The translations under genes and the position numbers were made by a program. Source: Rhodospirillales bacterium (GTDB lineage Bacteria; Pseudomonadota; Alphaproteobacteria; Rhodospirillales; UBA2165). Taken from it: 64,000 bases of DNA. The DNA is taken from the NCBI GenBank assembly GCA_046582495.1, contig JAYGEG010000160.1, positions 81,236-145,235 on the forward strand. The letters are read 5' to 3'. Shown piece after piece: positions 1-64,000 of this stretch (positions are counted from its first letter, which is position 1; each line of letters begins with the position of its first letter). The notes beneath the pieces were generated by a model. That model was given only the letters and a program-made list of their open reading frames with translations. It was not told the origin of the DNA and made no database searches.

Positions 1-1
1 A

Positions 2-823
2 ACCAAATATCCACTCCATGTTTTGGATAACTTTACCGTTGAAACTTCGGACGCTCTCAGCCTTACAGAGTTGATCGGCGGTTTGAGTCCAAAATCACTC
101 GAGCAAATGGCAGGCGTCGCACGTCGGCGCGCCGATACACTGCCGTTCGCAGCTCTGGTCCTCAATCGTTTGTTAGAAATAACCCAACCCAAGCAGTTGG
201 TTTTTTCTGGTTATGGGTTGAGAGAAGGGCAGTTCTTCGAAATGCTACCGCCAGAAATGAAAAAGGAAGACCCGCTGATCAGTGCCTGCGAGGGGTTTGC
301 TGTTAGGAGTGGGCGTTTTTCGGTCCACGGTGAGGAAATAGCATCCTGGATGGCGCCGCTTTTTAAAGATGAGACTGAACGCTACCATCGCCTCTGTCAT
401 GCGGCGGCACTACTGAGTGATATTGGCTGGACCGAGCATCCTGATTACCGTGCGCTTCATGCATTCCTTCGTGTTTTGCGCCTGCCGATATCAGGGGTAA
501 CTCACCGCCAGCGCGTCATGCTCGCGCTCGCTGTTTATGTTCGCTACAACGGCAAACGCAAGCAGTATGAAGTTCAACAAGTGCGCGACATTATTAGTGA
601 GAAGGATCAACACCGCGCCAGTGTGATGGGTGTTGCCCTGCGCCTCGCTCATATGTTGTCTGGCGGTGTCCCTGGAATTTTACCGCGCACGACTTTGCAC
701 ATATCAAAAGCAAAATTGAAGTTAAAAGTAGACAAAGCGAGCCGTGTTCTGATTGGCGATGCGGTTGAAAAGCTATTTTATGATTTGGCAGATATACTGG
801 AAATTGAGGGCAGCATAAAATAG
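2..823 (+). CDS. Ppx/GppA-family exopolyphosphatase, C-terminal portion (5' end outside window)
   Basis: The frame is open from the window edge to the stop at 823. The translated tail resembles the helical/HD-like C-terminal region of Ppx/GppA enzymes ('LLSDIGWTEHPDYRALHAF'). Recognised by eye only. Confidence 0.55.
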   Translation, partial: TKYPLHVLDNFTVETSDALSLTELIGGLSPKSLEQMAGVARRRADTLPFAALVLNRLLEITQPKQLVFSGYGLREGQFFEMLPPEMKKEDPLISACEGFAVRSGRFSVHGEEIASWMAPLFKDETERYHRLCHAAALLSDIGWTEHPDYRALHAFLRVLRLPISGVTHRQRVMLALAVYVRYNGKRKQYEVQQVRDIISEKDQHRASVMGVALRLAHMLSGGVPGILPRTTLHISKAKLKLKVDKASRVLIGDAVEKLFYDLADILEIEGSIK

Positions 824-865
824 GCGGATTATATTTCCCCTGTCCCTTAATCGGGGGAGTTGAAA

Positions 866-2026
866 CTATTCGTCTTCGAATTCGACCAGTTCCAGTGTTT
901 GTCCGTTTATAACTAAGGCTAGTTTGCCATCTCTCAGATTGAGAGCGTCCTGGCCAAACAATTGGCGCCGCCATCCTGAGAGCGCCGGCACATCCGCCTT
1001 CTCACCATAGGTAGCGATTTTTTCGATGTGGTCACCATGCGCGATCAGTTTTTGCGCGACCTCTTGCTGCTCACATTTCATTTTCAAAAGAACTTTTAGC
1101 AAATCCGTAACGGGGCCAATTCCGCGTGGAAGATTAGGGCGGCGAGGAACTTCCGGGCATTCATCGTCGGGCAACTCCAAGCCGGATTTTACGGCTTTCA
1201 AGATTTTTTCACCGGCACTGCCTTCGGCCATATTCTTTCCAAGACCACGTGTGCGGGAAAGTTCGCTTACTGATTTTGGCGTGTGATAGGCAATTTCCAC
1301 CAGGGCCTCGTCTCGCAATACACGGTTGCGCGGTACGTCACGTTTCTGTGCTTCTGTTTCGCGCCATGCCGTGACTTCTCGTAATACAGCTAAGAAGCGC
1401 GGTTTCGGTGCGCGCGCTTTAACCCGGCGCCAAGCTTCTCTCGGCGGGAATTTATAAATTTTTTCGTCTATGAGTTTGGCCAGTTCTTCTTCCTGCCATT
1501 CATGGCGGTTGCTGGCGGCAAGTTTAGCTTCTAAGGCCTCATAGATGGGACGCAAATGAATGACATCGTCGAGCGCATACTTAACTTGCTTGTCTGTCAA
1601 AGGGCGCTGAGACCAATCAGTAAAACGAGAAGATTTATCAACTTGTGCGCCGACCAATTTATTGACAAGCGTTTCGTAGCCGACAGATTCGCCAAATCCG
1701 CAGACCATCGCGGCAACTTGAGTGTCAAAAAGCGGAGCGGGTAAACTGCCCATCAGTTTGTAGAAGATTTCGAGGTCTTGGCGTGCCGCATGAAAAACTT
1801 TGAGGACGCTTTTATTCGCCATTAAATCGAGCATGGGCGTGAGGTCCAGACCTTCTGCCAAGGCATCGACGGCCAAGGCCTCATCGTCACTGGCCAATTG
1901 CACCAAACACAATTGCGGCCAATAGGTTTTCTCACGCATGAACTCCGTATCGACTGTGACGTAGGTCGATTTTGAAAGGCGATCACAGAATTCTGCTAGG
2001 GATTTGGTATCGGTAATAATGGACAT
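866..2026 (-). CDS. rnd: Ribonuclease D
   Basis: DEDD exonuclease motifs are present ('VTVDTEF', 'HAARQDLE', 'YALDDVIHL'), followed by an HRDC-like C-terminus. I chose the start at 'MSIITDTK' (ATG 2026) over the 6-codon longer ORF because it matches typical RNase D N-termini. Confidence 0.9.
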   Translation of the reverse strand: MSIITDTKSLAEFCDRLSKSTYVTVDTEFMREKTYWPQLCLVQLASDDEALAVDALAEGLDLTPMLDLMANKSVLKVFHAARQDLEIFYKLMGSLPAPLFDTQVAAMVCGFGESVGYETLVNKLVGAQVDKSSRFTDWSQRPLTDKQVKYALDDVIHLRPIYEALEAKLAASNRHEWQEEELAKLIDEKIYKFPPREAWRRVKARAPKPRFLAVLREVTAWRETEAQKRDVPRNRVLRDEALVEIAYHTPKSVSELSRTRGLGKNMAEGSAGEKILKAVKSGLELPDDECPEVPRRPNLPRGIGPVTDLLKVLLKMKCEQQEVAQKLIAHGDHIEKIATYGEKADVPALSGWRRQLFGQDALNLRDGKLALVINGQTLELVEFEDE

Positions 2027-2273
2027 GGTCGCTGTCTTACACATTTTTTTCAGGAAGCTAAAGCATTGTGATTAACAACACCTCTCAAATCTTTTTTTAT
2101 GTCGTTGTATCTCGGTCATGTCTATTTTTTCGGAAATCGTTACATTCCTGCCGGATTTAATCATGGGGCCTGCCCTCCAAGGATGATTGGCCATTATAGC
2201 GCGGTCTTTATGCGCTTTATTTTTGGCAGATTTCTGTTCAAAATAGGTATTAGGTGAGTGTCCGGTTGAATTG

Positions 2274-2326
2274 TCGAAACTATTAACGTTACACTAGGTG
2301 TAATGTTTCGATATTCAATATTGAAT
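2274..2326. promoter_or_regulatory. Composite palindromes upstream of the TRAP operon (candidate operator)
   Basis: An imperfect palindrome tcgaaac..ttacac-tag-gtgtaa-t-gtttcga spans 2274-2311. It is followed directly by a perfect 14-bp palindrome attcaatattgaat (2313-2326). The block lies 95-147 nt upstream of the ATG at 2421. Confidence 0.35.
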
Positions 2327-2420
2327 TCAGATTTTTATTCCGTTACACCAATGAGGTACGGGGTATTTCAAATAGCTAACAACCAGTATTTGTTGGCTGA
2401 TCAACAGGGAGAACTATAAA

Positions 2421-3449
2421 ATGACTACTCGAATTTTAAATGTTGCCTTAGCTGCCGCTGTTGGCGGAGCAGCCGTTTTTGGAGGTGCTCTTTCCATCGC
2501 ACCTGCCAAAGCTGAAACTGAATTACTATTCAATCGCTTTTTGCCTGCAAAACATCCATTCAATGTCGGTATGTTTATTCCTTGGGCCAAAGACGTCGCG
2601 CGCGTCACTAATGGAAGCGTCAAAGTAAAATTCACTGAAAAATCTTTGGCGCCACCACCGAAGCAGTGGAACATGGTTTCCAAAGGCATAGCTGATGTTG
2701 CAATGCTGGCCAATAACTTCGAATCTGGTCGTTTAAAGTTGCCAAATATCGCCCAGGTGCCGTTTGGTGCATCTTCGGCAGAAAAACGTGGTCTGGCGAT
2801 GTGGCGGACTCACGTTAAATACCTAGCCAAAGCCAACGAATACAAAGGCATGAAAGTTTTGGGTCAGTGGTCGATTTCTGCCGCGAGTTTCTTGGCAGAC
2901 AAACCGATCTTAAAGATGGGTGATCTCAAGAACTATAAGATGTGGGCGATTAACGGCCTTCCTAACAAAATGATGAAAAATATGGGTGCTGTTGTTGTTT
3001 CTGTTCCGGGCGTTCAAATGTTTAACGTTGTCTCAAAAGGTATCGTTAAAGGCTCAGTCACCTCTCATTATACGCTGATGGTGTTTAAGTTGATGCCGTA
3101 TATCAAGCATGTCACCACCATTCCAGGTGGTTTCCAATCGAACAACTTTTCATTGCTCTTTAGTGAGAAAAAATGGAATGGCTTGTCAGCTTCTGAAAAG
3201 AAAGCGATTACCGGTATTTCCGGCGACACGGTCGCCATAAACGCTGGTAAACGTGTTGATTTCTTAGACAAAAAAGCACGCGGAATGGCGATGAAAAAGG
3301 GTATTAAATTCCATACAGCAAGCCCTGAATTCGTTACGGCAATTCGCAAAAAATCTCAATTCTTGGTTGATGGTTGGCTGAAGGAAGCTGCGGCCAAAGG
3401 CGTTGATGGCAAAGCTGCGCTCGCTTACTTCAAGTCACAGTCCAAGTAG
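2421..3449 (+). CDS. TRAP transporter substrate-binding protein (DctP family)
   Basis: It has an N-terminal signal peptide, the size and sequence character of DctP-type SBPs, and DctQ/DctM-type genes immediately downstream. SD 'agggaga' lies upstream. Confidence 0.85.
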   Translation: MTTRILNVALAAAVGGAAVFGGALSIAPAKAETELLFNRFLPAKHPFNVGMFIPWAKDVARVTNGSVKVKFTEKSLAPPPKQWNMVSKGIADVAMLANNFESGRLKLPNIAQVPFGASSAEKRGLAMWRTHVKYLAKANEYKGMKVLGQWSISAASFLADKPILKMGDLKNYKMWAINGLPNKMMKNMGAVVVSVPGVQMFNVVSKGIVKGSVTSHYTLMVFKLMPYIKHVTTIPGGFQSNNFSLLFSEKKWNGLSASEKKAITGISGDTVAINAGKRVDFLDKKARGMAMKKGIKFHTASPEFVTAIRKKSQFLVDGWLKEAAAKGVDGKAALAYFKSQSK

Positions 3450-3458
3450 AAAAAATTC

Positions 3459-4025
3459 ATGTCTGAACTTGGCTTGCCGGGCACCGATGACGGTGCCCGG
3501 CAATCCAATTGGCTATTTACTGCGCTAAAACTCATCACAGCGGTGACGATCTTTGCGATGGCTTTGTTAACCTTTGCTGATGTGTTGGGGCGTTATGTGT
3601 TCAGCGCACCGATCCAAGGAACCTTCGAAATTGTTGGTTTGTTGTTGGGCGTTGTAACTTTTTCCGCTTTGCCGTTGGTCACGTATTCGCGCACCCACAT
3701 TACGGTCGATCTTTTTGACAGTTTTATTCGTGGTAAATTTCGGTGGGTACAGCAATTCGCGACTTTATTGGGAAGTGCTTGCGTAATTGCTTTTTTGGCG
3801 GAACGGCTCATTGCGGCGGGAATTGACGAAACTGAAGCAAAATTCGTCACCGAAGATTTGGGACTATCCAGAGCACCGTTGCTCTACGGATTGTCTGGAT
3901 TATCAATGATCACCGTGGCCCTTCTCCTCCTCATGATGTGGCAAATGGCGACAGGGCGCCTCGAGGTAAAACAGCCAGACATTGATCTATATAAAGTTGA
4001 TCCAGATGAACATCCGGCCCTCTAA
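3459..4025 (+). CDS. TRAP transporter small permease (DctQ family)
   Basis: A 188-aa protein with four hydrophobic segments, positioned between the SBP and the large permease with 9-nt and 22-nt gaps. Confidence 0.75.
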   Translation: MSELGLPGTDDGARQSNWLFTALKLITAVTIFAMALLTFADVLGRYVFSAPIQGTFEIVGLLLGVVTFSALPLVTYSRTHITVDLFDSFIRGKFRWVQQFATLLGSACVIAFLAERLIAAGIDETEAKFVTEDLGLSRAPLLYGLSGLSMITVALLLLMMWQMATGRLEVKQPDIDLYKVDPDEHPAL

Positions 4026-4047
4026 TAAATTAAATGAATTTTAAATT

Positions 4048-5349
4048 ATGACAATTTCCTTAATCGGCTTTGCAATTCTGTTTTTAATCGCCTTCCTCGG
4101 CTTTCCGCTTGGCTTCACTATGCTGGCGGTGGGAGGGATCGGCTTTGGCATTTTACGGGGGACGGGTCCCGCCCTCGAAATGGTCATACAGCAGACTATG
4201 GACGTCGTGCTCAACACAAATTTCGCGGTCTTGCCGATGTTTCTCCTGATGGGTACTTTTGTTTATCGGGCGGCCCTTTCTGATGATTTGTATGAGGCTG
4301 CGGACGCCTGGCTTGGGCATCACCGGGGCGGGCTTGCGATGGCGACGGTGGCTGCTTGCGGTGGCTTTGCCGCTGTGTCCGGATCGTCACTGGCCACAGT
4401 TGCGACGATGGCCAAGGTCGCGATACCTGCCATGCGCAAATACAAATATGCCGATAGCTTGGCTGCTGGAACCGTGGCGGCAGGTGGCACGCTTGGCATT
4501 TTAATCCCGCCGTCAGCCGCGCTGATTATCTATGGCATCTTGACGGAAGAGGGGATTGCGGAACTTTTTGTCGCCGGCATCATTCCGGGCATTATTTCTA
4601 TTATTCTCTATATCGCCGTCATAAGGATTGTTACGCATTTTAAGCCTGAAATGGGCCCGCGCGGTAAGCGTTCAAGTTGGAAAGTCCGGTTTGAGAAACT
4701 GTATCGAGTGTGGGGTATTTTACTGCTGTTTTTCCTCATCCTCGGCGGTATTACCTTCGGTGTGTTTACGCCAAATGAGGCCGGTGGTATTGGCGCTATT
4801 GGCGCATTGCTGTTTGCCATGCTGCGTAAAAAAATGTCCTGGCAGATATTATTTGAGTCTCTTGTTGAGGCAGCGCAGACCACAGCAATGGTGTTTATGA
4901 TCGCAATCGGTGCCTTGATACTCAATAATTTCATCGCCCTCGCCGGTATTTCCTCCGGCGCAATCAAATGGATCGAATCCTATAATCTGGCACCAATGCA
5001 TGTGTTGCTGATCATCTTGGCCTTTTTAGTGGTCCTCGGCACCGTGGTTGAGGGTTTGGCCATGATTTTCCTCACTGTGCCGATTTTTGTGCCGGTCGTC
5101 GAAGGCTTGGGATTTGATTTAATTTGGTTTGGTATTGTTTTGGTGATGATGGTTGAGATCAGTCTTATCACGCCGCCGATAGGGCTAAACGTGTTTGTCA
5201 TGAAGTCGATGATGCCGGACGTGCCGCTCGGTACGATTTTTAAAGGAATTGGACCCTTCTTTGTGGCAGATATGTTTCGCATTACGATTGTTGTCGCCTT
5301 CCCAGCCGTGGTGCTGTGGCTACCGAGATTGGTGTACGGGCCAGGATAA
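4048..5349 (+). CDS. TRAP transporter large permease (DctM family)
   Basis: A 433-aa polytopic membrane protein with typical DctM-like sequence ('GSSLATVATMAKVAIPAM', 'ITPPIGLNVFV'). Confidence 0.9.
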   Translation: MTISLIGFAILFLIAFLGFPLGFTMLAVGGIGFGILRGTGPALEMVIQQTMDVVLNTNFAVLPMFLLMGTFVYRAALSDDLYEAADAWLGHHRGGLAMATVAACGGFAAVSGSSLATVATMAKVAIPAMRKYKYADSLAAGTVAAGGTLGILIPPSAALIIYGILTEEGIAELFVAGIIPGIISIILYIAVIRIVTHFKPEMGPRGKRSSWKVRFEKLYRVWGILLLFFLILGGITFGVFTPNEAGGIGAIGALLFAMLRKKMSWQILFESLVEAAQTTAMVFMIAIGALILNNFIALAGISSGAIKWIESYNLAPMHVLLIILAFLVVLGTVVEGLAMIFLTVPIFVPVVEGLGFDLIWFGIVLVMMVEISLITPPIGLNVFVMKSMMPDVPLGTIFKGIGPFFVADMFRITIVVAFPAVVLWLPRLVYGPG

Positions 5350-5371
5350 CGTGGCCGATAGATACTTCGGT

Positions 5372-6178
5372 TTATTGTTGCGCATATCGAAGCTCACATC
5401 GATTTGCCGCTTGTTTTAGATCATCCAAATAAAATGCCATAAACTCGTCCTCACTGTGCGCGGCGCGGCGCCAGACAATGCTGATACAGCCGAGCACAAT
5501 TGCTTCGTTCATGATCGGCATGGCAATTGCCGATAATTCATCGTCGAAGCCAAATTCATTGGCCTCGCCTCCGGTAAAGCCGACGTCGCGAGGGGCCACT
5601 CCATTTTCTCTAATTTTTTCAAGGTCGGACTCTAATTCCTCAAAATCTTTAACCTGCATATGATAGGGGTTTTTTGAGGCCTTAATTTTCTTGAATAAAT
5701 TCTTTCTTATTTTGTCTGAGCAAAACGCAAGATACGCCCTGCCGACGGCGCTTTTGGTCATGTTAACTTGCAAGCCAATGGGGTCTATTTTGAGGCGATA
5801 GGGACTGGACGCACGGCTGGTTTCAATGAGCTTCATCATGTCGCCGCCAGATTGGTCGAGCATAAACAAATCCGATGGCCATTTTATCTTTTGCCGCAGA
5901 TTTTCTAGAACCGGCGCGGCTGCTTCACTCACTCTATCTTGAAAATTCAATTTATTGCTGAGTGTCCGCAAGCCAATCGTATTGCGATATTTAGAATCAC
6001 TGATGCCTTGCCTCACCATGCCGGTTTCGGCGAGTGTTTTCAGAATGCGCAATAATGTTGGTTTTGATAACTCAGTTTCGAGGTGTATCTCGTGCAGACT
6101 GGCTGGGCCCATGTCATGCAAGGATTTGAGAACATTTATGCCGCGCTCTAAGGAGCGGATGGATTTGACATTTGCCAT
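5372..6178 (-). CDS. IclR-family transcriptional regulator
   Basis: An N-terminal wHTH ('SLERGINVLKSL...SLHEIHLETELSKPTLLRILKTL') plus an IclR effector-domain-like C-terminus. It is convergent with the TRAP operon. Confidence 0.8.
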   Translation of the reverse strand: MANVKSIRSLERGINVLKSLHDMGPASLHEIHLETELSKPTLLRILKTLAETGMVRQGISDSKYRNTIGLRTLSNKLNFQDRVSEAAAPVLENLRQKIKWPSDLFMLDQSGGDMMKLIETSRASSPYRLKIDPIGLQVNMTKSAVGRAYLAFCSDKIRKNLFKKIKASKNPYHMQVKDFEELESDLEKIRENGVAPRDVGFTGGEANEFGFDDELSAIAMPIMNEAIVLGCISIVWRRAAHSEDEFMAFYLDDLKQAANRCELRYAQQ

Positions 6179-6254
6179 AGGGAAAGTGGCCTCGCTAACC
6201 GTTTCACCCAGTGTAATATGACTGGACGGACATTGTCACTCGGATCAGTTGGAA

Positions 6255-6998
6255 TTAGGAAAGTTTCATTGCCTCGATCTTGACCGAATGGACATAGGAA
6301 AAAGGCCGGTGGTCGGAAAGGGTGACATTTTTGAAACCGGCTTTTTCTATTTCAGAGATCAAAGCATCTTCTTCGAGCGCTCCGCCGAGAGACGTATTAT
6401 AGGAAAGTGGATCGGACAGAACTTCGGCGGGCAGGTCTTCGGTCTTGATCAAATCGCGCGCCACCAACTTTCCATTCGATTTCACCACCCGAAATGCCTC
6501 GGCAAATGCTTTCTCCTTGCTGATTGCCAAATTGAACGACGCATTGGCGATGATGATATCTGCGCAAGCGTCAGCTAGGGGCAAATATTCAATATCCCCG
6601 CAAATATTAATTAACAACTGTTGATAATTAATTTTGGGGAGCATCTCGAACGTCATATCAACAGAAATTACGGTGCCGCGGGGCAGGCGGGTCGAGGCGA
6701 TGTAGCTATCAACACCTGCGCCAGAGCCGAGATCAACAACAGTTTCGTCGCCGCTAAATTCAAGGCCCTCAAAAAGATAGCCGCAACCCGAATAGCCCTC
6801 AATGAGAGCAGGCGGCAGAGACTCAATCAGGTCAGAAGGATAGCCATGCTCAATCGCCTTCGCCGCCCCATTTTCACCGCTCTGGTTCGCATAGCGTCGC
6901 CTAATCTGCGCCTTGACCTGCTGTTCCCACGTTTCCGTCATGTGCTCAGGATAAAGAAAAAGGGGCGTCTCACAAGAGCGCGCCCCTTCAATTTTCAT
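6255..6998 (-). CDS. Class I SAM-dependent methyltransferase (ArsM-like fold)
   Basis: SAM motif I 'VVDLGSGAGVD' is present and the N-terminal region resembles ArsM. The 'SNC' catalytic Cys position reads 'ANASFNL' here, so I do not call it an arsenite methyltransferase. The start is uncertain (alternative ATG at 6941). Confidence 0.65.
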   Translation of the reverse strand: MKIEGARSCETPLFLYPEHMTETWEQQVKAQIRRRYANQSGENGAAKAIEHGYPSDLIESLPPALIEGYSGCGYLFEGLEFSGDETVVDLGSGAGVDSYIASTRLPRGTVISVDMTFEMLPKINYQQLLINICGDIEYLPLADACADIIIANASFNLAISKEKAFAEAFRVVKSNGKLVARDLIKTEDLPAEVLSDPLSYNTSLGGALEEDALISEIEKAGFKNVTLSDHRPFSYVHSVKIEAMKLS

Positions 6999-7010
6999 TA
7001 TATACCGAAA

Positions 7011-7787
7011 TTAGTGCGGCATATGATCTGGGTTCCAGAAGGTGCCGGAGCGGATCATGCCGGCGATACGTTCGCCATGTTCAATCCAGCTGTTTTCGTT
7101 GAGTTTCGCTTGCTCTTCGGTATCAACTTCGACGCGCTCAACGCGGCAATCCCATTTGCCGTCGCCCAAATATTCAACAACTGCATAGGATGGACGCGGA
7201 TCGCCATCCCAGCTCATGCCGACAGCCGCCGCACAAACCAATTTGTTTACTCTGTCACCATTTTTGATGTTGCGGACGGACGGGCCATGAATATGACCAT
7301 GCGCCATAACGTCATAATCGTGATCGAGGAGTTTCTCGGCGATTTCGTCATCGGTGAGGCGGAACGGAAATGCATCTGCATCACCAATGTCATACGGTGT
7401 GGCGTGGAAGACATGGAAATCGTGGCCCATATCGGGTGTGTAGGTATTCGAGAACGGACGTTTGTCGAGCCAATCGAGTTGTTCGGTGCTCAAACGTTCG
7501 CGAGTTTGCTCCATCATCCGGAACATCCATTCCTGATGCGGGCTTTTTGGTTTAGCGGTTTCCCAAATTTTGCGGGTGACCCAAAGATCAACATTACCGA
7601 CAATAAGGTCAATTTCGGGACGATCCATCATCCGTTGGACAATTTTTTCGGGTTCAGGTCCGAGGCCGACAAGATCGCCAATGACGATGACTTTGTCGGG
7701 GTTTTCTGCAGCGACACGTTCTTCAACCGCATCCAATTGCGTGACTTGACCGTGAATATCTGAATACAGGCAATATTTAAAGCTCAT
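7011..7787 (-). CDS. Metallophosphoesterase (calcineurin-like)
   Basis: Motifs 'YSDIHG', 'GDLVGLGP', 'GNVD' and 'HGHIH' are present. The start is set at the ATG at 7787, which has 'aaggaaa' upstream. The longer ORF to 7871 has no SD. Confidence 0.75.
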   Translation of the reverse strand: MSFKYCLYSDIHGQVTQLDAVEERVAAENPDKVIVIGDLVGLGPEPEKIVQRMMDRPEIDLIVGNVDLWVTRKIWETAKPKSPHQEWMFRMMEQTRERLSTEQLDWLDKRPFSNTYTPDMGHDFHVFHATPYDIGDADAFPFRLTDDEIAEKLLDHDYDVMAHGHIHGPSVRNIKNGDRVNKLVCAAAVGMSWDGDPRPSYAVVEYLGDGKWDCRVERVEVDTEEQAKLNENSWIEHGERIAGMIRSGTFWNPDHMPH

Positions 7788-8109
7788 GATTTTTTTCCTT
7801 TCTCTCGCCATTTGGAATGGCGCAGATTTTAATTTCATCCCCAGTTTGGATTTAAAATCGCCTGCCCCCAATGCAGGTTGTAATTCGATTTTAATTCTTA
7901 CTGTTGAATTCGATGCCTATCTATACCAAATCCGCCTTAGGTGCCGCAAACTTATTTGTCGAAACTCACGAAAAAACTAACGATAAATCCCTAAAAAAAA
8001 TATTGGATTTATGCACGCCTATATTGGCGAAATGGTTGCGCGCCGGGCTGTCAGGTTGTAAACCCCGGCCATAGAAATTTTTACCAACACAAATAATTGG
8101 GGTAATAAA

Positions 8110-8772
8110 ATGGCCGCACCAGAAAAAGATGAAATTGATTTAGCCGCTCAGGAAACTGTCCGTGAAGCGCACACAAGAACAGCTCCTCTCGACGACAACG
8201 CTTTGGACATGATGTTCAATGCCAATCGCTCGTTCAACGGTTGGAAAGACGATCCGGTGAGCGATGATCAGCTCAAACAAATTTATGATTTGATGAAGCA
8301 ATGCCCAACCAGCGCCAATAGCTGCCCCTTAAGGATTAAGTTTATCCGTTCCGACGAAGCCAAAGAAAAATTGGGCCCTGTCGTGATGGAACGCAACCGT
8401 GCAAAAACGCTGCAAGCACCGGTAACCGCAATTCTCGGATTTGATCACGATTTCTACCAGCATTTTGGCACCCTCACGCCGCATCGCCCCACCGAGATGA
8501 AAGAGCGCATGGAAGCCAATCCCGAGATGGTGCCGTGGTGGGCCAATTTGAACGGTGCTTTGCAGGCTGCCTATTTCATGATGGCTGTTCGTGCCGTCGA
8601 CCTTGATGTGGGGCCGATGCAGGGCGTTGATAAGCCTGGCATGGACGCGCTTTATTGGTCCGGTACCAAGGTCAAAACCGCCTTTATCGTCAGTATCGGT
8701 CGCGGTGACGAAAGCACGATCTTCAAAAAGCTCCCCCGTTTTGAATTTGAAGATATTTGCGAACTGCTTTAG
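8110..8772 (+). CDS. Nitroreductase-family protein (RutE / malonic semialdehyde reductase-like)
   Basis: Its 220-aa length and overall sequence character match the RutE-like nitroreductase subfamily ('RSFNGWKDDPVSDDQLKQIYDLMKQCPTSANSCPLRI'). Confidence 0.7.
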   Translation: MAAPEKDEIDLAAQETVREAHTRTAPLDDNALDMMFNANRSFNGWKDDPVSDDQLKQIYDLMKQCPTSANSCPLRIKFIRSDEAKEKLGPVVMERNRAKTLQAPVTAILGFDHDFYQHFGTLTPHRPTEMKERMEANPEMVPWWANLNGALQAAYFMMAVRAVDLDVGPMQGVDKPGMDALYWSGTKVKTAFIVSIGRGDESTIFKKLPRFEFEDICELL

Positions 8773-8817
8773 ACACCTAAATCACTTGTAAATATGGCGA
8801 AAATCTATAAAACCAGC

Positions 8818-8854
8818 GCGGCGTGAGGGTAAACTCGCGCCGCTTTTCTTTTTT
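8818..8854 (+). terminator. Rho-independent terminator after the nitroreductase gene
   Basis: The stem gcggcgtg (8818-8825) pairs with cgcgccgc (8836-8843), with one G-U pair. It has a 10-nt loop and is followed by ttttctttttt. Confidence 0.7.
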
Positions 8855-8880
8855 GGCACTTTTCTTGAAAAATTGATGAT

Positions 8881-10695
8881 ATGACAAACTCTGACCTCCA
8901 TCCGTTTCGTACCCATACTTGCGGCGAACTTCGTGAGCAACATACCGGCGAGACCGTTCGCCTGTCGGGCTGGGTCCACCGCAAGCGCGATCACGGCAAT
9001 CTCCTCTTTGTGGATTTGCGCGATCACTATGGCCTGACCCAATTGGTGATCGAAAATACCGGCGAAATCTTTGAAACGCTGGAAAAGGCGCGGCCTGAAA
9101 GTGTGATCACGGTAACGGGTACGTTGGAGAAACGCTCAGAGGATACGATCAACCCGGAACTGCCAACCGGCGAGATTGAGCTTCGGATTGAAGACATCAA
9201 TGTTGAAAGCCCAGCTGATGAGTTACCGATGCAGGTCTTTGGCGATGCAGATTTCCCCGAAGACATTCGGTTGCGGTATCGTTTTCTCGATCTACGCCGG
9301 GAAGAGGTGCATGCCAACATCGTGCTGCGCTCAAATGTGATCTCCTCGATCCGCCGGCGCATGACCGATAGCGGTTTCATCGAGATGCAGACGCCGATTT
9401 TGACAGCGACGTCGCCGGAAGGTGCCCGCGATTACTTGGTGGCAAGCCGCATCCATCCGGGCAAATTTTACGCGCTTCCTCAGGCCCCGCAGATTTTCAA
9501 ACAAATGCTGATGGTCTCGGGCTTTGATAAGTATTTTCAAATCGCGCCGTGTTTCCGAGATGAAGATGCCCGCGCTGATCGCTCGCCAGGTGAGTTCTAC
9601 CAATTGGATATTGAGATGTCTTTTGTCACGCAGGACGATGTCTTCAACGCGATTGAGCCGGTTCTTCACGGTGTTTTTGAAGAATTTGCCGGTGATCGTA
9701 AGGTATCGCCGCAGCCGTTTGAGCGGATTGCATATGCGGATTCTGTTCGCTGGTATGGATCAGACAAACCTGATTTGCGCAATCCTATCAAAATGGTTGA
9801 CGCGACGGACACGTTCCGGGGCTCCGGCTTTAAGATTTTTGCCGGTATGATCGAAAAGGACCCGAATGTAGAAGTTTGGGCCATTCCCGCCCCAACCGGC
9901 GGCAGCCGCGCCTTTTGTGACCGGATGAATTCCTGGGCGCAGGGCGAAGGTCAGCCGGGACTTGGCTATATTTTCTTCCGTGACGGCGAAGGCGCGGGGC
10001 CGCTCGCCAAAAACATCGGCCCGGAACGCACAGAAGCACTTCGGACAGAGCTTGGCCTTGAAGACGGAGATGCGATTTTCTTTGTCGCCGGCCAGCCCAA
10101 GACATTTGCCGCCTTTGCCGGGGCAGCCCGCATGCGCGTTGGCGAAGAGTTGGAGCTTTGTGAAAAAGACGTCTTTAAGTTCTGCTGGATCAATGATTAT
10201 CCAATGTATGAGATGGATGAAGATACCGGTCAGATTGAGTTTAGTCACAATCCATTTTCAATGCCGCAAGGCGGCATGGAGGCGCTTGAAAATAGTGACC
10301 CTTTGGAGATCCTCGCCTACCAATATGACATCGTGTGCAACGGCGTAGAGCTATCCTCCGGTGCCATTCGGAACCACCGTCCCGACATCATGTATAAAGC
10401 GTTCGAAATTGCCGGCTACTCCAATAGCGATGTTGAAGAGCAATTTGGCGGCCTGCTGAATGCCTTTAAATTTGGTGCACCGCCGCACGGTGGATCAGCG
10501 CCTGGCATTGATCGGATCGTCATGCTGTTGGCCGATGAGCCGAATATCCGCGAAGTCATTGCCTTCCCCATGAACCAGCAAGCTGAAGATTTGTTGATGA
10601 ATGCACCGGTTGAGATTACACCCGAGCGCTATAAAGAACTTCACATCAAAGCTGATTTACCCAAGGTGAAGAAAAAATACACCGACGAAGAATAG
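8881..10695 (+). CDS. aspS: Aspartate--tRNA ligase
   Basis: A full-length 604-aa class II aaRS with the bacterial AspRS insertion domain. Motifs: '[21 protein letters not shown]', '[13 protein letters not shown]'. Confidence 0.97.
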
Positions 10696-10716
10696 GTATA
10701 AACCGTAACATTCTCG

Positions 10717-10801
10717 AACCGAATTTTTGCCTATCTAGTGTATGTGAATTGATCCACCTACTACCTACAGTGTCTTATAGTACAAAAACCGAATTTTTGC
10801 C
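10717..10801. repeat. Perfect 15-nt direct repeat (aaccgaatttttgcc) x2
   Basis: The copies lie at 10717-10731 and 10787-10801, a 70-nt period, in the aspS/lipoprotein intergenic region. Confidence 0.8.
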
Positions 10802-10916
10802 CTGCAGCCTGTTGTCAGCAATAAACAAAGGCGTCCATACTTCTGCCTAAGAGCGTGGATACATATCGCGCCGCCATTATACAAAATTTTTAAACAGGAA
10901 GCTTGAGGGGATTACC

Positions 10917-11486
10917 ATGAGACGGTGGCTGGGTGTCGTCTCCGCATTTATACTATCGATATTTGTCAGCGGATGCGCTCTCCCTGTCAGCGTGACGGTG
11001 GCATCCTGGGCGCTTGACGGTTTCAGCTACGTCGCGACCCAAAAATCAATCACAGATCACGGAATTTCTCTTCTTGCCGGTCAAGATTGCGCGCTCCATC
11101 GAATTGTTACCGAGATGGATCTTTACGCCTTATGCACCGATTACAAAGAAATCAAAGACAAGACAGCAGCCACGGCTATCGCTGATGCTTCAGAAATCAT
11201 TGAAACCGGCATTAATAAAAATAAAGTCGATGATATTTTTGAGGGATTTTCCCTGAAGGCTCCAACGCCTATCACAATACTTGAGCAGCATGAAGCTCAG
11301 TTTAAAGACCATGCCAAAGTCCAGATTAAAGAACCTTCCATAGAAGAAATCGCCAATTTCGAAACCGCTTCAGGCGGAAAAGACCTGAGTGATTTTGAAA
11401 AAATCGAAGACCCGGATGAACAAAGTAGTTTTGGGATAAAGGGTATTTGGAGTTTTATAAAGAAACTCCCGGACTTTATTACCTAA
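10917..11486 (+). CDS. Hypothetical lipoprotein
   Basis: It has a signal peptide with lipobox 'VSGC' and an acidic C-terminal half. I recognise no family. Confidence 0.5.
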   Translation: MRRWLGVVSAFILSIFVSGCALPVSVTVASWALDGFSYVATQKSITDHGISLLAGQDCALHRIVTEMDLYALCTDYKEIKDKTAATAIADASEIIETGINKNKVDDIFEGFSLKAPTPITILEQHEAQFKDHAKVQIKEPSIEEIANFETASGGKDLSDFEKIEDPDEQSSFGIKGIWSFIKKLPDFIT

Positions 11487-11488
11487 AT

Positions 11489-12010
11489 TTAATCAACACT
11501 CAGCTTTAAGGGCGGAAGCTTCAGCGGCACCTCAAAGGGTCTGTCCGGTATATCAACGTCTCGATTGATGGATGCATTTTTGAAGGCGTCGATGGTTTTA
11601 AAAGCGAGCGATTTTTTAGGCTGGCTTTCAATTTTTTCAAGCAGTGCGAGAATTTTTTGTGTGCGGACGATAATGTGCTCGGCATTTGCGGCGTGTGTCT
11701 TTTCGAATTTGAGGCGTTGACGCCAAACTTCAGCATAATTTCGCGGCCGGTCCGGCTCTGACCGCTTACCGGTTAAAGCGCCAATCGTAACGTCAAAATT
11801 TGGCATCATTTCGGGCTGAAACGATAAATCTGTGTGTTGGTCTGAGGTTAAATAGCCAGACTCGTAAAGCTCCGCACTTAAATCCACCATTTCTCGCGGC
11901 GAAATTGCCTGCAGGTTATAGCGGGCTGCTATGCCTCTCAATTCACCGGTCATTGAGGGGGGCGGGGCATCGAAATGGGGATATGTACGCAGATTAGACA
12001 GCTTGGGCAC
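11489..12010 (-). CDS. Hypothetical protein (co-oriented with and overlapping the GGDEF gene)
   Basis: A 173-aa ORF whose start overlaps the upstream GGDEF gene by 17 nt. No family recognised. Confidence 0.45.
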   Translation of the reverse strand: MPKLSNLRTYPHFDAPPPSMTGELRGIAARYNLQAISPREMVDLSAELYESGYLTSDQHTDLSFQPEMMPNFDVTIGALTGKRSEPDRPRNYAEVWRQRLKFEKTHAANAEHIIVRTQKILALLEKIESQPKKSLAFKTIDAFKNASINRDVDIPDRPFEVPLKLPPLKLSVD

Positions 12011-12851
12011 TTCCAGTCATCCGAGAGACAGCAGCAGTATCTGACGGCTGATTGTGAAGGGGTGATTTCAGTTGCATAGACCGCCGCCGGCGATTGCCTT
12101 CTGCTTCTTTAATCTGCTTGATTTTATACATGGCTTCATCAGCGCTTTGTAAAAGCTCATGTGCATTATCGCCGGATTGATAGGCCTGCATTCCGAAACT
12201 GGTTTGAATGTTTAATGTATGGCCTTCCCAAGTAAGTGATGCCTCGTTGAGAGCTCGATTGAGAGTCTCGGCGCGCTCCAATCCATTTTCGCGAGTGGTG
12301 TTTACCAATATGATTGCAAATTCATCGCCGCCTAGACGGCCGACAACGTCCATATCACGTGTCTGGTCCGTCAGAATACTTGCTACTTTTCGTAAAACCT
12401 CATCACCCGCCGCGTGGCCGAAAGAATCGTTGATCGGTTTAAACTCGTCGAGATCGATATACACCAACGCTCCATGCTCAATATTGCGTTGGGCGCGGGC
12501 CAATACTCGCTTGAGTTCAGCTTCGAAGCCGCGGCGGTTTAAAACGCCGGTCAATTCATCACTTGTCGCCAATTCTTCAAGATAGGCAATGCGCGTTGAT
12601 TGCTCGCTCAATTTGCCGCGCAGCGTTTCATTTTCTGAAAGCATGTGCGTAATAGCTTCCAACAAATCTGTTTCATCTACGATTTCATCGATTTTTTTGC
12701 CATTTACAATTATGGAGGCGGATGCGCCAAACGCGCAGAACCGTCGCGGTATTTCCGCGATATTATTTAGATGCCCTTTTATTTTATTTGAAAGCTGTTC
12801 AACTACCAATTTTGTTAACACGAAAGTTCCTTTCGAATTGCCTGCCAGCAA
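11994..12851 (-). CDS. Diguanylate cyclase (GGDEF domain) with an uncharacterised N-terminal coiled-coil region
   Basis: 'LTGVLNRRGF', 'GGDEF' ('RLGGDEFAIIL') and an RxxD I-site ('RDMD') five residues upstream of GGDEF. The start is a TTG at the ORF boundary and is uncertain. Confidence 0.85.
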   Translation of the reverse strand: MLAGNSKGTFVLTKLVVEQLSNKIKGHLNNIAEIPRRFCAFGASASIIVNGKKIDEIVDETDLLEAITHMLSENETLRGKLSEQSTRIAYLEELATSDELTGVLNRRGFEAELKRVLARAQRNIEHGALVYIDLDEFKPINDSFGHAAGDEVLRKVASILTDQTRDMDVVGRLGGDEFAIILVNTTRENGLERAETLNRALNEASLTWEGHTLNIQTSFGMQAYQSGDNAHELLQSADEAMYKIKQIKEAEGNRRRRSMQLKSPLHNQPSDTAAVSRMTGSAQAV

Positions 12852-13145
12852 CCTTCTTTATACGTGAGAGAAGTTACTTTCCGATTAACAATGCAAAGGA
12901 CGCGCCAAACTAAAAATTGTTTAATATCAATGCTTTATAATTATTTCATAAAGCAAAAATACACCCGTACTCAAACACTTTTACCGGCTCGGCAGAAGAA
13001 TCTGCCTGGCCTTGATTTTGAGATGGGGCCACACAACTTAAAAGCGCGAATGTGATCTAGAGTGTCGCCGCTTTATCTTGGCGCTTTTGGCTGGGATGAA
13101 CTAGGATAAAGCGACAGCATTTTTGACTTTTCGGATTCTTATTTC

Positions 13146-13952
13146 ATGCGCAATTTTTTAACGTTCATTTTATTTTCCACAGTACTCGGTGGTGCTTATT
13201 CGGCGGTGACCGAGGCTGCCAGTTTGGTCCCTCATCGGGCCGTGTATTCCATGAACCTTTCGAAATCGGGGTCCAATGGCGGATTGACCGGCGCGCGTGG
13301 TGTAATGACCTATGAATTCAAAGATCAGTGCGATGCCTGGACGGTGGAAAGCAAGGTCTACATGCGGTTGCGCTACGGCAATCATCCTGAAATCGAAAAT
13401 GTTCGCTCGATTGTGACCTGGGAAGCCAAAGACGGCTTGGGATTTCGTTTTCGCGTGAACGAGACGACCAACGGCAAAAAAACTGAAGAAATTAAAGGTG
13501 TCGCGGCGCTGGATGGCAGAGGGCTTGGCGGCGTTGCAGAATATACTCGGCCAACAGCACAGCGGGTTATTTTACCAAAAGGTACACTTTTCCCAACGGC
13601 TCATCTAAAAATTTTAATTCAACACTCAATTGATGGTGGAAAGCATATTACAAAGGCGATCTTCGATGGCGCGTCTTTGGATAATCCCTATGAGGTAAGT
13701 GCTGTCATCGGAGCTGGGGTAGGTAACAAAAAAATGCCGGCTCGACTGACCAAGGTTTTAAAAGAAGCCTTGAATTGGAAAATTCGGCTCGCTTATTTTC
13801 CTGTGAATGACTCCAAACAAACGCCAGATGTTGAATTGGGTATCGAAATGCGTGAGGACGGTATCGTAAATCGCATTCTCCAGGAATTTGGCAAATATTC
13901 GGTCGAGGCGCGTCTCGATCAAGTCGAGTTTCTCAAAACAAGCGGCTGCTAA
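13146..13952 (+). CDS. EipB / DUF1849-family periplasmic protein
   Basis: It has a signal peptide and 'PHRAVYSMNL' near the mature N-terminus. It carries one Cys near the N-terminus ('DQCDAW') and a C-terminal Cys, as in the disulfide described for Brucella EipB. Confidence 0.6.
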   Translation: MRNFLTFILFSTVLGGAYSAVTEAASLVPHRAVYSMNLSKSGSNGGLTGARGVMTYEFKDQCDAWTVESKVYMRLRYGNHPEIENVRSIVTWEAKDGLGFRFRVNETTNGKKTEEIKGVAALDGRGLGGVAEYTRPTAQRVILPKGTLFPTAHLKILIQHSIDGGKHITKAIFDGASLDNPYEVSAVIGAGVGNKKMPARLTKVLKEALNWKIRLAYFPVNDSKQTPDVELGIEMREDGIVNRILQEFGKYSVEARLDQVEFLKTSGC

Positions 13953-13983
13953 GGAATTAAGTAAGCTGTCCCCTTAATTCGAG

Positions 13984-15261
13984 CTATTCCTTCAACAAAG
14001 TCCGGCCTTTTTGAATGGCTGGACCGCCAAACTTCTCCCGCACCGAATCCATTGCTTTCTCGACTTTGGCGATGGTTTCTGCGCTGTTATCCAGGAGATC
14101 AGACAGGTCCGCATCTTCGGGCTTGGCAAACTGGCTGGTGCCGATTCCAATCAATCGATAGGGCGTGCCATTGACTTCCGGCTCTAGCAATATTTTGGCT
14201 TCGCGGTAGATAACTTCCGCCAATTGTGTCGGTTGGGGCAGGGTGCGTGATCGTGTGAGGCTTTTAAAGCCGCCGGTTTTAAGCTTCATGGTGATGGTGC
14301 GCGCCGCCAAATTCTTGGTCTTAAGCCGTTTGGCAACATTTTCGCAGAGTGGCCAAAGCCGAAACAGAAGACCCTCGATATCGCGAATATTCTCTGAAAA
14401 CGTCGTTTCGGAGGAAATGCTTTTGGCTTTTCCACCGGGCTCGACTTTCCGGCTATCTCTGCCATGTGACAAATTGGAGAGGCGCTTGCCCATCACACCA
14501 TAACGTTTGATGAGGTCGTCCTCCGGCATTTCTCGAAGCTGGCTGATCGTCGTCAGGCCATCGCGCTGCAAGCGACCACGGAGGGATTTTCCGACTCCCC
14601 AAATTGAGCCAACGGGGCGGGGACCTAAAAAATCCAGCGCTTCGGCTTCGCCAATGATCGCGAAGCCGCGCGGTTTGTCCAAATCAGATGCGGTTTTGGC
14701 GAGAAATTTATTGTAGCTCAGCCCAACCGAGGCTGTGACCCCGGCTTCCTCTTCAATGCGGCGTATCAGTTTGACCAAAGTCGCCGCCGGGCTGCCGCCA
14801 TGCAGCTTTTCGGTGCCGCTGAGATCCAAGAATGCTTCATCAATGGAGAGAGATTCCACCAATGGCGTTGTGTCGCGCATCATTTCTTTAATTTGCTGAC
14901 CGACTTCGTTGTATTTGTCGCGGCTTGGGCGAATGACGACTGCATCCGGGCAGGCTTTTAGAGCTTTATACATCGGCATGGCCGAATGTACGCCATTGAT
15001 GCGAGCGATATAGCAGCACGCTGCAACGACGCCCCGCCGGCCACCACCAACAATGACGGGTTTGTTTTTTAGCTCCGGGTTATCTCGTTTCTCAACACTT
15101 GCAAAAAAGGCGTCGCAATCGATATGGGCGATGGTGAGACTATCGAGTTCGGGGTGAGATATTAAGCGCGGCGAGCCACAAGAGCTACACCGCCCATCGT
15201 TGGGTGGCTTGTCAAAATGCTGGCCACATTCCCGGCAAATGCTTGGTATAGAACTCTGCAT
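13984..15261 (-). CDS. dinB: DNA polymerase IV with N-terminal CxxC...CxxC zinc-ribbon extension
   Basis: 'IAHIDCDAFFASVE', 'SIDEAFLD' and Y-family palm/little-finger features are present. The N-terminal 'CRECG...CSSCG' extension is common in alphaproteobacterial DinB. Confidence 0.9.
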   Translation of the reverse strand: MQSSIPSICRECGQHFDKPPNDGRCSSCGSPRLISHPELDSLTIAHIDCDAFFASVEKRDNPELKNKPVIVGGGRRGVVAACCYIARINGVHSAMPMYKALKACPDAVVIRPSRDKYNEVGQQIKEMMRDTTPLVESLSIDEAFLDLSGTEKLHGGSPAATLVKLIRRIEEEAGVTASVGLSYNKFLAKTASDLDKPRGFAIIGEAEALDFLGPRPVGSIWGVGKSLRGRLQRDGLTTISQLREMPEDDLIKRYGVMGKRLSNLSHGRDSRKVEPGGKAKSISSETTFSENIRDIEGLLFRLWPLCENVAKRLKTKNLAARTITMKLKTGGFKSLTRSRTLPQPTQLAEVIYREAKILLEPEVNGTPYRLIGIGTSQFAKPEDADLSDLLDNSAETIAKVEKAMDSVREKFGGPAIQKGRTLLKE

Positions 15262-16158
15262 TTAGGGTGCCTCTTTTGGCCAAAGCCACGCCGCACCGCG
15301 AGCGCCACTGGAATCACCGTGTTGATTTTTGACCAACCGGGTGGAAAGCTCATCTGAAAAGGCCCATTTCTGCCACAAAGAAGGCACGAGTTCGTAGAGC
15401 TTCTCAATATTGGAAAGACCGCCGCCCAGTACAATTATGTCAGGATCGATCACATTGATGACCGAAGCGAGAGCACGGGCGAGACGCTCGGCATACAGGC
15501 TGATTGCGAGGGTGGCAGCATCGTCACCCTGGTCTGCCAACGCCGCTATCTCTTCGGCAGTCTTACTTTTTGAGCCATAGTCATTAGACAATCCTGCTCC
15601 ATTGAGAAAGGTTTCAATGCAGCCGGTTTTACCGCAATAACACGCAGCACCCGGTCTTTCATCCTCCGCCATCCAGGGCAGCGGATTGTGACCCCATTCG
15701 CCGGCAATGGAATTTGGACCGCTGATGATATCGCCTTTGATAACAACGCCGCCGCCGACGCCGGTACCCAAAATAACGCCGAATACTATTGAGGCATCTT
15801 TGCCCGCCCCGTCAACGGATTCAGAAAGAGCAAAACAGTTGGCATCATTAGCGAGCTTAACTGGCCTTCCGAGCGCCGCCGATAAATCCTCATGCAAAGG
15901 CTTGCCGATCAACCAGGTCGAGTTTGCGTTTTTGACCAAACCACTGGCCGGAGAAATGGTGCCGGGGATGCCCATTCCAATGGACGCCTCTGGATGTTCG
16001 GATTGTTCAATTTGGCCAACAAGATCGACAATCGCTTGGATTGTCGCCTGATAGTCGCCTTGCGGCGAGGCCATACGTTGTCGTGCAATTTCCTGGCCGT
16101 CCGCTGCAAGACAAATAGCCTCAATTTTTGTGCCGCCAAGATCGATGCCAATACGCAT
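15262..16158 (-). CDS. ROK-family sugar kinase (N-acetylglucosamine kinase-like)
   Basis: 'MRIGIDLGGTK' and the ROK zinc motif 'CYCGKTGCIETFLNG' are present. Its stop codon directly abuts the dinB ATG (TAAATG on the minus strand). Confidence 0.8.
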   Translation of the reverse strand: MRIGIDLGGTKIEAICLAADGQEIARQRMASPQGDYQATIQAIVDLVGQIEQSEHPEASIGMGIPGTISPASGLVKNANSTWLIGKPLHEDLSAALGRPVKLANDANCFALSESVDGAGKDASIVFGVILGTGVGGGVVIKGDIISGPNSIAGEWGHNPLPWMAEDERPGAACYCGKTGCIETFLNGAGLSNDYGSKSKTAEEIAALADQGDDAATLAISLYAERLARALASVINVIDPDIIVLGGGLSNIEKLYELVPSLWQKWAFSDELSTRLVKNQHGDSSGARGAAWLWPKEAP

Positions 16159-16275
16159 TTATTTGTTCTCGTTGTGTTCGATATGCATTGTTGCCTGATT
16201 TTGATTGGAAAACAAGATCGTAGAAAGGTTTAGCGCAGGTTTATTTGACAAAAAGATAGGCTAGAAAGATAGTCC

Positions 16276-16316
16276 AAAAAGAAAGGATGCGACCCTCCAT
16301 ATGGTGGATCGCATCC
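16276..16316 (-). terminator. Rho-independent terminator downstream of the 70-aa ORF
   Basis: ggatgcga (16285-16292) pairs with tcgcatcc (16309-16316), with an inner ccatatgg palindrome. On the minus strand the hairpin is followed by tttcttttt. Confidence 0.6.
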
Positions 16317-16416
16317 CTTTCCCCCGTTCCCTTCTCAAGCAAGATCTTTAGTATTTAAAGATCAGCGAAAAGGGACCCCGTAGAATTCTTAAGTCATAAA
16401 TTTGCTGAGCTGACCG

Positions 16417-16629
16417 TTAGCTAACGGGACGAAACTCACCATTAATAAATCGAGCGCCCGGAAACCTGGTTTCTTCCTCCGGCGGTGTTAATTCCATAAC
16501 TTTGTGAATGCGACTGTTGATGAACTGCATTTCCGCAATGCGATGAGCAATGGTGCTATTTGGAGCGGAAACCATCCCAATGCGAGTTTCATCCGGTTGA
16601 TCTTCGTCTGTGTAATAGATCGTGTACAT
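16417..16629 (-). CDS. Small hypothetical protein (70 aa)
   Basis: The start is taken at 'MYTIYY' (ATG 16629), which has 'aaggggg' 8 nt upstream. The longer ORF to 16800 has no SD. No family recognised. Confidence 0.35.
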   Translation of the reverse strand: MYTIYYTDEDQPDETRIGMVSAPNSTIAHRIAEMQFINSRIHKVMELTPPEEETRFPGARFINGEFRPVS

Positions 16630-17234
16630 CTCAGCACACCCCCTTTGATCTAGTGGCCTGATAATCCTTCCATTTAGCCTTCCCGGTGAGATGTCTAAAT
16701 TAAGCGACATCCGAATAGTCTTTTTTGCTTTTACGTTCCCCCAAATCCCCAAATTAACTAGGCTCCCAGGTGATTCAGAAGGTGATAAGCTTGGAATCAT
16801 TGATATGCAAAATGCTGTAGGGTGTCAACGGGCTGCCTACTGCATTTAGTAGGATATACATCATATTGTGGCATAAATGACTCACCCTTGAATTTCAATT
16901 ACTCTTGGTTGATATCCTCTACGTCTGGGCCCTGTTTAATGGAGAAAGGGATTAAGTGATTCTTTTCAAAGGCTTATTTTCCCATTTGAGCCAATCAACT
17001 GAACAATAGATCATTGATTTCTTTCAAGAATTACGACTCCTACGAGTCTTTCGCCTGGGCTGAAATTTTCCTAAATTTTTTTAATTTTTCGTCAGAATAA
17101 TGAAAATTCTAGGTTGTAGAGCGGCGATAATTGCAAAAATTGCGATTTGGTTCGCAAACCAAGCATTTGGGAAACTTCCTGATGACTCATAGAAGTCACC
17201 AAAGGAATATAAAATCAAAGGAACAAGTGTTCAT

Positions 17235-17588
17235 ATGCAAATTCCAATAAAAGCAGATTGGACAACTCGAGAAGTGTTTAAGTCGTATGAACGTGATGAT
17301 ATGCAGTTTAGAAATACTCAAGTGCCGGTCAAACTCGTGCAATATTCAAACGAGCCATTAGTTTCGCGGTCTCAGGCCAAGAGGTTGTTGTCGAGATTTG
17401 ATGAAATTAATGAGGTTTTGCTGGATTTTCAGGGGATTGATGAAGTTGGTCGTGCCTTTATTGACGAGATTTTTCGGGTGTTTAGATTTGAAAACCCCAA
17501 AACAGTATTGACTTGGTTGAATGTTACAGAAGAAATCCATCAACTAATAAAAAATGCAATAGAAACGCCTGATGACACTTCTAAATAA
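17235..17588 (+). CDS. DUF4325 (STAS-like) domain protein, orphan
   Basis: 'SRSQAKRLLSRFDEINEVLLDFQGIDEVGRAFIDEIFRVF' matches my memory of the DUF4325 STAS-like family. No ATPase partner gene is adjacent. Confidence 0.5.
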   Translation: MQIPIKADWTTREVFKSYERDDMQFRNTQVPVKLVQYSNEPLVSRSQAKRLLSRFDEINEVLLDFQGIDEVGRAFIDEIFRVFRFENPKTVLTWLNVTEEIHQLIKNAIETPDDTSK

Positions 17589-17630
17589 AGTTTGCCCGCC
17601 TTGCCATAACCTTTTCCGACCTATAGGTTG

Positions 17631-17663
17631 CGCAACATTGTTTGCCTAACGAACAATGTTGCG
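17631..17663. repeat. Perfect 12-bp inverted repeat with 9-nt spacer
   Basis: cgcaacattgtt (17631-17642) and aacaatgttgcg (17652-17663). It lies 21 nt upstream of the GTG start of the MBL hydrolase and has no trailing T-run. Confidence 0.85.
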
Positions 17664-17683
17664 TGAAGGGCGTGTAAATACCC

Positions 17684-18706
17684 GTGACCAGTGAAATTGA
17701 ATTTTTAACCGACCACATTCCTGAGCCGGGCGAAGTGTATGAAATAACGCCGGGCATTCAGTGGATCAGGATGCCGCTGCCGTTTCTGCTCAACCATATC
17801 AATCTCTGGATGATCGAAGAGGAAGACGGCTGGGTCCTCATTGATACCGGCATTAATGACGAGCGAACCAAAGAGATTTGGCGCGATATCTTTGGGCGTG
17901 TACTCAATGGCAAGCCGCTCTCCAGATTGGTCTGCACCCATGCGCATCCGGATCATATTGGTCTCGGGGGATGGATCCATGAAGAATATGGTGCTGAGTT
18001 GGTTATTACCCGCGAAGAATGGGCCTTTGGCCGCATGATTTCGATGGGGGCGACCAAGGATGAAAAAACCTATTTCGACTATTTCCGCCGCATTGGGTGT
18101 GACGAAGAAAATTTAAATGATTTGGGCAGCCATATTCTTACCGCCGACGAACTTTATCATGATGTGCCGCGGCGCTATGAGCGTATGCGTGATGGCTCAA
18201 CGATCACGATTGCCGGAAAACAATGGGAAGTGATTGTCGGGCTGGGACATGCAGTGGAGCATGCGTGCCTATATTGTCAGGAGTTGGACGTGCTGATTGC
18301 CGGTGATCAAGTGTTGCCAAAAATCACGCCGACAATAATGGTGCACGCACCGGAGCCCGAGGCCGACCCGCTTAAGGATTTTCTCGACAGCAACGAGAAA
18401 CTTCGTCGCCTGCCTGATACAGTTACTGTGTTACCGAGCCATAACCGCCCGTTTACGGGGCTGCATGCGCGCCTCGACCAGTATATAGCCCATCATGACG
18501 AGCGATTGGATGTCGTGCTCAATGCCTGCGATAAGCCGCTTTCTGGCATGGAAGTCGCGGGCGTATTGTTTACGCGAGAATTGGATTTTCATGGCAAGTT
18601 TTTCGCCTCGGGTGAGGCAATGGCACATATTCGGCATCTAGAATATCAAGGCAAGCTCTCGCGAAGCATCGATACAGATGGCGTCGAGCGCTACCTGCGA
18701 GCCTAA
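17684..18706 (+). CDS. MBL-fold metallo-hydrolase
   Basis: 'THAHPDHIGLGG' (HxHxDH) is present, with later His/Asp ligand positions. GTG start. Confidence 0.75.
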   Translation: MTSEIEFLTDHIPEPGEVYEITPGIQWIRMPLPFLLNHINLWMIEEEDGWVLIDTGINDERTKEIWRDIFGRVLNGKPLSRLVCTHAHPDHIGLGGWIHEEYGAELVITREEWAFGRMISMGATKDEKTYFDYFRRIGCDEENLNDLGSHILTADELYHDVPRRYERMRDGSTITIAGKQWEVIVGLGHAVEHACLYCQELDVLIAGDQVLPKITPTIMVHAPEPEADPLKDFLDSNEKLRRLPDTVTVLPSHNRPFTGLHARLDQYIAHHDERLDVVLNACDKPLSGMEVAGVLFTRELDFHGKFFASGEAMAHIRHLEYQGKLSRSIDTDGVERYLRA

Positions 18707-19755
18707 TTTAACGACGGTGGTGCTTCAATCGGGCCGTCGGCGTTTACCCAGGCGTCGATACCGCCGCCGAGATGGCGAATATTTTTAAAGCCTGCGGATC
18801 GCAATTCCTTCAACGCCATCGCCGATCTTTCACCATACGCACAATAGAGCATGAGCTGTTGGCTCGACTGCTGGGTTAAAGCTGCGAGCAGGCCGCCCGG
18901 CTTAATATAGTCGGCAAGGCTTTTGTAGGGGACATGAACGGAGTTTGGGATGACGCCATTTTTTTCGCGTTCCGGGTCTTCGCGCAGATCTATAAAAATC
19001 GCGGCCTTATCTTCAAGCCGAGCAACCGCATCGAAGGCTGGAATGGTACGTTCAGTAATTTCCGGCTCTTCTTGCGACATTCCGATTTTTTGATTGGCCG
19101 GGACGGCGACATCCATCATTTTAGGATTGGCGAGTCCGAGATTGTCCATAATGTCGGTATATTCTTTTGCCGATACGACCTGCAATCGTGGGTTATAGGC
19201 TCTTTCCTCACCGATCGTGCTGGTACTGTCACCTTTATAATCATGACCCGGGTAAACAATCGTTTCATCCGGTAGTTTCAACAGTTTATCGAACAAAGAA
19301 TGATAGGCTTCTTGCGAACTGCCTTGCTGAAAATCTGTCCGCCCGGTTCCTCTAATTAAAAGTGTATCGCCGGTAAACACCATGCCCGGGGAATAAAAAC
19401 TGTATGAATCGTTTGTGTGGCCTGGCGTATACATAACATCCAAACAAACGCCATCTATTTCAATTTTATCGCCGTCCTCTATGCGCATAGAGACAACATC
19501 TGCGCTGCTTTGTTTGCCCATGACAGTAATACAGTTTGTCTCATCCCGAAGCGCACCCAATGCCGTGATGTGATCTGCATGGACGTGGGTATCGATCGCT
19601 TTGGCGAGTTTGAGATCAAGCTCTTCGAATAGTTTTAAATAGCGCTCCACTTTGCTGAGGACGGGATCGATGATGAGTGCTTCACTGCCTGTACCGGAAG
19701 CCAATAGATAGGTGAAGGTACAGGACTCGCTGTCAAACAATTGGCGAAAAAGCAT
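18703..19755 (-). CDS. Persulfide dioxygenase (ETHE1-like)-rhodanese fusion (Blh/PRF type)
   Basis: ETHE1-type motifs 'THVHADH', 'TPGHTNDS', 'TGDTLLIRGTGRTDF' and 'YPGHDY' are present. A C-terminal rhodanese domain carries the active-site loop 'CAYGERS'. Confidence 0.85.
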   Translation of the reverse strand: MLFRQLFDSESCTFTYLLASGTGSEALIIDPVLSKVERYLKLFEELDLKLAKAIDTHVHADHITALGALRDETNCITVMGKQSSADVVSMRIEDGDKIEIDGVCLDVMYTPGHTNDSYSFYSPGMVFTGDTLLIRGTGRTDFQQGSSQEAYHSLFDKLLKLPDETIVYPGHDYKGDSTSTIGEERAYNPRLQVVSAKEYTDIMDNLGLANPKMMDVAVPANQKIGMSQEEPEITERTIPAFDAVARLEDKAAIFIDLREDPEREKNGVIPNSVHVPYKSLADYIKPGGLLAALTQQSSQQLMLYCAYGERSAMALKELRSAGFKNIRHLGGGIDAWVNADGPIEAPPSLN

Positions 19756-19870
19756 TGATGATGTCCCCTGATGAAATTCCTCGTCTAAGTCATCTAGATA
19801 GCATCAATCAAAACAAGTTTCACCTAAATTCTACGTGAGATTGGTGTAGATAAGTGATGCTTGGCAAATA

Positions 19871-20221
19871 TCAGCAAGCGGCTTCTTCACTAACTCCGGA
19901 TTGGGTGGGTTCCATCAATATTTTGCAAATGCTATCAAGGATTCTGGAGGCGTCATTGTCTACCAATGAATAAAAAATCATTTGCGCTGAACGCCTGGTT
20001 TGAACCAACTCGTCTTTCCGCAATCTGGCAAGATGCTGCGAGAGCGCTGATTGACTGAGGCCGACAATATCTTCTAATTCGCCGACGGAATATTCTCTCT
20101 CTTTGAGGCGGCAAAGAATATAGAGACGATGCCGGTTCGCCATTGCTTTTAAAATTTTGGCGCCATCAACTGCACAAAAATCGTTGGGCATGGCGGGGCG
20201 TTCGTTTGTTGAAATATCCAT
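19871..20221 (-). CDS. ArsR-family repressor of the BigR/SqrR persulfide-sensing type
   Basis: An ArsR wHTH ('SVGELEDIVGLSQSALSQHLARLRKDELV') with Cys in 'YILCRL' (helix 2) and 'DSICKIL' (helix 5), the positions of the sensing pair in BigR/SqrR. The start is taken at ATG 20221, 15 nt after the RND stop. The track ORF extends to a TTG at 20236. Confidence 0.75.
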   Translation of the reverse strand: MDISTNERPAMPNDFCAVDGAKILKAMANRHRLYILCRLKEREYSVGELEDIVGLSQSALSQHLARLRKDELVQTRRSAQMIFYSLVDNDASRILDSICKILMEPTQSGVSEEAAC

Positions 20222-20236
20222 TTTAGTTCCAATCAA

Positions 20237-23200
20237 TTATTCAGCCGGTGTGTTCACCACATCGACCGGGGCTTTTATGTTTTTGGGTTTTAATGAGAAT
20301 GAAAATAAGCTGAGTAGAGGTGGTATAATAAGAAGTGTTAAAATTGCAGATAACGACAGTCCGCCAATAACCACTGAGCCCAATCCACTATAAAGCTCGG
20401 ACCCTGCGCCTGGGAAAAATACCAATGGCAGCATACCAAACACACTGGTCAAGGTAGACATAAAAATCGGTCGAATGCGATTACGGGTCGCCTCCATAAT
20501 TGCGTCGTTGGCGTTCATGCCTTCTTCGCGAACATGAACGAGGGTTTGGTGAACCAGCAGAATAGCATTGTTCACCACGATCCCAATAAGAATGACAAAC
20601 CCAAGTAGGGTCAGCATATCCAAGGCTTGGAAACGAATGATATTTAGGATTGTTAGTCCTGCAACACCGCCCGCGGTGGCCAAGGGAACCGAGAACATAA
20701 TGATGAAGGGGTAGATAAAACTCTCAAATAAAATTGCCATCACAAGATAAACGATGACCAAGGCAAGGAGTAAATTGAGCACCATATTGTCGAATGTTTT
20801 GGTCAGTGCATCTGCGGTGCCGCCCATGGTCATGGAAATACCAGGCGGCAATCCCTCGGCTTTTAACTTCGCCATAACGTCTTCACGCACCTGTTCCATG
20901 GCCACTTCCAAGGCAATCGCCCGCGATGGCCGAATACGAAGGGTGACGGTTCGAACGCGCTCCAAATGACGGATTTGATCAGGGCTTGACGTCACCACGA
21001 TTTTTGCCAGTGAGCTTGCCGGCAAAACCAGGCCGGAACGGGTGACAACAGGAAGATTACTTATGCTTTCTGTTCGGTTGATATATTTATCCGGACCCAT
21101 CAAAGTCAAATCCATGCGATTGCCGCCGACAGTCACTTCGGCAACGCGCAATCCATCATTAAAGGCATCAATGGTTTGGCCGAGTTCCTTGGCGGTCATG
21201 CCGTTATCGGATAATGCCCTCGGATCAGGCACCAGTCGGATTTCAGGCGACGCGTTTTGCAAGCCAGGATTAACTCGGATTTGATTGCCCTCGCTACGTG
21301 GGAACATGCGCGATGCAATCTCGTTTGCCCGTCCGGCGACTTCCAAAACGTCATTTAGGTCAGGTCCGGAAATATCGAGATTAATATTACGCCCGCCGCC
21401 GAAACCGCGGCCAAATAAGGAGGTTTGAAAGACAAAGCCGCGACTACCGGGCTCTTGGAAAATAGCACGGCGAATGATGGGTATGAGTTCTTTAGCGCGC
21501 GACGGATCAACCGCAGCGCCGGCTGCTATGGTAAAGCCACGGCGGATAACAAACCAAAAGCGGCTCATCTTAACAGGTCCGTCTGGATTTGCTTCTTCGC
21601 CGTCTGTCGACGCTAAATTTGGCTGCAAGCGCCTAAAAGTATTGGCCGCAATTTCGCGCACCGCGTCTAAATTGTACCCCGGCGGCGTGGCGATCCGAGC
21701 GATGATTAAATTTCGATTGCCTTCGGGTAGGTACTCAAGCTTGGGCAGGAAGACCCATGTCGCAAGACCGGTGATGCCACACACCAAAACAATTGTTGCC
21801 ACCGCAAGTTTTTTATTGTCAATCACCCGGCGGGCGTAGCCAATAATGCAGCGATTAAAAAAGTGCGCAAAATGATCGATGCCGGGAAGACTTAAACTGT
21901 CTGAGAAGTCGCGTATCGGTCCTGCAAGCATTCTATTAGCAAGTGCTGGTATCACCGTGATGGAAACGATCAGCGATAACAGAACTGCGACAGAAATGGC
22001 GACAGCGATGTCGCGGAACAACTGGCCAACTTCAAGGTTCATCACCAATATAGGAACAAACACCATGACGGTTGTTAGCGCAGATACAAAAACCGCTCCC
22101 CACACCTGTTGAGCACCGAGAAGAGCTGCTTCGAACGGTGTTTTGCCTTGTTGGCGTAGTCGGAAAATATTCTCGAGCACAACAATTGCCGCGTCTACAA
22201 CCATACCAACGGCAAAAGCGATGCCGGCTAATGATATTACATTGATTGAGCGACCCAAGGCAGCCATGGCGACAAAAGAGCCAATAACCGAGACCGGGAT
22301 AGCGAGCGAAATAATGGCTGTTGCTCGAAACGAACGCAGGAACAACATAAGAATAAGTGCGGCCAGCAGACCGCCGACGACAATATTTTGCTGCACCAGT
22401 CTGATTGCTGAATTGATATAAACCGTATCGTCATGGACTTGCTTGAGATGAAGCCCTGCATTTTGGAGAACACCTTCGTTTAGCTCCTTAACGGCGGCCC
22501 TTACATTCTCCATCACTTCAATGACATTGACGCCAGTATCGCGGACAACATTAGCAACAATCGATTTGTTGCCGTTATTGAGAATATAGGTCGAGGCTTT
22601 TTTGTAGCTAAATCTAACTTCTGCAACGTCCGAGACACGCACGCGGGCGATGCGACCAGTGGCTTGGTCAACTTGGGTACGGATAATTAGGTTTTCAATA
22701 CGCTCTTCATTGATCAGTTCGTTATCAGTTCGGACAATATAGCGGCGTTTTCCTTCTTCAACGACGCCAGCGGAAATGGATGCGTTGGCATTGCGCATGG
22801 CTGTTACGACGTCTGGAACCGCCAGGCCAAAGCGTGCCATTTTCTGGGGATCGACAATGATCTGGAGTTCCCGGCGTTTTCCGCCGTAGATATTGGCAAG
22901 CGCAATACCCGAAATACGTTCGAGACGGTCGGCTAGAAAATCTTGAAGGAAGGCACCGTAGGTTTGGATATCTCTTTCGTTGCCAGGCAGCTTATTAATC
23001 ACAAACCAGGCAATAGGATTGTCTTCGGAATCGCGCGTCCGGATGCGGGGTTGTTTAGCTTCATCCGGGATGCCGGAAATGTTGGTGAGCGAGTTGCCTA
23101 TCAACATTAAGGCTCTGTCCATATTGGTATCGATCGAAAACTCAAGGCGAATGTAGTTTTGGCCATCGCGACTCGTGCTTGAAATTTCCTCCAAGCCATC

Positions 23201-23422
23201 GAGGCCGGTCAGAGCTTCCTCCTGACGAGTGGTAATCTCTCTTTCTACTTCGATTGGTGATGCGCCCGGCCAGGCGGTGTGTAGAGAGACAACAGGTTTG
23301 CGTAAATCCGGCGTTAGCTGAATAGGGATCAGTTGCAATGCAACAAAGCCCATCAAAACGACCATCAAAACGAGAGATAAAACTGCGACCGGTCGTTTGA
23401 TTGCCATCTCAATTAAGGGCAT
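20237..23422 (-). CDS. RND efflux transporter permease (AcrB/HAE family)
   Basis: A 1061-aa protein with the 12-TM RND architecture and typical sequence throughout. Its start overlaps the adaptor gene stop (TAATG). Confidence 0.92.
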   Translation of the reverse strand: MPLIEMAIKRPVAVLSLVLMVVLMGFVALQLIPIQLTPDLRKPVVSLHTAWPGASPIEVEREITTRQEEALTGLDGLEEISSTSRDGQNYIRLEFSIDTNMDRALMLIGNSLTNISGIPDEAKQPRIRTRDSEDNPIAWFVINKLPGNERDIQTYGAFLQDFLADRLERISGIALANIYGGKRRELQIIVDPQKMARFGLAVPDVVTAMRNANASISAGVVEEGKRRYIVRTDNELINEERIENLIIRTQVDQATGRIARVRVSDVAEVRFSYKKASTYILNNGNKSIVANVVRDTGVNVIEVMENVRAAVKELNEGVLQNAGLHLKQVHDDTVYINSAIRLVQQNIVVGGLLAALILMLFLRSFRATAIISLAIPVSVIGSFVAMAALGRSINVISLAGIAFAVGMVVDAAIVVLENIFRLRQQGKTPFEAALLGAQQVWGAVFVSALTTVMVFVPILVMNLEVGQLFRDIAVAISVAVLLSLIVSITVIPALANRMLAGPIRDFSDSLSLPGIDHFAHFFNRCIIGYARRVIDNKKLAVATIVLVCGITGLATWVFLPKLEYLPEGNRNLIIARIATPPGYNLDAVREIAANTFRRLQPNLASTDGEEANPDGPVKMSRFWFVIRRGFTIAAGAAVDPSRAKELIPIIRRAIFQEPGSRGFVFQTSLFGRGFGGGRNINLDISGPDLNDVLEVAGRANEIASRMFPRSEGNQIRVNPGLQNASPEIRLVPDPRALSDNGMTAKELGQTIDAFNDGLRVAEVTVGGNRMDLTLMGPDKYINRTESISNLPVVTRSGLVLPASSLAKIVVTSSPDQIRHLERVRTVTLRIRPSRAIALEVAMEQVREDVMAKLKAEGLPPGISMTMGGTADALTKTFDNMVLNLLLALVIVYLVMAILFESFIYPFIIMFSVPLATAGGVAGLTILNIIRFQALDMLTLLGFVILIGIVVNNAILLVHQTLVHVREEGMNANDAIMEATRNRIRPIFMSTLTSVFGMLPLVFFPGAGSELYSGLGSVVIGGLSLSAILTLLIIPPLLSLFSFSLKPKNIKAPVDVVNTPAE

Positions 23423-24966
23423 TAGGAAGAACTCCCAATTTTATCACGGAAGAATTTTTGTTTTTCTTCTCGGCTCATACCAAAAAACTTCTGCTTTTCT
23501 TCCGGGCTCAGACTTTGAATCAGGGCGCGGCGTTTTTCGCGGGGAATGCCTCCGCCTGACCCACCCGCATTCGGTCGACCTCCAGAACGATTTGCGCTAG
23601 GTTTCCCGTCGGGTTTGCCACCGGCGCGCCTTCCTGAACGATTCACGCGAACCCGTTGGCCAGGGCGCAACAGCTCATTGCCTTTGATAACAACTTTATC
23701 ACCGGGACGCAGGCCCGATAAAATTTCGAATTTGCCACCGAAAGATTCGCCAATCACAATTGCAGCGGGCCTCACTTTACCTTTTTCAAAGACAAAGACA
23801 ATTCTACCTGACTGGCGGTTTACAATGGCGTCTTTCGACACGGCCACAACATTCCGCGTTTTACCCTGAGGCACCTCAAGAACTACGCTTTGGTTGGCAA
23901 CAAGTTTTGTCTTGGTCGCGGATAAATCAGGATACAAGCGAACGGCGCGGGTGCGTGCCAGCGGATTCTCATCGGGAATAATTGCCCGAACCGCTGCTTT
24001 AATTTTAGTGTTGTCATCGAGTTGAATGTCAATCACGCGGCCGACCGGAACGCCTGACAGCCGAATAGACGGAACATCGGCCTCGATTTCTAAAGTTTCG
24101 TCATCCAAGAGAGTGACAATTGGCGAGCCCGCGGTGATATAAGCACCAGGAGATACATGGCGTACCAATATTGCACCGGCGAAGGGCGCCCGTATCGTCG
24201 CATCTTTCAAATCGATGCGGGCAAGACCGCGTTGGGCGCGGGCACGTTTAAGCGAGGCCGCAGATTCGTCCACGGCAGAGCTTGCTTTCACCACTTCTTG
24301 TTTTTTGTCTTCAAATCGCGCCTGACTGAAGGCAGCAGATTTCCGCAATCTTTGCAGCCGTTTGAGTTCCTGATTTAACAAATCTACCTGGGCCTGCGCG
24401 GATTTCCACTTTGCGCGGGCCTGTAAGACATCGGCGCTGCGCAACTCAGCTTCTAATTTCAGGCGATCAACATTGAGTTCTGCCAGCACTTGTCCTTTTT
24501 TGACGCGGTCACCGACATCAACAAGAACAGATTTGACGCTGCCTTTTATACGGGCGGCGACGGCGCTTTTTTGACTGGCCACAAGGCGGCCGATAATAGG
24601 AAAGGTTTGAACGAGAGGCTCACTCACAACCTCACCAAGCTCTACGAGGGTTGGTGGCCGGCCACGTCGCCGTCCACCTTTGCCACCCGGTTTGCCTTTG
24701 CCGCTAGGTTTGGCCGCAGATTTGTTGCCGGATTTTTTGGAGCTTTTTGCTTTAGCCTGAAAGAATTTTTGTTTTTCCTCCCGGCTCATGCCAAAGAACT
24801 TCTGCCGTTCATCATCTGATAAACTTTGGATGATTGCGCGCCGTTGGTCCTGACTAAGCCCTTGGGCCTGGACAGTATTCAGCGTTGAAAAACTCACGAG
24901 CGTTAAGAGAAAAAAGCTCATTATACCAAAGGATAACTCTCTGGAATTGCTCATATTAAATTTCAT
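23422..24966 (-). CDS. RND periplasmic adaptor (MFP/HlyD family) with duplicated terminal motif and basic Gly/Lys-rich linkers
   Basis: It has a signal peptide and a lipoyl/hairpin/beta-barrel core ('VKKGQVLAELN', coiled-coil 'LEAELRSA...', 'IRAPFAGAI'). The motif 'QSLSxxExQKFFGMSREEKQKFF' appears at aa 41-69 and again at aa 478-506. Confidence 0.85.
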   Translation of the reverse strand: MKFNMSNSRELSFGIMSFFLLTLVSFSTLNTVQAQGLSQDQRRAIIQSLSDDERQKFFGMSREEKQKFFQAKAKSSKKSGNKSAAKPSGKGKPGGKGGRRRGRPPTLVELGEVVSEPLVQTFPIIGRLVASQKSAVAARIKGSVKSVLVDVGDRVKKGQVLAELNVDRLKLEAELRSADVLQARAKWKSAQAQVDLLNQELKRLQRLRKSAAFSQARFEDKKQEVVKASSAVDESAASLKRARAQRGLARIDLKDATIRAPFAGAILVRHVSPGAYITAGSPIVTLLDDETLEIEADVPSIRLSGVPVGRVIDIQLDDNTKIKAAVRAIIPDENPLARTRAVRLYPDLSATKTKLVANQSVVLEVPQGKTRNVVAVSKDAIVNRQSGRIVFVFEKGKVRPAAIVIGESFGGKFEILSGLRPGDKVVIKGNELLRPGQRVRVNRSGRRAGGKPDGKPSANRSGGRPNAGGSGGGIPREKRRALIQSLSPEEKQKFFGMSREEKQKFFRDKIGSSS

Positions 24967-25013
24967 TTTTACTAAGACTCCCGGTACACTCAGGAATATA
25001 ATTTGTGGCGATT

Positions 25014-25038
25014 TTATACCCCAGCCAATGGGGTATAA
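25014..25038. promoter_or_regulatory. Perfect 10-bp inverted repeat (ttatacccca-N5-tggggtataa) upstream of the RND operon
   Basis: The arms lie at 25014-25023 and 25029-25038, 48-72 nt upstream of the adaptor ATG (24966). It is nested inside a second inverted repeat: tcaggaatataatt at 24990-25003 and aattatatttcctga at 25073-25087. Confidence 0.45.
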
Positions 25039-25233
25039 CGGATCACAAACTGAATTCCGTCGCTCTTTTTGAAATTATATTTCCTGAATGTCGCTTTTAC
25101 TTTATATACCCGCACGATTTTTTATTTTTTTGTTATAAAAACACCTAAATCTATAGGGTTAATTTAAATAATTATTTCACAATCAGCAATCTACATTACC
25201 ACAAAAAATTGTAACATTTGATTGATCTTCGGT

Positions 25234-26052
25234 TCACAGAGTGAGTTCTGATGTTTTAGCATCTTTGACTTTAAGTTCGATTTTACGGGCTGTAGATTTT
25301 AGAGTGGCCAAATGGCGTTCAGCTATTTCCTCCGGCGTAGACGCGGACGAGATAAATGTCACGGCAAGCGTCGCTGTGACGCGGCTACCATTCATTATTG
25401 GGATCGCAATGCTTGACGTTTTCCGGTGGCTGTGAAATCCGTCGTCACGCTTGCCATAACCGTGTTTGCGGGTCCAATTAAGCATGCGCTGAACGTAGTC
25501 AGAATCCTGTGCTAGTTTGTCAAATTTGTCTTTTGAGCGCCGCAAGCTTTCCAGAATTTCCAAGCATTCTGCCTCGGGGCAAAAGCTTAAATAGGCGCGG
25601 CCGACAGATGTAACCAGCATTGGAAGGCGCTCACCAACAGACACCCAATCAATCGTAAACGGGCTATAAGCTCTCGTGGTTTCGCGGATATACATAGCGT
25701 CATTTAAAAACGTGATGAGGTCAACCGGCCAGAGAATTTCTTCGACCGCTTCTTGCATGATCGGCGCGGCGATGCTTTGAACCCAGTCTTCCTCGCCAAA
25801 GCCATCGCTTAGGCGCCGCACCAGATGGGTTAAATAATAACGATCATCGGATTCTTGTTGGCGTATATAGCCGAAAGATTCCAGAGCATTGAGCAAACGA
25901 TAGATGGCGGGGCGGGAAAACCCTGTCGTTGCGGCAAGATCCGTGGCCTTCGCGCCTTTAAGATGATTGAGCGTTTCAATGAGCACCAGGAGACGCTCAG
26001 CGCTTTTCACACCTTTATATCTCTGTATTGTATTTTTTTGAGTTTTGGCCAA
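25234..26052 (-). CDS. IclR-family transcriptional regulator
   Basis: A wHTH ('SAERLLVLIETLNHLKGAKATDLAATTGFSRPAIYRLLNAL') plus an IclR C-terminal domain. It is divergent from the deacetylase gene. Confidence 0.8.
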   Translation of the reverse strand: MAKTQKNTIQRYKGVKSAERLLVLIETLNHLKGAKATDLAATTGFSRPAIYRLLNALESFGYIRQQESDDRYYLTHLVRRLSDGFGEEDWVQSIAAPIMQEAVEEILWPVDLITFLNDAMYIRETTRAYSPFTIDWVSVGERLPMLVTSVGRAYLSFCPEAECLEILESLRRSKDKFDKLAQDSDYVQRMLNWTRKHGYGKRDDGFHSHRKTSSIAIPIMNGSRVTATLAVTFISSASTPEEIAERHLATLKSTARKIELKVKDAKTSELTL

Positions 26053-26136
26053 TTTGTAGACCTGTCTCTTTGCTAGTTAAATCAGGTTCAGTGTAGGCTT
26101 TGACCGCATTGCGTACAAATAAAAAGGGAGATTTCC

Positions 26137-27060
26137 GTGGCGACGCGTTTTTACACTCATCCTGTTTGTATCACCCATGAGCCGGGGCCTCACCATCCGG
26201 AATCACCTGATCGGTTGAGATCGGTAATTTCTGCTTTGTCTGATCCCGCCTTTGAAGCATTAGAGCGCAAGGAAGCACCCGAAACGACGGTGGATACAAT
26301 CGCTTTGGTCCATGACGGGAACTTTGTCGAAAGAATATTAAAGTCTGTCCCGGAAAGCGGTTATGCGCAACTTGATCCAGATACCATTCTGTCGCCGGGT
26401 TCTGGTGAAGCGACTTTGCGTGCTGTCGGTGGGATTTGCCAGGCAGTCGGCGACGTGGTTAACGGCGAAGCGGATAACGCTTTTTGTGCCATGCGTCCGC
26501 CGGGCCACCACGCCGAGAGCTCTCGGGCGATGGGATTTTGCGTCTTCAACAGTGTTGCCATTGCCGCCCGTTATGCTCAAAAGCAGTTCGGCATCGATAA
26601 AGTGGCGGTGATTGATTTTGATGTTCATCATGGTAATGGCACTCAGCATATGTTCGAAAATGATGCGAGCCTGTTCTATGGCTCAAGTCATCAGTTTCCC
26701 GCCTATCCCGGAACGGGTGCCGCCTCGGAAACCGGTGTTGGCAATATCGCCAACGTCCCGCTTAGCCCGGGCAGTGGCTCCGATTTATTTCGGGCAGCCT
26801 ATACCGATGTGATATTTCCAGAGCTCCGAGCGTTTAACCCAGACTTGCTGCTGATCTCTGCCGGCTTTGATGCTCATATTCAAGACCCGCTTTGCCAACT
26901 CAATGTCACCACCGATGATTTCGCCTGGATCAGCGACGAGCTTATGGATATCGCCGACGAATGCTGCGATGGACGTCTGGTTTCGACGCTGGAAGGCGGC
27001 TACGATTTGGAAGCCTTGGCCGAGAGCGCAGCGGTCCATGTCCAAGCGCTGATGGGGTGA
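26137..27060 (+). CDS. Histone deacetylase-family amidohydrolase (HDAC/AcuC/acetylpolyamine amidohydrolase-like)
   Basis: 'RPPGHHA', 'DFDVHHGNGTQ' and 'EGGY' motifs are present. GTG start with 'aagggaga' upstream. Confidence 0.85.
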   Translation: MATRFYTHPVCITHEPGPHHPESPDRLRSVISALSDPAFEALERKEAPETTVDTIALVHDGNFVERILKSVPESGYAQLDPDTILSPGSGEATLRAVGGICQAVGDVVNGEADNAFCAMRPPGHHAESSRAMGFCVFNSVAIAARYAQKQFGIDKVAVIDFDVHHGNGTQHMFENDASLFYGSSHQFPAYPGTGAASETGVGNIANVPLSPGSGSDLFRAAYTDVIFPELRAFNPDLLLISAGFDAHIQDPLCQLNVTTDDFAWISDELMDIADECCDGRLVSTLEGGYDLEALAESAAVHVQALMG

Positions 27061-27180
27061 AAAAGAAAGACCAAAATTCTCTTTCGCTTATGCGTATTTC
27101 TGTTTGCCGGATGGGGGAGCGGGAGCGTACACTCCGCGTCAAAATACAGCAAAACGACGAGTCTATAAGGGTTGGCAAAG

Positions 27181-27432
27181 ATGGCTGAAGAAAAAATTCC
27201 GGCAGACATCAAGAAGTTGAGTTTCGAAGATGCCTTGGCGGAACTCGAAGAGATCGTCGGCGATCTCGAACAAGGTGCCAATAAACTTGATGAAGCCATC
27301 GGGGCCTACGAACGCGGCACTTTGCTGAAAAAACATTGCGAGGCCAAGCTTCGTGAAGCCAAAGCTCGAATTGAGAAAATTTCCGTTGGGCCGGATGGTA
27401 GTGCCAGCGCCGAGCCAATCGATATTTCATAG
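27181..27432 (+). CDS. xseB: Exodeoxyribonuclease VII small subunit
   Basis: 'LSFEDALAELEEIVGDLEQG...LDEAIGAYERG' is a typical XseB sequence. The start is set at ATG 27181; the track ORF starts at TTG 27172. Confidence 0.85.
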   Translation: MAEEKIPADIKKLSFEDALAELEEIVGDLEQGANKLDEAIGAYERGTLLKKHCEAKLREAKARIEKISVGPDGSASAEPIDIS

Positions 27433-27444
27433 GGACTGCATTTT

Positions 27445-28332
27445 TTGAGTGAATTTCAAGAAGCATTGGCGGATGCGGCGGCGGCAACTGAAACGGCCCT
27501 GTTAAAGCTTATTCCAGAAGGTGATGGACCCGAATCCCAAGTCATTGACGCAATGCGTTACTCGGTTATGGCCGGGGGTAAACGTCTCAGACCCTTTCTC
27601 GTGCTGGCAACCGCTGATCTTTTTAATGTTTCCAGAGCATGTTCTGAACGCGTCGCCGCAGCGATTGAGATGATCCATACTTACTCGCTTATCCATGATG
27701 ATTTACCTTCAATGGATGACGATGAGTTGCGACGTGGAAATCCAACCTGTCATGTCAAATTTGACGAGGCCACGGCGATTTTAGCCGGTGATGCTTTACT
27801 TACTTTGGCGTTCGAAGTTTTAAGTGACCATGACACGCATGATTCAGCAACTATTCGCAGTAATCTAGTTCTGGAAGTGTCCCGCGCGATCGGCGCACGT
27901 GGCATGGTCGGCGGTCAAATGCTGGACCTCGTTGCCGAGGAACACGTTTTAGGCGTTTCAGAAATTACCCGACTTCAGCGGATGAAAACCGGCGCGCTGA
28001 TGAATTGCTCTTGCCAATCAGGCGCTATTCTCGGCAAAGCCAGCGACACACAGCGTCATTTGTTGAGTGCTTTTGCCCATGATATTGGGCTGGCGTTCCA
28101 GATTGCTGACGATCTTTTGGATATCGAAGGTGACGAGAAAGAACTTGGAAAAGCCACCAAAAAAGACGCAGCCGCTGGCAAAGCAACATTTGTATCTTTG
28201 CTGGGCGTCGAACGCGCCCGTGATCAGGCGCAGATTTTAACCGATCAGGCGATGAAACACCTTGAGATTTTTGGAGAAAAAGGCAATCTTCTCAAAGATT
28301 TGGCGCAATTTGTGATAGAACGAAGAAACTAG
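27445..28332 (+). CDS. ispA: Farnesyl/geranylgeranyl diphosphate synthase (polyprenyl synthetase family)
   Basis: First and second Asp-rich motifs are present ('LIHDDLPSMDDDELRRG', 'FQIADDLLD'). It sits in the conserved xseB-ispA-dxs order. TTG start. Confidence 0.88.
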   Translation: MSEFQEALADAAAATETALLKLIPEGDGPESQVIDAMRYSVMAGGKRLRPFLVLATADLFNVSRACSERVAAAIEMIHTYSLIHDDLPSMDDDELRRGNPTCHVKFDEATAILAGDALLTLAFEVLSDHDTHDSATIRSNLVLEVSRAIGARGMVGGQMLDLVAEEHVLGVSEITRLQRMKTGALMNCSCQSGAILGKASDTQRHLLSAFAHDIGLAFQIADDLLDIEGDEKELGKATKKDAAAGKATFVSLLGVERARDQAQILTDQAMKHLEIFGEKGNLLKDLAQFVIERRN

Positions 28333-28381
28333 ACTAATATAATAAAATTTTATACCGATAACCTTTGGACCTGGGAAGAGA

Positions 28382-30322
28382 GTGACCGTGGCGGAAAAAA
28401 GTAAAACGCCGTTATTAGATACGATTTCAGAACCATCTGATACACGAGGCTTTTCAGCTGATCAGTTGAAACAATTGGCCGACGAGGTGCGGATTGAGAC
28501 GATTGATGCCGTCTCAATTACCGGCGGGCATCTTGGCGCGAGCCTTGGCGTTGTCGAATTGGCGGTTGCTTTGCATCATGTTTTTGACACGCCGCATGAT
28601 CGTTTGATCTGGGATGTGAGCCACCAAGCCTACCCGCACAAAATTCTAACTGGCCGGCGGGATCGTATCCACACCTTGCGCCAGGGCGGCGGGCTTTCTG
28701 GATTTACCAAACGCACTGAAAGCGAATATGACCCGTTTGGCGCGGCGCACAGTTCGACGTCGATCTCGGCGGGGCTCGGCATGGCCGTTGCCCGCGATCT
28801 TAGTGGTGGTAAAAACCACGTTATTGCGGTCATTGGTGACGGTGCCATGAGTGCCGGGATGGCCTATGAGGCGATGAATAACGCGGGCTCCAACGAGTCG
28901 CGACTGATTGTTATATTGAATGACAACGACATGTCGATTGCGCCGCCGGTCGGTGCGATGAGTGCCTATCTGTCGCGCCTGATATCCTCCAAGTCTTACC
29001 AATCGATCCGCCACTTCGCCAAAGAGATCGCCGAAAAATTACCCAGACGAGTCGAAGAAACCGCACGCCGGGCGGAGGAATATGCCCGCGGTATATTAAC
29101 CGGCGGCACGTTGTTCGAAGAGCTTGGGTTTTTCTATATCGGTCCGATTGATGGCCACAATATTGATCACCTTCTGCCGCTGCTGAAAAATTTACGCGAT
29201 ACCGAGGAAAGCGGTCCGATCTTGCTGCATGTCGTGACCGAAAAAGGCCACGGCTATGAGCCGGCCGAGCAATCACCTGATAAATATCACGGTGTTTCTA
29301 AATTTGATGTCGTGACCGGCAAACAAGACAAGCCTAAATCCAATGCGCCGTCCTACACCAGCGTCTATGCAGACGCGTTGATCAAAGAAGCCGAGAAAGA
29401 CGACAAATTGGTTGCAATCACCGCCGCGATGCCCTCCGGCACCGGCCTTGATAAGTTTGGTGACGCGTTCCCGGATCGCACATTTGATGTTGGTATTGCG
29501 GAACAGCACGGTGTGACTTTTGCCGCCGGCCTCGCAACTGAAGGCTATAAGCCTTTTGTGACGATATATTCGACCTTCTTGCAACGCGCGTATGATCAGG
29601 TCGTGCATGATGTTGCGGTCCAAAAGCTGCCGGTGCGGTTTGCCATAGATCGGGCAGGGCTGGTTGGCGCGGACGGCGCGACCCATGCAGGCTCGTTTGA
29701 TATAACCTATCTCGCCTGCCTGCCGGATTTTGTTGTGATGGCGGCTTCGGATGAGGCTGAGCTCAAACACATGGTGGCAACTGCGGTTCAAATCGATGAT
29801 CGTCCCTCGGCTTTCCGTTATCCACGCGGCGAAGGTCTCGGCGTCGATATGCCCGAGATTGGTACGCCTTTGGAAATCGGTAAGGGCCGGATATTACGCG
29901 AAGGCACATCTGTTGCGTTGTTGACGCTCGGCGGTCGTTTGCGCGAAGTCATGGAAGCTGCCGACGAACTTGCCTCCAAAGGCTGGTCTACAACAGTTGC
30001 TGATGCGCGTTTCGTCAAACCACTTGATCAGGAAATGATCTTGAGGCTCGCCAAAGAACACGAAGTGCTGATCACCATCGAAGAAGGTGCTGTTGGTGGC
30101 TTTGCTGCCCATGTCATGCAGTTCCTGGCCAATGAAGGCGCTTTTGATAAAGGGCTTAAATTCCGGGCGATGACTTTGCCGGATATATTCATCGATCATG
30201 AGAAGCCTGAAAAACAATATGAGATCGCTGGCTTAAAACGCCCGGATATTGTTGCGATGGCTTTGATGGCACTCGGTGAGGCAGCTGAAACCCGCGAAGG
30301 CATCACGCCCGCCAGCGCTTAG
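28382..30322 (+). CDS. dxs: 1-deoxy-D-xylulose-5-phosphate synthase
   Basis: A 646-aa protein with a ThDP motif ('[18 protein letters not shown]...NDN') and Dxs-typical sequence throughout. Confidence 0.97.
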
Positions 30323-30335
30323 CCTGCATTTCGAA

Positions 30336-31082
30336 ATGGCTTCCGTTCCGAAACGAAGATTAGATCAGCTCTTGGTAGATCGTGGGCTCGCAGAATCACG
30401 CAGCCGCGCTCAAGCTTTGGTCATGGCCGGGCTGGTCTATAGCGAAACCAAACGCCTCGATAAAGCCGGCACGCAAATCCGTGAAGACACGCCCCTGGAA
30501 CTCAAAGGGCCGGATCATCCCTGGGTGTCGCGCGGCGGGCTCAAGCTCGATCATGGGCTCGATCATTTTAACTACGATGTCACCGGCGCGATCTGTCTTG
30601 ATGTTGGGGCGTCGACAGGCGGTTTCACGGATGTGCTGCTTAGCCGAGGAGCTGCAAAAGTTTACGCAGTTGATGTCGGGCATGGGCAACTCGCCTGGAA
30701 AATTCGTAAAGATGAGCAGGTGATTGTTTTGGAGCACACCAACGCACGCCATATCACGTCAAATGAAATTCCTGAAGCAATCGATTTCATTTGTTGCGAT
30801 GCGAGTTTTATCGGGTTGCAAACGATCCTGCCTGCGCCGATGAAATTGGCGGCACAAGACGCCAAGATGATCGCACTCATCAAACCACAATTCGAGGTCG
30901 GTAAAGATCAGGTCGGCAAGAAAGGCGTGGTCCGTGATCCCAACCTCCACCAGGAAGTCTGCGACCGAATTTCAACATGGCTGGATGCCTTTCCGGATTG
31001 GCGCGTTGACGGTATCGCTAAAAGTCCGATCACCGGGCCGGAAGGAAATGTCGAATTCCTGATCGCGGCCCGGCACTCATAG
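30336..31082 (+). CDS. tlyA: TlyA-family rRNA 2'-O-ribose methyltransferase
   Basis: An S4-like N-terminus ('RLDQLLVDRGLAESRSRAQALV') and an FtsJ-like motif 'LDVGASTGGFTD' are present. The start is set at ATG 30336, avoiding overlap with the dxs 3' end. Confidence 0.85.
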   Translation: MASVPKRRLDQLLVDRGLAESRSRAQALVMAGLVYSETKRLDKAGTQIREDTPLELKGPDHPWVSRGGLKLDHGLDHFNYDVTGAICLDVGASTGGFTDVLLSRGAAKVYAVDVGHGQLAWKIRKDEQVIVLEHTNARHITSNEIPEAIDFICCDASFIGLQTILPAPMKLAAQDAKMIALIKPQFEVGKDQVGKKGVVRDPNLHQEVCDRISTWLDAFPDWRVDGIAKSPITGPEGNVEFLIAARHS

Positions 31083-31093
31083 CAGAAAACAAA

Positions 31094-31125
31094 AAACCCC
31101 GCGGGCTCTGGGCCTCACGGGGTTT
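31094..31125 (+). terminator. Hairpin after tlyA (possible terminator)
   Basis: aaaccccg (31094-31101) pairs with cggggttt (31118-31125) around a 16-nt loop. The trailing T-run is weak. Confidence 0.4.
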
Positions 31126-31367
31126 CTCAGCATTTTAGCTGTATGTTCCAACAAAAATGTCGGATTTTTCATCGGACGCCATAAACGTCCGGCACAATTT
31201 TAAATTTTCAGATTCCTGCCCCCTCATGACAAGGAGGCTTGAATTGGCCAGGTGGTTCAATCGGGGTCATCATAACCCATCTACCTTCCTTGTTGAGGTT
31301 AAGTCGATATTGACAGGAAGATTATAGCAAATTTCTATATCTATTTCTACGTACTTGCGGTAGTAAA

Positions 31368-32426
31368 CTAAGCCAAAGCGCGACCGTTGATTTGGGAAGA
31401 TTCTTCGGCATAGCGATAGGCGCGGAAGACCCAATTTAAGAGTTCGCCATTTGGAAACTCTTTCTCATGGGGAGAAATATACTCCCAAGCAATCTTGCCG
31501 TCGGATGTGACTTCAAAAATTCTCCTCCAGCCGCCTTCGCAAATCAACGTGTTGCCGGAGCTCAGTCGTTGGGCGCCGCTGATATGGGGGCTGAAAAAAG
31601 ACAGCGGCGGCGAGCCCTTATAATCCCAAACGATTTCGCGAGATTGGGGATCAAGCTCGATAACGCGCGAATGCGGAAAATTAAATGTCGTAAAGCCGTT
31701 GGCGAAGAATAGAATGTTTCCGTTTTCCAGCATTTGGGCGTCGTGCTGCATGCCCCAGGAGAGATCGCTCATCTCCCAGTTAAAATTCTTAGTTTCGCGG
31801 TCGATGACAGCAAGCATACTGTTGCGCCGTAGGCTAACCAAAACATCGCCATTGGGCAGCGGAAAACAAGAATTCATATGGGCGAATTCAGCGCGAGGAA
31901 CTTCGAGATGGAGCGGGTAGTTCTCGATTTCCATATCCTGGAAATGCCACTCCCAAACGGTTTCACCGCTCGATGTGACTTCCTTTATATAGTCGCCGTA
32001 TATGCTGCCGTCTGAATGCTCGGTGCCGGCAATGCCGCCCTGGACGCGGGCGGCTTTTTCGGCAGGTATGGTCTCCCAGCCAATATAAAGAAGATTGCCG
32101 TTGTCCAGCTTGCGTACATCGTGATGCTGCGCATGATCGATAAATTCAGAAATGAGATTTCCTTGCCAGTCATATTCCCGGATATAGCCGCCTTTACCGT
32201 TAACCCCCGTTGGGCCTTCCGGGCTCATTTCCGAGGTGAGAAGATTGCCGTTCTCAAGCAAATAAACCAGACCGCTGCGAGCATTGCCAAGGTGCCACTC
32301 ATGCACGGTTTCTCCAGCCATATTGAGTAGATATGCCGTGCTCGTATGAAGCGGTGAAAAGAGCGTCAGGCCTGACGTTGCCTGTAGTTCGTCATTTACC
32401 AAGAGCCCAGTTTGCGTGACTCGCAT
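31368..32426 (-). CDS. Arylsulfotransferase (ASST)-family beta-propeller protein, no obvious signal peptide
   Basis: It has repeated 'NGN(L/I)L' blades, 'HHD' and 'QHD' motifs, and a size typical of the ASST family. The start is set at 'MRVTQTG' (ATG 32426, 'ggggga' upstream); the longer ORF would overlap the divergent gene. Confidence 0.55.
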   Translation of the reverse strand: MRVTQTGLLVNDELQATSGLTLFSPLHTSTAYLLNMAGETVHEWHLGNARSGLVYLLENGNLLTSEMSPEGPTGVNGKGGYIREYDWQGNLISEFIDHAQHHDVRKLDNGNLLYIGWETIPAEKAARVQGGIAGTEHSDGSIYGDYIKEVTSSGETVWEWHFQDMEIENYPLHLEVPRAEFAHMNSCFPLPNGDVLVSLRRNSMLAVIDRETKNFNWEMSDLSWGMQHDAQMLENGNILFFANGFTTFNFPHSRVIELDPQSREIVWDYKGSPPLSFFSPHISGAQRLSSGNTLICEGGWRRIFEVTSDGKIAWEYISPHEKEFPNGELLNWVFRAYRYAEESSQINGRALA

Positions 32427-32494
32427 AAAGTTTCCCCCGTTAAATTCTATGCTATAACACTGCCAACAGTTTAATACTCTTATGGGGGAGAGCA

Positions 32495-33715
32495 ATGCCT
32501 GAAGGCGACCACAAAATAGAAAATAAGGATCAGCGCTCAAAATATTTGGTTCAGGCCAAAAAACTTGCACCCATATTTAGAGAGCGAGCGATTGAGGCCG
32601 AAGAGTTACGCCGCATGCCGGACGAAACTGTAGCTGATATCGTTGCCTCAGGAATACCCCGAATGTGTCAGCCAAAGCGCTTTGGCGGTGCGGAACTGCC
32701 TTGGGATGCGCTGGTTGAAGTTGTCATCGAACTTGGTAAAGGTTGCGGATCGCAAGCTTGGGTCGCGGATGTTTTCAGTGAGCATAATTGTCACTTGGGG
32801 CATTTTCCAAACGAAGCTCAGCACGATGTGTGGGATGATAATCCTGAAGCGCTGATATCCACGTCTTATGCTCCGACCGGCAAGGCCGAGCGGGTCGACG
32901 GTGGTTGGAAACTTTCGGGACGTTGGGGTTTTTCGAGTGGCGTCGAGCATTCAAGCTGGACCATTCTCGGCGTTTTGCTTCCGGATGCAGACGGAGAGAA
33001 ATCGGAAGATGGACCCGGTCGCGGATATGGTCACGGCCATCATTTCATGTTGGTGCCAGCTGCTGATCGTATAGTTCTGGATACATGGCATACGATCGGA
33101 CTTGCCGGGACCGGTAGTCATGATGTGACAGTTGAGGATACCTTCGTGCCGGATCATCGGGTGTTGGACACCCGCTTGACGGCGGTGGCGAAATCACCAG
33201 GCGCTGAACACAATACAGCGCCTGTTTTTAAAATGCCGCATTTGGGATTTGCTCAGCCGTCTCTCGCCGGCGTTGCTGTCGGTATTGCTTCCGGTGCCGT
33301 GGCTGATTTTGAGGAAATGCTCAAAACCCGCAAAGTGCGAGGCAAGCTTCTCGGGGATATTCAAGGATTGCAATTGCGTCTTGCGGAAGCTTCTGCAGAA
33401 ATTGAGGCGGCGCGTTTATTAGCGATGTCTACCGCTCAGGAAAATATGGATTTAATCGTCTCTGGAAAAGTGCTGGATATGGCTGATCTTGGGCGATCGC
33501 GCAGAAATGCAGCTTATGCCGTCAAACTTGCCAAGGCGGCAACCCAGCGCGTATTTGAAGCAACCGGTGGGCAAGGCATTTACGTAGGTCAACCCATTCA
33601 GCGAGCTTTTAGGGACATTCAAGCGGCGGCGTCTCATATTGCGCTCGGCTGGGATCTCAGCGCGACTATTTACAGTAAGCAAGCTCTTGGACTTGATATG
33701 TCAGACGTTCTCTAG
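32495..33715 (+). CDS. Acyl-CoA-dehydrogenase-fold flavin-dependent monooxygenase (group D, HsaA/C2-HpaH-like)
   Basis: 'RRMPDETVADIVASGIPRMCQPKRFGGAEL' and 'GGWKLSGRWGFSSG' are characteristic of the two-component oxygenase subfamily. No reductase gene is adjacent. Confidence 0.65.
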   Translation: MPEGDHKIENKDQRSKYLVQAKKLAPIFRERAIEAEELRRMPDETVADIVASGIPRMCQPKRFGGAELPWDALVEVVIELGKGCGSQAWVADVFSEHNCHLGHFPNEAQHDVWDDNPEALISTSYAPTGKAERVDGGWKLSGRWGFSSGVEHSSWTILGVLLPDADGEKSEDGPGRGYGHGHHFMLVPAADRIVLDTWHTIGLAGTGSHDVTVEDTFVPDHRVLDTRLTAVAKSPGAEHNTAPVFKMPHLGFAQPSLAGVAVGIASGAVADFEEMLKTRKVRGKLLGDIQGLQLRLAEASAEIEAARLLAMSTAQENMDLIVSGKVLDMADLGRSRRNAAYAVKLAKAATQRVFEATGGQGIYVGQPIQRAFRDIQAAASHIALGWDLSATIYSKQALGLDMSDVL

Positions 33716-33738
33716 AGATACTTAACAAATGAAAGATT

Positions 33739-33936
33739 ATGGTTTTCGGCATTTTTGGTAAAAGCGATAAGAAAATTAAAGAGCTCATCGACAACAAACA
33801 ATATGATGAACTGTCGACCGAAGTCATCGATGAGATCGCTGCGGATATCATTCTAACCACGGAAACTTCCATGCAAGGGTATCGAGTGGTCGATCGTATC
33901 GAAATCATTACCGCGGAATGTGTGTTTGGTAGGTGA
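33739..33936 (+). CDS. YbjQ/UPF0145-like fragment (65 aa, apparently truncated)
   Basis: 'ILTTETSMQGYRVVDRIEIITAECVFG' matches the N-terminal strand region of YbjQ-type proteins. The ORF stops where about 70 more residues would be expected. Its 3' end overlaps the convergent gene by 29 nt. Confidence 0.35.
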   Translation: MVFGIFGKSDKKIKELIDNKQYDELSTEVIDEIAADIILTTETSMQGYRVVDRIEIITAECVFGR

Positions 33937-34369
33937 GCGGGCGGGCGGTATAGATACTGCACTTACGGCTTTCTTGATCCAGCAGCGGGCAGTCAATTTT
34001 TGAAGCAGCGCGTTCGAAGCGGCTCATGCCTTTGGTTTTTCCGACAACGTCATTTAGTCTGCTGATGAGGTTCGTAACCTGCGCACCGTCAAAGTTCGAT
34101 TGAATGAATTTTGTTAAGATCGCGAGTTCCGGCATGCTCAGCCCAACATATTGATGGCAGCAAAACGTACAGCCCGCTGCACAGGCAAGAGGCTGGTCTG
34201 GCTTTTCCTGTTCATAGAATCGTTTGAGAAGAGTTTCTACCGTCTCCAGCGCATCAATGCCAATATCAGCAAGCCCATCGCCGGTGGGATGCGATGCGAA
34301 AGTTTTGGCGACACTGTCTTTTTGCGCTTGTTTCAGGTCGCTTTCAAAATTTGGTTTGTCGGAGTCCAT
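33908..34369 (-). CDS. YkgJ-family cysteine-cluster (CxxCxxCC) protein
   Basis: 'CAAGCTFCCHQY' and a distal 'CPLL...CSIYTARP' are present. The C-terminus is unusually short after the 'RP' motif. Confidence 0.55.
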   Translation of the reverse strand: MDSDKPNFESDLKQAQKDSVAKTFASHPTGDGLADIGIDALETVETLLKRFYEQEKPDQPLACAAGCTFCCHQYVGLSMPELAILTKFIQSNFDGAQVTNLISRLNDVVGKTKGMSRFERAASKIDCPLLDQESRKCSIYTARPLTYQTHIPR

Positions 34370-34396
34370 CCTGCGCCCTTAATTGGGTATGGTCAG

Positions 34397-34975
34397 TTAT
34401 CGATCCATCTCATGATAGTCGGCATTAGGCATCATATCCAAACCATGCGCCATACGGTTGGTGTAATTAAAGAAGGCAGCGGTATCGCAGATATCGAAAA
34501 TGTCCTGCTCGGCAAAGCCTGCGCCGCGCAATGCATCTCGATCTGGATCGCCAATATCGTGCGGATTTTCTGTCAGCTTCCAAACAAAATCCAACATTGT
34601 GCGGGTACGGTCATCAAGTTCGGCAACGCGGTAGTTCATCACCATCATTTCGCCGAGGTGTGGGTCGTCTGAAAGCTGGCGCACGGCCTGACCGTGAGCC
34701 ACCAGGCAATAATAACACCGGTTGGCAGAGGAGACGACGACGGCAATCATTTCACGCTCAAGCTTGGTGAGGTTGCAGTCTTCTTCATCCAACATGAGTT
34801 TGTTGTAAAAGGCAGTGAAATTGCGAAACTTTTCGAGATTACCAGTATAGGCGCGCAGCACATTCGGCACCATGCCGAGCTTCTCTTCGCAGATCGCAAA
34901 ATATTTTTTGGTGTCGTCGTCGAGGCTGTCTAAATCGGGCAGCGGTAATTTAATAATGTGATCTGGTTGCGGCAT
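34397..34975 (-). CDS. Peroxidase-related enzyme, AhpD/carboxymuconolactone decarboxylase family
   Basis: The 'CYYCLVAHG' CxxC-H motif is present within an AhpD-like helical core of 192 aa. Confidence 0.75.
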   Translation of the reverse strand: MPQPDHIIKLPLPDLDSLDDDTKKYFAICEEKLGMVPNVLRAYTGNLEKFRNFTAFYNKLMLDEEDCNLTKLEREMIAVVVSSANRCYYCLVAHGQAVRQLSDDPHLGEMMVMNYRVAELDDRTRTMLDFVWKLTENPHDIGDPDRDALRGAGFAEQDIFDICDTAAFFNYTNRMAHGLDMMPNADYHEMDR

Positions 34976-34987
34976 CTAACTACCCGC

Positions 34988-36058
34988 CTAACGACACTGT
35001 GCTTTGTGGCGCAACATATGATCGGCCAGCACGCAGGCAACCATGGCTTCGCCTACGGGGACGCCTCGAATGCCAACGCAAGGGTCGTGGCGGCCTTTGG
35101 TGGAAACCTCGGTTTCCTCGCCCGTCGTTGTGATCGTTCGCCGCGGCGTCGTGATCGAACTGGTTGGCTTGACGGCAAAGCGTGCGACGATGTCTTGCCC
35201 GGTGGAAATGCCGCCCAATATGCCGCCGGCATTATTGGAGAGGAAGGCTGGTCGTCCATCAACCATGCGCATTTCATCAGCATTTTCTTCGCCGCTGAGT
35301 TCAGCAGCGCCAAAGCCCGCACCGATTTCTACACCTTTTGCAGCGTTAATGCTCATCAAACCTTTCGCGATATCAGCGTCCATTTTATCGTAAACCGGAT
35401 TGCCGAGCCCGACAGGTACGCCGCGGGCAACAATTTCAATGACCGCACCAATCGAAGAGCCTTCCTTGCGGATGCCATCGAGGTAGCTTTCCCAGCTTTT
35501 TGCCATCTCTGCATCCGGGCACCAAAACGGGTTGTTGTCGATCTCTGCCCAATCCCATTTTTCGTGATCTATTTTATGCGGACCCATTTGTACAAGAGCG
35601 CCGCGCACGTCAATAGTTTCGCCTAAAACTTTGCGCGCGATGGCACCTGCGGCAACCCGGCTGGCGGTTTCGCGGGCGCTGGCGCGGCCGGATCCACGAT
35701 AATCGCGGTTTCCATATTTCTGGTGATAGGTGTAATCCGCATGACCCGGACGATAGAGATCTTTGATTTCTTCATAGTCTTTTGAGCGCTGATCAGTGTT
35801 CTCAATCAGCAAAGCGATTGGCGTGCCTGTGGTTTTACCTTCGAAAACACCAGACAGGATACGCACTTGATCGGCTTCCTGGCGCTGCGTGGTAAAGCGC
35901 GATTGGCCTGGCTTGCGCTTATCAAGCCAGACTTGAATATCTTCTTCACTCAGCGGAATGTTGGGTGGTGTGCCATCGACAACACAGCCGATGGCTGGCC
36001 CATGGCTTTCGCCAAAAGTCGTGAATTGGAAGAGATGGCCGAAGCTATTTCCAGACAT
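34988..36058 (-). CDS. aroC: Chorismate synthase
   Basis: 'FGESHG', 'GRSSARETA'-type ('[14 protein letters not shown]') and 'GGISTG' signatures are present in a full-length 356-aa protein. Confidence 0.95.
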
Positions 36059-36069
36059 TGGTCACCACC

Positions 36070-36894
36070 TTATTTTTCACGGTTATTAACGGTGAGGTCA
36101 GGTGCGTCAGGGGCTTTCATGCCGACAATGTTGTAGCCGCAATCAACATGATGAGTTTCACCGGTAACGCCAGATGAAAGATCACTTAAAAGATACATCC
36201 CAGCGCCGCCGACATCATCGTTGGACACATTGCGGCGAAGCGGTGAGTTATATTCGTTCCATTTGAGAATATAGCGAAAATCGCCGATTCCCGAGGCGGC
36301 CAGCGTTTTCATCGGACCCGCCGAGAGAGAGTTCACCCGAATATTTTGCCGGCCGAGGTCTTCTGCCAAATAGCGCACACTTGCCTCAAGCGCCGCTTTA
36401 GCAACACCCATGACATTGTAATGCGGCATAACGCGCTCGGAACCTGCATAGGTCAGCGTCAACAATGCGCCGCCATCTGTCATCAAAGCCTGAGCCCGCT
36501 GCGCCAATGCGGTGAAGGAGTAACAGGAAATTTGCATCGTGCGCGTGAAGTTCTCAGCGGATGTATTTAAATACTTGCCCGTCAATTCATCCTTGTCAGA
36601 AAAGGCGATGCCATGGAGCAGAAAGTCGAGCTTGCCCCATTTTTTCTCGATTTCAGCGAAAACCGCATCGACGCTACCTTCATCCGTAACGTCGCACGGC
36701 AGAACAATGTCTGATCCAACTGATTCGGCAAGCGGTGTCACACGCTTCAACAGCGCATCCCCTTGATAGCTGAAGGCAAGCTCAGCCCCTTGATCGTGGG
36801 TTGCTTTGGCGATGTTCCAGGCGATTGACCGATTATTGGCAACGCCCATAATTAGTCCTTTTTTACCCGCCATCAGGCCTGCTGAATTGTTCAT
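36070..36894 (-). CDS. fabI: Enoyl-[acyl-carrier-protein] reductase (NADH)
   Basis: 'GLIMGVANNRSIAW', a Tyr-x6-Lys region ('MGVAKAALEASVRYLA') and FabI-typical sequence throughout. Confidence 0.93.
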   Translation of the reverse strand: MNNSAGLMAGKKGLIMGVANNRSIAWNIAKATHDQGAELAFSYQGDALLKRVTPLAESVGSDIVLPCDVTDEGSVDAVFAEIEKKWGKLDFLLHGIAFSDKDELTGKYLNTSAENFTRTMQISCYSFTALAQRAQALMTDGGALLTLTYAGSERVMPHYNVMGVAKAALEASVRYLAEDLGRQNIRVNSLSAGPMKTLAASGIGDFRYILKWNEYNSPLRRNVSNDDVGGAGMYLLSDLSSGVTGETHHVDCGYNIVGMKAPDAPDLTVNNREK

Positions 36895-37060
36895 TGATCC
36901 CTCATAAGTCTTGGTGTTGTTGGTGGTCTATCGGTAACGCACCGGAAGCCACCGCACCATAGGTAAAAGTTAGTCGATGATCGATTAAAAGATTTAAAGC
37001 TTCGCTAAGAGATTAGGTTTATGCGGGGTTTATGCGGTTTCCTGCGCCTAAATGCAATGC

Positions 37061-37088
37061 AAAACGGCAGAGTTTTTGGCTCTGCCGT
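37061..37088 (-). terminator. Rho-independent terminator after the surface-antigen lipoprotein gene
   Basis: acggcagag (37064-37072) pairs with ctctgccgt (37080-37088). On the minus strand the hairpin is followed by tttt. Confidence 0.6.
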
Positions 37089-37145
37089 ATCACAATTTCT
37101 TACAAATAATTTCAGATTCGCCCAAGGGCGCAAATACCTTAGGGT

Positions 37146-37622
37146 TTAGTTGATGACCCTCCACGAACCGTCCGGTTGACGGCACGCCGTGCCTTTGACG
37201 ACTTCCTTGCGGCCATCGACGGTAATTTCGTGTTCGTATTCTCGGCAGTATTCACCGGAGGCGACTTGGGCCGTCCTGGTTGGGGTCACCCGTCCGGAGT
37301 GGCCCGTATTTGGGTTATTCCAGGTGGAAGCCTGACCATCTTTATTCTTTTCCAGCACCGTTTGTTGTGTTTGGTTGGCTTTCAGACGATCAACATCATC
37401 CAGCGCCTTGCCAAGTTGTCCGCCCGCAAAGGCACCGCCTAATGCGCCGATCGCGACGGCGGCCAATTTACCTTTGCCGCTGCCGATTTGAGAGCCGGCA
37501 AGAGCGCCCAGGCCTGCTCCGATGATGGTGCCGAGCGTTTGTTTTTGACTGTTTTGATTCTCTGCGCAGGCCGTTAAAAACGTCGCCATGCTCAGAATAA
37601 GAATAAATTTAGAGGTTTTCAT
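37146..37622 (-). CDS. Outer-membrane lipoprotein, 17-kDa surface antigen / glycine-zipper family
   Basis: It has lipobox 'LTAC' and a glycine zipper ('GAGLGALAGSQIGSGKG...GALGGAFAGGQLG'). The C-terminal 'GEYCREY...GTACRQPDGSWRV' module is typical of this family. Confidence 0.7.
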   Translation of the reverse strand: MKTSKFILILSMATFLTACAENQNSQKQTLGTIIGAGLGALAGSQIGSGKGKLAAVAIGALGGAFAGGQLGKALDDVDRLKANQTQQTVLEKNKDGQASTWNNPNTGHSGRVTPTRTAQVASGEYCREYEHEITVDGRKEVVKGTACRQPDGSWRVIN

Positions 37623-37755
37623 CTTTTTCTATTCCTCACTCCAAGATTATAATACATATGTTCAGCTTGATTGATTAATCCATATTAACAGAATAAAAAG
37701 TGATTACCTGTGATATTCGTCAATATTAAGGCAATAAAATTAAACAAATAGGAAA

Positions 37756-38382
37756 TTGCTAACATTGGCTAACGAATTTGAACTCAACGACGATATAACG
37801 TTTGAAAAGGATGAACCCGTCGCTCTTTTTAACGAATGGCTGCGAAAAGCTGAAGAAAAAGAGCCGGTTAATCCAAATGCCTGCGCCGTTGCGACCGCCG
37901 ATAGCCGCGGTAGGCCTTCTGTGCGGATGGTTCTGCTCAAAGGGATTGATGATCGAGGGTTTGTTTTTTATACTAATTCCGAAAGCCAAAAAGGCATAGA
38001 AATTGCCGAAAATCCCTATGTATCTTTATGCTTTTACTGGAAATCATTGGGGCGTGAGGTGCGCGTGGACGGGCCTGTCGAAAAGGTTAGCGTCGAAGAA
38101 GCAGACGCGTATTTTGCCAGTCGTGACCGCAGCAGCCAAATAGGCGCCTGGGCATCCAAACAATCGAGGCCGTTGGAAGGTCGGTTTGAGCTGGAAAAAC
38201 GAATTGCCAAATTTACCGCAAAGTTTCACATCGGCTCGATTCCAAGGCCGGAATATTGGGAAGGCTACCGGGTGAAACATGAAAGAGTGGAATTTTGGGC
38301 GGAAAAGCGTTTTCGTCTTCATGATCGATTTGTCTATTGTCGAACGGTTGAGGGTTGGCAGACTGAGCGACTCTATCCATAA
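37756..38382 (+). CDS. pdxH: Pyridoxamine 5'-phosphate oxidase
   Basis: '[27 protein letters not shown]' and the C-terminal '[15 protein letters not shown]' are present. The start is uncertain (TTG at 37756 or 37765). Confidence 0.9.
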
Positions 38383-38424
38383 TTACCAGCTATAATTATC
38401 TTGTTAATTGGGGGATAGGATAAG

Positions 38425-39366
38425 TTGAGCGACACTGAGAATAACTCAGAAGAAAATTCAAGAGAAAGCGGCGCAAATACAGCTAGATTAATGCGTTTGG
38501 CGACCTATGCCTCCGTGACGGTTGCGAGCATTCTCATCATTGTGAAGACAGGTGCCTGGTTTGCCACAGAATCCGTCAGCCTATTGTCTTCGCTGGTTGA
38601 TTCTTTGCTTGATGTGGGTGCCTCCGTTGTCAATTTGATCGCAGTTCATCATGCGCTCCAGCCGGCAGACCACGAACATCGTTTCGGCCACGGCAAAGCT
38701 GAAGCGCTGGCAGGGCTTGCGCAGGCCGCCTTTATTGCCGGCTCTGGCGCATTTCTATTGCTGGAATCGGTCGATCGCTTTATTCAACCGCGCGAAATTA
38801 CCAATAGCGAAACCGGCATTGTCGTCATGGTCATCGCAATCGTAATGACATTGCTGCTGGTTGGCTTTCAATCTTATGTCGTTAAAAAAACCGGATCGGT
38901 CGCGATTGGTGCCGATTCGCTACATTATCGGGCAGATATATTGGTCAATGTCGCCGTTATCGTCTCGCTGGTTCTTGCTGCCAATCTGCAGTGGCATATG
39001 GCGGATCCGATTTTTGCTATTTTAATTGTCCTCTATATGTCGATTGGCGCAATCAAAATCGCTCAACAGTCGCTTGATGTTCTCATGGACAAAGAATTCC
39101 CGGATCAAGAACGTCGCCGCATCAAAGAAATTGCGGAAAGTCATGACCAGGTTTTGAACGTGCATGACATGCGGACGCGGTCATCTGGCGCGACGTCTTT
39201 TATTCAATTCCACGCGGAAATGCCAAAACATATCTCTCTTGCTGAGGCACACGAAATTGCCGATGAAGTTATGTATATGGTCGAAGAAGCCTTTCCCAAC
39301 ACCGAAGTGCTTATTCACCAAGACCCGGAGGGTGTCGATGAACGCCGGGACGATGTTGAGGAATAA
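38425..39366 (+). CDS. Cation diffusion facilitator family transporter (FieF-like)
   Basis: A six-TM N-terminal domain with 'SLVDSLLD' and 'HYRADIL' metal-site helices, plus a cytoplasmic C-terminal domain. TTG start. Confidence 0.85.
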   Translation: MSDTENNSEENSRESGANTARLMRLATYASVTVASILIIVKTGAWFATESVSLLSSLVDSLLDVGASVVNLIAVHHALQPADHEHRFGHGKAEALAGLAQAAFIAGSGAFLLLESVDRFIQPREITNSETGIVVMVIAIVMTLLLVGFQSYVVKKTGSVAIGADSLHYRADILVNVAVIVSLVLAANLQWHMADPIFAILIVLYMSIGAIKIAQQSLDVLMDKEFPDQERRRIKEIAESHDQVLNVHDMRTRSSGATSFIQFHAEMPKHISLAEAHEIADEVMYMVEEAFPNTEVLIHQDPEGVDERRDDVEE

Positions 39367-39498
39367 GTGTTTTCCGATAGAAATTTTCTAATTTTTAGGT
39401 CGATATCAAATTTCACTTATATTATAGTAGTTTAATGCGGTTGGCTTAGCCTAACCCAGTACGATTGGCCCACTTTAACTGACTTAAAGGAAAAAATT

Positions 39499-40380
39499 AT
39501 GTCCTATAAGTCCATCCTTGTTCCGCTCAATGGAACTGACGCTGATAGCCGAGCATTAGCCTGTGCCTACAGGATCGCTCAAATCACAAATTGCCACATG
39601 AATGTCCTGCATGTCCAAGAGGATTCCAAAGAAGCCGTTCCCTTGCTCGGAGAGGGCATGTCGGGTGCCATGATCGAAGAAATGATCGATCTTGCAGATC
39701 GCGATTCAAACGAACGCTCCAATCATGCAAAACAAACATTTGATCAGTTTGTTGCTGACAAAGGGATCAATGTTATTGAAGCTCCCAGCAGTCCGGAAGG
39801 TCTTAGCGCACCATCGGCTCATTGGGTGCATAGAGTGGGCAGAGAAGATGAGATCGTTTCGAGGGGTGGCCGGATTTCAGACATTACTGTCGTGGCGCGA
39901 CCAAAATCGGAAACAGAGCGGCCATCATTGATGACCCTCCATGCCGCGATTTTTGAAACTGGTAAACCCGTTCTCATTGTGCCGCCGGACATGCCGGCAG
40001 AAATGGGTAAGCGTATCTTAATTGCCTGGAACGGAACTTCAGAAGCCTCAGCCGCCGTTTTTGCTGCAATGCCGTTTTTGGAACGCGCTGAATCAATCAC
40101 CGTGCTTACCGTGGAAACCGAAAAGGCGCTCAATCGTATCAGTAGCGAGGAGCTACTCAAAAACCTTGCCTGGCATGGCGTTTCTTCTGCAACCATTCAA
40201 AAAGTACCCACCAGTGCCGAAAGCGTTGGCGAGATTATCCTCAAACAATGTGCGCTGATGAATGCCGATCTCTTGGTGACCGGTGCCTACACCCATAGCC
40301 GCCTCATCCAGATAATTTTAGGCGGCGTGACCCGCCATATTATCGCTGAAGCAACAATTCCTATTCTGGCGGCTCATTAA
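39499..40380 (+). CDS. Universal stress protein (tandem UspA domains)
   Basis: Two Usp-like halves are present. The C-terminal 'DLLVTGAYTHSRL...GGVTRHI' is the Usp ATP-binding-like motif. Confidence 0.8.
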   Translation: MSYKSILVPLNGTDADSRALACAYRIAQITNCHMNVLHVQEDSKEAVPLLGEGMSGAMIEEMIDLADRDSNERSNHAKQTFDQFVADKGINVIEAPSSPEGLSAPSAHWVHRVGREDEIVSRGGRISDITVVARPKSETERPSLMTLHAAIFETGKPVLIVPPDMPAEMGKRILIAWNGTSEASAAVFAAMPFLERAESITVLTVETEKALNRISSEELLKNLAWHGVSSATIQKVPTSAESVGEIILKQCALMNADLLVTGAYTHSRLIQIILGGVTRHIIAEATIPILAAH

Positions 40381-40985
40381 CTGAACAAGTCTCCCTGCTT
40401 TTTTTCTTTTTTGGGCGGAGTGGCGATTTCTTCGGTTTCGATTCCTTCGTCTGGGTAGGGTGTTAGAAGTTTTGAAACATCTTCATAGGAATTGTCAGGC
40501 GACAGCCACGCAGCTTCATCGGCTTGGTCGAGTATGACCGGCATGCGGCTATGAATGTGGGCGATGGACGGGCTCGGCGCGCAGGTGACAATCGTGAAAG
40601 TCTCGCCATCGACAAGGCCTGCCATCGAAATAAGGTTTCCGTCATTTGGTTGAATACGCGTTTTGATCTTGAGATTGCCGTCTTTTCGCCATTCGTAATA
40701 GGCGGTCGCAGGGACAAGGCAGCGATTTTCGAGCAAGGGCTGAAACGTTCTCTTTTCGGCCAAGGTTTCCGAGCGTGCATTGATGATTGGCTTGTTATCC
40801 CAATCTACCTTGAGGCCCCAGCTCAGGGAGGCAATTTGGTTCGGGGCGGTGATGATGGGCACGCGGTTGGTTGGCCGCACCTCCGCCATTCTTCCAAATG
40901 TCTCCATGAGCGCAGCCCCGACTGAGATGTCAAATCTCAAAACCACTTCTTCGAAGGTGCCGTTAATTTCGTAACGCGAGCACAT
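40377..40985 (-). CDS. SOS response-associated peptidase (SRAP/YedK family)
   Basis: It has the N-terminal 'MCSRY' (catalytic Cys2), then 'NARSETL' and 'YYEW' motifs. Confidence 0.85.
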   Translation of the reverse strand: MCSRYEINGTFEEVVLRFDISVGAALMETFGRMAEVRPTNRVPIITAPNQIASLSWGLKVDWDNKPIINARSETLAEKRTFQPLLENRCLVPATAYYEWRKDGNLKIKTRIQPNDGNLISMAGLVDGETFTIVTCAPSPSIAHIHSRMPVILDQADEAAWLSPDNSYEDVSKLLTPYPDEGIETEEIATPPKKEKKQGDLFS

Positions 40986-41046
40986 GTTTAATTTGATCCA
41001 AATCTATCTACTGGAAACTTAAGCTATTTTGGCCTAAAGCTTAAGG

Positions 41047-41787
41047 ATGGAAAAGGGAAGAAAAACCGCAATCGTCACCGGCGCCAGCCGGGGGATCGGT
41101 CATGCGACTGCTACTTTATTTTTGGAACGCGGTTGGCGGGTGATCACCTGCTCCCGCGAAGATGCACTGGAAGAATCTAGTTGGGACGAAAAATGGACAT
41201 CCCATATTCCGGTTGATCTCGCAGATGCCGATAGTGTTGCCAATTTCATTGAACGTGCAAATGCGGAACTGGACGGTGAGCCATTGCATGCGTTGGTGAA
41301 CAATGCCGGTATGTCGCCAAAGGCTGACAATCAAGAGCGGCTTGGTTGTTTGAACGGCGACATAGACGCGTGGCGGGGGGTGTTCGAGCTCAATTTTTTT
41401 GCGCCGCTAAAACTCGGGCGCGGTTTTGCCACCGCACTTCGTAAAGGCCGGGGCGCGATTGTCAACGTGACCTCAATCGCGGGCCATATGATCCATCCGT
41501 TTGCGGGTTCCGCTTATTCAAGTTCGAAGGCGGCGCTCTCAGCACTCACCCGTGAAATGGCAAACGAATTTGCTGCCTTGGATGTCCGGGTCAATGCTGT
41601 ATCGCCGGGCGAAATTTCGACCGAGATGATCCAGCCTGAGTACGAGATGTTAATCCCGCGCATTCCGCTCAACCGGATGGGGACGCCGGAAGATGTTGGC
41701 CGCACGATCTACTATTTGTGTTCGGAAGATTCAGAATATGTCACCGGAACCGAAATTTGGGTCACCGGCGGCCAGCATATGTTTTAA
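41047..41787 (+). CDS. SDR-family oxidoreductase
   Basis: 'TGASRGIG' and the 'YSSSKAAL' catalytic tetrad region are present in a 246-aa protein. Confidence 0.85.
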   Translation: MEKGRKTAIVTGASRGIGHATATLFLERGWRVITCSREDALEESSWDEKWTSHIPVDLADADSVANFIERANAELDGEPLHALVNNAGMSPKADNQERLGCLNGDIDAWRGVFELNFFAPLKLGRGFATALRKGRGAIVNVTSIAGHMIHPFAGSAYSSSKAALSALTREMANEFAALDVRVNAVSPGEISTEMIQPEYEMLIPRIPLNRMGTPEDVGRTIYYLCSEDSEYVTGTEIWVTGGQHMF

Positions 41788-42326
41788 TTTTCCAACTTCG
41801 ATTTAAAGTCGGTCAGCCATTCAAGTCTTGATTCTAGCCGGCTGATATCATGGTCGAGCCAACCGGTGAGATGCCCTACATCGCCGTCATGATACTTACG
41901 TAAATCTTCGAAACGCGCGAGTTCAGATTCGCAAGCTTCCAGCATCAGATCAATTTGATTGGCTTGATCTCGGGAAGGCAATTGATGAAGAAAACGAAAT
42001 TTTAGAGCGATGACCAATTCGTTGAGATCGCTGCTACCGGCGCGGATATTGGCACGCAGCAATGCATCTAGGATCTCCTTTCCACTGCCCGTTATATGCA
42101 GGGTCGGGTTCGCTTCGTCGGCGTTCTCTTCGGCTTCCACCAAGCCTTCATAACGCAGGAGTTCAATGGATTCGCCCATTAGCTCAAGCGATGGACCGGT
42201 GATACGGCTGACAAAATGGCGCACCGCATAGACGAGGTCGTCATAACTCAGAGGGTCAGCCGCCAGCGTTCCCAGCGCACAAAGCCTGACCGTCTCTCTC
42301 GGCGTTAATGTGTTGTCGGCATACAT
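41784..42326 (-). CDS. Hypothetical protein, possibly a PadR-like regulator
   Basis: The N-terminal region loosely resembles a PadR wHTH ('LCALGTLAADPLSYDDL...LLRYEGLVE') and the C-terminal half is helical. Weak recognition only. Confidence 0.35.
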   Translation of the reverse strand: MYADNTLTPRETVRLCALGTLAADPLSYDDLVYAVRHFVSRITGPSLELMGESIELLRYEGLVEAEENADEANPTLHITGSGKEILDALLRANIRAGSSDLNELVIALKFRFLHQLPSRDQANQIDLMLEACESELARFEDLRKYHDGDVGHLTGWLDHDISRLESRLEWLTDFKSKLEN

Positions 42327-42371
42327 AATCGGGAGCGATCATAGTGCCTAAGTGCTTGATAGGAAATGGAT

Positions 42372-42404
42372 AAAAAAAGGGACATGCATCGGAGTACATG
42401 TCGC
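42372..42404 (-). terminator. Rho-independent terminator after hemA
   Basis: catgtcgc (42397-42404) pairs with gggacatg (42379-42386). On the minus strand it is followed by seven T (42372-42378), 23 nt after the hemA stop. Confidence 0.6.
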
Positions 42405-42426
42405 TTTTGTCACAATAAATTAGTTT

Positions 42427-43638
42427 TTAAGCGGCTTGCTTTAGCCCCAACTGACTCCAGACTTTCACCAGTGAATCGACGAGATGGTCCATCAGTTCGT
42501 CGTTGTGAAGCGGCGTTGGTGTAAAACGAAGGCGTTCGGTGCCGCGCGGCACGGTTGGATAGTTGATCGGCTGCACATAGACGCTGTAATTGAACAGCAA
42601 TTCATCGCTGGCTTGTTTGCACAAGACTGGATCACCCACCATCACCGGCACAATATGAGTTTCAGATGGCATAACCGGAATACCTGCATCGGTGAGGCGT
42701 TTTTTCAAAGTTGCTGCGCGTTCTTGGTGCTTCTCGCGCAATTCATTATGCTCTTTGACGTATTTGACGCTCGCCAATGCACCGGCAGCAACTGCGGGCG
42801 GCATTGACGACGAGAAAATAAAACCATCGCCAAAGGAGCGGACAAAATCGCACATGGATTCCGTTCCGGCAATATAACCGCCGACAACGCCAAATCCTTT
42901 GGCAAGAGTGCCTTGAATAATATCCAGGCGGTCCATCAAATTGTCGCGTTCCGCTACGCCGCCGCCATGTTCGCCGTAAAGGCCAACCGCGTGGACTTCA
43001 TCGATAAAGGTGAGAGCGTTGTATTTATCCGCGAGATCGCAAATCTCTTTGATCGGCGCGATGTCACCATCCATCGAATAGACGGATTCAAAGGCGATCA
43101 TTTTTGGACGATCCGGGCCGACCTCTTTCAATTTTGCTTCGAGGTCTTCCAAATCATTATGTTTGAAGATCAATTTATCAGAGCGCGAATGTTTAATACC
43201 GGCGATCATCGAGTTGTGGTTGAGGGCATCTGAAATGATTACACAATCCGGCATCATTTGGCCGATGGTGCTCAGCGCCGTTAAATTGGCAACATACCCA
43301 GACGTAAATATGAGACCGGCTTCCTTTTTGTGGAGTTCAGCGAGCTCTTGCTCAAGCAGGACATGATAGTGGTTGGTACCGGAAATATTTCGAGTGCCAC
43401 CAGCGCCCGCACCGCATTTGTCGAGAGCCTCATGCATCGCGTTCATGACGACAGGATTTTGACCCATGCCCAAATAATCATTAGAGCACCAGACAGTAAT
43501 ATTTGCAGTTCCGTTGGCCTGATAGTTTTTGGCCGTCGGAAAATTACCGGCTTCACGTTCCAAATCTGCGAAGACGCGATAATTGCCTTCGGCTTTCAGA
43601 GCAGCGACCTTATCTGCAAAAAATTGGTCGTAATTCAT
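42427..43638 (-). CDS. hemA: 5-aminolevulinate synthase
   Basis: 'MNYDQFF...EGNYRVFADLER', 'WCSNDYLGM' and the PLP-lysine region ('GTLAKGFG') are present. The start is set at ATG 43638 with 'gggaga' 8 nt upstream; the track ORF extends to a GTG at 43662. Confidence 0.93.
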   Translation of the reverse strand: MNYDQFFADKVAALKAEGNYRVFADLEREAGNFPTAKNYQANGTANITVWCSNDYLGMGQNPVVMNAMHEALDKCGAGAGGTRNISGTNHYHVLLEQELAELHKKEAGLIFTSGYVANLTALSTIGQMMPDCVIISDALNHNSMIAGIKHSRSDKLIFKHNDLEDLEAKLKEVGPDRPKMIAFESVYSMDGDIAPIKEICDLADKYNALTFIDEVHAVGLYGEHGGGVAERDNLMDRLDIIQGTLAKGFGVVGGYIAGTESMCDFVRSFGDGFIFSSSMPPAVAAGALASVKYVKEHNELREKHQERAATLKKRLTDAGIPVMPSETHIVPVMVGDPVLCKQASDELLFNYSVYVQPINYPTVPRGTERLRFTPTPLHNDELMDHLVDSLVKVWSQLGLKQAA

Positions 43639-43672
43639 GCTCATATTCTCCCAAAAACTCACGTTTCCTACT

Positions 43673-43695
43673 TTAGTTCATTCGAATGGAACTAA
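43673..43695. promoter_or_regulatory. Perfect 7-9-7 inverted repeat (ttagttc-N9-gaactaa) upstream of hemA
   Basis: The arms lie at 43673-43679 and 43689-43695, 35-57 nt upstream of the hemA ATG. The spacer plus one flanking base on each side forms the 10-bp palindrome cattcgaatg. Confidence 0.4.
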
Positions 43696-43745
43696 TATAG
43701 CTAATAAATTGGTAAATCACTCGATATTTAACGGTTTATTTCAAA

Positions 43746-45140
43746 TTATTTCAAACCGCGGTCAATTATTATATCAAGCGTTTCATCCAAAGATTGTTCT
43801 ACGATGGACAACATTTCCTGTATTTGATTGTCCTCAATGATCAATGGCGGTGCAAAAGCGAGGCTATCGCCCATCGCGCGGGAGATTAATCCATTGGCTT
43901 GAGCACGGCCTGCTAGGTGAGCACCAACGCCGTCTGAAACCTCAAAAGATTGGCGGGTTTCCTTGTCTTTTACGAGTTCCAAGGCGCCGATGAGGCCAAC
44001 GCCGCGGGCCTCGCCCACCAAAGGATGCTCGGCCAGTTTTGCCAAGCCGCCTTGAAGAGCAGGCGCTGTCTCCTGCACATGGCTTATCAAATCCATTTCT
44101 TCGTAAATATTCATTGTTTCGAGTGCAACCGCGCAGGGAACCGGATGCCCGCCATAGGTAAATCCATGTCCAAAAACGCCAATTTTTTCACTTTCGACGA
44201 CCATCGACTGAAATATGTCCTCCGAAACCATCAATGCCGAAATCGGTAAATATCCGGATGATAGGGCTTTGGCGACAGTAATCATGTCGGGTTTAAGATC
44301 ATAAGTCTCCGATCCGAACATGTTTCCGGTGCGGCCAAAACCGCATATCACTTCATCAACAGCAAAAAGGATGTCGTATTCCATCAAGACAGCCTGAATT
44401 TTTTCGAAATAGGTTGCTGGCGGTGGAATAACACCACCGGCACCCATCACAGGTTCGGCAAAAAAGGCGGCGATGGTTTCCGGGCCTTCATCCAAAATGA
44501 GCGTTCTTAAATTCTCGGCGCAGCGCGTGGCGAACTCTACTTCAGTTTCGCCTTTTTCGCCATAGCGATAGAAATGTGGGCAATCAGTATGCAGAACTCG
44601 GGCCAGCGGTAGATCAAAATCCCGGTGATTATTTGGCAACCCTGTCATGCTCGCTGTCATTAAAGTGACACCGTGATAGCCTTTCTCGCGGGCGATGATT
44701 TTTTTCTTGTCCGGTCGGCCACGCGCATTGTTAATGTACCAGATGATTTTGACAGCTGTGTCGTTGGCTTCTGATCCGGAATTCGCAAAAAAGACTTTCG
44801 ACATCGGCACTGGCGCCATCTCTAAAAGTCGTTCCGCTAGATTGATCGCGGTTGGATGCGATTTACTGCCAAAAGCATGATAGAACGGAAGCTCTTCCAT
44901 GGCTTTGGTCGCTGCTTCGACCAGGCGTTTATTGTCAAAACCAAGAGCCGTGCACCATAGCCCCGCCAATCCTTCGATGTATTTAGTGCCGGCTTCGTCA
45001 TAGACAAAGATCCCTTCGCCTTTGGTGATGATCATTGGGCCGGAGTCTAAGTGACTAGAGAGATTGGTATACGGGTGAAGGAAGTTCTCGATATCCCGAT
45101 TGGCGAGAGAGTTTGAAAATCCATGTGTTGTTTTTGGCAT
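43746..45140 (-). CDS. Class III (omega) aminotransferase, aspartate aminotransferase superfamily
   Basis: It shows class III character, with 'FANSGSEANDTA', 'DEVICGFGRTG' and PLP-Lys in 'ITVAKALSSGYLP'. Its start overlaps the manC stop (TAATG). Confidence 0.88.
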   Translation of the reverse strand: MPKTTHGFSNSLANRDIENFLHPYTNLSSHLDSGPMIITKGEGIFVYDEAGTKYIEGLAGLWCTALGFDNKRLVEAATKAMEELPFYHAFGSKSHPTAINLAERLLEMAPVPMSKVFFANSGSEANDTAVKIIWYINNARGRPDKKKIIAREKGYHGVTLMTASMTGLPNNHRDFDLPLARVLHTDCPHFYRYGEKGETEVEFATRCAENLRTLILDEGPETIAAFFAEPVMGAGGVIPPPATYFEKIQAVLMEYDILFAVDEVICGFGRTGNMFGSETYDLKPDMITVAKALSSGYLPISALMVSEDIFQSMVVESEKIGVFGHGFTYGGHPVPCAVALETMNIYEEMDLISHVQETAPALQGGLAKLAEHPLVGEARGVGLIGALELVKDKETRQSFEVSDGVGAHLAGRAQANGLISRAMGDSLAFAPPLIIEDNQIQEMLSIVEQSLDETLDIIIDRGLK

Positions 45141-46585
45141 TACTCGCGTCCGTACTGATCGTCGAAGCGCTCAATGTCGTCTTCGCCAAGATAGTCACCG
45201 GATTGCACTTCAATAATTTGCAATTCATTTTCGGTGGTGTTTTCCAATCGATGCATGGTGCCAATCGGAATGTAGGTGGATTGGTTTTCTTCCAGCTCAA
45301 GGATATCTTCGCCGCGGGTGACGGTGGCGACACCAGAAACCACGACCCAATGCTCCGCCCGGTGTTGGTGGCGTTGCAGCGATATTTTAGCGCCGGGCTT
45401 GAGGCTAATTACTTTAACCTGAAAGCGATCACGCATTTCGAGCGTTTGATACCAACCCCATGGTCGGTACACTTTTGTATGATGTATGTGTTCGGACCGA
45501 TCGGCTGATTTTAGATCTTCGACAACTAATTTTACATCCTGGGCAGCCTCTTTCGAAGAAACCAAAATCGCATCCTGGGTCGCAACGATGATTGTATCGG
45601 TCAATCCAATTGCGGTAACTAATTTGTCCTCCGAGCGCACCAAGGAGTTGGTTGTGCCTTTTAAGATGACATCCCCGGTCGCGACGTTGCCGTTTTCATC
45701 TTTATCCAGAACCTGCCAAAGCGCATCCCAGGAGCCGACATCACTCCATCCCATATCAACAGGCACAACCGCAACGTCACTGGATTTTTCCATGACAGCA
45801 TAATCAATCGAATCAGAAGGGCAGGCGGCAAAAGCCTCTTCATCCAAGCGATGAAAATCAAGGTCGGTGATACTCTTGGAAACCGCATCGCGGCAGGCAG
45901 ATGAAATATCCGGCGACAACCGCTCTAACTCTTCCAAAAACTTGGCAACAGTGAAAAGAAAAATGCCGCCGTTCCAAAAATAGCCACCTTCTTTCAAAAA
46001 TCCTTGAGCCGTTAATAAGTCAGGTTTTTCGACAAACGCCTCAACGGTAAAGCAGCCTGGCGTCTCGCTCGCCTCGTCCGATTTTTTGATGTAGCCATAA
46101 CCGGTTTCCGGACCTGTCGGCTGAATGCCAAAGGTCACCAATGAGCCGTTGGCAGCTGCGGGTAGAGCGGCCTCGATTGCGGTTCGAAATGCTTTTTCGT
46201 CTTTGATCACATGATCGGACGGCATCAATAAAATGACCGCATTGGGATCGCGCTCGGCCATTATGATAGAAGCGACCGCCGCCGCCGGTGCGGTATTGCG
46301 GCCTATGGGTTCCAAAATGATTGCTTCGGGCGCGACGTCGATGTTCTGGAGTTGCTCAGCGACAATAAAGCGATGTTCCTGATTACAAATGATCAACGGA
46401 TTTGCAAAGCTCGCGCCCCTTAGACGCGACGCTGCCTCCTGCAACAGGCTCAGTTCAGAATGCAATGGCTGCAATTGTTTTGGATATAGCGCGCGAGAAA
46501 GCGGCCAGAGCCGCGTGCCGGAGCCACCGGAAAGAATAACCGGATAAATTTTGCCAGTTGATGTGTCAGCCATAGACGCGCTCAT
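45140..46585 (-). CDS. manC: Mannose-1-phosphate guanylyltransferase / mannose-6-phosphate isomerase (type II PMI)
   Basis: 'ILSGGSGTRLWPLSR' begins a nucleotidyltransferase N-terminus. The C-terminal cupin domain carries 'RPWGWY' and 'HRAEHWVVVSG'. Confidence 0.9.
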   Translation of the reverse strand: MSASMADTSTGKIYPVILSGGSGTRLWPLSRALYPKQLQPLHSELSLLQEAASRLRGASFANPLIICNQEHRFIVAEQLQNIDVAPEAIILEPIGRNTAPAAAVASIIMAERDPNAVILLMPSDHVIKDEKAFRTAIEAALPAAANGSLVTFGIQPTGPETGYGYIKKSDEASETPGCFTVEAFVEKPDLLTAQGFLKEGGYFWNGGIFLFTVAKFLEELERLSPDISSACRDAVSKSITDLDFHRLDEEAFAACPSDSIDYAVMEKSSDVAVVPVDMGWSDVGSWDALWQVLDKDENGNVATGDVILKGTTNSLVRSEDKLVTAIGLTDTIIVATQDAILVSSKEAAQDVKLVVEDLKSADRSEHIHHTKVYRPWGWYQTLEMRDRFQVKVISLKPGAKISLQRHQHRAEHWVVVSGVATVTRGEDILELEENQSTYIPIGTMHRLENTTENELQIIEVQSGDYLGEDDIERFDDQYGRE

Positions 46586-46667
46586 AAATTCCCAAGGGTT
46601 TTCAGCAGTTTACACCAGAATAAGAATAAAACCACCTCAGCCAATATATAGGGTCAAAATCGCCAAT

Positions 46668-47588
46668 TTAAACATCTGCTTTTGGATCGAGCGCATCCTG
46701 CAGGCCATCACCTAGGAAATTAAAGGCGATCACGGTGATAAAAATCGCAATTCCCGGATAAAAAGCGAGCCAGGGCGCGCTGAAAATCAATTCCTGAGCA
46801 TTTGTCAAAAGATTACCCCAGCTGGCAACCGGCGGCTGAATGCCAAGGCCGAGAAAACTTAAAACTGATTCCAGCAGGATTATGTTGCCGATGGAAAGCG
46901 TTGTCGCGACAATAATAGGCGAAATTAGATTTGGCAGAATGTGAACGCTCATGATGCGAAAGGCACTTGCGCCCTGCACCTGGGCGGCGAGTACAAAATC
47001 TCGTTCGCGCAAACTTAATGCCGCCCCTCGAACTAGCCGCGCCACCGTTGTCCAGCCAACGACGGCAACAATAAATATAATGCGGTAAAGACTGATATTC
47101 TCGGATTGAATAATCGTCTCGGGCAAGCCGGTTTTAGAGAGGTCAATCGCCGCTAAAACAATCAGTAGAGGAAGCAGGGGAAGGGAGATAACGCTGTCGG
47201 TGAGCCGCATCAGGACGGCATCCAGCCAGCCACCGCGATAACCTGCGATCAATCCAATAATAGTTCCTAAAGTTGCGGCAACGAGGGCGGTTACCAGACC
47301 AACCAAGAGAGATACCTGCCCGCCATAGAGCATTCTTACAAATACATCGCGGCCTAATTCATCTCGGCCCAGCCAAGCACCTAAATCTGGCAAGGTGAAA
47401 CGGCTAAATAAATTTGCCTTGTTAGCATCAATATCCAGCAAGAATTCAAATAACGGCGCAGAAGCTGACAACAGACAGATGAAGATGAGATAGCACCCAC
47501 TGATGACCGCAAGTTTGTGTTTAAGGAAACGTCTGCCGGCCAGCGCCCAAGTTGATTGGCTTTTTGATTGAACTGCAAGCGTGCTCAT
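46668..47588 (-). CDS. ABC transporter permease (DppC/OppC type)
   Basis: A six-TM protein with an EAA-loop region ('SLRERDFVLAAQVQGAS') in BPD_transp_1 style. Confidence 0.85.
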   Translation of the reverse strand: MSTLAVQSKSQSTWALAGRRFLKHKLAVISGCYLIFICLLSASAPLFEFLLDIDANKANLFSRFTLPDLGAWLGRDELGRDVFVRMLYGGQVSLLVGLVTALVAATLGTIIGLIAGYRGGWLDAVLMRLTDSVISLPLLPLLIVLAAIDLSKTGLPETIIQSENISLYRIIFIVAVVGWTTVARLVRGAALSLRERDFVLAAQVQGASAFRIMSVHILPNLISPIIVATTLSIGNIILLESVLSFLGLGIQPPVASWGNLLTNAQELIFSAPWLAFYPGIAIFITVIAFNFLGDGLQDALDPKADV

Positions 47589-48554
47589 CTATTTGCCCTC
47601 GCCATATGAAATGCGTGGGTCAAGCCAGCCATAGGCGATGTCTGCTACCAGATTGCCAAGCAATGTCAAAACAGTGGCGAACATAAAAGCGACCATGGCG
47701 AGGTTGAAGTCATTGCCCATAATCGCATCAAAGATCAGTTTTCCCATGCCGGGATAGGCGAATATCGTTTCAGTGATGAGTGCGCCGGAGAACAAAAAGC
47801 CAAAGTCTAAGGCAAGTATCGTGACCACCGGGATGAGCGCGTTTCTAAGTGCGTGATGCCAGACAACTCGAGCCTCAGTCGCGCCTTTTGCCCGTGCGGT
47901 GCGGATAAAGTCCTGGCGCATCGTTTCCATCATTGCAGCGCGGACAAATCGGGTATGACTGCCGATGCTGGCAATAGTTAAGGTCGCAATTGGCAAGATG
48001 AGAAATTTAGCACTATCCCAAAAGCTCGAGAGCCCGCCGATTGTTTCTGTGCCACTCGCGGGCAACACACCCAGAATAACTGAGAACAGCGTTATTAACA
48101 GCAGTGCCAACCAGAAAGATGGAATGGAAATGCCGGCGAAGGCAGCAAGATTGATCAGATAGTCGGTTCCGGTATATTGCCGGATGGCGGCATAGATACC
48201 AGCCGGCAAGGCGAGCAGAACCGATAAGATAAAACTAATACCGAGTAAAATAACGGTGTTGCCAAGGGCTGGCCACAAAACAGTAAGGACAGGTTTCACA
48301 TGAAGGCGCGAAAAGCCAAAATCGCCGCCAATAGCTGCGGTCAACCAATTCACATATCGTTCCGTGATGGGGCGGTCGAGTCCGTAGAGTTCTCGTAAGC
48401 GAATTGCATCTTGGGCCGTGAGTTTAGGGTCCGCGCTGATCATCAGATCGATTGGGTCGCCCGGCATCAAACCCATCAGCCAATAGATGACAAAAGACAT
48501 CATCGCCAAAACGATCAGGGATTGAAGCAATCTATCTAACAGATATCGCGCCAC
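47589..48554 (-). CDS. ABC transporter permease (DppB/OppB type)
   Basis: The N-terminus 'ARYLLDRLLQSLIVL' and the region 'QDFIRTARAKGA' are typical. GTG start. It directly abuts the next permease gene. Confidence 0.85.
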   Translation of the reverse strand: MARYLLDRLLQSLIVLAMMSFVIYWLMGLMPGDPIDLMISADPKLTAQDAIRLRELYGLDRPITERYVNWLTAAIGGDFGFSRLHVKPVLTVLWPALGNTVILLGISFILSVLLALPAGIYAAIRQYTGTDYLINLAAFAGISIPSFWLALLLITLFSVILGVLPASGTETIGGLSSFWDSAKFLILPIATLTIASIGSHTRFVRAAMMETMRQDFIRTARAKGATEARVVWHHALRNALIPVVTILALDFGFLFSGALITETIFAYPGMGKLIFDAIMGNDFNLAMVAFMFATVLTLLGNLVADIAYGWLDPRISYGEGK

Positions 48555-48573
48555 GTCAGTTTCTCTTTCTCAT

Positions 48574-48597
48574 AAAAAAACCTGCCAATTGGCAGGT
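48574..48597 (-). terminator. Rho-independent terminator after the flaF-like gene
   Basis: acctgcc (48580-48586) pairs with ggcaggt (48591-48597) around loop aatt. On the minus strand it is followed by a seven-T run (48574-48580, the last base shared with the stem). It lies only ~20 nt upstream of the permease start. Confidence 0.6.
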
Positions 48598-48648
48598 CAT
48601 TTTAGAACGTTCCGGCGATTATGGCGACCGCCGGTGTATCGGGGGATA

Positions 48649-48960
48649 TTAAGCGCCTTCCATCAGGCCTTCAGCAATATTCAAATTTATATTGGTCAGA
48701 CCTCTTGAAGTTTGTTTATCAACGAAAATGCTAAGGCTCATCAGATTGGCTTTGAGCTCTTCCGGAAGCGCATTGTCCTTTTCGGCGACATCAGCTTGGA
48801 TAATTGACCATAGCAACTGATTGTATTTCAGCGCTCTTTCACCCATTTCGGTATCGTCTACTTTCTGGCGAGCTTGACCTAAAACATACGCTGCTTGCGA
48901 AAATGCGGCAGCATCCATCTCACGCTTATTGTCAAATTGAACTTTTGCTTCGTCAGCCAT
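48649..48960 (-). CDS. FlaF-like flagellar biosynthesis regulator (orphan)
   Basis: 'YNQLLWSIIQADVAEKDNALPEELKANLMSLSIFVDKQTS...NLNIAEGLMEG' follows the FlaF pattern I recall (N-x-x-LW...N-x-LP-x-x-L+A-x-x-x-SL-x-x-W/F-V). SD 'agggga' lies 8 nt upstream. Confidence 0.5.
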   Translation of the reverse strand: MADEAKVQFDNKREMDAAAFSQAAYVLGQARQKVDDTEMGERALKYNQLLWSIIQADVAEKDNALPEELKANLMSLSIFVDKQTSRGLTNINLNIAEGLMEGA

Positions 48961-49101
48961 GTGGTAATCCCCTAAATTGGCATCATTATCAGCATTCGAC
49001 CCTAATCGAATAGGCTAAATAAAATGTTAAAAAAATATACGGCATTTTTTCGGCTATGTACAAATTTTGTTAGCGTTTTTATACATTACTGAAAAAAGTT
49101 C

Positions 49102-50067
49102 TTATTTTTCAGGACTTACAGCTATCGGGCAGGCTGCGAGGTGGGAGGCATCTTGAGACCCGATATAATCCAATAGAGGTATCGTTTCACGGCAAGAATT
49201 CGCCATTTTTGGGCATCTTGGGTGGTAGGCACATCCACTCGGAGGAGACAGCGGACTGGCTGCCTCGCCGCGCAGCAACAGGCTCTTTTTGCGCTTGCCG
49301 CGCCCGATAATTGGAGCCGCTGATATCAATGCCTGCGTGTAGGGGTGAATTGGATTTTTAAAAATTGATTCGGATTGGCCAATTTCTACGATTTTCCCTA
49401 AATACATGACGATAACTCGGTCAGCGAGATGGGCGACGGATGCTAAATCGTGACTGATGAACAAATAGGTTAAATTTCGCTCTTTTTTCAGATTTACCAG
49501 TAGATTTATAATTTGGCTTTGGATCGATACATCGAGGGCGGAAAGCGGCTCATCGGCGATGATGATTTCAGGGTCGGAAATGATGGCGCGAGCAATTGCG
49601 ATACGCTGACGCTGCCCGCCGCTGAATTGATGAGGATATTTCATCATGTCACTTTCTTGAAGGCCAACGCTTTCAAGAGTTTCAATCACGCGTCGGCATT
49701 TTTCGGCAGCATTTCCAATTTTATGAATAACGAGAGGCTCCGAAATAATATCGCCAACCGTCAATCTTGGATTAAGCGAGGCATAAGGATCCTGGAAAAT
49801 CATTTGAATGTTTTTTCTTAAATCAGTGCCTCTATATTCAATGGTGCCGTTGTCAGGCTGATGAAGCCCGGTGATAACGCGCGCCAAAGTTGACTTTCCG
49901 CAGCCTGACTCGCCGACGATAGCCAGCGTTTCTCCCGCCTCAAGTGTCAGCGATATGTCGTTTAAGGCATGGACCGTTCCCCGTGAGGCGCCAAACAATC
50001 CCGGTGCTTTTAACTCGAAGCGCTTAACAAGATTGTCGATTTTTAATAACGCTGCAGTTTCCGTCAT
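49102..50067 (-). CDS. ABC transporter ATP-binding protein (DppF/OppF type)
   Basis: Walker A 'GESGCGKST', signature 'FSGGQRQRIAIARA', Walker B 'IIADEPLSALD' and an Opp C-terminal extension are present. Confidence 0.9.
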   Translation of the reverse strand: MTETAALLKIDNLVKRFELKAPGLFGASRGTVHALNDISLTLEAGETLAIVGESGCGKSTLARVITGLHQPDNGTIEYRGTDLRKNIQMIFQDPYASLNPRLTVGDIISEPLVIHKIGNAAEKCRRVIETLESVGLQESDMMKYPHQFSGGQRQRIAIARAIISDPEIIIADEPLSALDVSIQSQIINLLVNLKKERNLTYLFISHDLASVAHLADRVIVMYLGKIVEIGQSESIFKNPIHPYTQALISAAPIIGRGKRKKSLLLRGEAASPLSPPSGCAYHPRCPKMANSCRETIPLLDYIGSQDASHLAACPIAVSPEK

Positions 50068-51041
50068 ATCGGCTCTTCAAGTTTTAAGCAGGCGGCGCGT
50101 TGCCTTGGGGCGAGTTCAAAGGTCGGAATATCGTGCAGATGGCATTCGGATATCGCTTCGCTGCAACGCGGCGCAAATCGGCAGCCTTGCAATTGGTCAT
50201 AGCGGGTCGGTACGCTGCCCTCAATTGTCGTGAGCTGCTTTCCTCGGTGTTCGGGCCCCGGCAAGGTCGATAGCAATCCTTTGGTATAAGGGTGCTCGGG
50301 TGCTTCGAATATTATCGGCGCCGGCGAGGTTTCCATCAATCGTCCGCCATACATCACCATAACATCATCAGCAATTTCGGAGACGACGCCAAGATTATGA
50401 CTGATGAACAGGATCGCCATTTTAAATTCTTCCTGCAGGTCGATCAGGAGATCAAGGATTTGAGCCTGCACCGTTGTGTCCAAGGCCGTCGTCGCTTCGT
50501 CAGCGATCAAGATGTCTGGCTCGCATATCAACGCCATTGCAATAACCGCGCGCTGGCGCATGCCGCCGGATAGATTATGTGGGTAGTCCTGAGCCCGCAA
50601 AGCTGCATCCGGGATGCCGACGCGGTCCAGCATCGAAATTGCCTTTTGATTGGCTTCTTGTTTGGAGCAATCACTATGAATTAAAAGAGCTTCGGCAATT
50701 TGCGCACCGATCGTCAAAACCGGATTGAGCGCCGTCATCGGTTCCTGGAAGATCATCGCGATCGTGTTGCCACGGAGTTGCCGCATCGGTTCCTTTGCTA
50801 ATTGGAGGATATCTTCTCCATTCAGGTAGATTTCGCCGGCAGAAATTTTTCCAGGCGCAGGAATCAGACGCAACAGCGATAGCGCTGTAAGAGATTTGCC
50901 GCTGCCGCTTTCACCGACCAGTCCCAAGGTTTTTCCGGCCTCCAATTCAAAAGATAATTCCGAGACCGCGCGAAACAGGCCATCTTCTAATTGGAAGCTG
51001 ATTTCCAAATCTTTGACCGAAAGGAGGGGGACGCTATTCAT
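50064..51041 (-). CDS. ABC transporter ATP-binding protein (DppD/OppD type)
   Basis: Walker A 'GESGSGKS', signature '[12 protein letters not shown]' and Walker B '[11 protein letters not shown]' are present. It has a 4-nt overlap with the next ATPase gene and an 8-nt overlap with the upstream fusion gene. Confidence 0.9.
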
Positions 51042-53937
51042 TTTCGGCTTCCAACATGTTCGCCTCTTTCAAATGCAGAGGATTGATATGCTCATGGGCT
51101 AAATCAGGTTCGCCGCAATGTTCCAAAATAGCTGACCTGACACGGTTCCGTAAATCTATCGCAGATTGCCAGCTTTGGTCAGCACTAGATGTCTCAGGCG
51201 TAATCGACGGCAAAATTTCAACCTGGATGCGTCCGGGACGAGGAAAGCCTGTATCATCTCGCAATATGGCGCGCGTGCCACGCAACGCTATCGGGACAAT
51301 CACTGCCTTAGCATTGGTGGCGGATGTGAAAGCGCCCATTTGAAAAGGCAGCAGGCCTGTCATTCTGGTGAATGTCCCTTCGGGGAAATACACCAATTGG
51401 CGATCCTGTTCGATTGCCTCTGTCACCAAATCGGAATCCTCGACGCTTTTTGATTTTTGAAAGCGCTCGACAAACACGGTTCCGAGTCTTGTCAAAAATA
51501 GGCGCGAGATGAAATTGCCAGCCAGTTCGGACTTTGCGACAAATCCTGGCATACCCGGAAGTAATGAAATCAGTGCGGCAGCATCAACGTAACTCGCGTG
51601 GTTGGAGACAAATATAAATCGCTGGTCCTGTGGGATGTTTTTTTGTCCCGATATGGAAAGCTGTATGTTGCCAAGCCGAAACACCAGCCAAAGAATAACC
51701 CGCAAAAACGCAAACCGTAATGCCTTTATCGGCAACAGAGCCGTGGCGATCCAGGCGATTGGGGTTGCCACCGCCATTAGTGCATACATATAAATTGCGT
51801 AGGCCCAGGAAACTGTGGAACGGACAGCCTGTTGAAAGCTCGGTCGAATGCCGGCTACCGCCAATCTAAATATTTGCCATTTTACCGACATTCGGGATTG
51901 GTTCGCTGTAAGCCCTTGTTCGAATAATGCTCGTGCTGCGGCGCGGCGAATTTTGCCGCTCGAGGTCTTGGGCACTGTTCGGGGTGGGACCAGCTCGATT
52001 TGATCCGGCGGCGTGCCGGTTAAATCAAGTGCAATGGATCTGATCTCTGAAATCATTTTCTGTTGAGCATCTTTGCCTCGCCTTCGAGATTCTGCCATCA
52101 CGACAAGTCGTTCCGTGCCGGAAGTTGGATCTGGGCTGCCAAAGACCGCGACATTGCCTTTCTGAATGCCGTCAATCAAACCGACCGCTTCTTCTAATTC
52201 GACGGGGAATATGTTTCTGCCAGCTCGAATGATCAAATCTTTCTGACGGCCCGTAATAAATATCTCGCCATCCGCCATATAGCCGAGGTCGCCGGCATTG
52301 CGCCAATCGCCGTCCATCAAATCATTCGTTGCCTGTGCATTGCGGATATAGCCCGAGGTAGAGGAGGGGCCAAAAAATTGAACCTGGCCTTCCTGGCGTT
52401 CCGGCAGCTCATGTCCGGTTGGGCCGACGATCCTGATTTGATGGCCGGGCAAAGCACTGCCGCAAGAAGGAATTTCCATGGCGCTTTCATCCTCAAATTT
52501 GGACGGCCGGGCGATACCGGACTTCATAAATGTATCGCGGTCAATTTTATCGATGCGGGGCCCGCGTTCGAGAGGTGAAAAAGATAAGCCGACCGAGTTC
52601 TCTGCCAGACCATAGACAGGCTTCATCGCCTCAGCGCGAAATCCATATCGAGCAAAGCGTTCGGTAAATTGTGCCATTGTTTTGGGGCTAACCGCTTCAG
52701 CACCATTAAACGCCACCCGCCATGAGCTTAGATCCAAGCCTTCCAAATCTTCGTCTTTCAATCGATTGACGCAGGCTTCATAGGCAAAATTCGGCGCGCC
52801 GGAGATCGTTCCTTTATAGCGATGGATGGCTTGCAACCAGCGTTGCGGACGCGCCAGAAAACTCAGCGGAGACATAATAACCAACGGAACGGCATGGGTT
52901 AGACTGCCAAGCCACGCTCCGATCAATCCCATATCGTGATAGAGCGGCAGCCAGGAGATAAAAACATCTTCGCAGGTTGCGTTGAGCGCTTTTCCCATCA
53001 CGCGCACATTGCTGACGAGATTGCTGTGACTTAGGACCACGCCTTTAGGGTCGCCCGTGCTGCCCGACGTAAACTGCAAAAAAGCGGTATCGGATTCTAC
53101 AGGCTCTGGAAAACGACTAAGCGGCGCGGCGCTCATGAGTTCATCACAGGTTATCACGTCTCGAAGCGATGGCACTTGAGCGGATAATAAATGTGAGAAC
53201 ATTTTGGCTTCTGGCACGGTAATCATCAGGCCAGCCAGAGCGGTATCCGCAATTTTGGCATGGCGTAAAATATGATCTTCTAATTGTTGAGGACGTCCAG
53301 GAGGATAAATCGGTACCGGCACACCACCGGCGAGCAGCACGCCGAAAAAACTAATGAAATAATCGCGCCCGGTTGGCAGCATCAATAGAACGGATTCGCC
53401 CGGCGACAAGTGGCGTTCAATCAATCCGGCAGCGATTTTTTCGGCTTCGACCAATAATTCACCGTAGGTGATTGTCTCTGCCGGGACATCCTCTGAGTTT
53501 GTGTCTGAATAAAGATGGATATGGATGCGCTCGGGATGCTGGGCAGCGTGCCATTTCAGAATCGCATTCAAAGTGCCGAGCTCCTCAGGGGCAGGCGCTG
53601 CTTTCTCAGGTTGCTGAGTTTTGATCGTCGTGAGTGTTGCAGAAGCAACTTCTGATCCACCCGCTTCCATGAGAATATCTTTGAGGGTATCGGATTGACT
53701 GAGCGCCCGTTCTGAAAAAGTAATTTTAAACTCTTGTTCTACGCGATGGAGGAGTTCAAGGCGTGATAGACTGTCGAAACCAAGATCGCGCTCTAACGAT
53801 TTTTCAAGTGAAACGATTTCGGACAATTTCTGTCCCGGGTGAAGCTCCTCCGCCAGTTCGGCTGCGAGGGCCAGCAGGCGCTCCGGTGAAACAACGGGTG
53901 AGAGATTATTCGAGATATTATTAGAGGTTTCGCTCAT
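51034..53937 (-). CDS. Tri-domain fusion: acyl carrier protein + fatty-acyl-AMP ligase (FAAL-type adenylation) + TM segment + PlsC/LPLAT acyltransferase
   Basis: ACP: 'LGFDSLSRLEL' (Ser56). Adenylation: 'FTSGSTGDPKGV', 'SWLPLYHDMGLIG', 'YGLAENS', 'GDLGYMADGEIFITGRQKDLII', 'KTSSGKIRR'. A hydrophobic stretch spans about aa 708-755. LPLAT: 'NHASYVD' (HX4D, aa 779-785), 'FPEGTFTR', 'VIVPIALRGT'. Confidence 0.85.
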   Translation of the reverse strand: MSETSNNISNNLSPVVSPERLLALAAELAEELHPGQKLSEIVSLEKSLERDLGFDSLSRLELLHRVEQEFKITFSERALSQSDTLKDILMEAGGSEVASATLTTIKTQQPEKAAPAPEELGTLNAILKWHAAQHPERIHIHLYSDTNSEDVPAETITYGELLVEAEKIAAGLIERHLSPGESVLLMLPTGRDYFISFFGVLLAGGVPVPIYPPGRPQQLEDHILRHAKIADTALAGLMITVPEAKMFSHLLSAQVPSLRDVITCDELMSAAPLSRFPEPVESDTAFLQFTSGSTGDPKGVVLSHSNLVSNVRVMGKALNATCEDVFISWLPLYHDMGLIGAWLGSLTHAVPLVIMSPLSFLARPQRWLQAIHRYKGTISGAPNFAYEACVNRLKDEDLEGLDLSSWRVAFNGAEAVSPKTMAQFTERFARYGFRAEAMKPVYGLAENSVGLSFSPLERGPRIDKIDRDTFMKSGIARPSKFEDESAMEIPSCGSALPGHQIRIVGPTGHELPERQEGQVQFFGPSSTSGYIRNAQATNDLMDGDWRNAGDLGYMADGEIFITGRQKDLIIRAGRNIFPVELEEAVGLIDGIQKGNVAVFGSPDPTSGTERLVVMAESRRRGKDAQQKMISEIRSIALDLTGTPPDQIELVPPRTVPKTSSGKIRRAAARALFEQGLTANQSRMSVKWQIFRLAVAGIRPSFQQAVRSTVSWAYAIYMYALMAVATPIAWIATALLPIKALRFAFLRVILWLVFRLGNIQLSISGQKNIPQDQRFIFVSNHASYVDAAALISLLPGMPGFVAKSELAGNFISRLFLTRLGTVFVERFQKSKSVEDSDLVTEAIEQDRQLVYFPEGTFTRMTGLLPFQMGAFTSATNAKAVIVPIALRGTRAILRDDTGFPRPGRIQVEILPSITPETSSADQSWQSAIDLRNRVRSAILEHCGEPDLAHEHINPLHLKEANMLEAENE

Positions 53938-54125
53938 TGACTAAAACTACTCTAATTTCTAGTCTTTCGCTATGCAGCATTGTGGTGACATTGGTCACAG
54001 ATTACTGATCATTCTTTTGCCATAATTACTGCACATATATTGAATTCGGTCGGCAAAAAATCAATTTATAGAGTGTAAACGAGTCTGTATAATTCAATAA
54101 TCAAAATTAAATAGCGTGGAAAACA

Positions 54126-54503
54126 ATGAATAGATTTCTCAAATTTGGTTTGATAGCAGTGTTGGTGTCGTCAGGCACGCTAGGCTTTTCTTTTGGTAAA
54201 GCCTCGGCGAGTGAACGAGTGCATCTGTCCCCCTTCATGGTCAATGTGATTGAAGACGGCGGCAAAAAAACAGGTCAGCTGCCGATTTCTGTTTATCTTG
54301 ATCTCAAAGATGTAGAGTCAGCGAGATATGTCTGTGGCATCGCACCCAGAATTCGGGCTCAAATTACCCGAAATTTGGTCTCTGATAGATATCAATTGGA
54401 TCGCAAGGGCAGATTACCATTAGCTAAAATTCGGCTCAAACTCTGGCCAATTGCCTATAGAGTTATAAAAAATGTGAAACTACAAAATATGCTGGTTGCA
54501 TAA
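54126..54503 (+). CDS. Small secreted/anchored protein, weakly FliL-like
   Basis: It has an N-terminal hydrophobic signal or anchor. 'HLSPFMVNVIEDGG...LPISVYLDLKD...APRIRAQITRNL' resembles the FliL core pattern. Recognition is weak. Confidence 0.35.
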   Translation: MNRFLKFGLIAVLVSSGTLGFSFGKASASERVHLSPFMVNVIEDGGKKTGQLPISVYLDLKDVESARYVCGIAPRIRAQITRNLVSDRYQLDRKGRLPLAKIRLKLWPIAYRVIKNVKLQNMLVA

Positions 54504-54592
54504 GGCACAGGCAAGGTTAGTAGTTCTGAAGCACGTATGTTTACCCGGCGAGATTGCCGCCGTCTTTCGAAAGGGAAATAGTTGAGGTAACC

Positions 54593-54627
54593 TCCCTCCA
54601 AATTGTTATATTTTTTATTTGGAGGGA
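54593..54627 (+). promoter_or_regulatory. Hairpin that pairs the Shine-Dalgarno of the alpha/beta hydrolase gene
   Basis: tccctccaaa (54593-54602) pairs perfectly with tttggaggga (54618-54627) around a 15-nt AT-rich loop. The 3' arm contains GGAGGG (54621-54626), 4 nt before the ATG at 54631. Confidence 0.45.
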
Positions 54628-54630
54628 TTT

Positions 54631-55449
54631 ATGGGGTTCGATGGCACCTTTGCAGCTTGCAGTGATATCAAAATTTTTTATGGCATAAGCGGCAGCGGAC
54701 CGCGGCTCCTATATATCAGTGGAACCGGCGGTGATCTAAGACGTCCTCAGAATGCCTTAACCTCAAGTTTTCCAGATCATTTTGAAACGCTCAGCTATGA
54801 TCAGCGCGGGCTCGCGCAGACCGATAAGCCTGACGCTCTCTACAGCATGGCACAATACTGCGAAGATGCCGCAAATCTGCTGGATGTTGTTGGCTGGGAC
54901 AGTTGTTTTGTTATGGGAATTTCTTTTGGCGGCATGGTCGCTCAGGAACTCGCCATTCGGCATCCGGGCCGCGTTAAAAAGCTCGTGCTTGGCTGCACTT
55001 CCACCGGAGGCGCGGGCGGATCATCCTATCCGCTTCACGAATTACAGGACATGCCGCTTGAAGAAAAAATAAAATTTCGAATGTCAAAAAATGACACGCG
55101 CCTGAACGAGCAATGGCAGCAGGACAATCCTGAAAAATTCCAGGAGCTTTTTGATAAGGCGCTAGAGACGGCAAATTTCGCCAAAGATGATCCGGGCAAG
55201 GCGATGGGCTCAAGGCGTCAGCTTGAAGCGCGCGCGGAACACGATACCTTTGACAGGGTAGTGGATTTAACAATGCCGGTATTGGTCTGCGGCGGGCGTT
55301 ATGACGGACAGGCTGAGCCCCAAGTCGTCGAAAATCTTGCAAAACGAATTCCGGGTGCTGAGCTGGCCTATTTCGAAGGCGGACATTTTTTCTTAGCGCA
55401 AGACCTCGCCGCATCACAAAAGATAACTGAATTTTTACTATCGGAATAA
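54631..55449 (+). CDS. Alpha/beta-fold hydrolase
   Basis: Nucleophile elbow 'GISFGG', an oxyanion-region N-terminus and a C-terminal 'GGHF' (catalytic His) are present. The start is set at ATG 54631; the track ORF begins at TTG 54619. Confidence 0.8.
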   Translation: MGFDGTFAACSDIKIFYGISGSGPRLLYISGTGGDLRRPQNALTSSFPDHFETLSYDQRGLAQTDKPDALYSMAQYCEDAANLLDVVGWDSCFVMGISFGGMVAQELAIRHPGRVKKLVLGCTSTGGAGGSSYPLHELQDMPLEEKIKFRMSKNDTRLNEQWQQDNPEKFQELFDKALETANFAKDDPGKAMGSRRQLEARAEHDTFDRVVDLTMPVLVCGGRYDGQAEPQVVENLAKRIPGAELAYFEGGHFFLAQDLAASQKITEFLLSE

Positions 55450-55458
55450 AATAAAAAC

Positions 55459-56691
55459 ATGTCAGAAAAGCCGCACGAGCGCATAGCCGAGATTAAACGT
55501 AAAGCCGATGAGGGCCCAACCATCCTGCAACATAGTTTTCGTCCCTTTTTTATGTCGGCGGGACTTTGGGCAACTCTGGCTGTGCCGTTTTGGCTGTTGA
55601 GCTTTGCTGGTGTTCTGGTTCTACCCGAAGGCTTTGATGGACTGCTTTGGCATCAACATGAACTGCTGTTTGGGTTCGCTGGCGCTGCGATTGCCGGCTT
55701 CATTCTGACTGCCATTCCGAATTGGACAGGTCGCTTGCCGGTGAGTGGCTGGCGGTTGGCTGTGCTCGTTGCGATGTGGATTGCTGGCCGGGTTGGATTT
55801 TTGACGATTGCCTGGATTGGGCCATTAGCGGCGGCAGTGTTGGACCTATCTTTTTTGACCATGCTCGCATTGATGATCGCGCGCGAACTAATCTCCGGTA
55901 ATAACTGGCGAAACCTGCCTGTGCTTATCCTGATTTCGTTTTTCACTTTAGGCAATTGGTTGGTGCATTTTGAAATTAGCGGCCTCGTCGAAACAGCAGA
56001 TATGGGTATTCGGCTATCGACCTTCATTTTGGCCATTCTGGTTGCTGTGATTGGCGGGCGCGTTGTGCCAAGCTTTACCCGCAACTGGCTGGTAAAAAGT
56101 GGTAGCGATGTCTTGCCGGAACCTATGGGACGATTTGACGGTGTGGCTCTGGCGGCGCTTATTGTTTTTGTTATCGCTCAAGTCTTAATGCCGGATATTC
56201 AAGTGACCTCTTGGCTGGCGCTCATTGCCGGAGGGCTACACGGGGTTCGATTGTTGCGCTGGAAAGGTTGGGCGATTTTCGCTGAACCTTTGATGTGGGT
56301 ACTGCATTTGGGCTACGCCTGGCTCGTCGTGGCGCTTTTATTGATTGGCGCATCTGGGTTAACCGACAACGTTCCAGATTCTGCGGCGATCCACGCGCTT
56401 ACTGCTGGTGGGTTCGGCACCATGATTGTTGCCGTTATGACGCGGGCATCGCTCGGCCATACTGGGCGAGAGTTGGTTTCCACGCCCGCAACGACGGTCG
56501 TTTTCATTTTAATTACGATAGCTGCACTTACGCGAGTAGGAGCGCCGTTCCTCAATGATCTAAATCTCACGGCTATTTGGATTTCCGGCATTGCCTGGAC
56601 GTTTGGCTATGGGCTTTTCAGCGTCCTCTATTTCCCGGTGTTCACTCAGCCTCGTGTGCAAAAGCGCCAAGCAAATCAGGTTTCTGAATAG
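55459..56691 (+). CDS. NnrS-family membrane protein
   Basis: A ~12-TM protein whose N-terminal 'FRPFFMSAGLWA' and conserved His ('WHQHELLFGF') are typical of NnrS. Confidence 0.8.
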   Translation: MSEKPHERIAEIKRKADEGPTILQHSFRPFFMSAGLWATLAVPFWLLSFAGVLVLPEGFDGLLWHQHELLFGFAGAAIAGFILTAIPNWTGRLPVSGWRLAVLVAMWIAGRVGFLTIAWIGPLAAAVLDLSFLTMLALMIARELISGNNWRNLPVLILISFFTLGNWLVHFEISGLVETADMGIRLSTFILAILVAVIGGRVVPSFTRNWLVKSGSDVLPEPMGRFDGVALAALIVFVIAQVLMPDIQVTSWLALIAGGLHGVRLLRWKGWAIFAEPLMWVLHLGYAWLVVALLLIGASGLTDNVPDSAAIHALTAGGFGTMIVAVMTRASLGHTGRELVSTPATTVVFILITIAALTRVGAPFLNDLNLTAIWISGIAWTFGYGLFSVLYFPVFTQPRVQKRQANQVSE

Positions 56692-56694
56692 GCG

Positions 56695-58353
56695 CTACTT
56701 CTTAACGCCCCAGTTTTCGATCCACAAAGTGGTCGTGCCTTGATGCCCGGTTGGTGTTACGCCGGTCAGCCATTTTGGCAAAATGTAAGAATTGGCACGG
56801 AAGTAGAGCGGAATTACGGGCAACTCTGTCGCATATATTTGTTGGAAGCGATGCCAGAGCTTTTCGCGTTTTGTTCGATCCAATTCGACTTCAATTTGCT
56901 CGAGCAGTGTATCCATCTCAGCATTTTTAAAACCGGTGTAATTTTGTCCGCCCCAGTTGTTTTCCTTGGTCGGAATATGGGCCGAATGAAGCGTTGAGCG
57001 CGGCACGCTTTCAGGCGCGCTGAGCCAGGCAAACATCGCAAGACCTGTGTATTTTCGCTGAGTGACGGTCTGGCCAAAGAAAACCCGGGCGGGTTGGTTG
57101 CGGATTCGGATTTCGACTCCGAGCTGCTTCCATTGGCTTTGCAAGACCTGCTCAACCAATTCGCGGGTTCGATTGCCCGCTGTCGTCATCAGCTCAAATG
57201 AAAGTTTGTCACCCTTGGCATTGTAGCGAATGCCGCGTTTTTTAATCGACCAGCCGGCCTGGTCCAGAAGCTTGCCAGCGGCCTTGAGATCGAAGCTATA
57301 GATCGGCGTGTTTTTTGTATAAATCCAATCGAGCGGATTGATGTTGGTGTCGGCGACCGGTTGGCGGCCGTCAAACAACTGACTTGAGATCGCTTGACGG
57401 TCGATGCCGCGGATCAGCGCTTCGCGTACGCGTTTATCTTTGAGCAAAGGGTTGTCAAGATTGAGATCAATATGCTCGTAGATCAGGCCCGATTTGTAAA
57501 TCATGTTGAATTTCTTGCCGTGACGTTTGCCGAAGGCCAACGCCTGATCGATGGTGATGCCGAGATCGCCAGAGATCATATCGATTGCGCCTGACAACAA
57601 ATTTGCTTCGAGCGCAGCGGTGTTACCAATCACGCGTATAACAACTTGTTTGAAGTGCGGTTTTTTGCCCCACCAGGTTTCGTTCGGCACCAGCACAACA
57701 TGCGCGCCAGACCTTACTTCGCTGATCCGGTAGGGACCAAAATACAGCCCTTTGTTGGTCGTGTCGGTATCAAATCTGGTGCGGTTGCGGTATTCGGCGG
57801 GCGCTTTATCGAATATTTCTTCGTCGAGATGCGCGGGCAGTACTTCGAAACCGTTTATATCGTTATAGGCAAATGTCAGCTTGTCGAAATGCAGCGTGAA
57901 GGTTTTTTCATCAATGGCATCGACTTTGTAGGCACGGCGATAGAATTCCAGCCCGCTCACACCGCTTTTTGGATGGCGACCCACTTTCCAGGTAAAGATG
58001 ACGTCTTTGGAGGAAACCGGACGGCCATCGCCCCAATTTGCATTTGGCTGGATGGTATACGTAACGGCGATGCCTTTTTTACCGTTGGGCGCGGTCTCAG
58101 GCTTGGCGAGGCCATTCTCAATGGTCGGTAGTTTTGTGCAGAGCATGCATTTTAACTGCCAACTCGGGTCCTGTACGGTGAACGGCCGCCGAGTTGCCGA
58201 CAAAATATAGGTCTTCGCCAGCATGGAATCGATATTGGGATGAAAGGTCGACGGGAATTGCGTGATACCAATGACGAGGCGTTCCTTTGCCTCGGCAAGA
58301 CTGGTGAAAGCAATCACCAGACCCGCTATTATTGTGATTAGAAGTCGTTTCAT
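56695..58353 (-). CDS. ABC transporter substrate-binding protein, family 5 (peptide/nickel type)
   Basis: It has a signal peptide, is 552 aa long, and shows SBP_bac_5-like sequence. It is convergent with nnrS and separated from the rest of the ABC genes. Confidence 0.88.
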   Translation of the reverse strand: MKRLLITIIAGLVIAFTSLAEAKERLVIGITQFPSTFHPNIDSMLAKTYILSATRRPFTVQDPSWQLKCMLCTKLPTIENGLAKPETAPNGKKGIAVTYTIQPNANWGDGRPVSSKDVIFTWKVGRHPKSGVSGLEFYRRAYKVDAIDEKTFTLHFDKLTFAYNDINGFEVLPAHLDEEIFDKAPAEYRNRTRFDTDTTNKGLYFGPYRISEVRSGAHVVLVPNETWWGKKPHFKQVVIRVIGNTAALEANLLSGAIDMISGDLGITIDQALAFGKRHGKKFNMIYKSGLIYEHIDLNLDNPLLKDKRVREALIRGIDRQAISSQLFDGRQPVADTNINPLDWIYTKNTPIYSFDLKAAGKLLDQAGWSIKKRGIRYNAKGDKLSFELMTTAGNRTRELVEQVLQSQWKQLGVEIRIRNQPARVFFGQTVTQRKYTGLAMFAWLSAPESVPRSTLHSAHIPTKENNWGGQNYTGFKNAEMDTLLEQIEVELDRTKREKLWHRFQQIYATELPVIPLYFRANSYILPKWLTGVTPTGHQGTTTLWIENWGVKK

Positions 58354-58408
58354 GATGCGACTGTACCTGCTCTTGCCGACAACTCAATTTAAAAAAACCG
58401 TGATAGGG

Positions 58409-58433
58409 GGAAGATTTTCGCTGCAAAGGCGTT
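58409..58433 (+). promoter_or_regulatory. ECF-sigma-like promoter motif GGAAG-N16-CGTT upstream of TPR paralog 1
   Basis: ggaag (58409-58413) and cgtt (58430-58433) are separated by exactly 16 nt. The same arrangement is conserved upstream of paralog 2. Confidence 0.3.
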
Positions 58434-58471
58434 TACACAATAGGAAAGTTATCTGCATAGGGAGAATGCAT

Positions 58472-58984
58472 ATGGTGTATTCAATGAAACGCAGGTTTTG
58501 TACTTTGATTATTACACTACTCCTTGCTCTGTCGATATCTGCTTGGCAAGTCAATGCTGCGGGCGGAGGTGGTGGAGATGATGACGTGGACAAACCTGTT
58601 TCCGATGAGCAAATAAATTTTGATGCGGGTGTACGGGCTGTCTACGCTGGGAAATATGACAAAGCCATCGAACTCATGGCCAAAGTCCTGAAAGATAATT
58701 CAAAAAATGCCGATGCCTATAACTATTTAGGTTTTTCTTTTCGCAAAAAAGGCGATCTCAAGCTGGCGGCGTCCGCCTATAAGGAGGCACTCGACATCAA
58801 TCCAGATCACAAAGGCGCACTGGAATATCAAGGTGAGATGTATCTGAAGCTTGGTAATGTTTCGCGCGCAAAATCTAACCTCTTCCATCTTGAACGGCTG
58901 TGCTCCAATGGCTGCAAAGAGTTGGCCGAACTGAAACGAGCGATCGCCGATTACGCAGCAACGCACCCGAACAGAGGGAGTTAG
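58472..58984 (+). CDS. Secreted TPR-repeat protein, paralog 1
   Basis: It has a signal peptide ('LLLALSISAWQVNA'), TPR repeats ('ADAYNYLGFSFRKKGDLKLAASAYKEALDINPDHKGALEYQGEMYLKLGN') and a C-terminal 'LERLCSNGCKELAELKRAIADYAA'. The start is ATG 58472 (GGAGA 6 nt upstream) or 58484. The 240-aa track ORF is rejected. Confidence 0.7.
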   Translation: MVYSMKRRFCTLIITLLLALSISAWQVNAAGGGGGDDDVDKPVSDEQINFDAGVRAVYAGKYDKAIELMAKVLKDNSKNADAYNYLGFSFRKKGDLKLAASAYKEALDINPDHKGALEYQGEMYLKLGNVSRAKSNLFHLERLCSNGCKELAELKRAIADYAATHPNRGS

Positions 58985-59023
58985 CTGTTCCAGCACCCCG
59001 TTCAAAGTAAAAACCGCGATAGG

Positions 59024-59048
59024 GGAAGATTTTCTCTTTAAAGACGTT
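59024..59048 (+). promoter_or_regulatory. ECF-sigma-like promoter motif GGAAG-N16-CGTT upstream of TPR paralog 2
   Basis: ggaag (59024-59028) and cgtt (59045-59048) lie within a ~50-nt block conserved with the paralog 1 upstream region. Confidence 0.3.
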
Positions 59049-59087
59049 TACACTATAAGAATGGCTGTTCGTATCTGGAGAACTTCA

Positions 59088-59573
59088 ATGAAACCTGCAA
59101 TATTTACCATAGCTGCTGCGATGCTATTAAGTTTTTCACTTACCTCGGCACCAGTGCTCGCTATGGGCGGCGGCGACACTAAAACCGTCGATACATCTAA
59201 GCAGGATTTTGCGGCTGGCAAGAAAGCTGTATATGCCGCGAAATATAACAAGGCTATTATGCTGATGACCAAGGTCTTGAAGTCAGATTCCAAAAACACC
59301 GATGCTTATAATTATCTCGGGTTCTCCTACCGCAAAAAAGGTAATCTTAAGCTCGCGGCTGCATCTTACAAAGAAGCGCTCGATATCAATCCAAACCATA
59401 AAGGCGCACTTGAGTATCAAGGCGAGATGTATCTAAAGCTCAATAATTTCTCCGCAGCAAATTCTAATCTTGCGCATCTTGAACGGCTTTGTTCGTCTGG
59501 CTGCAAAGAATTAGCGGAGCTAAAACGCGCTATTGCCGATTATGCAGCAACGCGTCCTGCTCGGGGTAGTTAA
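59088..59573 (+). CDS. Secreted TPR-repeat protein, paralog 2
   Basis: It is roughly 70% identical by eye to paralog 1 over the mature region and has the same 'LERLCSSGCKELAELKRAIADYAA' tail. ATG 59088 has GGAGA 6 nt upstream. Confidence 0.7.
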   Translation: MKPAIFTIAAAMLLSFSLTSAPVLAMGGGDTKTVDTSKQDFAAGKKAVYAAKYNKAIMLMTKVLKSDSKNTDAYNYLGFSYRKKGNLKLAAASYKEALDINPNHKGALEYQGEMYLKLNNFSAANSNLAHLERLCSSGCKELAELKRAIADYAATRPARGS

Positions 59574-59578
59574 TTAAT

Positions 59579-60268
59579 CTATTCGGCACGTCCGTCGTTA
59601 GCCTTTGACCAGCCAAGTGGATCGGCGAGGAAATCACGCACGCCTTGGATATCTTCGTTTGAGAAATATTTACCCTGTTCGGCTTGCTCCAGCACATCCC
59701 ACCAATTGGCAAGGTAGTGGAGATTGACGCCGGCTTTTTCCATGGTTTCTTCGGCGCCGGGAAATGCGCTGTAATAAAATACAACAAAAATGTCGGTGAC
59801 TTCGGCGTCTCCTGCTCGCAGGGCATCTATAAACATGACTTTGCTGCCGCCATCGGTCGCGAGATCTTCAACTAATAGAACTTTACTGCCTTCAGGCATG
59901 TCGCCTTCGATTTGCGCGTTGCGGCCAAAGCCTTTGGGTTTTTTGCGAATATAGAGCATCGGTTTCGAAAGAGCTTCTGAAATCCAGGCTCCGTAGGGGA
60001 TGCCAGCAGTTTCGCCGCCCGCGACCAAATCCAGCGCATCTATATCTATCGAGGAGCGGAGCAGGTCAACGCTGAGCTCGATAATTTTGCGGCGTTCTTC
60101 GAGGAATGAAATCACCCAGCGGCAATCGATATAGACCGGGCTGGCCCATCCAGCAGTCAAGATGTAGGGCTCTTTTGGACGGAAGTTAACCGCCTTGATA
60201 TCGAGCAGCATTTTAGCTGTCTCTGCGCCTGCTGCTTTTTGCTCTGGTGATCTCGTGTCGTTTACCAT
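59579..60268 (-). CDS. pyrE: Orotate phosphoribosyltransferase (long alphaproteobacterial form)
   Basis: The PRPP-binding motif 'VLLVEDLATDGGSK' is present in a 229-aa protein. Confidence 0.9.
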   Translation of the reverse strand: MVNDTRSPEQKAAGAETAKMLLDIKAVNFRPKEPYILTAGWASPVYIDCRWVISFLEERRKIIELSVDLLRSSIDIDALDLVAGGETAGIPYGAWISEALSKPMLYIRKKPKGFGRNAQIEGDMPEGSKVLLVEDLATDGGSKVMFIDALRAGDAEVTDIFVVFYYSAFPGAEETMEKAGVNLHYLANWWDVLEQAEQGKYFSNEDIQGVRDFLADPLGWSKANDGRAE

Positions 60269-60395
60269 TTATTACCCCAAACAATATATAAACTGGACTT
60301 CGATAAAGTCGGTATAGAATAAACTAGGTTTAAAAGTGATTCGGCCATCTTGTAAATAGATGTGAGCATAAAAGAATCATCGGTGGAATAAATTA

Positions 60396-60683
60396 ATGGC
60401 GCGTGACAATTCTAAAGCCCAAGATCTGGTGGGCAAGGGGGCCGAGGCTCACCAAGCCGGTCAATTCGACAAAGCGGAAAAGTATTACAAACGCGCGTTA
60501 AAAGCCGATGGTAATAACGCAGATGCGCTTCACCTATTGGGCCTGATATCTCATCAAAAAGGGCGAAATGAATACGCAGCTAAATTGATTGGTAAAGCTT
60601 TGGCGGTCCGACCCCATGAGCCCGCGATGAACACTCAATATGGCGATTGTTATGAACGCTTTGTCGCGCTGGGAAGAGGCTGA
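60396..60683 (+). CDS. TPR-repeat ORF, probably the frameshifted 5' part of the downstream TPR-sulfotransferase gene
   Basis: TPR sequence ('AEKYYKRALKADGNNADALHLLGLISHQKG') runs to about aa 80 and then degenerates. The TPR pattern continues in the +1 frame at about 60630. Confidence 0.4.
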   Translation: MARDNSKAQDLVGKGAEAHQAGQFDKAEKYYKRALKADGNNADALHLLGLISHQKGRNEYAAKLIGKALAVRPHEPAMNTQYGDCYERFVALGRG

Positions 60684-62385
60684 GCAGGCCAGCATGGCCG
60701 TGCTCAAAACCGAGCCCGATCACGCCGAAGCCTATAACAATTTAGGTCGTGCCTTAGCCGGTCAGAAAAAATTTGAACAAGTGGAGGCGGCCGACGATAA
60801 GGCCATAGAGGCGGCACCTAACAATGCGGCAGCAGAAAACAATCTCGGAAATTTGCATATGCAGCAGAGGCGTTACGACCTCGCCGAGGCGGCTTTTTTA
60901 CGAGCCATTGAGATCGATTCCGGTTTTCTACTCGCGTTTTCCAATCTTGCGACCACCTATATGGCGATGAATTGGCTGGATAGGGCGGAGGAGGTCTGTC
61001 GTGCGGCGTTAAAAATAAATCCGAATTTTGTCCCAGCCGTTCAAAGCTTAGGCGTCGTGCTGTCCCGCAACCAACAGTTTGATGCCGCCGAGCAAACCTT
61101 TCGCCATGTCCTTGACCTCGCGCTCAACCACAACCAAGCGATTTCAAATCTCGCTTCACTATATTCAACACAAGCGCGGTTTGACGAAGCGGAACGACTT
61201 TTTAAAACAGCGATTACGCTTAATCCTAACAGCACGCATGCGCATCTCAATCTGGGTATTTGTTATTCTGAACTTGGACAAATGGAGGCGTCGCTCAAAT
61301 GCCTTAGAAAAGCGATTGCCTGCGATCCCAACAATATCGACGCTTATTATGCGCTATCGACTTCGGGGAAGGAGAAACTCGATAAGGCTGCTCTTGATCA
61401 TCTCGAAGGGCTTGTTGAGGACACCGAAATCTCACTTCCGACAGAACAGAAAACAAAGGCACTATTTGCGCTTGGTATGCAAACCGAAGGCGCTCTCTCT
61501 TTTGGATGGTTTCTAAAAGGCAATAAATTGAGGGCAAAAATTCTGACCAGTGAGGTGGGGGCATTTGACCCGGAGCATCATCAATCAGCCTTTGATCGAC
61601 TAAAAGCTACTTTCACGGAGGAGTTCTTCAAGGCGCGGAAAAATTGGGGGAACCAAAGCGAAGTTCCGGTTTTTGTCATTGGCATGCCGCGCTCTGGGAC
61701 AACGTTGGTGGAGCAAATTATCTCCGCCCACTCAAATGCTGATGGCGCCGGAGAACGATCAGATATTCCGGCTTTCATCAGAAATTTTAATCAGGCCAGC
61801 GGCGGCGAAGACAGCTTCCCGGACAACATTCAGAATTTAACTGAAGTGCAAATCGGTGAGTGGGCTGAAGACTATTTGGACAAGTTTGAAAATCTAGATA
61901 GCGCAGCCCGAATTGTAGATAAACTTCCGTTCAATTATGCGCATCTTTGGCTTATCCAACTGATGTTCCCAAAAGCCAAAGTTATTCACTGCAAACGTGA
62001 TGCCCGCGATATTGGCCTTTCCTGTTTTCAGCAAAATTTTGTGAAGCCGCACCCATGGAGTTGTGACCTCGGGCATATTGGCCAGTATTACAACGCCTAT
62101 GCAGACCTCACGGCCCATTGGCAGAACACGCTGTCTTTGTCTTTCATTGATGTTTGCTACGAGGATGTGGTTGTTAACTCAGAGGCTGAGAGTCGCCGTC
62201 TCATAGATTTTCTTGGTTTGGATTGGGAGCCATCAATATTGGATTTCCATACATCTGCGCGCAGTGTTAAAACCGCCTCTAAATGGCAAGTGCGTGAACC
62301 CATTTATGCTGGTTCTATTGGACGATGGAAAGAATTTGAAGATCAACTCAAGCCGATGATTGAGGCTTTAAAACTCGCCGAATAA
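60640..62385 (+). CDS. TPR-repeat-containing sulfotransferase family protein
   Basis: It has multiple TPRs and then a sulfotransferase domain with the PAPS 5'-phosphosulfate loop 'GMPRSGTTLVEQI' and 'RDARDIGLS'. Confidence 0.8.
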   Translation: MAIVMNALSRWEEAEQASMAVLKTEPDHAEAYNNLGRALAGQKKFEQVEAADDKAIEAAPNNAAAENNLGNLHMQQRRYDLAEAAFLRAIEIDSGFLLAFSNLATTYMAMNWLDRAEEVCRAALKINPNFVPAVQSLGVVLSRNQQFDAAEQTFRHVLDLALNHNQAISNLASLYSTQARFDEAERLFKTAITLNPNSTHAHLNLGICYSELGQMEASLKCLRKAIACDPNNIDAYYALSTSGKEKLDKAALDHLEGLVEDTEISLPTEQKTKALFALGMQTEGALSFGWFLKGNKLRAKILTSEVGAFDPEHHQSAFDRLKATFTEEFFKARKNWGNQSEVPVFVIGMPRSGTTLVEQIISAHSNADGAGERSDIPAFIRNFNQASGGEDSFPDNIQNLTEVQIGEWAEDYLDKFENLDSAARIVDKLPFNYAHLWLIQLMFPKAKVIHCKRDARDIGLSCFQQNFVKPHPWSCDLGHIGQYYNAYADLTAHWQNTLSLSFIDVCYEDVVVNSEAESRRLIDFLGLDWEPSILDFHTSARSVKTASKWQVREPIYAGSIGRWKEFEDQLKPMIEALKLAE

Positions 62386-62396
62386 TGACGAGGTAA

Positions 62397-62714
62397 TTAA
62401 TTGCCTTTGCGGCGGATTGTATACCCGTCATCGGTCAATCCGCTAAAATGCATTCTGACATCCGGATGACGAATAGGATCACCGCTATCATCGGGCTCTA
62501 GGTTGCGCTGGGCGACGTAGGTTCTGAGATCGCTTTCGTCGACGAGCACGTGATACCAAGGATTGTCTTTGGGTGGCTTTGAAGTCGCCATATGACTGTA
62601 CCAATTATCGGAGCCATGAAAATCCGCATCCACATCGATAATGACGCCTCGATAATCGAAGCGCTTGTGGTGGACCAATTGTCCAACTGAAAATAAAGCC
62701 TTGGTCTCAGACAT
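62397..62714 (-). CDS. hspQ: Heat shock protein HspQ / hemimethylated DNA-binding (YccV) family
   Basis: 'FSVGQLVHHKRFDYRGVIIDVD' and 'PWYHVLV' are diagnostic of this family. Confidence 0.85.
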   Translation of the reverse strand: MSETKALFSVGQLVHHKRFDYRGVIIDVDADFHGSDNWYSHMATSKPPKDNPWYHVLVDESDLRTYVAQRNLEPDDSGDPIRHPDVRMHFSGLTDDGYTIRRKGN

Positions 62715-62845
62715 GTAGTCAATAACCCCAATGTGAATATCTCTAGAGTACTGTATATAAGTGAGGATTATGATACTCGATTTCCAGTTAAAAATTAAAT
62801 GTTGGACTTGGAAACATCTCCAAAACGAGGCAAATTGAACTTGGA

Positions 62846-63874
62846 ATGAACGATACTCCCGTCATTTGGGCATTGGTCGATGAACGCCCTGGAACCGGCA
62901 GTCAGTGCAATGCTGTGGCCAAAGCCATCAATCTGCCTTATGTCGAGAAAAAGCTCCATTGGTCGAGCTTCGCCAAATTACCCAACTTTTTAACCGGCGC
63001 TTCGTTACGCGGCATATCAGCCGAATCAAAATCTGAGATTAAGTCGCCTTGGCCCGATTTGGTAATTGCCGCCGGGCGAAGAGCCGGCGCAGTTGCGCGA
63101 TATATAAAAAAGCAAAGTTTGGATGATTGTGCGGTGGTTCAACTCATGTATCCTGGAGATACCGCAATCAGCGATTTTGATCTCGTTGCGGTTCCCACTC
63201 ATGATGGCTCCGTAAAAGAGGGTCGAAATATATTTCGTGTAACGGGTGCGCCACATGGGATAAATGAGGCTAGTTTGTCTGCTGCCCGAGTGCGATGGCA
63301 TAGCAAGTTTGGTGGGTTGGAAAAACCAGTCGTTGGATTAATTGTCGGCGGGGCCACAAAACGTCGGCCTTTCTCAGCAGAAATGGCAAAAGAACTCGGC
63401 CGCCAGACGGCTGAATTGGCAACAAAACTAAGCGGTAGTTTGATCGTAACATCTAGCCCGCGCACTGGCAGCGCTCTCGATGATGTGCTTGGCGGAATAT
63501 CCGCCGCATCTGTTGAACCTGCTTTTGTCTATCAGTGGTCGGCGCATAGCCCGGAGTCTGACAATCCGTATCTCGGCTTTCTTTCCATCTCTGATCATTT
63601 GGTCGTCACCGGCGAATCTACAACGATGTGTTCTGAGGCTTGCGCAACCGGCAAGCCAGTCCATCTCTTTGCGCCTCGTAATTTCCTGGGAGATAAACAT
63701 CGCCGGTTCGTCGATGAGCTTGTGTCCGAAGGTTATGCTTTAGAATTAGGTGCAGATGAAAATGCGGTCGAAATTGATTCGCCAAAAAAACTGGATGTTG
63801 CCGGTCAGATCGCCGCAGAAATCCATTCTCGAATATTGTCTGATTTGGAAATAGTCGATGCAGAGGAGTCTTGA
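62846..63874 (+). CDS. ELM1 / DUF1022-family (mitochondrial fission ELM1-like, GT-B-like) protein
   Basis: 'IWALVDERPGTGSQCNAVAKAINLPY' at the N-terminus, the ~340-aa length, and 'TGESTTMCSEACATGKPV' near the C-terminus match the family. Confidence 0.7.
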   Translation: MNDTPVIWALVDERPGTGSQCNAVAKAINLPYVEKKLHWSSFAKLPNFLTGASLRGISAESKSEIKSPWPDLVIAAGRRAGAVARYIKKQSLDDCAVVQLMYPGDTAISDFDLVAVPTHDGSVKEGRNIFRVTGAPHGINEASLSAARVRWHSKFGGLEKPVVGLIVGGATKRRPFSAEMAKELGRQTAELATKLSGSLIVTSSPRTGSALDDVLGGISAASVEPAFVYQWSAHSPESDNPYLGFLSISDHLVVTGESTTMCSEACATGKPVHLFAPRNFLGDKHRRFVDELVSEGYALELGADENAVEIDSPKKLDVAGQIAAEIHSRILSDLEIVDAEES

Positions 63875-63891
63875 TTGGAAGTCACGCTCTA

Positions 63892-64000
63892 ATGGATACC
63901 GGAACTCTCATTATTTTTGCTGGCATTTCAATCATCTTTATTGGATTTGCGTTAGCGTTCCAAGCTGTTGTCGGGCAACCGCGCAAACAAATGGCAAAAC
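63892..64000 (+). CDS. Partial ORF, hydrophobic N-terminus (membrane protein; 3' end outside window)
   Basis: ATG 63892 gives 'MDTGTLIIFAGISIIFIGFALAFQAVVGQPRKQMAK', open to the window edge. GGAAG lies ~10 nt upstream. It is too short to assign. Confidence 0.3.
   Translation, partial: MDTGTLIIFAGISIIFIGFALAFQAVVGQPRKQMAK

Follow-up and report, generated by a model that had tools for sequence, protein, structure and literature searches.

A HlyU/SqrR-type ArsR gene between an RND efflux operon and a persulfide dioxygenase-rhodanese gene in a marine Rhodospirillales-like lineage

Introduction

Does an RND efflux pump take part in a sulfur response when its operon runs into the gene for an ArsR-family regulator related to persulfide sensors and, behind it, the gene for a persulfide dioxygenase-rhodanese fusion (PRF)? 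This arrangement is found in a stretch of DNA of 64,000 nucleotides (the window), the source of which is an uncultured marine Rhodospirillales-like lineage of the Alphaproteobacteria. The fate of sulfane sulfur at the cell envelope and the frequent position of SqrR-type regulators beside RND pumps have drawn attention but, to our knowledge, no experiment. An initial annotation of the window proposed that, if the regulator is transcribed as the last gene of the RND operon, efflux would be linked to sulfide/persulfide stress. Here, we describe how the regulator gene is likely transcribed, which cysteines it carries, and on which site its product presumably acts.

Results

The genes for the adaptor, the RND permease, ArsR and PRF follow one another on the minus strand, as read from the window sequence (Table 1). 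The adaptor and RND genes overlap by 1 nt (cctAATGccc, TAATG). The RND stop codon (TAA, 20237-20239) is separated by 15 nt from the ATG of the ArsR gene (20219-20221), and 115 nt lie between the ArsR stop codon (19871-19873) and the PRF ATG (19753-19755). This is the layout given in the initial annotation, and its gene identities were likewise borne out by the matches to ACR_tran, TIGR01730, HTH_5, and, for PRF, to 5ve3. On the other side of PRF, the convergent gene for an MBL-fold hydrolase, which at this locus is conserved together with ArsR or PRF, has a stop codon that shares 4 nt with that of PRF.

Table 1 Features of the RND-ArsR-PRF locus (positions in the window).
Feature	Position	Strand	Evidence and remarks
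MBL-fold hydrolase, convergent	17684-18706	+	Pfam Lactamase_B and B_lactamase-like_C; PDB 5i0p, 1e-78 (uncharacterised)
Persulfide dioxygenase (ETHE1 type) with C-terminal rhodanese (PRF), 350 aa	18703-19755	-	PDB matches; Pfam Lactamase_B and Rhodanese
21-bp palindrome CTCACGTAGAATTTAGGTGAA (TTCAC-N11-GTGAA)	19819-19839		Encloses -10-like TAGAAT; upstream of PRF
ArsR-family regulator, HlyU/NolR/SqrR/BigR group, 116 aa	19871-20221	-	HTH_5; PDB phmmer
RND-ArsR spacer, 15 nt	20222-20236	-	TTGATTGGAACTAAA; GGA Shine-Dalgarno-like core
RND inner-membrane permease, HAE1-like, 1061 aa	20237-23422	-	Pfam ACR_tran, 5e-203
RND periplasmic adaptor (MFP), 514 aa	23422-24966	-	TIGR01730, 2e-61
Two adjacent conserved hairpins, IclR-adaptor spacer	25015-25061	-	GACGGAAT...ATCCGTT; TATACCCCA-loop-TGGGGTATA
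IclR-family regulator	25234-26052	-	Pfam IclR_C and HTH_IclR; same strand as pump
HDAC-family amidohydrolase	26137-27060	+	Pfam Hist_deacetyl, 2e-92; conserved divergent neighbour of pump operon

The pump is of the HAE1 type: ACR_tran spans residues 4-1040 of a full-length 12-TM permease of the AcrB family, and the adaptor gene adjoins. The permease scored 628 bits on NCBIfam RND_permease_2, below the cut-off of 1250, and its closest solved structures are MdtB and CmeB (1e-98 to 1e-87). The adaptor carries repeated 'QSLSxEE(R/K)QKFFGMSREEKQKFF' extensions at both its N- and C-terminus. Among the genes called up to 10 kb away in each direction, no outer-membrane factor family was found; the pump must borrow an outer-membrane factor encoded elsewhere or act without one.

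The HDAC gene lies upstream of the adaptor gene in most syntenic loci, and in the window the two are separated by the IclR gene. Among syntenic loci, the IclR gene is restricted to the window and its closest relatives (L011, L014, L020, and L023), and its product, which scored 217 bits on the NCBIfam PRK09834-type model and remained under the cut-off, is a candidate regulator of the pump. Gene callers preferred a start codon giving an IclR protein of 258 aa. The two hairpins in the IclR-adaptor spacer have unchanged stems and loops of 4 to 6 nt across five lineages (RNA fold z = -4.05); an Rfam search with them returned no match.

All 80 RND orthologs were from Alphaproteobacteria, mostly from Rhodospirillales MAGs. 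An ArsR gene on the same strand followed the RND gene in 28 of the 66 loci whose downstream sequence reached 2 kb or more. The adjacency extends beyond this genome, and the refuting outcome named in the initial annotation, that it is unique to one genome, does not hold. Of the loci that extended 8 kb or more to each side, 22 of 33 with the dxs-ispA-HDAC context had this ArsR gene versus 0 of 12 elsewhere. At least one of TusA, ArsR, and PRF was encoded within 3.5 kb downstream of RND in 26 of 39 loci in the dxs-ispA-xseB-HDAC context versus 0 of 16 elsewhere, and TusA was divergent from ArsR in seven loci. A TauE gene was observed near the PRF locus of L104. The locus may represent an old alphaproteobacterial (Rhodospirillales-type) block composed of dxs-ispA-xseB-HDAC, adaptor-RND, a variable 'sulfur islet' (a HlyU/SqrR-type ArsR gene with or without TusA and PRF), and the convergent MBL-fold gene.

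The RND-ArsR gap of 14-16 nt (TTGATWGGA...) is kept in at least seven lineages, in which synonymous sites are saturated (third-position identity about 0.49). The ArsR frame is open upstream to a TTG (20234-20236) directly against the RND stop codon, and a TTG at this place is in frame with ArsR in five of the seven related lineages read. In distant orthologs, the regulator gene has its own upstream region of 150-300 nt with AT-rich palindromes of its own. In relatives lacking ArsR, PRF starts 5 (L028), 21 (L032), 30 (L025), or 36 (L104) nt after RND. No terminator-like sites were found between RND, ArsR, and PRF, and promoter-like matches were no commoner than in shuffled sequence. Synonymous conservation was not raised at the RND 3' end, so that a conserved promoter buried there is not indicated.

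As the upstream region of the regulator gene has shrunk to 14-16 nt and PRF follows RND by 5-36 nt in the ArsR-less relatives, co-transcription with the pump is likely on these comparative grounds. The regulator gene very probably lacks a promoter region and is carried on the pump transcript. The initial annotation had left a choice between the last gene of the RND operon and a promoter buried in RND coding sequence; the short conserved gap and the lack of a terminator agree with the former, and for the latter no conserved promoter was found.

A somewhat unlikely alternative is that no function connects the pump with the sulfur genes, which would be neighbours by descent only, the short spacers reflecting streamlining of a marine genome and ArsR being expressed from a promoter within the RND 3' end that is weak and not conserved. 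Descent alone could account for the RND-ArsR adjacency, given that it tracks one syntenic block: ArsR is confined to the dxs-ispA-xseB-HDAC block, which also holds plainly unrelated genes, ArsR or the entire islet is gone from about a third of the syntenic loci, PRF is also found in an unrelated context (L105), and a promoter-like match (9/12; 20416-20387) places a -10 hexamer about 165 nt upstream of the ArsR start. However, the spacers behind RND are too short for promoters and recur at about 59-90% RND identity between lineages, promoter-like matches and the RND 3' end behave as described above, and RND-SqrR-type adjacency is known from several other orders, which one syntenic block hardly explains.

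PRF matched PDB entries 4ysb (2e-72), BpPRF 5ve3 (3e-64 over residues 1-341), and human ETHE1 4chl (2e-60); the alignment with 5ve3 takes in the full length of the protein. It contains the motifs HxHxDH (THVHADH), TPGHT, and FTGD and the rhodanese loop CAYGERS, as expected for an enzyme of the BpPRF type. On the NCBIfam Blh model NF040641, it gave a partial match of 88.4 bits (cut-off 625), and the regulator scored 82.5 bits on the BigR equivalog NF040642 (cut-off 155); the names 'blh' and 'BigR' used initially are thus loose labels.

In a phmmer search of the PDB, the regulator matched HlyU (4e-20), NolR (1e-17), BigR (2e-15), and SqrR (2e-15). Its AF2 model (pLDDT 82) has the winged-helix ArsR fold alpha1-alpha2-alpha3-alpha4-beta1-beta2-alpha5, with helices at residues 13-28, 30-41, 46-53, and 57-69, strands at 73-78 and 81-86, and a last helix at 90-103. 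The top Foldseek matches of the model were HlyU, NolR, SqrR, BigR, and YgaV. The protein has four cysteines, namely Cys16, Cys37 in helix 2, Cys99 in helix 5, and Cys116 at the C-terminus. The two motifs in which a sensing pair had been read, 'YILCRL' (Cys37) and 'DSICKIL' (Cys99), are both present. Cys37 ('RLYILCRL') aligns with HlyU Cys38 and BigR Cys42 ('RLQILCML', 'RLMLVCTL') and occupies the helix-2 position, but the canonical helix-5 position, that of HlyU C104, BigR C108, and SqrR C107, is taken by Met103, and Cys99 lies four residues N-terminal of it, one turn early. Only the helix-2 half of the proposed pair is therefore where a sensor of this family has it.

The helix-2 cysteine is retained in 29 of 31 RND-linked regulator orthologs, and a fully canonical pair is found in 13 of them, the more distant ones, which makes a dithiol sensor the probable ancestor. 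Among the 17 closest homologs, a pair of the Cys37/Cys99 type occurs in ten and is not conserved across the orthologs: both cysteines are missing in P0003, P0015, P0017, and P0021, and that of helix 5 is missing in P0004, P0007, and P0013. The RND-ArsR-PRF order is unchanged in P0003 and P0021, which have neither cysteine, and in P0007. A persulfide-sensing role is weakened by the shift of Cys99, the count of 10 of 17, and these orthologs that lack one or both cysteines but have the same gene order.

We know of no thiol-sensing role for NolR, which, as the second-best structural relative, suggests another reading that we regard as rather unlikely: the regulator would sense no persulfide in this lineage and would set basal PRF expression as a NolR-like constitutive or other-ligand repressor, its cysteines being incidental. 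The displaced helix-5 cysteine, the loss of the pair in 7 of 17 close orthologs, some with identical synteny, and the score below the BigR equivalog cut-off are in line with this reading. It is opposed by the retention of the helix-2 cysteine and of the canonical pair among the RND-linked orthologs, by the flanking PRF and TusA genes, whose products handle sulfane sulfur, and by the helix geometry, in which positions i-4 and i would lie on one face.

The 21-bp palindrome upstream of PRF is the sole conserved block of the ArsR-PRF spacer, present in 8 of 10 lineages, and has been retained although synonymous sites are saturated. The scoring matrix derived from it had a unique high scorer in the window (29.8 bits versus 10.8 for the next best), with no comparable site upstream of the adaptor gene, upstream of the IclR gene, or in the RND 3' end. 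Upstream of the adaptor gene, the best scores in the window and its closest relatives were -2.6 to 7.3 bits versus 30-34 for the PRF box. The palindrome was not found in any ArsR-less PRF locus, is absent from L021 and L103, where ArsR is present, and is still carried by P0003. The proposed PRF promoter has a poor -35 region, as read from the sequence. We presume that the palindrome is the operator of ArsR at the PRF promoter.

The tie of efflux to sulfane sulfur drawn in the initial annotation thus found no support: the sole conserved operator-like palindrome precedes PRF, with none at the adaptor, and the cysteine pair is non-canonical and not conserved among orthologs with identical synteny. 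It is improbable that ArsR also controls the adaptor-RND promoter, which would make efflux inducible by sulfane sulfur and the pump an exporter of polysulfide or organosulfur species. In favour of this, RND pumps have been proposed, from neighbourhoods alone, as likely SqrR-type targets (Li et al. 2025, PMC12423496), RND and PRF are fused into one operon in ArsR-less relatives, and the IclR-less L022, L093, and L037 have a box-like sequence immediately before HDAC, within the divergent region between HDAC and the adaptor gene. Against it, the L022 site has 13 bits, the noise level of box-less loci, and overlaps the HDAC ribosome-binding region, no site upstream of the adaptor gene exceeds background in the window and its closest relatives, and the classical position of a pump regulator is taken by others, IclR in the window and TetR in L104 and L040-type loci.

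Discussion

Co-transcription and repression are what we infer from the sequences, and we hold it about evenly balanced whether the account they lead to is right as a whole, namely an ancestral block in which the regulator became the last pump cistron, ArsR represses PRF, and persulfide releases it. The regulator gene would have lost its own upstream region and would now be the last cistron of the adaptor-RND transcript, starting at the ATG 15 nt past the RND stop codon or at the TTG touching it. PRF would have retained its own promoter, with the -10-like hexamer inside the palindrome, on which the ArsR dimer would most likely sit as a repressor, judging from the architecture and the co-occurrence. 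By homology, sulfane sulfur (glutathione or inorganic persulfide) would modify Cys37 along with either Cys99 or some other cysteine, a step weakened by the shifted cysteine; the modified ArsR would leave the DNA, and PRF would turn persulfide into sulfite or thiosulfate. Because the palindrome is absent from the pump promoter, the coupling is predicted to be one-way: pump transcription would set the repressor dose, read-through would add PRF message, and no dependence of pump expression on sulfur is predicted.

A bolder idea, to which we give little credence, is that adaptor-RND and PRF form one zero-valent-sulfur unit, in which the pump would clear sulfane sulfur (S8, polysulfides, or organic polysulfanes) from the membrane or periplasm, PRF would oxidise the cytoplasmic share, and the regulator with its relocated cysteine would balance the two. 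If true, no RND system would have been assigned to sulfane-sulfur export before this one, and the geometry of the thiol pair would be new to the SqrR family.

The window lineage and its ArsR-less relatives, with PRF as third pump cistron, show the tightest genetic coupling seen so far and therefore offer a clean place to ask whether an RND pump handles sulfur species. Regulators with a canonical pair, a shifted pair, or none in the same gene order constitute a natural experiment on cysteine geometry. If the link is synteny only, the locus is ordinary.

In the BigR-Blh systems of Xylella and Agrobacterium, an ArsR repressor is encoded beside a bifunctional sulfurtransferase/persulfide dioxygenase, with its operator over the promoter. 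The window shares the proximity of these two genes, whereas Blh has the Rhd-PDO order, a fusion unlike the PRF of the window, and the partner transporters are of the PmpAB/TauE type and not RND. In Agrobacterium, the genes run Rhd-PDO fusion, bigR, pmpBA (PMC12423496); the initial statement that BigR sits first was inexact. Vibrio cholerae HlyU (PDB 4k2e/4ooi), the best sequence and fold match of the regulator (4e-20; TM 0.88 on the target), belongs with SqrR and BigR to the persulfide-responsive ArsR cluster 'SSN cluster 4', and its cysteines of helices 2 and 5 become bridged as a tetrasulfide (Pis Diez et al. 2023, PMC10509353). It differs in that it stands alone and acts as an activator and anti-silencer on toxin genes, and its second cysteine, at 104, corresponds to Met103; no RND or PRF neighbourhood is reported in that paper, in whose text 'RND' has 0 occurrences. 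The PRF of Burkholderia phytofirmans (BpPRF, PDB 5ve3-5ve5) has the same two-domain architecture and is collinear over residues 1-341, but the sequences have diverged (phmmer 3e-64), and the PRF of the window stands behind an RND operon. Sulfane sulfur has been linked to RND pump expression through MexR/MarR-type regulators (PMC11211675, PMC8614764); these belong to a different family (MarR) and act at the pump promoter, where no operator was detectable in the window.

The closest precedents are the loci of Li et al. (2025) (Mol Microbiol, PMC12423496), in which RND transporter genes adjoin two-Cys SqrR/sHdrR-type regulators, including R. capsulatus SqrR (section 2.1, Fig. S2, Table S1), with Rhodopila globiformis (RND and Rhd) and Rhodoplanes elegans (RND and a sulfurtransferase) as examples. 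The linkage, which the initial annotation took to be undescribed, was thus already tabulated there, as a neighbourhood table without experiments. The window agrees with these loci in having the same ArsR subfamily beside RND, sometimes with a sulfurtransferase, in Alphaproteobacteria, and its 15-nt gap places the regulator in the immediate vicinity of the pump. It differs in that the regulator probably lies inside the pump operon, a PDO-rhodanese fusion comes next, and the helix-5 cysteine is one turn off. The window thus shows, in compact local form, a pump-regulator neighbourhood that the literature has already noted.

Gene organization of the locus

The gene coordinates of the initial annotation were all correct when checked against the sequence, and the features of the locus are summarized in the table. 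The adaptor and RND permease genes share one base (cctAATGccc). The RND stop codon is followed after 15 nt (TTGATTGGAACTAAA) by the ATG of an ArsR-family regulator gene (ArsR), whose reading frame is open further upstream, to a TTG abutting the RND stop. A spacer of 115 nt separates ArsR from the gene for a persulfide dioxygenase (ETHE1 type)-rhodanese fusion (PRF). The permease scored below every curated equivalog cut-off.

Features of the pump-regulator-PRF locus (window positions)
Feature	Position	Strand	Remarks
IclR-family gene	25234-26052	minus	267-nt spacer to adaptor
15-bp inverted repeat, IclR-adaptor spacer	25072-25088 / 24990-25004		encloses both hairpins
Two adjacent hairpins, IclR-adaptor spacer	25015-25061	minus	
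RND adaptor, 514 aa	23422-24966	minus	TIGR01730 match
DNA repeat within adaptor	23440-23502 / 24751-24813		
RND permease, 1061 aa	20237-23422	minus	ACR_tran 5e-203, HAE1-like
ArsR-family gene, 116 aa	19871-20221	minus	HTH_5 match
PRF palindrome, 21 bp	19819-19839		ArsR-PRF spacer
PRF gene, 350 aa	18703-19755	minus	5ve3, 3e-64
Convergent MBL-fold gene	17684-18706	plus	resembles 5i0p, 1e-78

Conservation of the gene order

At least 20 contigs from marine metagenomes carry the identical ArsR sequence in unchanged gene order, and homologs of 71% and 68% identity showed the same order, also with a spacer of 15 nt. The RND-ArsR-PRF layout is real and not a chance adjacency.

An RND protein scan with one genome per species gave 80 loci, whose neighbourhoods were counted by tblastn synteny mapping. 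All 80 were alphaproteobacterial, mostly from uncultured Rhodospirillales and Rhodospirillaceae, with Kiloniella and Curvivirga among the cultured ones. A same-strand ArsR ortholog was located downstream of RND in 28 of the 66 loci with at least 2 kb of downstream sequence. For loci with at least 8 kb on both sides, the count was 22/33 in the conserved chromosomal block dxs-ispA-xseB-HDAC (HDAC, an HDAC-family amidohydrolase gene neighbouring the pump operon) and 0/12 in other contexts. Likewise, at least one of TusA, ArsR and PRF lay within 3.5 kb downstream of RND in 26/39 loci of the HDAC context and 0/16 of other contexts.

RND was followed directly by PRF, without a regulator, in the related loci L028 (5 nt), L032 (21 nt), L025 (30 nt), L036 (105 nt) and L104 (36 nt; TetR gene upstream); L106, also regulator-less, carries RND, an opposite-strand TusA gene and then PRF. 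The RND proteins of L104 and L106 are only 59% identical to that of the window. Therefore, the RND-PRF link is not limited to the nearest clade, and the proposal of a recent PRF insertion restricted to that clade was dropped. PRF of L105 is in an unrelated context.

Several loci showed other arrangements. A TauE sulfite-exporter gene (L104:13412-14155) is located 5 kb from the RND-PRF pair of L104. L017 (7254-9721), L018 and L019 represent a decayed locus, in which a C-terminal fragment of 178 aa is all that remains of RND, an undamaged ArsR gene has 160 nt of upstream DNA, and an IS element (HTH_Tnp_1 + rve) occupies the place expected for PRF. In Curvivirga (L066:7734-13156, L067), an HDAC-family gene lies directly upstream of adaptor-RND on the same strand, and the HDAC and adaptor ORFs overlap, suggesting an HDAC-adaptor-RND-ArsR unit instead of the usual divergent layout.

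Transcriptional organization

The ArsR gene of distant loci has its own upstream DNA of 150-300 nt, including AT-rich palindromes. In the window clade, this DNA is reduced to 14-16 nt, with TTGATWGGA conserved. Consensus scans detected no terminator between RND, ArsR and PRF, and neither the promoter nor the terminator scan gave anything exceeding shuffled expectation.

The initial annotation placed the regulator either at the end of the RND operon or behind a promoter buried in the RND coding sequence. Synonymous sites are saturated between window-clade lineages (third-position identity approximately 0.48-0.49 overall). Compared with L011, L014 and L023, the last 40 RND codons showed third-position identities of 0.54-0.60 at conserved residues, and other RND stretches reached up to 0.63-0.68. 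A conserved promoter within the RND 3' end was thus unsupported, as this synonymous conservation is not notable and the promoter scan remained below shuffled expectation. The short spacer and the scans without promoter or terminator signal favour the other proposal: in the simplest view, the pump operon would end with the regulator as its distal cistron, and co-transcription is likely.

Cysteine residues of the regulator

The closest solved relatives of ArsR were HlyU of V. cholerae and V. vulnificus, NolR, BigR, SqrR and YgaV, and fold matching with an AlphaFold model (pLDDT 82) gave the same ranking as sequence. The score against the BigR equivalog model was 82.5 bits versus a cut-off of 155. 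A metal-sensor role was rejected from the sequence, as ArsR has no helix-3 CXC and no His/Asp-rich helix-5 site.

The initial annotation had recognized a persulfide-sensing cysteine pair. Its helix-2 member stands, because Cys37 aligned with the sensing Cys of HlyU and BigR. Its helix-5 member does not: the residue aligned with the helix-5 sensing Cys is Met103 in ArsR, and Cys99 ('DSICKIL') is therefore one helical turn early. Further cysteines are Cys16 and the C-terminal Cys116.

A pair of the Cys37/Cys99 type was present in 10 of the 17 closest database homologs. Three homologs in which the pair is incomplete or missing were looked up. Both Cys are absent from P0003 and P0021, which have the same RND-(14-15 nt)-ArsR-PRF arrangement. 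P0007 lacks the helix-5 Cys alone; its contig starts just upstream of the ArsR gene, with the RND stop 16 nt before ArsR, and PRF follows. Among 31 RND-linked ArsR orthologs, the helix-2 Cys is kept in 29, the fully canonical HlyU-type pair in 13, and the one-turn-early Cys occurs in 3 as well as in the window protein itself. The same synteny is kept in homologs without the pair, and dithiol sensing is not conserved across this orthogroup. With a helix-5 Cys that is shifted and not conserved, the assignment of ArsR as a sensor is weaker than originally stated.

Seven loci have a gene for a TusA-like sulfur carrier between RND and ArsR, oriented divergently to the RND-linked ArsR gene. The regulator lacks the helix-5 Cys in five of them (L040, L045, L049, L054 and L080) and has the canonical pair in L038 and L039.

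Operator-like palindrome upstream of PRF

The single conserved block of the ArsR-PRF spacer is a 21-bp palindrome, TTCAC-N11-GTGAA (CTCACGTAGAATTTAGGTGAA), which encloses a TATAAT-like hexamer. The palindrome was found in 8 of 10 lineages with ArsR and PRF and was absent from all PRF loci without ArsR. With 29.8 bits, this site alone stood out among the matrix matches of the 64-kb window (next-best, 10.8 bits), and the other near-matches in the window fall within coding sequence. The regions upstream of the adaptor and IclR genes and the RND 3' region scored at background. Pattern and matrix scans of the window, L011, L014 and L023 revealed no second copy at the pump promoter, and no operator common to the ArsR-upstream and adaptor-upstream regions was seen by eye in distant loci. 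PRF, not the pump, is therefore the likely regulatory target of ArsR. The usual position of a pump regulator is occupied by the IclR gene in the window and by a TetR gene in L104 and L040-type loci. Sulfur-dependent efflux, as first proposed, is unsupported, since the pump promoter carries no copy of the palindrome.

In L102 (553-690), the palindrome contains an 11-nt tandem duplication (AGAGAATTTAC), and the regulator has no helix-5 Cys. A palindrome-like sequence, TTTGACCGGAAATTTCAGGTAAA (HDAC strand), is located shortly before the HDAC start in the IclR-less loci L022 (8196-8220), L093 (8187-8211) and L037 (approximately 1045-1070). It was rejected as an operator, as its 13 bits do not exceed noise and the sequence overlaps the ribosome-binding region of HDAC. 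These three loci weakly suggest that the divergent region between HDAC and the adaptor might be a further site of action of the regulator.

PRF and the convergent MBL-fold gene

PRF is collinear end to end with the solved Burkholderia phytofirmans persulfide dioxygenase-rhodanese fusion, and the N-terminal half of PRF gave a match to human ETHE1 (4chl, 2e-60). Both the metal-ligand motifs and the CAYGERS loop of the rhodanese are intact. Identification as Blh was ruled out by score (88 bits versus a cut-off of 625).

PRF and the convergent MBL-fold gene share 4 nt at their stops (18703-18706), and this overlap is kept in relatives. The MBL-fold protein is similar to uncharacterised Burkholderia structures. 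The gene may be part of the same function as ArsR and PRF, because it accompanies one or the other at the locus in distant genomes.

Adaptor extensions and the IclR-adaptor spacer

The adaptor is extended at both the N- and the C-terminus by segments with a repeated motif, 'RRA(I/L)IQSLSxEE(R/K)QKFFGMSREEKQKFF', and Gly/Arg/Pro-rich linkers. The motif, which resembles the LTXXQ motif of CpxP/Spy, occurs in two copies in the window; L011 and L014 have three copies, L021 has one, and distant orthologs have none. Beyond a weak HMG_box match, no Pfam family fitted the extensions.

The hairpins of the IclR-adaptor spacer, GACGGAAT...ATCCGTT and TATACCCCA-loop-TGGGGTATA, have invariant stems and loops of 4-6 nt and were found only in IclR-bearing relatives. 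Their RNA fold z-score was -4.05, and the region including them had no Rfam match.

Comparison with known systems

HlyU, BigR and SqrR form one cluster defined by tetrasulfide-forming helix-2 and helix-5 cysteines, with sulfurtransferases and inorganic sulfur transporters as neighbours (Pis Diez et al. 2023, PMC10509353). A survey of two-Cys SqrR/sHdrR-type regulators named RND efflux pumps among the likely targets, and its Table S1 places RND transporter genes beside the regulator in R. capsulatus (SqrR itself), Hyphomicrobium denitrificans 1NES1, Hyphomicrobium sp. CS1BSMeth3, Rhodomicrobium, Rhodopila (RND + Rhd), Rhodoplanes (RND + sulfurtransferase), R. palustris, Erythrobacter and Halorhodospira (Li et al. 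2025, PMC12423496). The linkage, initially thought undescribed, is therefore already on record, as a neighbourhood observation only. RND pumps under sulfane-sulfur control via MarR-family regulators are also known (PMC11211675, PMC8614764).

It is quite improbable that the pump and PRF form a sulfane-sulfur efflux-plus-oxidation unit. The locus is a variant of the recorded RND-regulator neighbourhood, and the initial interpretation was right in part. Its new features are the operon-level fusion, with spacers of 15 nt before the regulator and, in relatives, 5-36 nt before PRF, the combination of this neighbourhood with a BpPRF-type enzyme, and the displaced, non-conserved helix-5 Cys.

Follow-up and report, generated by a model that had tools for sequence, protein, structure and literature searches.

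The gene for an ACP-FAAL-LPLAT fusion enzyme overlaps the first ATPase gene of an Opp/Dpp-type ABC importer in the 64,000-nucleotide stretch of Rhodospirillales DNA analysed here (the window), where the core reads enzyme, ATPase, ATPase, FlaF, permease, permease. Twelve distinct loci from marine Rhodospirillales-like alphaproteobacteria, the window and 11 others, share this arrangement (fusion, D, F, FlaF, B, C). The module is an old one, passed on vertically within a single clade of these bacteria and probably co-transcribed. We tentatively favour the reading that enzyme and importer are functional partners in it; the conserved adjacency in the clade makes such a working partnership plausible. 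The features of the locus are listed in Table 1.

Table 1. Genes, enzyme domains and regulatory sites of the locus, in window coordinates.
Feature	Position	Strand	Basis
ACP-FAAL-LPLAT fusion gene, 967 aa	51034..53937	(-)	ORF call and Pfam
ACP (PP-binding) domain of the fusion	aa 39-88, nt 53823-53674	(-)	Pfam; DSL motif with Ser56 invariant
AMP-binding domain of the fusion	aa 128-530	(-)	Pfam; FAAL domain aa ~128-677, nt 53556-51907
Two hydrophobic segments of the fusion	aa ~712-760, nt 51804-51658	(-)	Hydropathy
PlsC-type acyltransferase domain of the fusion (PF01553)	aa 761-885, nt 51657-51283	(-)	Pfam, E 5.1e-25
OppD/DppD-like ATPase 1, 325 aa	50064..51041	(-)	ABC_tran and oligo_HPY (Pfam)
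OppF/DppF-like ATPase 2, 321 aa	49102..50067	(-)	ABC_tran and oligo_HPY (Pfam)
Promoter-like motif upstream of FlaF	49031..49064	(-)	Alignment and promoter scan
FlaF homologue, 103 aa	48649..48960	(-)	Pfam PF07309
Terminator-like hairpin after FlaF	48572..48598	(-)	Terminator scan and alignment
OppB/DppB-like permease, 321 aa, GTG start	47589..48554	(-)	BPD_transp_1_N and BPD_transp_1
OppC/DppC-like permease, 306 aa	46668..47588	(-)	OppC_N and BPD_transp_1
orf125, small envelope protein, FliL-like predicted fold	54126..54581	(+)	Clade homologues and AF2 model
Family-5 periplasmic binding protein, 552 aa, Sec-type signal peptide	56695..58353	(-)	SBP_bac_5

Gene layout and its conservation

The gene junctions given in the preliminary description were confirmed. 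The fusion and ATPase 1 genes share 8 nt (ATGAATAG, 51034-51041), the two ATPase genes overlap by 4 nt according to their ORF coordinates, and the permease genes abut exactly at 47589/47588. The FlaF-like gene does lie between the ATPases and the permeases (Pfam PF07309, E 5.6e-20), and the SBP_bac_5 gene is detached, 2758 nt from the fusion start, behind three plus-strand genes (orf125, an alpha/beta hydrolase and NnrS). An 82-nt gap leads up to manC, which is joined to an aminotransferase gene by TAATG. A class I/II aminotransferase gene further downstream (43662..42427) encodes 5-aminolevulinate synthase (ALAS; 665 bits with TIGR01821, whose cut-off is 338), not a lipid-type oxoamine synthase. 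The neighbouring ManC, aminotransferase and ALAS genes are conserved too, but their assignments are of the usual housekeeping kind and suggest no part in a lipid pathway.

The fusion/ABC adjacency was looked for in related genomes and is present in the 12 loci, where protein identity runs from ~57% (fusion, D, F) up to 81% (ALAS). The stop/start overlap of fusion and ATPase 1 recurs in seven loci, with the 8 nt of the window also found in L084/85, L088 and L091, 11 nt in L081 and 4 nt in L095; L092 has a 2-nt gap, L082, L089 and L090 have gaps of 70-170 nt, and in L003 a 5.8-kb island with an HNH endonuclease parts the fusion gene from the ATPases, both of which are still intact. Because the adjacency is conserved across a deep clade, often with the same overlap, it is not a recent rearrangement accident, and the chance juxtaposition that the preliminary description had left as an alternative is refuted by the 11 other loci. 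An artefact of assembly, or a recent chance rearrangement confined to this genome, could appeal to the unusual gene order and to nothing further, but the same order occurs in independent JGI, ENA, NCBI and Logan assemblies at 53-76% protein identity, and the probability of this explanation is negligible. The suggestion that the adjacency might recur across genomes held within one monophyletic clade, but not in general, as 79 of the 80 best genome loci of the enzyme family lack it.

In a neighbour-joining tree the Opp-linked enzymes group as a single clade, which shows that the enzyme/ABC link arose once. All of the conservation may therefore reflect one event followed by inertia, and a second account has to be weighed, in which a stand-alone lipid acyltransferase gene came, a single time, to sit ahead of the ATPase genes in an ordinary peptide importer locus. 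Enzyme and importer would then have a promoter in common but neither substrate nor complex, and the arrangement would persist as the genomes rearrange little and separation would cost a promoter. Such operon hitch-hiking is a real possibility, although we lean somewhat against it. Beyond the single origin, it is favoured by the synteny of the whole 20-kb region, in which the housekeeping neighbours (ManC, aminotransferase, ALAS, AphA-like) are conserved equally, and by the tolerance of the 5.8-kb insertion at the fusion/ATPase junction in L003; these three points, together with the gaps of 70-170 nt, count against a partnership. However, a stop/start overlap kept in seven lineages is the translational-coupling pattern seen for partners. 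Insertions, moreover, gather at the flanking junctions: 6 of 11 loci carry extra genes between C and ManC, and nearly all carry some between SBP and fusion, whereas the core has a single interruption only among the loci compared. L093, which its ManC and AT3 identities place inside the clade, lost the whole set of SBP, FliL-like gene, fusion, D, F, B and C at this locus and retained FlaF alone, so that enzyme and transporter disappeared jointly. The recurrent overlap, the conserved core, the restriction to a single clade and this joint loss are counted for the partnership, in which the fusion gene would be on the same transcript as both importer ATPase genes and translationally coupled to them in most lineages.

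The ACP-FAAL-LPLAT enzyme

The enzyme had been described as an Aas-like fusion, a label that did not survive at the family level. It scores 190.6 bits with NF006386 against a cut-off of 1221 and 153 bits with NF005291 against 1349, the matches to these Aas models cover just fragments of its adenylation domain, and its domain order (ACP, adenylation, acyltransferase) is the reverse of that in E. coli Aas, where the acyltransferase is N-terminal, the adenylating domain C-terminal and the ACP provided in trans. The adenylation domain is of the FAAL type: its top NCBIfam matches are FAAL models, all under the full-length cut-offs; the top PDB matches of the enzyme are the FAAL structures 7r7g, 3pbk and 3kxw, and also FadD32; and the alignment with 7r7g is colinear across the FAAL-specific insertion region after the YGLAE motif, with gaps of 1-2 residues only. 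Judged from the sequence, the ACP in cis with its invariant DSL serine would fit FAAL-type acyl transfer to holo-ACP, with CoA rejected.

Invariant residues of the enzyme were taken from an alignment of 18 sequences. Across these, N779-H780-x-S782-x-x-D785 of the HX4D region and F822-V823-x-R825 of the acyltransferase domain are invariant, and in the EGT(R) motif E853 and G854 never vary, while T855 and R858 are nearly invariant; the C-terminus carries the complete PlsC/LPLAT set of HX4D, FxxR and EGT(R). These acyltransferase motifs, which include the positions through which PlsC binds the acceptor phosphate, are counted for the partnership together with the DSL serine and the FAAL-type adenylation domain.

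An Aas-like mode of working is nonetheless plausible, with a free fatty acid moved first to the ACP and from there to a lipid acceptor. The protein may be a self-sufficient, membrane-anchored lipid acylating enzyme, Aas-like in its working and outside the Aas family, whose FAAL domain would adenylate a free fatty acid and load the enzyme's own N-terminal ACP, bypassing CoA, and whose PlsC-type C-terminal domain would hand the acyl chain on to an acceptor in the membrane, most probably a lysophospholipid. We infer both this chemistry and the co-transcription of the module.

The enzyme family is present in at least 598 species, usually as a stand-alone gene, which agrees with hitch-hiking and counts against the partnership. 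The 79 of 80 best genome loci without an ABC neighbour, most of them without any conserved neighbour whatever, indicate that the enzyme chemistry does not need this transporter. On the other side, an ATG22-like MFS gene adjoins the enzyme gene in 9 of the 80, in scattered, unrelated genomes and in varied orientations. That the family is repeatedly found beside another transporter type speaks against hitch-hiking and for the partnership, and echoes LplT-Aas logic.

The importer, the FlaF unit and orf125

Two BPD_transp_1 permeases, two ATPases with ABC_tran and oligo_HPY domains and an SBP_bac_5 protein make up an importer of the Opp/Dpp type. The ATPases have intact Walker A, Walker B, signature and H-loop motifs, a point for the partnership, and ATPase 1 carries four C-terminal Cys. 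Within the clade the ATPases are far less conserved (57%) than the permeases (75%), the OppB/DppB-like permease being 69-84% identical. Against the NCBIfam equivalogs OppA-F, DppA-F, Nik, Gsi, Sap, Yej and Cnt, the importer parts stay under every cut-off (Opp4C 313 against 350, PRK11308 386 against 408, Opp4A 140 against 650) and do not reach a characterised substrate class. The detached binding protein is presumed to be the partner of the transporter and separately transcribed, and its gene keeps its position in L082, L084, L088, L091, L092 and L003. Its closest solved relatives are peptide binders (best 2d5w, 1e-71; also AppA), and no feature of lipid binding turned up.

The preliminary description had proposed an ABC-based counterpart of LplT-Aas. 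The conserved pairing of enzyme and transporter stood, but the Aas identity fell away, and the lipid cargo found no support, the best solved relatives of the binding protein being peptide binders. In the strict form of the proposal, binding protein and importer would capture or flip a lysophospholipid, another lysolipid or a lipopeptide from the periplasm and the enzyme would re-acylate it at the inner leaflet, which we regard as unlikely. Its attractions are the logic in common with LplT-Aas (PMC11416262, PMC8926400), the intact PlsC-type motifs, the probable translational coupling of the fusion and ATPase genes, and the clade-specific, membrane-anchored periplasmic protein (orf125) beside the enzyme gene. 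However, the nearest solved binding proteins tell against it, as does the lack of any lipid-binding feature among the findings, and the nearest system outside the clade is led by a CapA-family protein whose sole match is a peptide epimerase model, below cut-off. In addition, lipid transport is not known for any family-5 binding protein or BPD_transp_1 importer. Type I importers in general are not known to handle lipids. The peptide-like binding protein is also what hitch-hiking would lead one to expect, and both its relatives and this general point about type I importers count against the partnership. If enzyme and importer are partners nonetheless, as we tentatively hold, the importer may bring in, or regulate the supply of, a compound used by the enzyme or one whose uptake needs lipid repair, and on present evidence this cargo would be peptide-like rather than lipid.

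The FlaF homologue scores 71.9 bits with Pfam PF07309 against a cut-off of 23.6, placing it in this family, and 73 bits with the NCBIfam equivalog PRK12794, under its cut-off of 91; it is ~11 aa shorter than its relatives, and close homologues carry the name FlaF at NCBI. On its 5' side lies the promoter-like motif TTGTACA-N-AAATGCCGTATATTTTTT (promoter scan match 49062..49034), whose GCCGTATA-like core is kept in 9 of 11 other loci, including the transporter-less L093, and degraded in L089 and L003; we take its -10 element to resemble a sigma-28 type element. Directly 3' of FlaF, the hairpin GACCTGCCAATTGGCAGGTT is followed by a T run, as in an intrinsic terminator, and this run overlaps the start of the 25 nt between the stem and the permease GTG. 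The hairpin is the best terminator-like site within 42-58.6 kb and is conserved in most related loci, L093 included, where FlaF is retained between TPR and ManC without transporter and fusion. FlaF is an autonomous inserted unit with its own promoter and terminator, not a transporter component. As it is equally tightly held yet independent, tight adjacency at this locus is not proof of a common function, a control that suits hitch-hiking and counts against the partnership. The location of the binding-protein and permease genes in other transcription units also counts against the partnership; expression of the permease genes probably depends on read-through out of the FlaF unit.

The orf125 family is clade-restricted and divergent to the fusion gene, and in most clade loci a homologue sits immediately upstream of the fusion, though none was detected in L089 or L003. 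In the window copy, an in-frame TAA at codon 126 truncates the reading frame (ORF end 54503), and there is also a G143D change. In a fold search with its AF2 model (pLDDT 85), the best matches were FliL periplasmic domains, at a weak level (probability 0.95-1.0, E ~0.02, TM 0.4-0.6), and searches of Pfam and PDB gave no sequence match to FliL. This predicted FliL-like fold, the FlaF homologue inside the locus and the apparently sigma-28-like -10 of its promoter might suggest a motility or envelope locus whose transporter and enzyme serve flagellar assembly or regulation. We consider this highly improbable, as neither FlbT nor any flagellar Pfam family was found in any locus or in the window parts scanned (13.9-64 kb), so that FlaF here does not accompany FlbT or a flagellin gene, as FlaF stays in L093 where everything else is lost, and as the FliL match of orf125 is weak and without counterpart at the sequence level.

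Comparison with known systems

Among 72,556 plasmids, the closest transporter relative outside the clade is encoded by pAtH25_79a of A. tumefaciens (NZ_CP123849.1), with identities of 51% for D, 53% for F, 51% for B, 51% for C and 39% for SBP. Its operon reads CapA-family, D, F, B, C, SBP. As in the window, an enzyme gene leads and the ATPases follow, which is counted for the partnership and against hitch-hiking; unlike in the window, the leading gene is of the CapA family (sole NCBIfam match the MslH lasso-peptide epimerase model, below cut-off) and not an acyltransferase, the binding-protein gene comes last, at the 3' end, and FlaF is absent. The order that had been called scrambled was thus reported correctly but is less scrambled than supposed, since pAtH25_79a also has enzyme, D, F, B, C, A, and enzyme, D, F, B, C, (A) may be the natural order of this importer subfamily. 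With canonical Opp/Dpp systems (A-B-C-D-F) the window has in common the two BPD_transp_1 permeases, the two oligo_HPY ATPases and the family-5 binding protein, but its ATPase genes come first, a foreign FlaF gene and a terminator separate them from the permease genes, and its binding-protein gene stands apart.

Myxococcus ElbD-type multidomain lipid enzymes combine an adenylating domain, an ACP, a reductase and an acyltransferase. They would resemble the window enzyme in joining an ACP, a domain that activates fatty acids and a glycerolipid acyltransferase domain within one polypeptide, and differ from it in having a reductase domain and another domain order. A FAAL fused to a lysophospholipid acyltransferase, the same domain combination as in the window enzyme, has been reported as a PKS/NRPS-independent FAAL architecture with no specific function assigned (PMC8460268, PMC12820801). 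These surveys do not describe an N-terminal ACP within a conserved tri-domain protein, nor do they connect the architecture with an ABC importer, an ATG22-like MFS or a FliL-like protein.

LplT and Aas are a transporter/acyltransferase pair that forms a complex (PMC11416262), a precedent counted for the partnership. The E. coli pair has an MFS flippase, whereas the window has a binding-protein-dependent Opp/Dpp-type ABC importer, and the window enzyme differs from Aas in its reversed domain order, its own ACP and an adenylation domain of the FAAL rather than the acyl-ACP synthetase type. In the window, too, a transporter is encoded beside the enzyme, with overlapping genes, but this transporter is neither an MFS protein nor LplT, and its binding protein resembles peptide binders. 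Both systems nevertheless place a transporter gene and the gene of a fatty-acid-activating lipid acyltransferase in one operon, and both combine adenylate-forming and PlsC-type acyltransferase domains with an ACP as acyl carrier.

Gene layout, conservation and the L093 locus

Re-reading of the sequence bore out all the sequence-level claims of the preliminary description, namely the gene overlaps, the abutting permease genes, the gene order and the distant binding protein gene. The stop of the ACP-FAAL-LPLAT fusion gene (ACP, fatty acyl-AMP ligase and PlsC-type acyltransferase) and the start of the gene for ATPase 1 (D, OppD/DppD-like) overlap by 8 nt with the common sequence ATGAATAG, the genes for ATPases 1 and 2 (F, OppF/DppF-like) overlap by 4 nt, and those for permeases 1 and 2 (B and C, OppB/DppB- and OppC/DppC-like) abut. 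Three plus-strand genes, encoding orf125 (a FliL-like small envelope protein), an alpha/beta hydrolase and NnrS, lie between the gene of the family-5 binding protein (SBP) and the fusion. The scanned part of the window (13.9–64 kb) is housekeeping chromosome, with dxs, ispA, aroC, an enoyl-ACP reductase-like gene, an RND efflux pump and a TPR-sulfotransferase, and holds no flagellar genes. No Rfam family was matched anywhere in the window, and there is therefore no riboswitch hint at a ligand. Where the window has the TPR-sulfotransferase, genes for large TPR proteins, one or two per locus, are found in related loci.

Features of the locus and of two compared loci (window positions unless another sequence is named; identity is the mean pairwise value across clade loci)
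Feature	Coordinates	Strand	Identity	Remark
TPR repeats fused to sulfotransferase domain	60640-62385	+		581 aa
Family-5 SBP	58353..56695		76%	only one present; 2758 nt upstream of fusion
orf125	54126-54503	+		family-length extent to 54581
Fusion protein	53937..51034	-	58%	967 aa
ATPase 1 (D)	51041..50064	-	57%	
ATPase 2 (F)	50067..49102	-	57%	
FlaF unit with promoter-like motif and terminator	48572-49064; L093, 9800-10580	-		strand given for the window
FlaF homologue	48960..48649	-	77%	
Permease 1 (B)	48554..47589	-	75%	
Permease 2 (C)	47588..46668	-	75%	
ManC	46585..45140	-	60%	82-nt gap before
Class III aminotransferase	45140..43746	-	70%	TAATG junction
Class I/II aminotransferase, 5-aminolevulinate synthase (ALAS)	43662..42427	-	81%	TIGR01821, 665 bits
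pAtH25_79a system (L096)	NZ_CP123849.1, 172556-179606			order CapA-family enzyme, D, F, B, C, SBP

The core of fusion, D, F, FlaF, B and C is present in the window and in loci L081, L082, L084/85, L088, L089, L090, L091, L092, L095, L097 and L003 from other genomes and metagenomes, usually with TPR genes and the SBP upstream and ManC, aminotransferase and ALAS downstream. The closest metagenomic homologues of the enzyme were traced by exact-protein look-ups, at 53–76% identity; look-ups of FlaF homologues provided an independent second route with an agreeing result, and a metagenome contig scan with a single protein gave no match beyond the window's own contig. The Opp-linked enzymes group as a single clade by neighbour-joining, and the mean identities of 57–81% across its loci indicate that this clade is deep. 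The preliminary description had offered a chance rearrangement as its alternative; conservation of the core across 12 loci of the deep clade rules out a recent chance juxtaposition as well as an assembly artefact.

At the fusion/D junction the two genes overlap by 8 nt in the window, L084/85, L088 and L091, by 11 nt in L081 and by 4 nt in L095; they are separated by 2 nt in L092, 22 nt in L097 and 70–170 nt in L082, L089 and L090. In L003, a 5.8-kb island (12866-18664) with an HNH endonuclease gene and three ORFs without Pfam match lies exactly between the fusion and the ATPase genes, which is the only interruption of the core among the clade loci. Extra genes have entered the junction of C and ManC in six of 11 loci and the SBP–fusion interval in nearly all, the latter being an insertion hot spot; in L082, the gene of a HigB-like toxin, together with a small partner-like gene (7333-7944), is inserted between the SBP gene and NnrS, and in L003 the SBP gene is directly upstream of the fusion. 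D and F are fused into one gene of 603–606 aa in L090 (13041-14861) and L097 (8057-9868). The fusion is split into two ORFs in L081 (1396-4263), and the SBP and ALAS genes are each split in L089 (3321-4998 and 21585-22627), representing either frameshifted pseudogenes or assembly errors. ALAS, the class III aminotransferase and ManC stay next to one another across the clade for no evident functional reason.

FlaF has its own promoter-like motif (TTGCAAG/TTGTACA-N-AAATGCCGTATATTTTTT), preserved in most of the loci compared and degenerate in L089 and L003, and a terminator hairpin (ACCTGCC...GGCAGG, then a T run), which is conserved in most loci and is the best terminator-like site in 42–58.6 kb. 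Neither FlbT nor flagellar genes were found near it. Locus L093 equals L082 in its closeness to the window (ManC 66% and aminotransferase 75% identity). It reads TPR, FlaF, ManC, aminotransferase, and FlaF has the same promoter and terminator there; a search of this locus found no SBP, FliL-like gene, fusion, D, F, B or C, nor relics of them. FlaF, kept there without the transporter, is therefore not a transporter component, and its position shows that genes of this locus can stay tightly adjacent for long without depending on each other functionally. The L093 lineage lost transporter, enzyme and FliL-like gene jointly. In the window, the T run of the FlaF terminator ends ~18 nt before the permease GTG, so that transcription reading through from the FlaF unit most likely drives B and C. 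The fusion, D and F diverge fast and the SBP, FlaF, B and C slowly, a pattern matching three putative transcription units of which the fast set is one. The ATPases (~57%, 49102-51041) are thus less conserved than the permeases (~75%, 46668-48554) and the SBP (76%) in loci L081–L097, which is, to our knowledge, the reverse of the usual pattern in ABC importers; the uneven divergence could reflect different expression levels.

The FlaF control also bears on the enzyme, which might have been carried along purely as a hitch-hiker of the importer genes, an alternative that is well possible even if we lean slightly against it. Besides adjacency without dependence, it is favoured by the single origin of the fusion/Opp link, by synteny that is region-wide and includes housekeeping genes without evident link to the module, and by the tolerance of L003 to its interruption. 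The recurrent stop/start overlap at the fusion/D junction, a core free of insertions over deep time save one, and the joint loss of enzyme and transporter in L093 argue for a partnership instead.

The fusion enzyme and its relatives

Pfam domains of the fusion are PP-binding (aa 39–88), AMP-binding (128–530) and Acyltransferase (PF01553, 761–885), with two hydrophobic segments (~aa 712–760) N-terminal to the acyltransferase domain. The preliminary description had called the protein Aas-like, yet it is no member of the Aas family: the domain order is opposite to that of Aas with the ACP in cis, and the enzyme is FAAL-type, FAAL models ranking top in NCBIfam and Aas models staying far under their cut-off (190 vs 1221 bits). 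The nearest solved structures are the FAALs 7r7g, 3pbk, 3kxw and FadD32, and the alignment with 7r7g is colinear across the FAAL-specific insertion region. The DSL serine of the ACP (S56) and the acyltransferase motifs N-H-x-S-x-x-D (779–785), F-V-x-R (822–825) and E-G (853–854) are invariant in an 18-sequence alignment.

The chemistry of FAALs and PlsC-type enzymes is established, and on this basis the fusion would adenylate a free fatty acid and load its own ACP, after which the acyl group would be passed at the membrane to a lysolipid-type acceptor. By analogy, the fusion may therefore work like Aas in its reaction. The FAAL-acyltransferase fusion has been described as an uncharacterised, PKS/NRPS-independent FAAL architecture (PMC8460268, PMC12820801), and the tri-domain protein is named merely "AMP-binding protein" in RefSeq.

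The genome scan detected relatives of the enzyme in many phyla, with at least 598 species represented. The expectation that the fusion is repeatedly adjacent to OppD/F-like ATPases holds within the one clade of 12 loci and fails elsewhere, Opp-type genes lying nearby in a single one of the 80 best loci (L003, a Rhodospirillales MAG); the enzyme family is mostly stand-alone, which again counts in favour of hitch-hiking. When all adjacent ORFs of these 80 loci were clustered, the sole conserved neighbour, and the sole recurrent one outside the Opp-linked clade, was an ATG22-like MFS protein (PF11700), adjoining the enzyme gene in nine loci of scattered lineages and in varied orientation (L018, L020, L027, L031, L052, L053, L058, L061 and L070). 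The enzyme family is thus independently tied to another transporter type elsewhere, which favours partnership. Identification of this MFS protein as LplT was rejected, as NCBIfam gives it no support.

The transporter, its plasmid relative and orf125

All transporter parts are generic members of the Opp/Dpp/Nik family that score below every equivalog cut-off. Both ATPases have intact motifs and four C-terminal cysteines, located in the oligo_HPY region (C287/293/300/318 in ATPase 1, C279/285/292/313 in ATPase 2), a pattern that may recall the Fe-S cluster site described for certain Opp ATPases. The SBP has a Sec-type signal peptide, and among solved structures its best relatives bind peptides: 2d5w (1e-71), followed by AppA. 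This peptide-like character counts against a partnership, and the specific reading of the preliminary description, in which the importer would supply a lysolipid in the manner of LplT-Aas, is unlikely.

Among 72,556 plasmids, the sole close relative of the transporter is on Agrobacterium tumefaciens pAtH25_79a, with identities of 51% for D, 53% for F, 51% for B, 51% for C and 39% for the SBP. Its leading enzyme has a single NCBIfam match, under cut-off, to the MslH lasso-peptide epimerase model. The window clade and the plasmid system have in common the ATPase-first order and a leading enzyme gene, thus this order is not peculiar to the window clade. The common order lends some support to the idea that the leading enzyme may act on the transporter cargo, and this template favours partnership; the comparison also points to peptides.

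The orf125 family comprises 41 proteins found only with the Opp-linked clade, encoded directly and divergently upstream of the fusion in most clade loci; no homologue was detected in L003 and L089. Its members share two invariant cysteines and a hydrophobic segment at the N-terminus, with no match in Pfam or among PDB sequences, and an AF2 model (pLDDT 85) weakly matches the periplasmic domains of FliL as its best folds. Compared with a 99%-identical homologue of 151 aa, the window orf125 has an in-frame TAA at codon 126 and G143D, and therefore looks truncated or decaying.

Enzyme–importer partnership and its meaning

On these grounds, an enzyme–importer partnership of some kind is quite possible, if just short of probable. 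Precedent is provided by LplT-Aas, which extends to a physical complex (PMC11416262). A far more specific form would join the importer, the enzyme and the FliL-like protein into a hitherto unrecognised envelope machine, in which an amphiphilic or lipid-derived compound (a lysolipid, lipopeptide or acyl acceptor) would be brought in from the periplasm and re-acylated with free fatty acid independently of CoA; we consider this unlikely.

Other candidates were rejected. A downstream aminolipid or sphingolipid pathway, comprising the aminotransferases, ManC and an oxoamine synthase together with the enzyme, fails because the oxoamine synthase is ALAS and ManC is a standard GMP/PMI enzyme, and because both stay when transporter and enzyme are lost. 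The alpha/beta hydrolases of several loci are not orthologous and match generic models only, and do not represent one conserved lipase partner.

The architecture of the enzyme is already known and uncharacterised, and its conserved coupling to an Opp-type importer appears to be new: the literature search found no description of a cluster of FAAL-acyltransferase and Opp genes, nor of a coupling of the enzyme to a FliL-like protein or an ATG22-like MFS. The least costly way towards a function for the widespread, functionally unassigned ACP-FAAL-LPLAT is through a conserved partner in the genome, of which two kinds appear: an Opp-type ABC importer, in a marine alphaproteobacterial clade that is abundant, and, in lineages scattered elsewhere, an ATG22-like MFS. 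Should there be no partnership, the locus would clearly document how two unrelated genes (FlaF, and perhaps the enzyme) can stay inside a transporter locus for very long, a useful caution for guilt-by-association annotation. If it is real, a peptide-type importer family would have a lipid- or amphiphile-handling role in ocean bacteria, and the principle of transport-coupled lipid repair would extend beyond LplT-Aas. The locus belongs with the operons combining a transporter and a lipid acyltransferase; the envelope machine, if true, would give a tri-domain enzyme family of hundreds of bacterial species its first function, as an ABC-based functional counterpart of LplT-Aas.

Follow-up and report, generated by a model that had tools for sequence, protein, structure and literature searches.

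A fusion of a carrier domain, a fatty acyl-AMP ligase and a membrane-anchored acyltransferase, a candidate self-contained lysolipid-acylating enzyme

A 967-aa protein, encoded from an ATG start on the minus strand at 51034..53937 of the window (the whole 64,000-nucleotide stretch of DNA analysed here), fuses a carrier domain to a fatty acyl-AMP ligase (FAAL) domain and a membrane-anchored LPLAT acyltransferase. Judging from its sequence, we consider it on balance probable that this protein is a self-contained enzyme which, on one membrane face, would activate a fatty acid, load it onto its own carrier and transfer it to a membrane lysolipid. It belongs to a real and large family, for which no characterised member was found in the literature searched. 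The same architecture occurs in at least 598 species genomes and 593 metagenome stretches, and JGI contig Ga0066376_10001275 encodes a protein (P0001) 100% identical to the one described here. Family members are 910-980 aa long and share about 50% identity among alpha- and gammaproteobacterial, Campylobacterota and Desulfobacterota sequences, a broad and strong cross-phylum conservation of the pattern that would be typical of a housekeeping function. The preliminary description of this DNA had proposed a survey of the exact domain order; the order was confirmed, but it proved to be common, not unusual. The architecture is already in print as a FAAL-LPLAT fusion, mentioned without experiments in two FAAL surveys of 2021 and 2026 (PMC8460268, PMC12820801), and the family is large rather than rare.

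The features of the protein and of the adjoining gene, with the evidence that places them, are as follows.

51034..53937, minus strand: whole ORF, carrier domain, then FAAL, then membrane-anchored LPLAT (ORF translation, Pfam)
53656..53886, minus strand: carrier (ACP-like) domain, aa 18-94, four-helix bundle (Pfam, AF2)
53770..53772, minus strand: Ser56 codon, predicted 4'-phosphopantetheine site in G53-x-D55-S56-L57 (codon translates to S)
53575..53655, minus strand: flexible linker, aa 95-121 (alignment, AF2 confidence)
51907..53574, minus strand: FAAL domain, aa 122-677 (Pfam, NCBIfam, PDB, Foldseek)
52849..52872, minus strand: counterpart of the FAAL-specific helix, aa 356-363, SPLSFLAR (aligned to EcFAAL T252-R258)
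52459..52560, minus strand: FAAL-specific insertion, aa ~460-493 (gapless alignment to the EcFAAL 3PBK insertion region)
51673..51885, minus strand: membrane anchor, PlsC-type two-helix motif, aa 685-755 (hydropathy, AF2, superposition)
51184..51666, minus strand: LPLAT/PlsC catalytic core, aa 758-918 (Pfam, TmPlsC match)
51583..51600, minus strand: HX4D catalytic motif, H780-A-S-Y-V-D785 (translation HASYVD)
51100..51183, minus strand: family-specific C-terminal helix, then a G-E-P-D-L motif at aa 942-946 (alignment, AF2)
50064..51041, minus strand: Opp/Dpp-type ABC ATPase gene, a lineage-specific context, whose ATG overlaps the stop of the fusion gene by 8 nt (ATGAATAG)

Pfam returned three matches for the protein, each over its gathering score and limited to PP-binding, AMP-binding and Acyltransferase, in agreement with the proposed HMM check (PF00550, PF00501-type, PF01553). 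The preliminary description had counted four modules, of which the carrier, adenylation and LPLAT domains stand. Its hydrophobic stretch at aa ~708-755 is present by hydropathy, but it is not a fourth module, because the whole of Thermotoga maritima PlsC (TmPlsC, 5kym; all 241 residues, TM 0.69-0.74), N-terminal two-helix membrane anchor included, superposes on the model of aa 680-967 (pLDDT 85). The protein thus has three domains, the stretch being the anchor of the PlsC fold itself. The quoted motifs LGFDSLSRLEL (with Ser56), VPVPIYPP, FTSGSTGDPKGV, SWLPLYHDMGLIG, KTSSGKIRR, NHASYVD and FPEGT all lie at the residues given for them, as checked by translation and codons. In an alignment of 25 homologues at 50-75% identity, the catalytic motifs (Ser56, His780/Asp785, Glu853-Gly854 and the adenylation core) are all invariant, which rules out degeneracy of the HX4D and adenylation motifs. 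The grounds for doubt that had been raised were not borne out, since the PP-binding match is significant, Ser56 is conserved, the motifs are intact and no already characterised orthologue of the same architecture appeared in the literature searched.

The carrier domain matches Pfam PP-binding over aa 39-88 (E 1.7e-8, 35 bits against a cut-off of 20.8), and AF2 places its helices at aa 18-32, 56-70, 76-81 and 85-94. NCBIfam ACP models match it weakly, under their cut-offs. Ser56 is invariant in 25/25 homologues, as are G53, D55 and L57, which together with the Pfam match upholds the claim of a PP-binding module with Ser56. The linker that follows varies in length and sequence (alignment columns 101-140 carry indels and are poorly conserved in the 25 homologues), and AF2 pLDDT falls below 50 over aa 97-109.

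The adenylation domain (Pfam AMP-binding, aa 128-530, E 4.5e-64) had been described as FAAL-type and not CoA-ligase-type, and both its sequence and its fold agree with this. Its top PDB sequence matches are FAALs (7r7g, 3pbk, 3kxw), and Foldseek aligned the predicted domain with EcFAAL 3pbk at TM 0.91 and an rmsd of 3.1 Å. The marks of CoA rejection in EcFAAL are W224, P226, M231, F279 and the FAAL-specific helix T252-R258, a helix that obstructs the canonical CoA pocket (PMC8460268). Their counterparts here, W329, P331, M336 and F384, are invariant in the 25 homologues, as are P357, L358, F360 and R363 of the corresponding helix; the FAAL-specific insertion is conserved too. By alignment, the adenylation domain carries every published FAAL mark of CoA rejection. 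The ANL core motifs FTSGSTGDPKGV, YGLAE, GDLGY and TGRQKD and residue K662 are likewise invariant in the 25 homologues. When the full protein was searched against NCBIfam, FAAL models ranked first, all under cut-off (best NF006624, 422.8 bits against 600); by these scores the protein is FAAL-like and lies outside every curated NCBIfam FAAL subfamily. Its adenylation domain is 27-33% identical to those of EcFAAL 3PBK, LpFAAL 3KXW, the olefin-synthase FAAL 7R7E and FadD32, with TM of at most 0.91. Stand-alone and ACP-fused FAALs, all of whose CoA-rejection features are conserved in our protein, pass their acyl chains on to modules of PKS, NRPS or olefin synthases, whereas here a glycerolipid-type acyltransferase lies downstream and the carrier is N-terminal to the FAAL.

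In the AF2 model, a short amphipathic helix of the membrane anchor is followed by a long hydrophobic one (aa 697-734) and then by a basic amphipathic helix (aa 738-755), and family-averaged hydropathy peaks at aa 712-736, just before the Arg-rich amphipathic helix 738-755. With only one strongly hydrophobic helix ahead of the basic amphipathic one, the anchor fits monotopic insertion, which would place all three domains on the same membrane face, as a carrier shuttle needs. The catalytic core matches Pfam Acyltransferase PF01553 over aa 761-885 (E 5e-25, 88 bits against 23) and TmPlsC 5kym with E-values of 2e-12 as a single sequence and 3e-28 as a family profile. H780, D785, motif II (F822-V823-x-R825) and motif III (E853-G854) are invariant in the 25 homologues; we take Arg825 to bind the acceptor phosphate, by analogy with other LPLATs. 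The invariance of HX4D and motifs II and III across phyla argues for an active acyltransferase. We therefore give hardly any credence to a reading in which the carrier and FAAL merely load a fatty acid that another, downstream enzyme (PKS, NRPS or other) would use and the acyltransferase is an anchor or inactive. Neither the window nor any of 167 related loci (87 genome loci and an independent sample of 80 metagenome loci) contains PKS or NRPS genes, which also speaks against it.

PlsC is a stand-alone enzyme to which acyl-ACP is supplied in trans. TmPlsC (5KYM) resembles the C-terminal part of our protein in its fold over the whole length, its two-helix anchor, HX4D and EGT, at an identity of only 18-19%. 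Our protein differs in its additional C-terminal helix, which extends past the end of TmPlsC (AF2 helix 919-941, low confidence thereafter) and contains the invariant residues W923, R930, R934 and L938, and in the GEPDL motif at 942-946, also invariant in the 25 homologues. The motif III arginine lies two residues further on than in PlsC (EGTFTR versus EGTR), a displacement that may reflect acceptor binding differing from that of PlsC.

From these homologies, the FAAL domain would adenylate a free medium- or long-chain fatty acid. Because its canonical CoA pocket is blocked, the acyl group would be handed to the N-terminal carrier within the same protein, on the 4'-phosphopantetheine of Ser56; this carrier is tethered through the flexible linker of ~27 residues. 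The acyl-carrier would then swing to the C-terminal PlsC-type acyltransferase, probably kept at the cytoplasmic leaflet by the two-helix anchor, and the His780/Asp785 dyad would move the acyl chain onto a hydroxyl of the membrane acceptor. By analogy, the acceptor is most likely a lysophospholipid, in which case the protein would be a functional analogue of Aas, without need for CoA or the cellular AcpP pool, and not an orthologue.

The order of domains is indeed permuted with respect to E. coli Aas, as had been claimed: aa 283-631 correspond to Aas 366-676 and aa 742-913 to Aas 3-161. Aas is a 2-acylglycerophosphoethanolamine acyltransferase and acyl-ACP synthetase that works together with LplT, a lysophospholipid flippase. 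Both proteins hold an ANL fatty-acid-activating domain and a PF01553 acyltransferase in one polypeptide (aligning at 26% and 24% identity, respectively), and the likeness extends to a presumed acyl-ACP thioester route for the acyl chain and a transporter gene that often adjoins. However, Aas is arranged LPLAT-AAS and our protein ACP-FAAL-LPLAT. The activating domain here falls in the FAAL clade, with the FAAL-specific insertion and helix (FSI and FSH); it comes with its own carrier domain, whereas Aas binds AcpP; and the recurrent neighbour of the family is an Atg22-like MFS transporter and not LplT. Membership in the Aas family was rejected (LPLAT region 44 bits against an NF005959 cut-off of 886, reversed order, no LplT nearby), and NF005959 was outside the top 25 NCBIfam models for the full protein. 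The description as Aas-like is thus retained for the permuted domain chemistry and dropped as a family assignment. That the protein works like Aas, we infer from this chemistry and a modest neighbourhood signal.

Among named models, the LPLAT region scored best with the MFS-LPLAT-AAS fusions (NF006386 and NF005291, 'acyl-[ACP]--phospholipid O-acyltransferase'; 71 and 60 bits), followed by OlsA (50 and 46 bits), E. coli-type Aas (44 bits) and PlsC (40 bits). This ranking points toward Aas-type domains weakly, because the LPLAT scores are far under every equivalog cut-off. The MFS-LPLAT-AAS fusions have another domain order, no carrier domain and AAS-type instead of FAAL-type activation, and their models gave full-protein scores of 191 and 153 bits against cut-offs of 1221 and 1349. 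They indicate that bacteria repeatedly join transporter, acyltransferase and activating enzyme.

The same region bears on a PlsC- or PlsB-like biosynthetic role, which we consider possible but unlikely. The protein would then acylate lysophosphatidic acid or glycerol-3-phosphate, giving exogenous or recycled fatty acids a route into de novo phospholipid synthesis that depends on neither CoA nor AcpP, and would have no part in lysophospholipid repair. In keeping with such a role, among relatives of the C-terminal domain only the LPA acyltransferase TmPlsC has a solved structure, LPLAT motifs I-III are present, and JGI labels several homologues 1-acyl-sn-glycerol-3-phosphate acyltransferase, although such automatic names are only domain-level. 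The top NCBIfam match of the LPLAT region is the generic AGP_acyltrn (TIGR00530), but its 86.6 bits stay under the cut-off of 102.95, the PlsC equivalog NF011593 reaches 40.3 bits against 501, and the EGTR arginine is displaced. Assignment to either model was rejected on these scores.

Gene neighbourhoods are compatible with the self-contained enzyme that we favour. No universal partner gene was found across the 87 genome and 80 metagenome loci, and the lack of both a conserved partner and PKS/NRPS genes fits an enzyme that works by itself. Only one kind of neighbour recurs in different classes, a single orthologous group of Atg22-like MFS transporters, present at 10 of the 87 genome loci and 7 of the 80 metagenome loci (missing from ~90% of loci) and often overlapping the fusion gene or less than 100 nt away from it. 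No similarity to LplT was found for this transporter by BLASTP, its MFS HMM did not match E. coli LplT, and no LplT-like gene lies near the fusion gene. The Atg22-like MFS is unrelated to LplT, yet its gene is placed next to the fusion gene just as lplT is next to aas; by analogy, it could have an LplT-like role in the tenth or so of genomes where it adjoins the gene.

In the Rhodospirillales lineage to which the window belongs, the fusion gene sits in a cluster of Opp/Dpp-type ABC importer genes, which the lysolipid model leaves unaccounted for. The arrangement with the ATPase gene recurs in three relatives (L002, L006, L007) and is absent in other phyla. That the enzyme processes an imported substrate, or that the importer brings the acceptor, is in our view very unlikely, even though the stop and start overlap by 8 nt and the order SBP ... 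fusion gene-ATPase-ATPase-FlaF-permease-permease is kept in relatives at only 53-59% identity. Neither the Campylobacterota, Gammaproteobacteria and Desulfobacterota loci nor most others show this linkage, and the components of the transporter fall into common peptide/nickel/opine families. As an unrelated FlaF gene is inserted too, the gene order may be a historical accident.

A product outside housekeeping metabolism, whether by OlsA-like O-acylation of a lyso-aminolipid, an ElbD-like step in ether-lipid formation or acylation of another hydroxyl lipid or metabolite, seems to us rather improbable. OlsA models come near the Aas-type scores on the LPLAT region, and FAALs usually supply specialised lipid pathways (PMC8460268). 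According to PMC9131029 (reporting Lorenzen et al. 2014), Myxococcus xanthus ElbD (Q1DC43) joins domains of the ACS, ACP and AGPAT-like types, and ether lipids depend on it; its acyltransferase activity was not demonstrable in vitro, and other phyla are reported to have ElbD-like proteins that lack the reductase domain (PMC9131029). Compared by description, ElbD and our protein are both multidomain, with an activating domain, an ACP and an AGPAT-like acyltransferase. ElbD differs by its N-terminal FAR-like reductase, its elb operon and its purification as a soluble protein (PMC9131029), whereas our protein has no reductase domain by Pfam, has a hydrophobic anchor and lacks elb neighbours. No long N-terminal extension of the reductase type was found among the 150 best 50%-identity representatives, and neither HAD or epimerase neighbours of the elb type nor OlsB, reductase, AGPS or other pathway genes recur across the 87 and 80 loci. 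The breadth and conservation of the family are more like those of a core function. Directly downstream of the fusion gene in Methylobacterium nodulans lie genes for a metallophosphoesterase and for a protein annotated as CDP-archaeol synthase, a context that would suit a specialised lipid.

The 967-aa protein is the product of one ORF, and each motif quoted in the preliminary description was found at its residue. Pfam recognized exactly three domains in it, all above their gathering scores, which bears out the carrier, adenylation and acyltransferase modules read earlier from the sequence:

51034-53937, minus strand: the ORF, with an ATG start, 967 aa
aa 39-88: PP-binding (carrier) domain, E 1.7e-8
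aa 128-530: AMP-binding (adenylation) domain, E 4.5e-64
aa 761-885: Acyltransferase domain (PF01553), E 5e-25

We aligned the protein with 25 homologues (50-75% identity), some of which carry the source labels Rhodospirillales, Gammaproteobacteria, Campylobacterota and Desulforhabdus. Invariant in this alignment were Ser56 of the carrier within G-x-D-S-L, the adenylation core motifs including the A10 lysine K662, His780 and Asp785 of the HX4D motif, F822-V823-x-R825 of motif II and E853-G854 of motif III. Since neither Ser56 nor the HX4D and adenylation motifs were degenerate, the earlier observation is confirmed; it is real and was correctly read at the domain level.

The adenylation domain had been described as resembling fatty acyl-AMP ligases (FAALs) rather than CoA ligases. 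FAALs are reported to reject CoA through the bulky residues W224, M231 and F279 and the proline P226, together with a FAAL-specific helix (T252-R258) and a FAAL-specific insertion (Patil et al. 2021, PMC8460268). A residue-by-residue alignment to the E. coli FAAL (3PBK) placed these four residues at W329, M336, F384 and P331 of our protein, respectively, all of them invariant among the 25 homologues, with the helix at aa 356-363 and the insertion at aa ~460-493. The top NCBIfam matches were FAAL models, all below their curated cut-offs, and the nearest solved relatives of the domain by sequence were the olefin-synthase, E. coli and Legionella FAALs. The full-length model (pLDDT 75.5) superposed on the E. 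coli FAAL with a TM of 0.91 and an rmsd of 3.1 Å. With all CoA-rejection features present, the earlier judgement was right, and by its sequence the domain is a FAAL.

A hydrophobic stretch at about aa 708-755 is also present: hydropathy averaged over the family peaked at aa 712-736, followed by a basic amphipathic helix at aa 738-755. A monotopic membrane anchor is usual for PlsC. Sequence alignment to Thermotoga maritima PlsC (5KYM) began at PlsC residue 64, equivalent to residue ~760 of our protein, so that aa ~697-760 stand opposite the first 63 residues of 5KYM, its two-helix membrane anchor. We modelled aa 680-967 with AlphaFold2 (pLDDT 85, pTM 0.79) and found two helices preceding the core, at local residues 18-55 and 59-76; in Foldseek, this model covered all 241 residues of 5KYM (TM 0.69-0.74). 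The four modules claimed earlier are therefore reduced to three domains, because the model identifies the hydrophobic stretch as the monotopic PlsC-type anchor of the third domain and not as an independent fourth module. Such an anchor would place the acyltransferase active site on the same (cytoplasmic) face of the membrane as the carrier and the FAAL. We rejected a single transmembrane pass at aa 712-736 as a working model, since the region matches the monotopic two-helix motif of PlsC and since a single pass would separate the FAAL and carrier from the acyltransferase (LPLAT) domain across the membrane. The domain continues into an invariant, family-specific extension:

51100-51183, minus strand: C-terminal extension, aa 919-946

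Its helix has the invariant residues W923, R930, R934 and L938 and is followed by G-E-P-D-L at aa 942-946. Both elements lie beyond the PlsC fold and have no counterpart in the T. maritima enzyme. Speculatively, a basic helix in this place, next to the active site, could serve as a docking surface for an acidic carrier domain.

The domain arrangement supports a relay of three steps within a single polypeptide, which we regard as likely. The FAAL would adenylate a free fatty acid and, its CoA pocket being blocked, would pass the acyl group to the phosphopantetheine on Ser56; the PlsC-type domain would then move the acyl chain onto a membrane acceptor in the cytoplasmic leaflet. The ~27-residue linker that tethers the carrier is poorly conserved in the alignment and of low confidence in the model. 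If the relay operates as proposed, many bacteria, environmental and host-associated, can incorporate free fatty acids into their membrane lipids independently of the acyl-CoA and acyl-AcpP pools, which would bear on membrane repair and lysolipid recycling, on the bypass of fatty-acid-synthesis inhibitors by exogenous fatty acids, and on the annotation of many genome entries named "AMP-binding protein".

The domain order had been described as permuted relative to that of E. coli Aas, and BLASTP with the Aas and LplT sequences of the annotated E. coli K-12 genome confirmed this: residues 283-631 aligned with Aas 366-676 (26% identity) and residues 742-913 with Aas 3-161 (24% identity). Nevertheless, the protein is outside the Aas family and Aas-like on paper only. 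With the Aas equivalog model, whose cut-off is 886, the score was 44 bits; the activating domain falls in another clade of the ANL superfamily than that of Aas; and the locus, unlike that of Aas, is without LplT. Among named LPLAT models, all scoring below cut-off, the C-terminal region matched MFS-LPLAT-AAS fusions (71 and 60 bits), OlsA (50 and 46 bits), E. coli-type Aas (44 bits) and PlsC (40 bits), an order that leans to Aas-type domains and is too weak for assigning an acceptor. An N-terminal reductase extension, as in the Myxococcus ether-lipid protein ElbD, was found in none of the best 150 representatives at 50% identity; a review on myxobacterial plasmalogens states that ElbD-like homologues without the reductase domain occur in other phyla (PMC9131029). 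We would class the protein as a variant of the bifunctional enzymes that combine fatty-acid activation with lipid acylation, namely one with a FAAL and a carrier in cis.

A survey of this exact domain order, suggested in the preliminary description, showed the architecture to be very common and no rarity. Nearly all of the best 120 of 8000 scored matches had PP-binding, AMP-binding and Acyltransferase domains in the same order, and after clustering at 50% identity full-length matches of 910-980 aa made up over 100 of the 150 best representatives. A single-protein query against genome contigs gave no matches. The alignment-based query, run on one genome per species, succeeded and matched at least 598 species genomes, and a metagenome scan added 593 stretches with a match. 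The matches listed included Alpha-, Beta- and Gammaproteobacteria, Desulfobacterota, Campylobacterota, Nitrospira, Acidobacteriota, Entotheonella, Planctomycetia and MAGs of Actinomycetota. Cultured carriers include Methylocystis parvus, Mesorhizobium delmotii, Imhoffiella purpurea, Thiocystis violacea, Malikia granosa and Desulforhabdus amnigena, and the gene lies on plasmids or chromids in Methylobacterium nodulans ORS 2060 (protein WP_012631269.1), Cupriavidus oxalaticus, Paraburkholderia phymatum and Sinorhizobium sojae. Because full-length homologues occur in sequenced isolates of well-studied genera, the question may be testable by genetics. Every annotated homologue inspected was named only "AMP-binding protein", and literature searches with several word combinations found no characterised member and no functional study. 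Patil et al. (PMC8460268) include "a fusion with lysophospholipid acyltransferases" in their list of unusual FAAL architectures. The ACP-FAAL-LPLAT proteins are thus a very large family, catalogued and noted in print only in passing.

All-against-all clustering of the neighbours at 87 genome loci revealed no universal operon partner, most neighbours being singletons. One orthologous group, an Atg22-like MFS protein (PF11700), recurred across class boundaries: it adjoins the FAAL-LPLAT gene in 10 of the 87 loci (L026, L028, L030, L035, L039, L060, L061, L066, L069, L078), often overlapping it, as in L060 and L066, or at most 70 nt away, in Alpha-, Beta- and Gammaproteobacteria and Desulfobacterota. 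An HMM of this group recovered the same family, with 419-577 bits, in 7 of 80 independent metagenome loci (L098, L110, L134, L139, L151, L159, L166), five of the seven lying within about 110 nt and that of L134 overlapping the gene; the same HMM found no member in the window. The recurrent transporter is not LplT, an identity we rejected because BLASTP and the NCBIfam LplT model gave no match and the MFS HMM missed LplT; Pfam assigns the former to ATG22 and LplT to MFS_1 only. We are aware of no function assigned to the bacterial proteins of this MFS family. A weaker recurrence was that of a FadD11-like fatty acid-CoA ligase gene, a second AMP-binding gene, directly beside the FAAL-LPLAT gene in 7 of the 87 loci and sometimes overlapping it, for example (also in L059 and L064):

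L091, 5098-6756: FadD11-like ligase gene
L092, 5242-7017: FadD11-like ligase gene
L013, 10880-12724: FadD11-like ligase gene

In two Burkholderiales plasmid loci this gene stands directly upstream of the homologue. On the Cupriavidus and Paraburkholderia plasmids, genes for universal stress protein and a cation P-type ATPase lie within the same 17 kb, with FtsH in Cupriavidus, and these neighbourhoods resemble low-oxygen or stress islands. We therefore considered whether the Burkholderiales homologues belong to the low-oxygen-activated (lxa) locus described for B. cenocepacia; a text search of the lxa paper returned no acyltransferase, AMP-binding protein or ligase, and the part of its gene table that we examined contained none. 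On plasmid pMNOD02 of M. nodulans (L090, 9752-11679), three genes lie directly downstream of the homologue, for a hypothetical protein of 100 aa, a metallophosphoesterase and a small membrane protein annotated CDP-archaeol synthase; this neighbourhood, seen only at this locus, is possibly lipid-related.

A phospholipid-type acceptor is favoured because the motif II arginine is conserved on a PlsC fold, because the LPLAT scores lean to Aas-type domains, and because the transporter neighbour mirrors lplT-aas and conservation is housekeeping-like. Caution is nonetheless advisable, because those scores are sub-threshold with OlsA-like ones nearly equal, the motif III arginine is displaced and the ABC linkage in the window lineage is unexplained. 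On balance, the full statement of a relay with a lysophospholipid-type acceptor has a slight edge in our view. More tentatively, and below even chances, the ACP-FAAL-LPLAT protein and the Atg22-like MFS might form a second bacterial salvage system for lysolipids or free fatty acids, widespread, non-orthologous to LplT/Aas and independent of CoA and housekeeping AcpP, or the family might make a common membrane lipid that has no assigned biosynthetic gene. FAALs have so far been seen as enzymes of secondary metabolism and virulence lipids, diverting fatty acids from CoA towards polyketide, lipopeptide and mycobacterial virulence-lipid pathways. Here, in a very large and length-invariant family, a built-in carrier links the FAAL directly to an acyltransferase of the glycerolipid type, and PKS and NRPS genes are absent from the neighbourhood. 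Were the salvage reading true, FAALs would gain a primary role in membrane homeostasis in Proteobacteria, Desulfobacterota, Campylobacterota and other phyla. The architecture has been noted in print and its chemistry is predictable; what adds interest is a possible role of FAALs in the primary metabolism of so many bacteria.

The window itself is ordinary chromosome, with genes for AspRS, Dxs, an RND efflux pump, DinB and a TRAP transporter; it contains no PKS or NRPS genes, and scans of it for tRNAs and Rfam families gave no matches. In this lineage the FAAL-LPLAT gene sits within an Opp/Dpp-type ABC importer cluster that spans 46668-58353 on both strands:

56695-58353, minus strand: SBP gene
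50064-51041 and 49102-50067: two ATPase genes, following the FAAL-LPLAT gene
48649-48960, minus strand: FlaF-like flagellar regulator (Pfam FlaF, E 5.6e-20), between the ATPase and permease genes
47589-48554 and 46668-47588: two permease genes

The stop codon of the FAAL-LPLAT gene and the start of the first ATPase gene overlap by 8 nt. Divergent NnrS, α/β-hydrolase and small secreted protein genes lie between the FAAL-LPLAT gene and the SBP gene. This unusual, interrupted order was kept at the loci of three Rhodospirillales-like relatives (L002, L006, L007), where identity of the FAAL-LPLAT protein is only 53-59%, and was absent from the Desulforhabdus, Campylobacterota and Thiogranum loci. 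The FlaF insertion, with no other flagellar genes near, was the same in all three relatives.

Two of the divergent genes, and one farther away, deserve mention:

54619-55449, plus strand: α/β-hydrolase
54126-54581, plus strand: small protein
60640-62385, plus strand: TPR-repeat/sulfotransferase fusion

The α/β-hydrolase, divergently upstream here and in L007, matched an NCBIfam PcaD-like model well below cut-off and is conceivable as an esterase or lipase supplying free fatty acid. The JGI contig Ga0066376_10001275 (L001) encodes a FAAL-LPLAT protein 100% identical to that of the window, yet positions 49919-63936 differ from it by 32 mismatches and three single-base indels over about 14 kb, and the window therefore represents a closely related strain or a different assembly. 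The N-terminus of the small protein is hydrophobic and resembles a signal peptide, and neither Pfam nor NCBIfam gave a match. In the window its frame is interrupted by a TAG after 125 aa; the near-identical JGI contig has CAG (Gln) at this site and the protein reaches 151 aa, and the homologues in L002 and L007 have 149 aa, which points to a nonsense variant at the strain level or else to a sequencing difference. The TPR-repeat/sulfotransferase fusion (Sulfotransfer_3, E 1e-38) is also encoded in L001 and L002.
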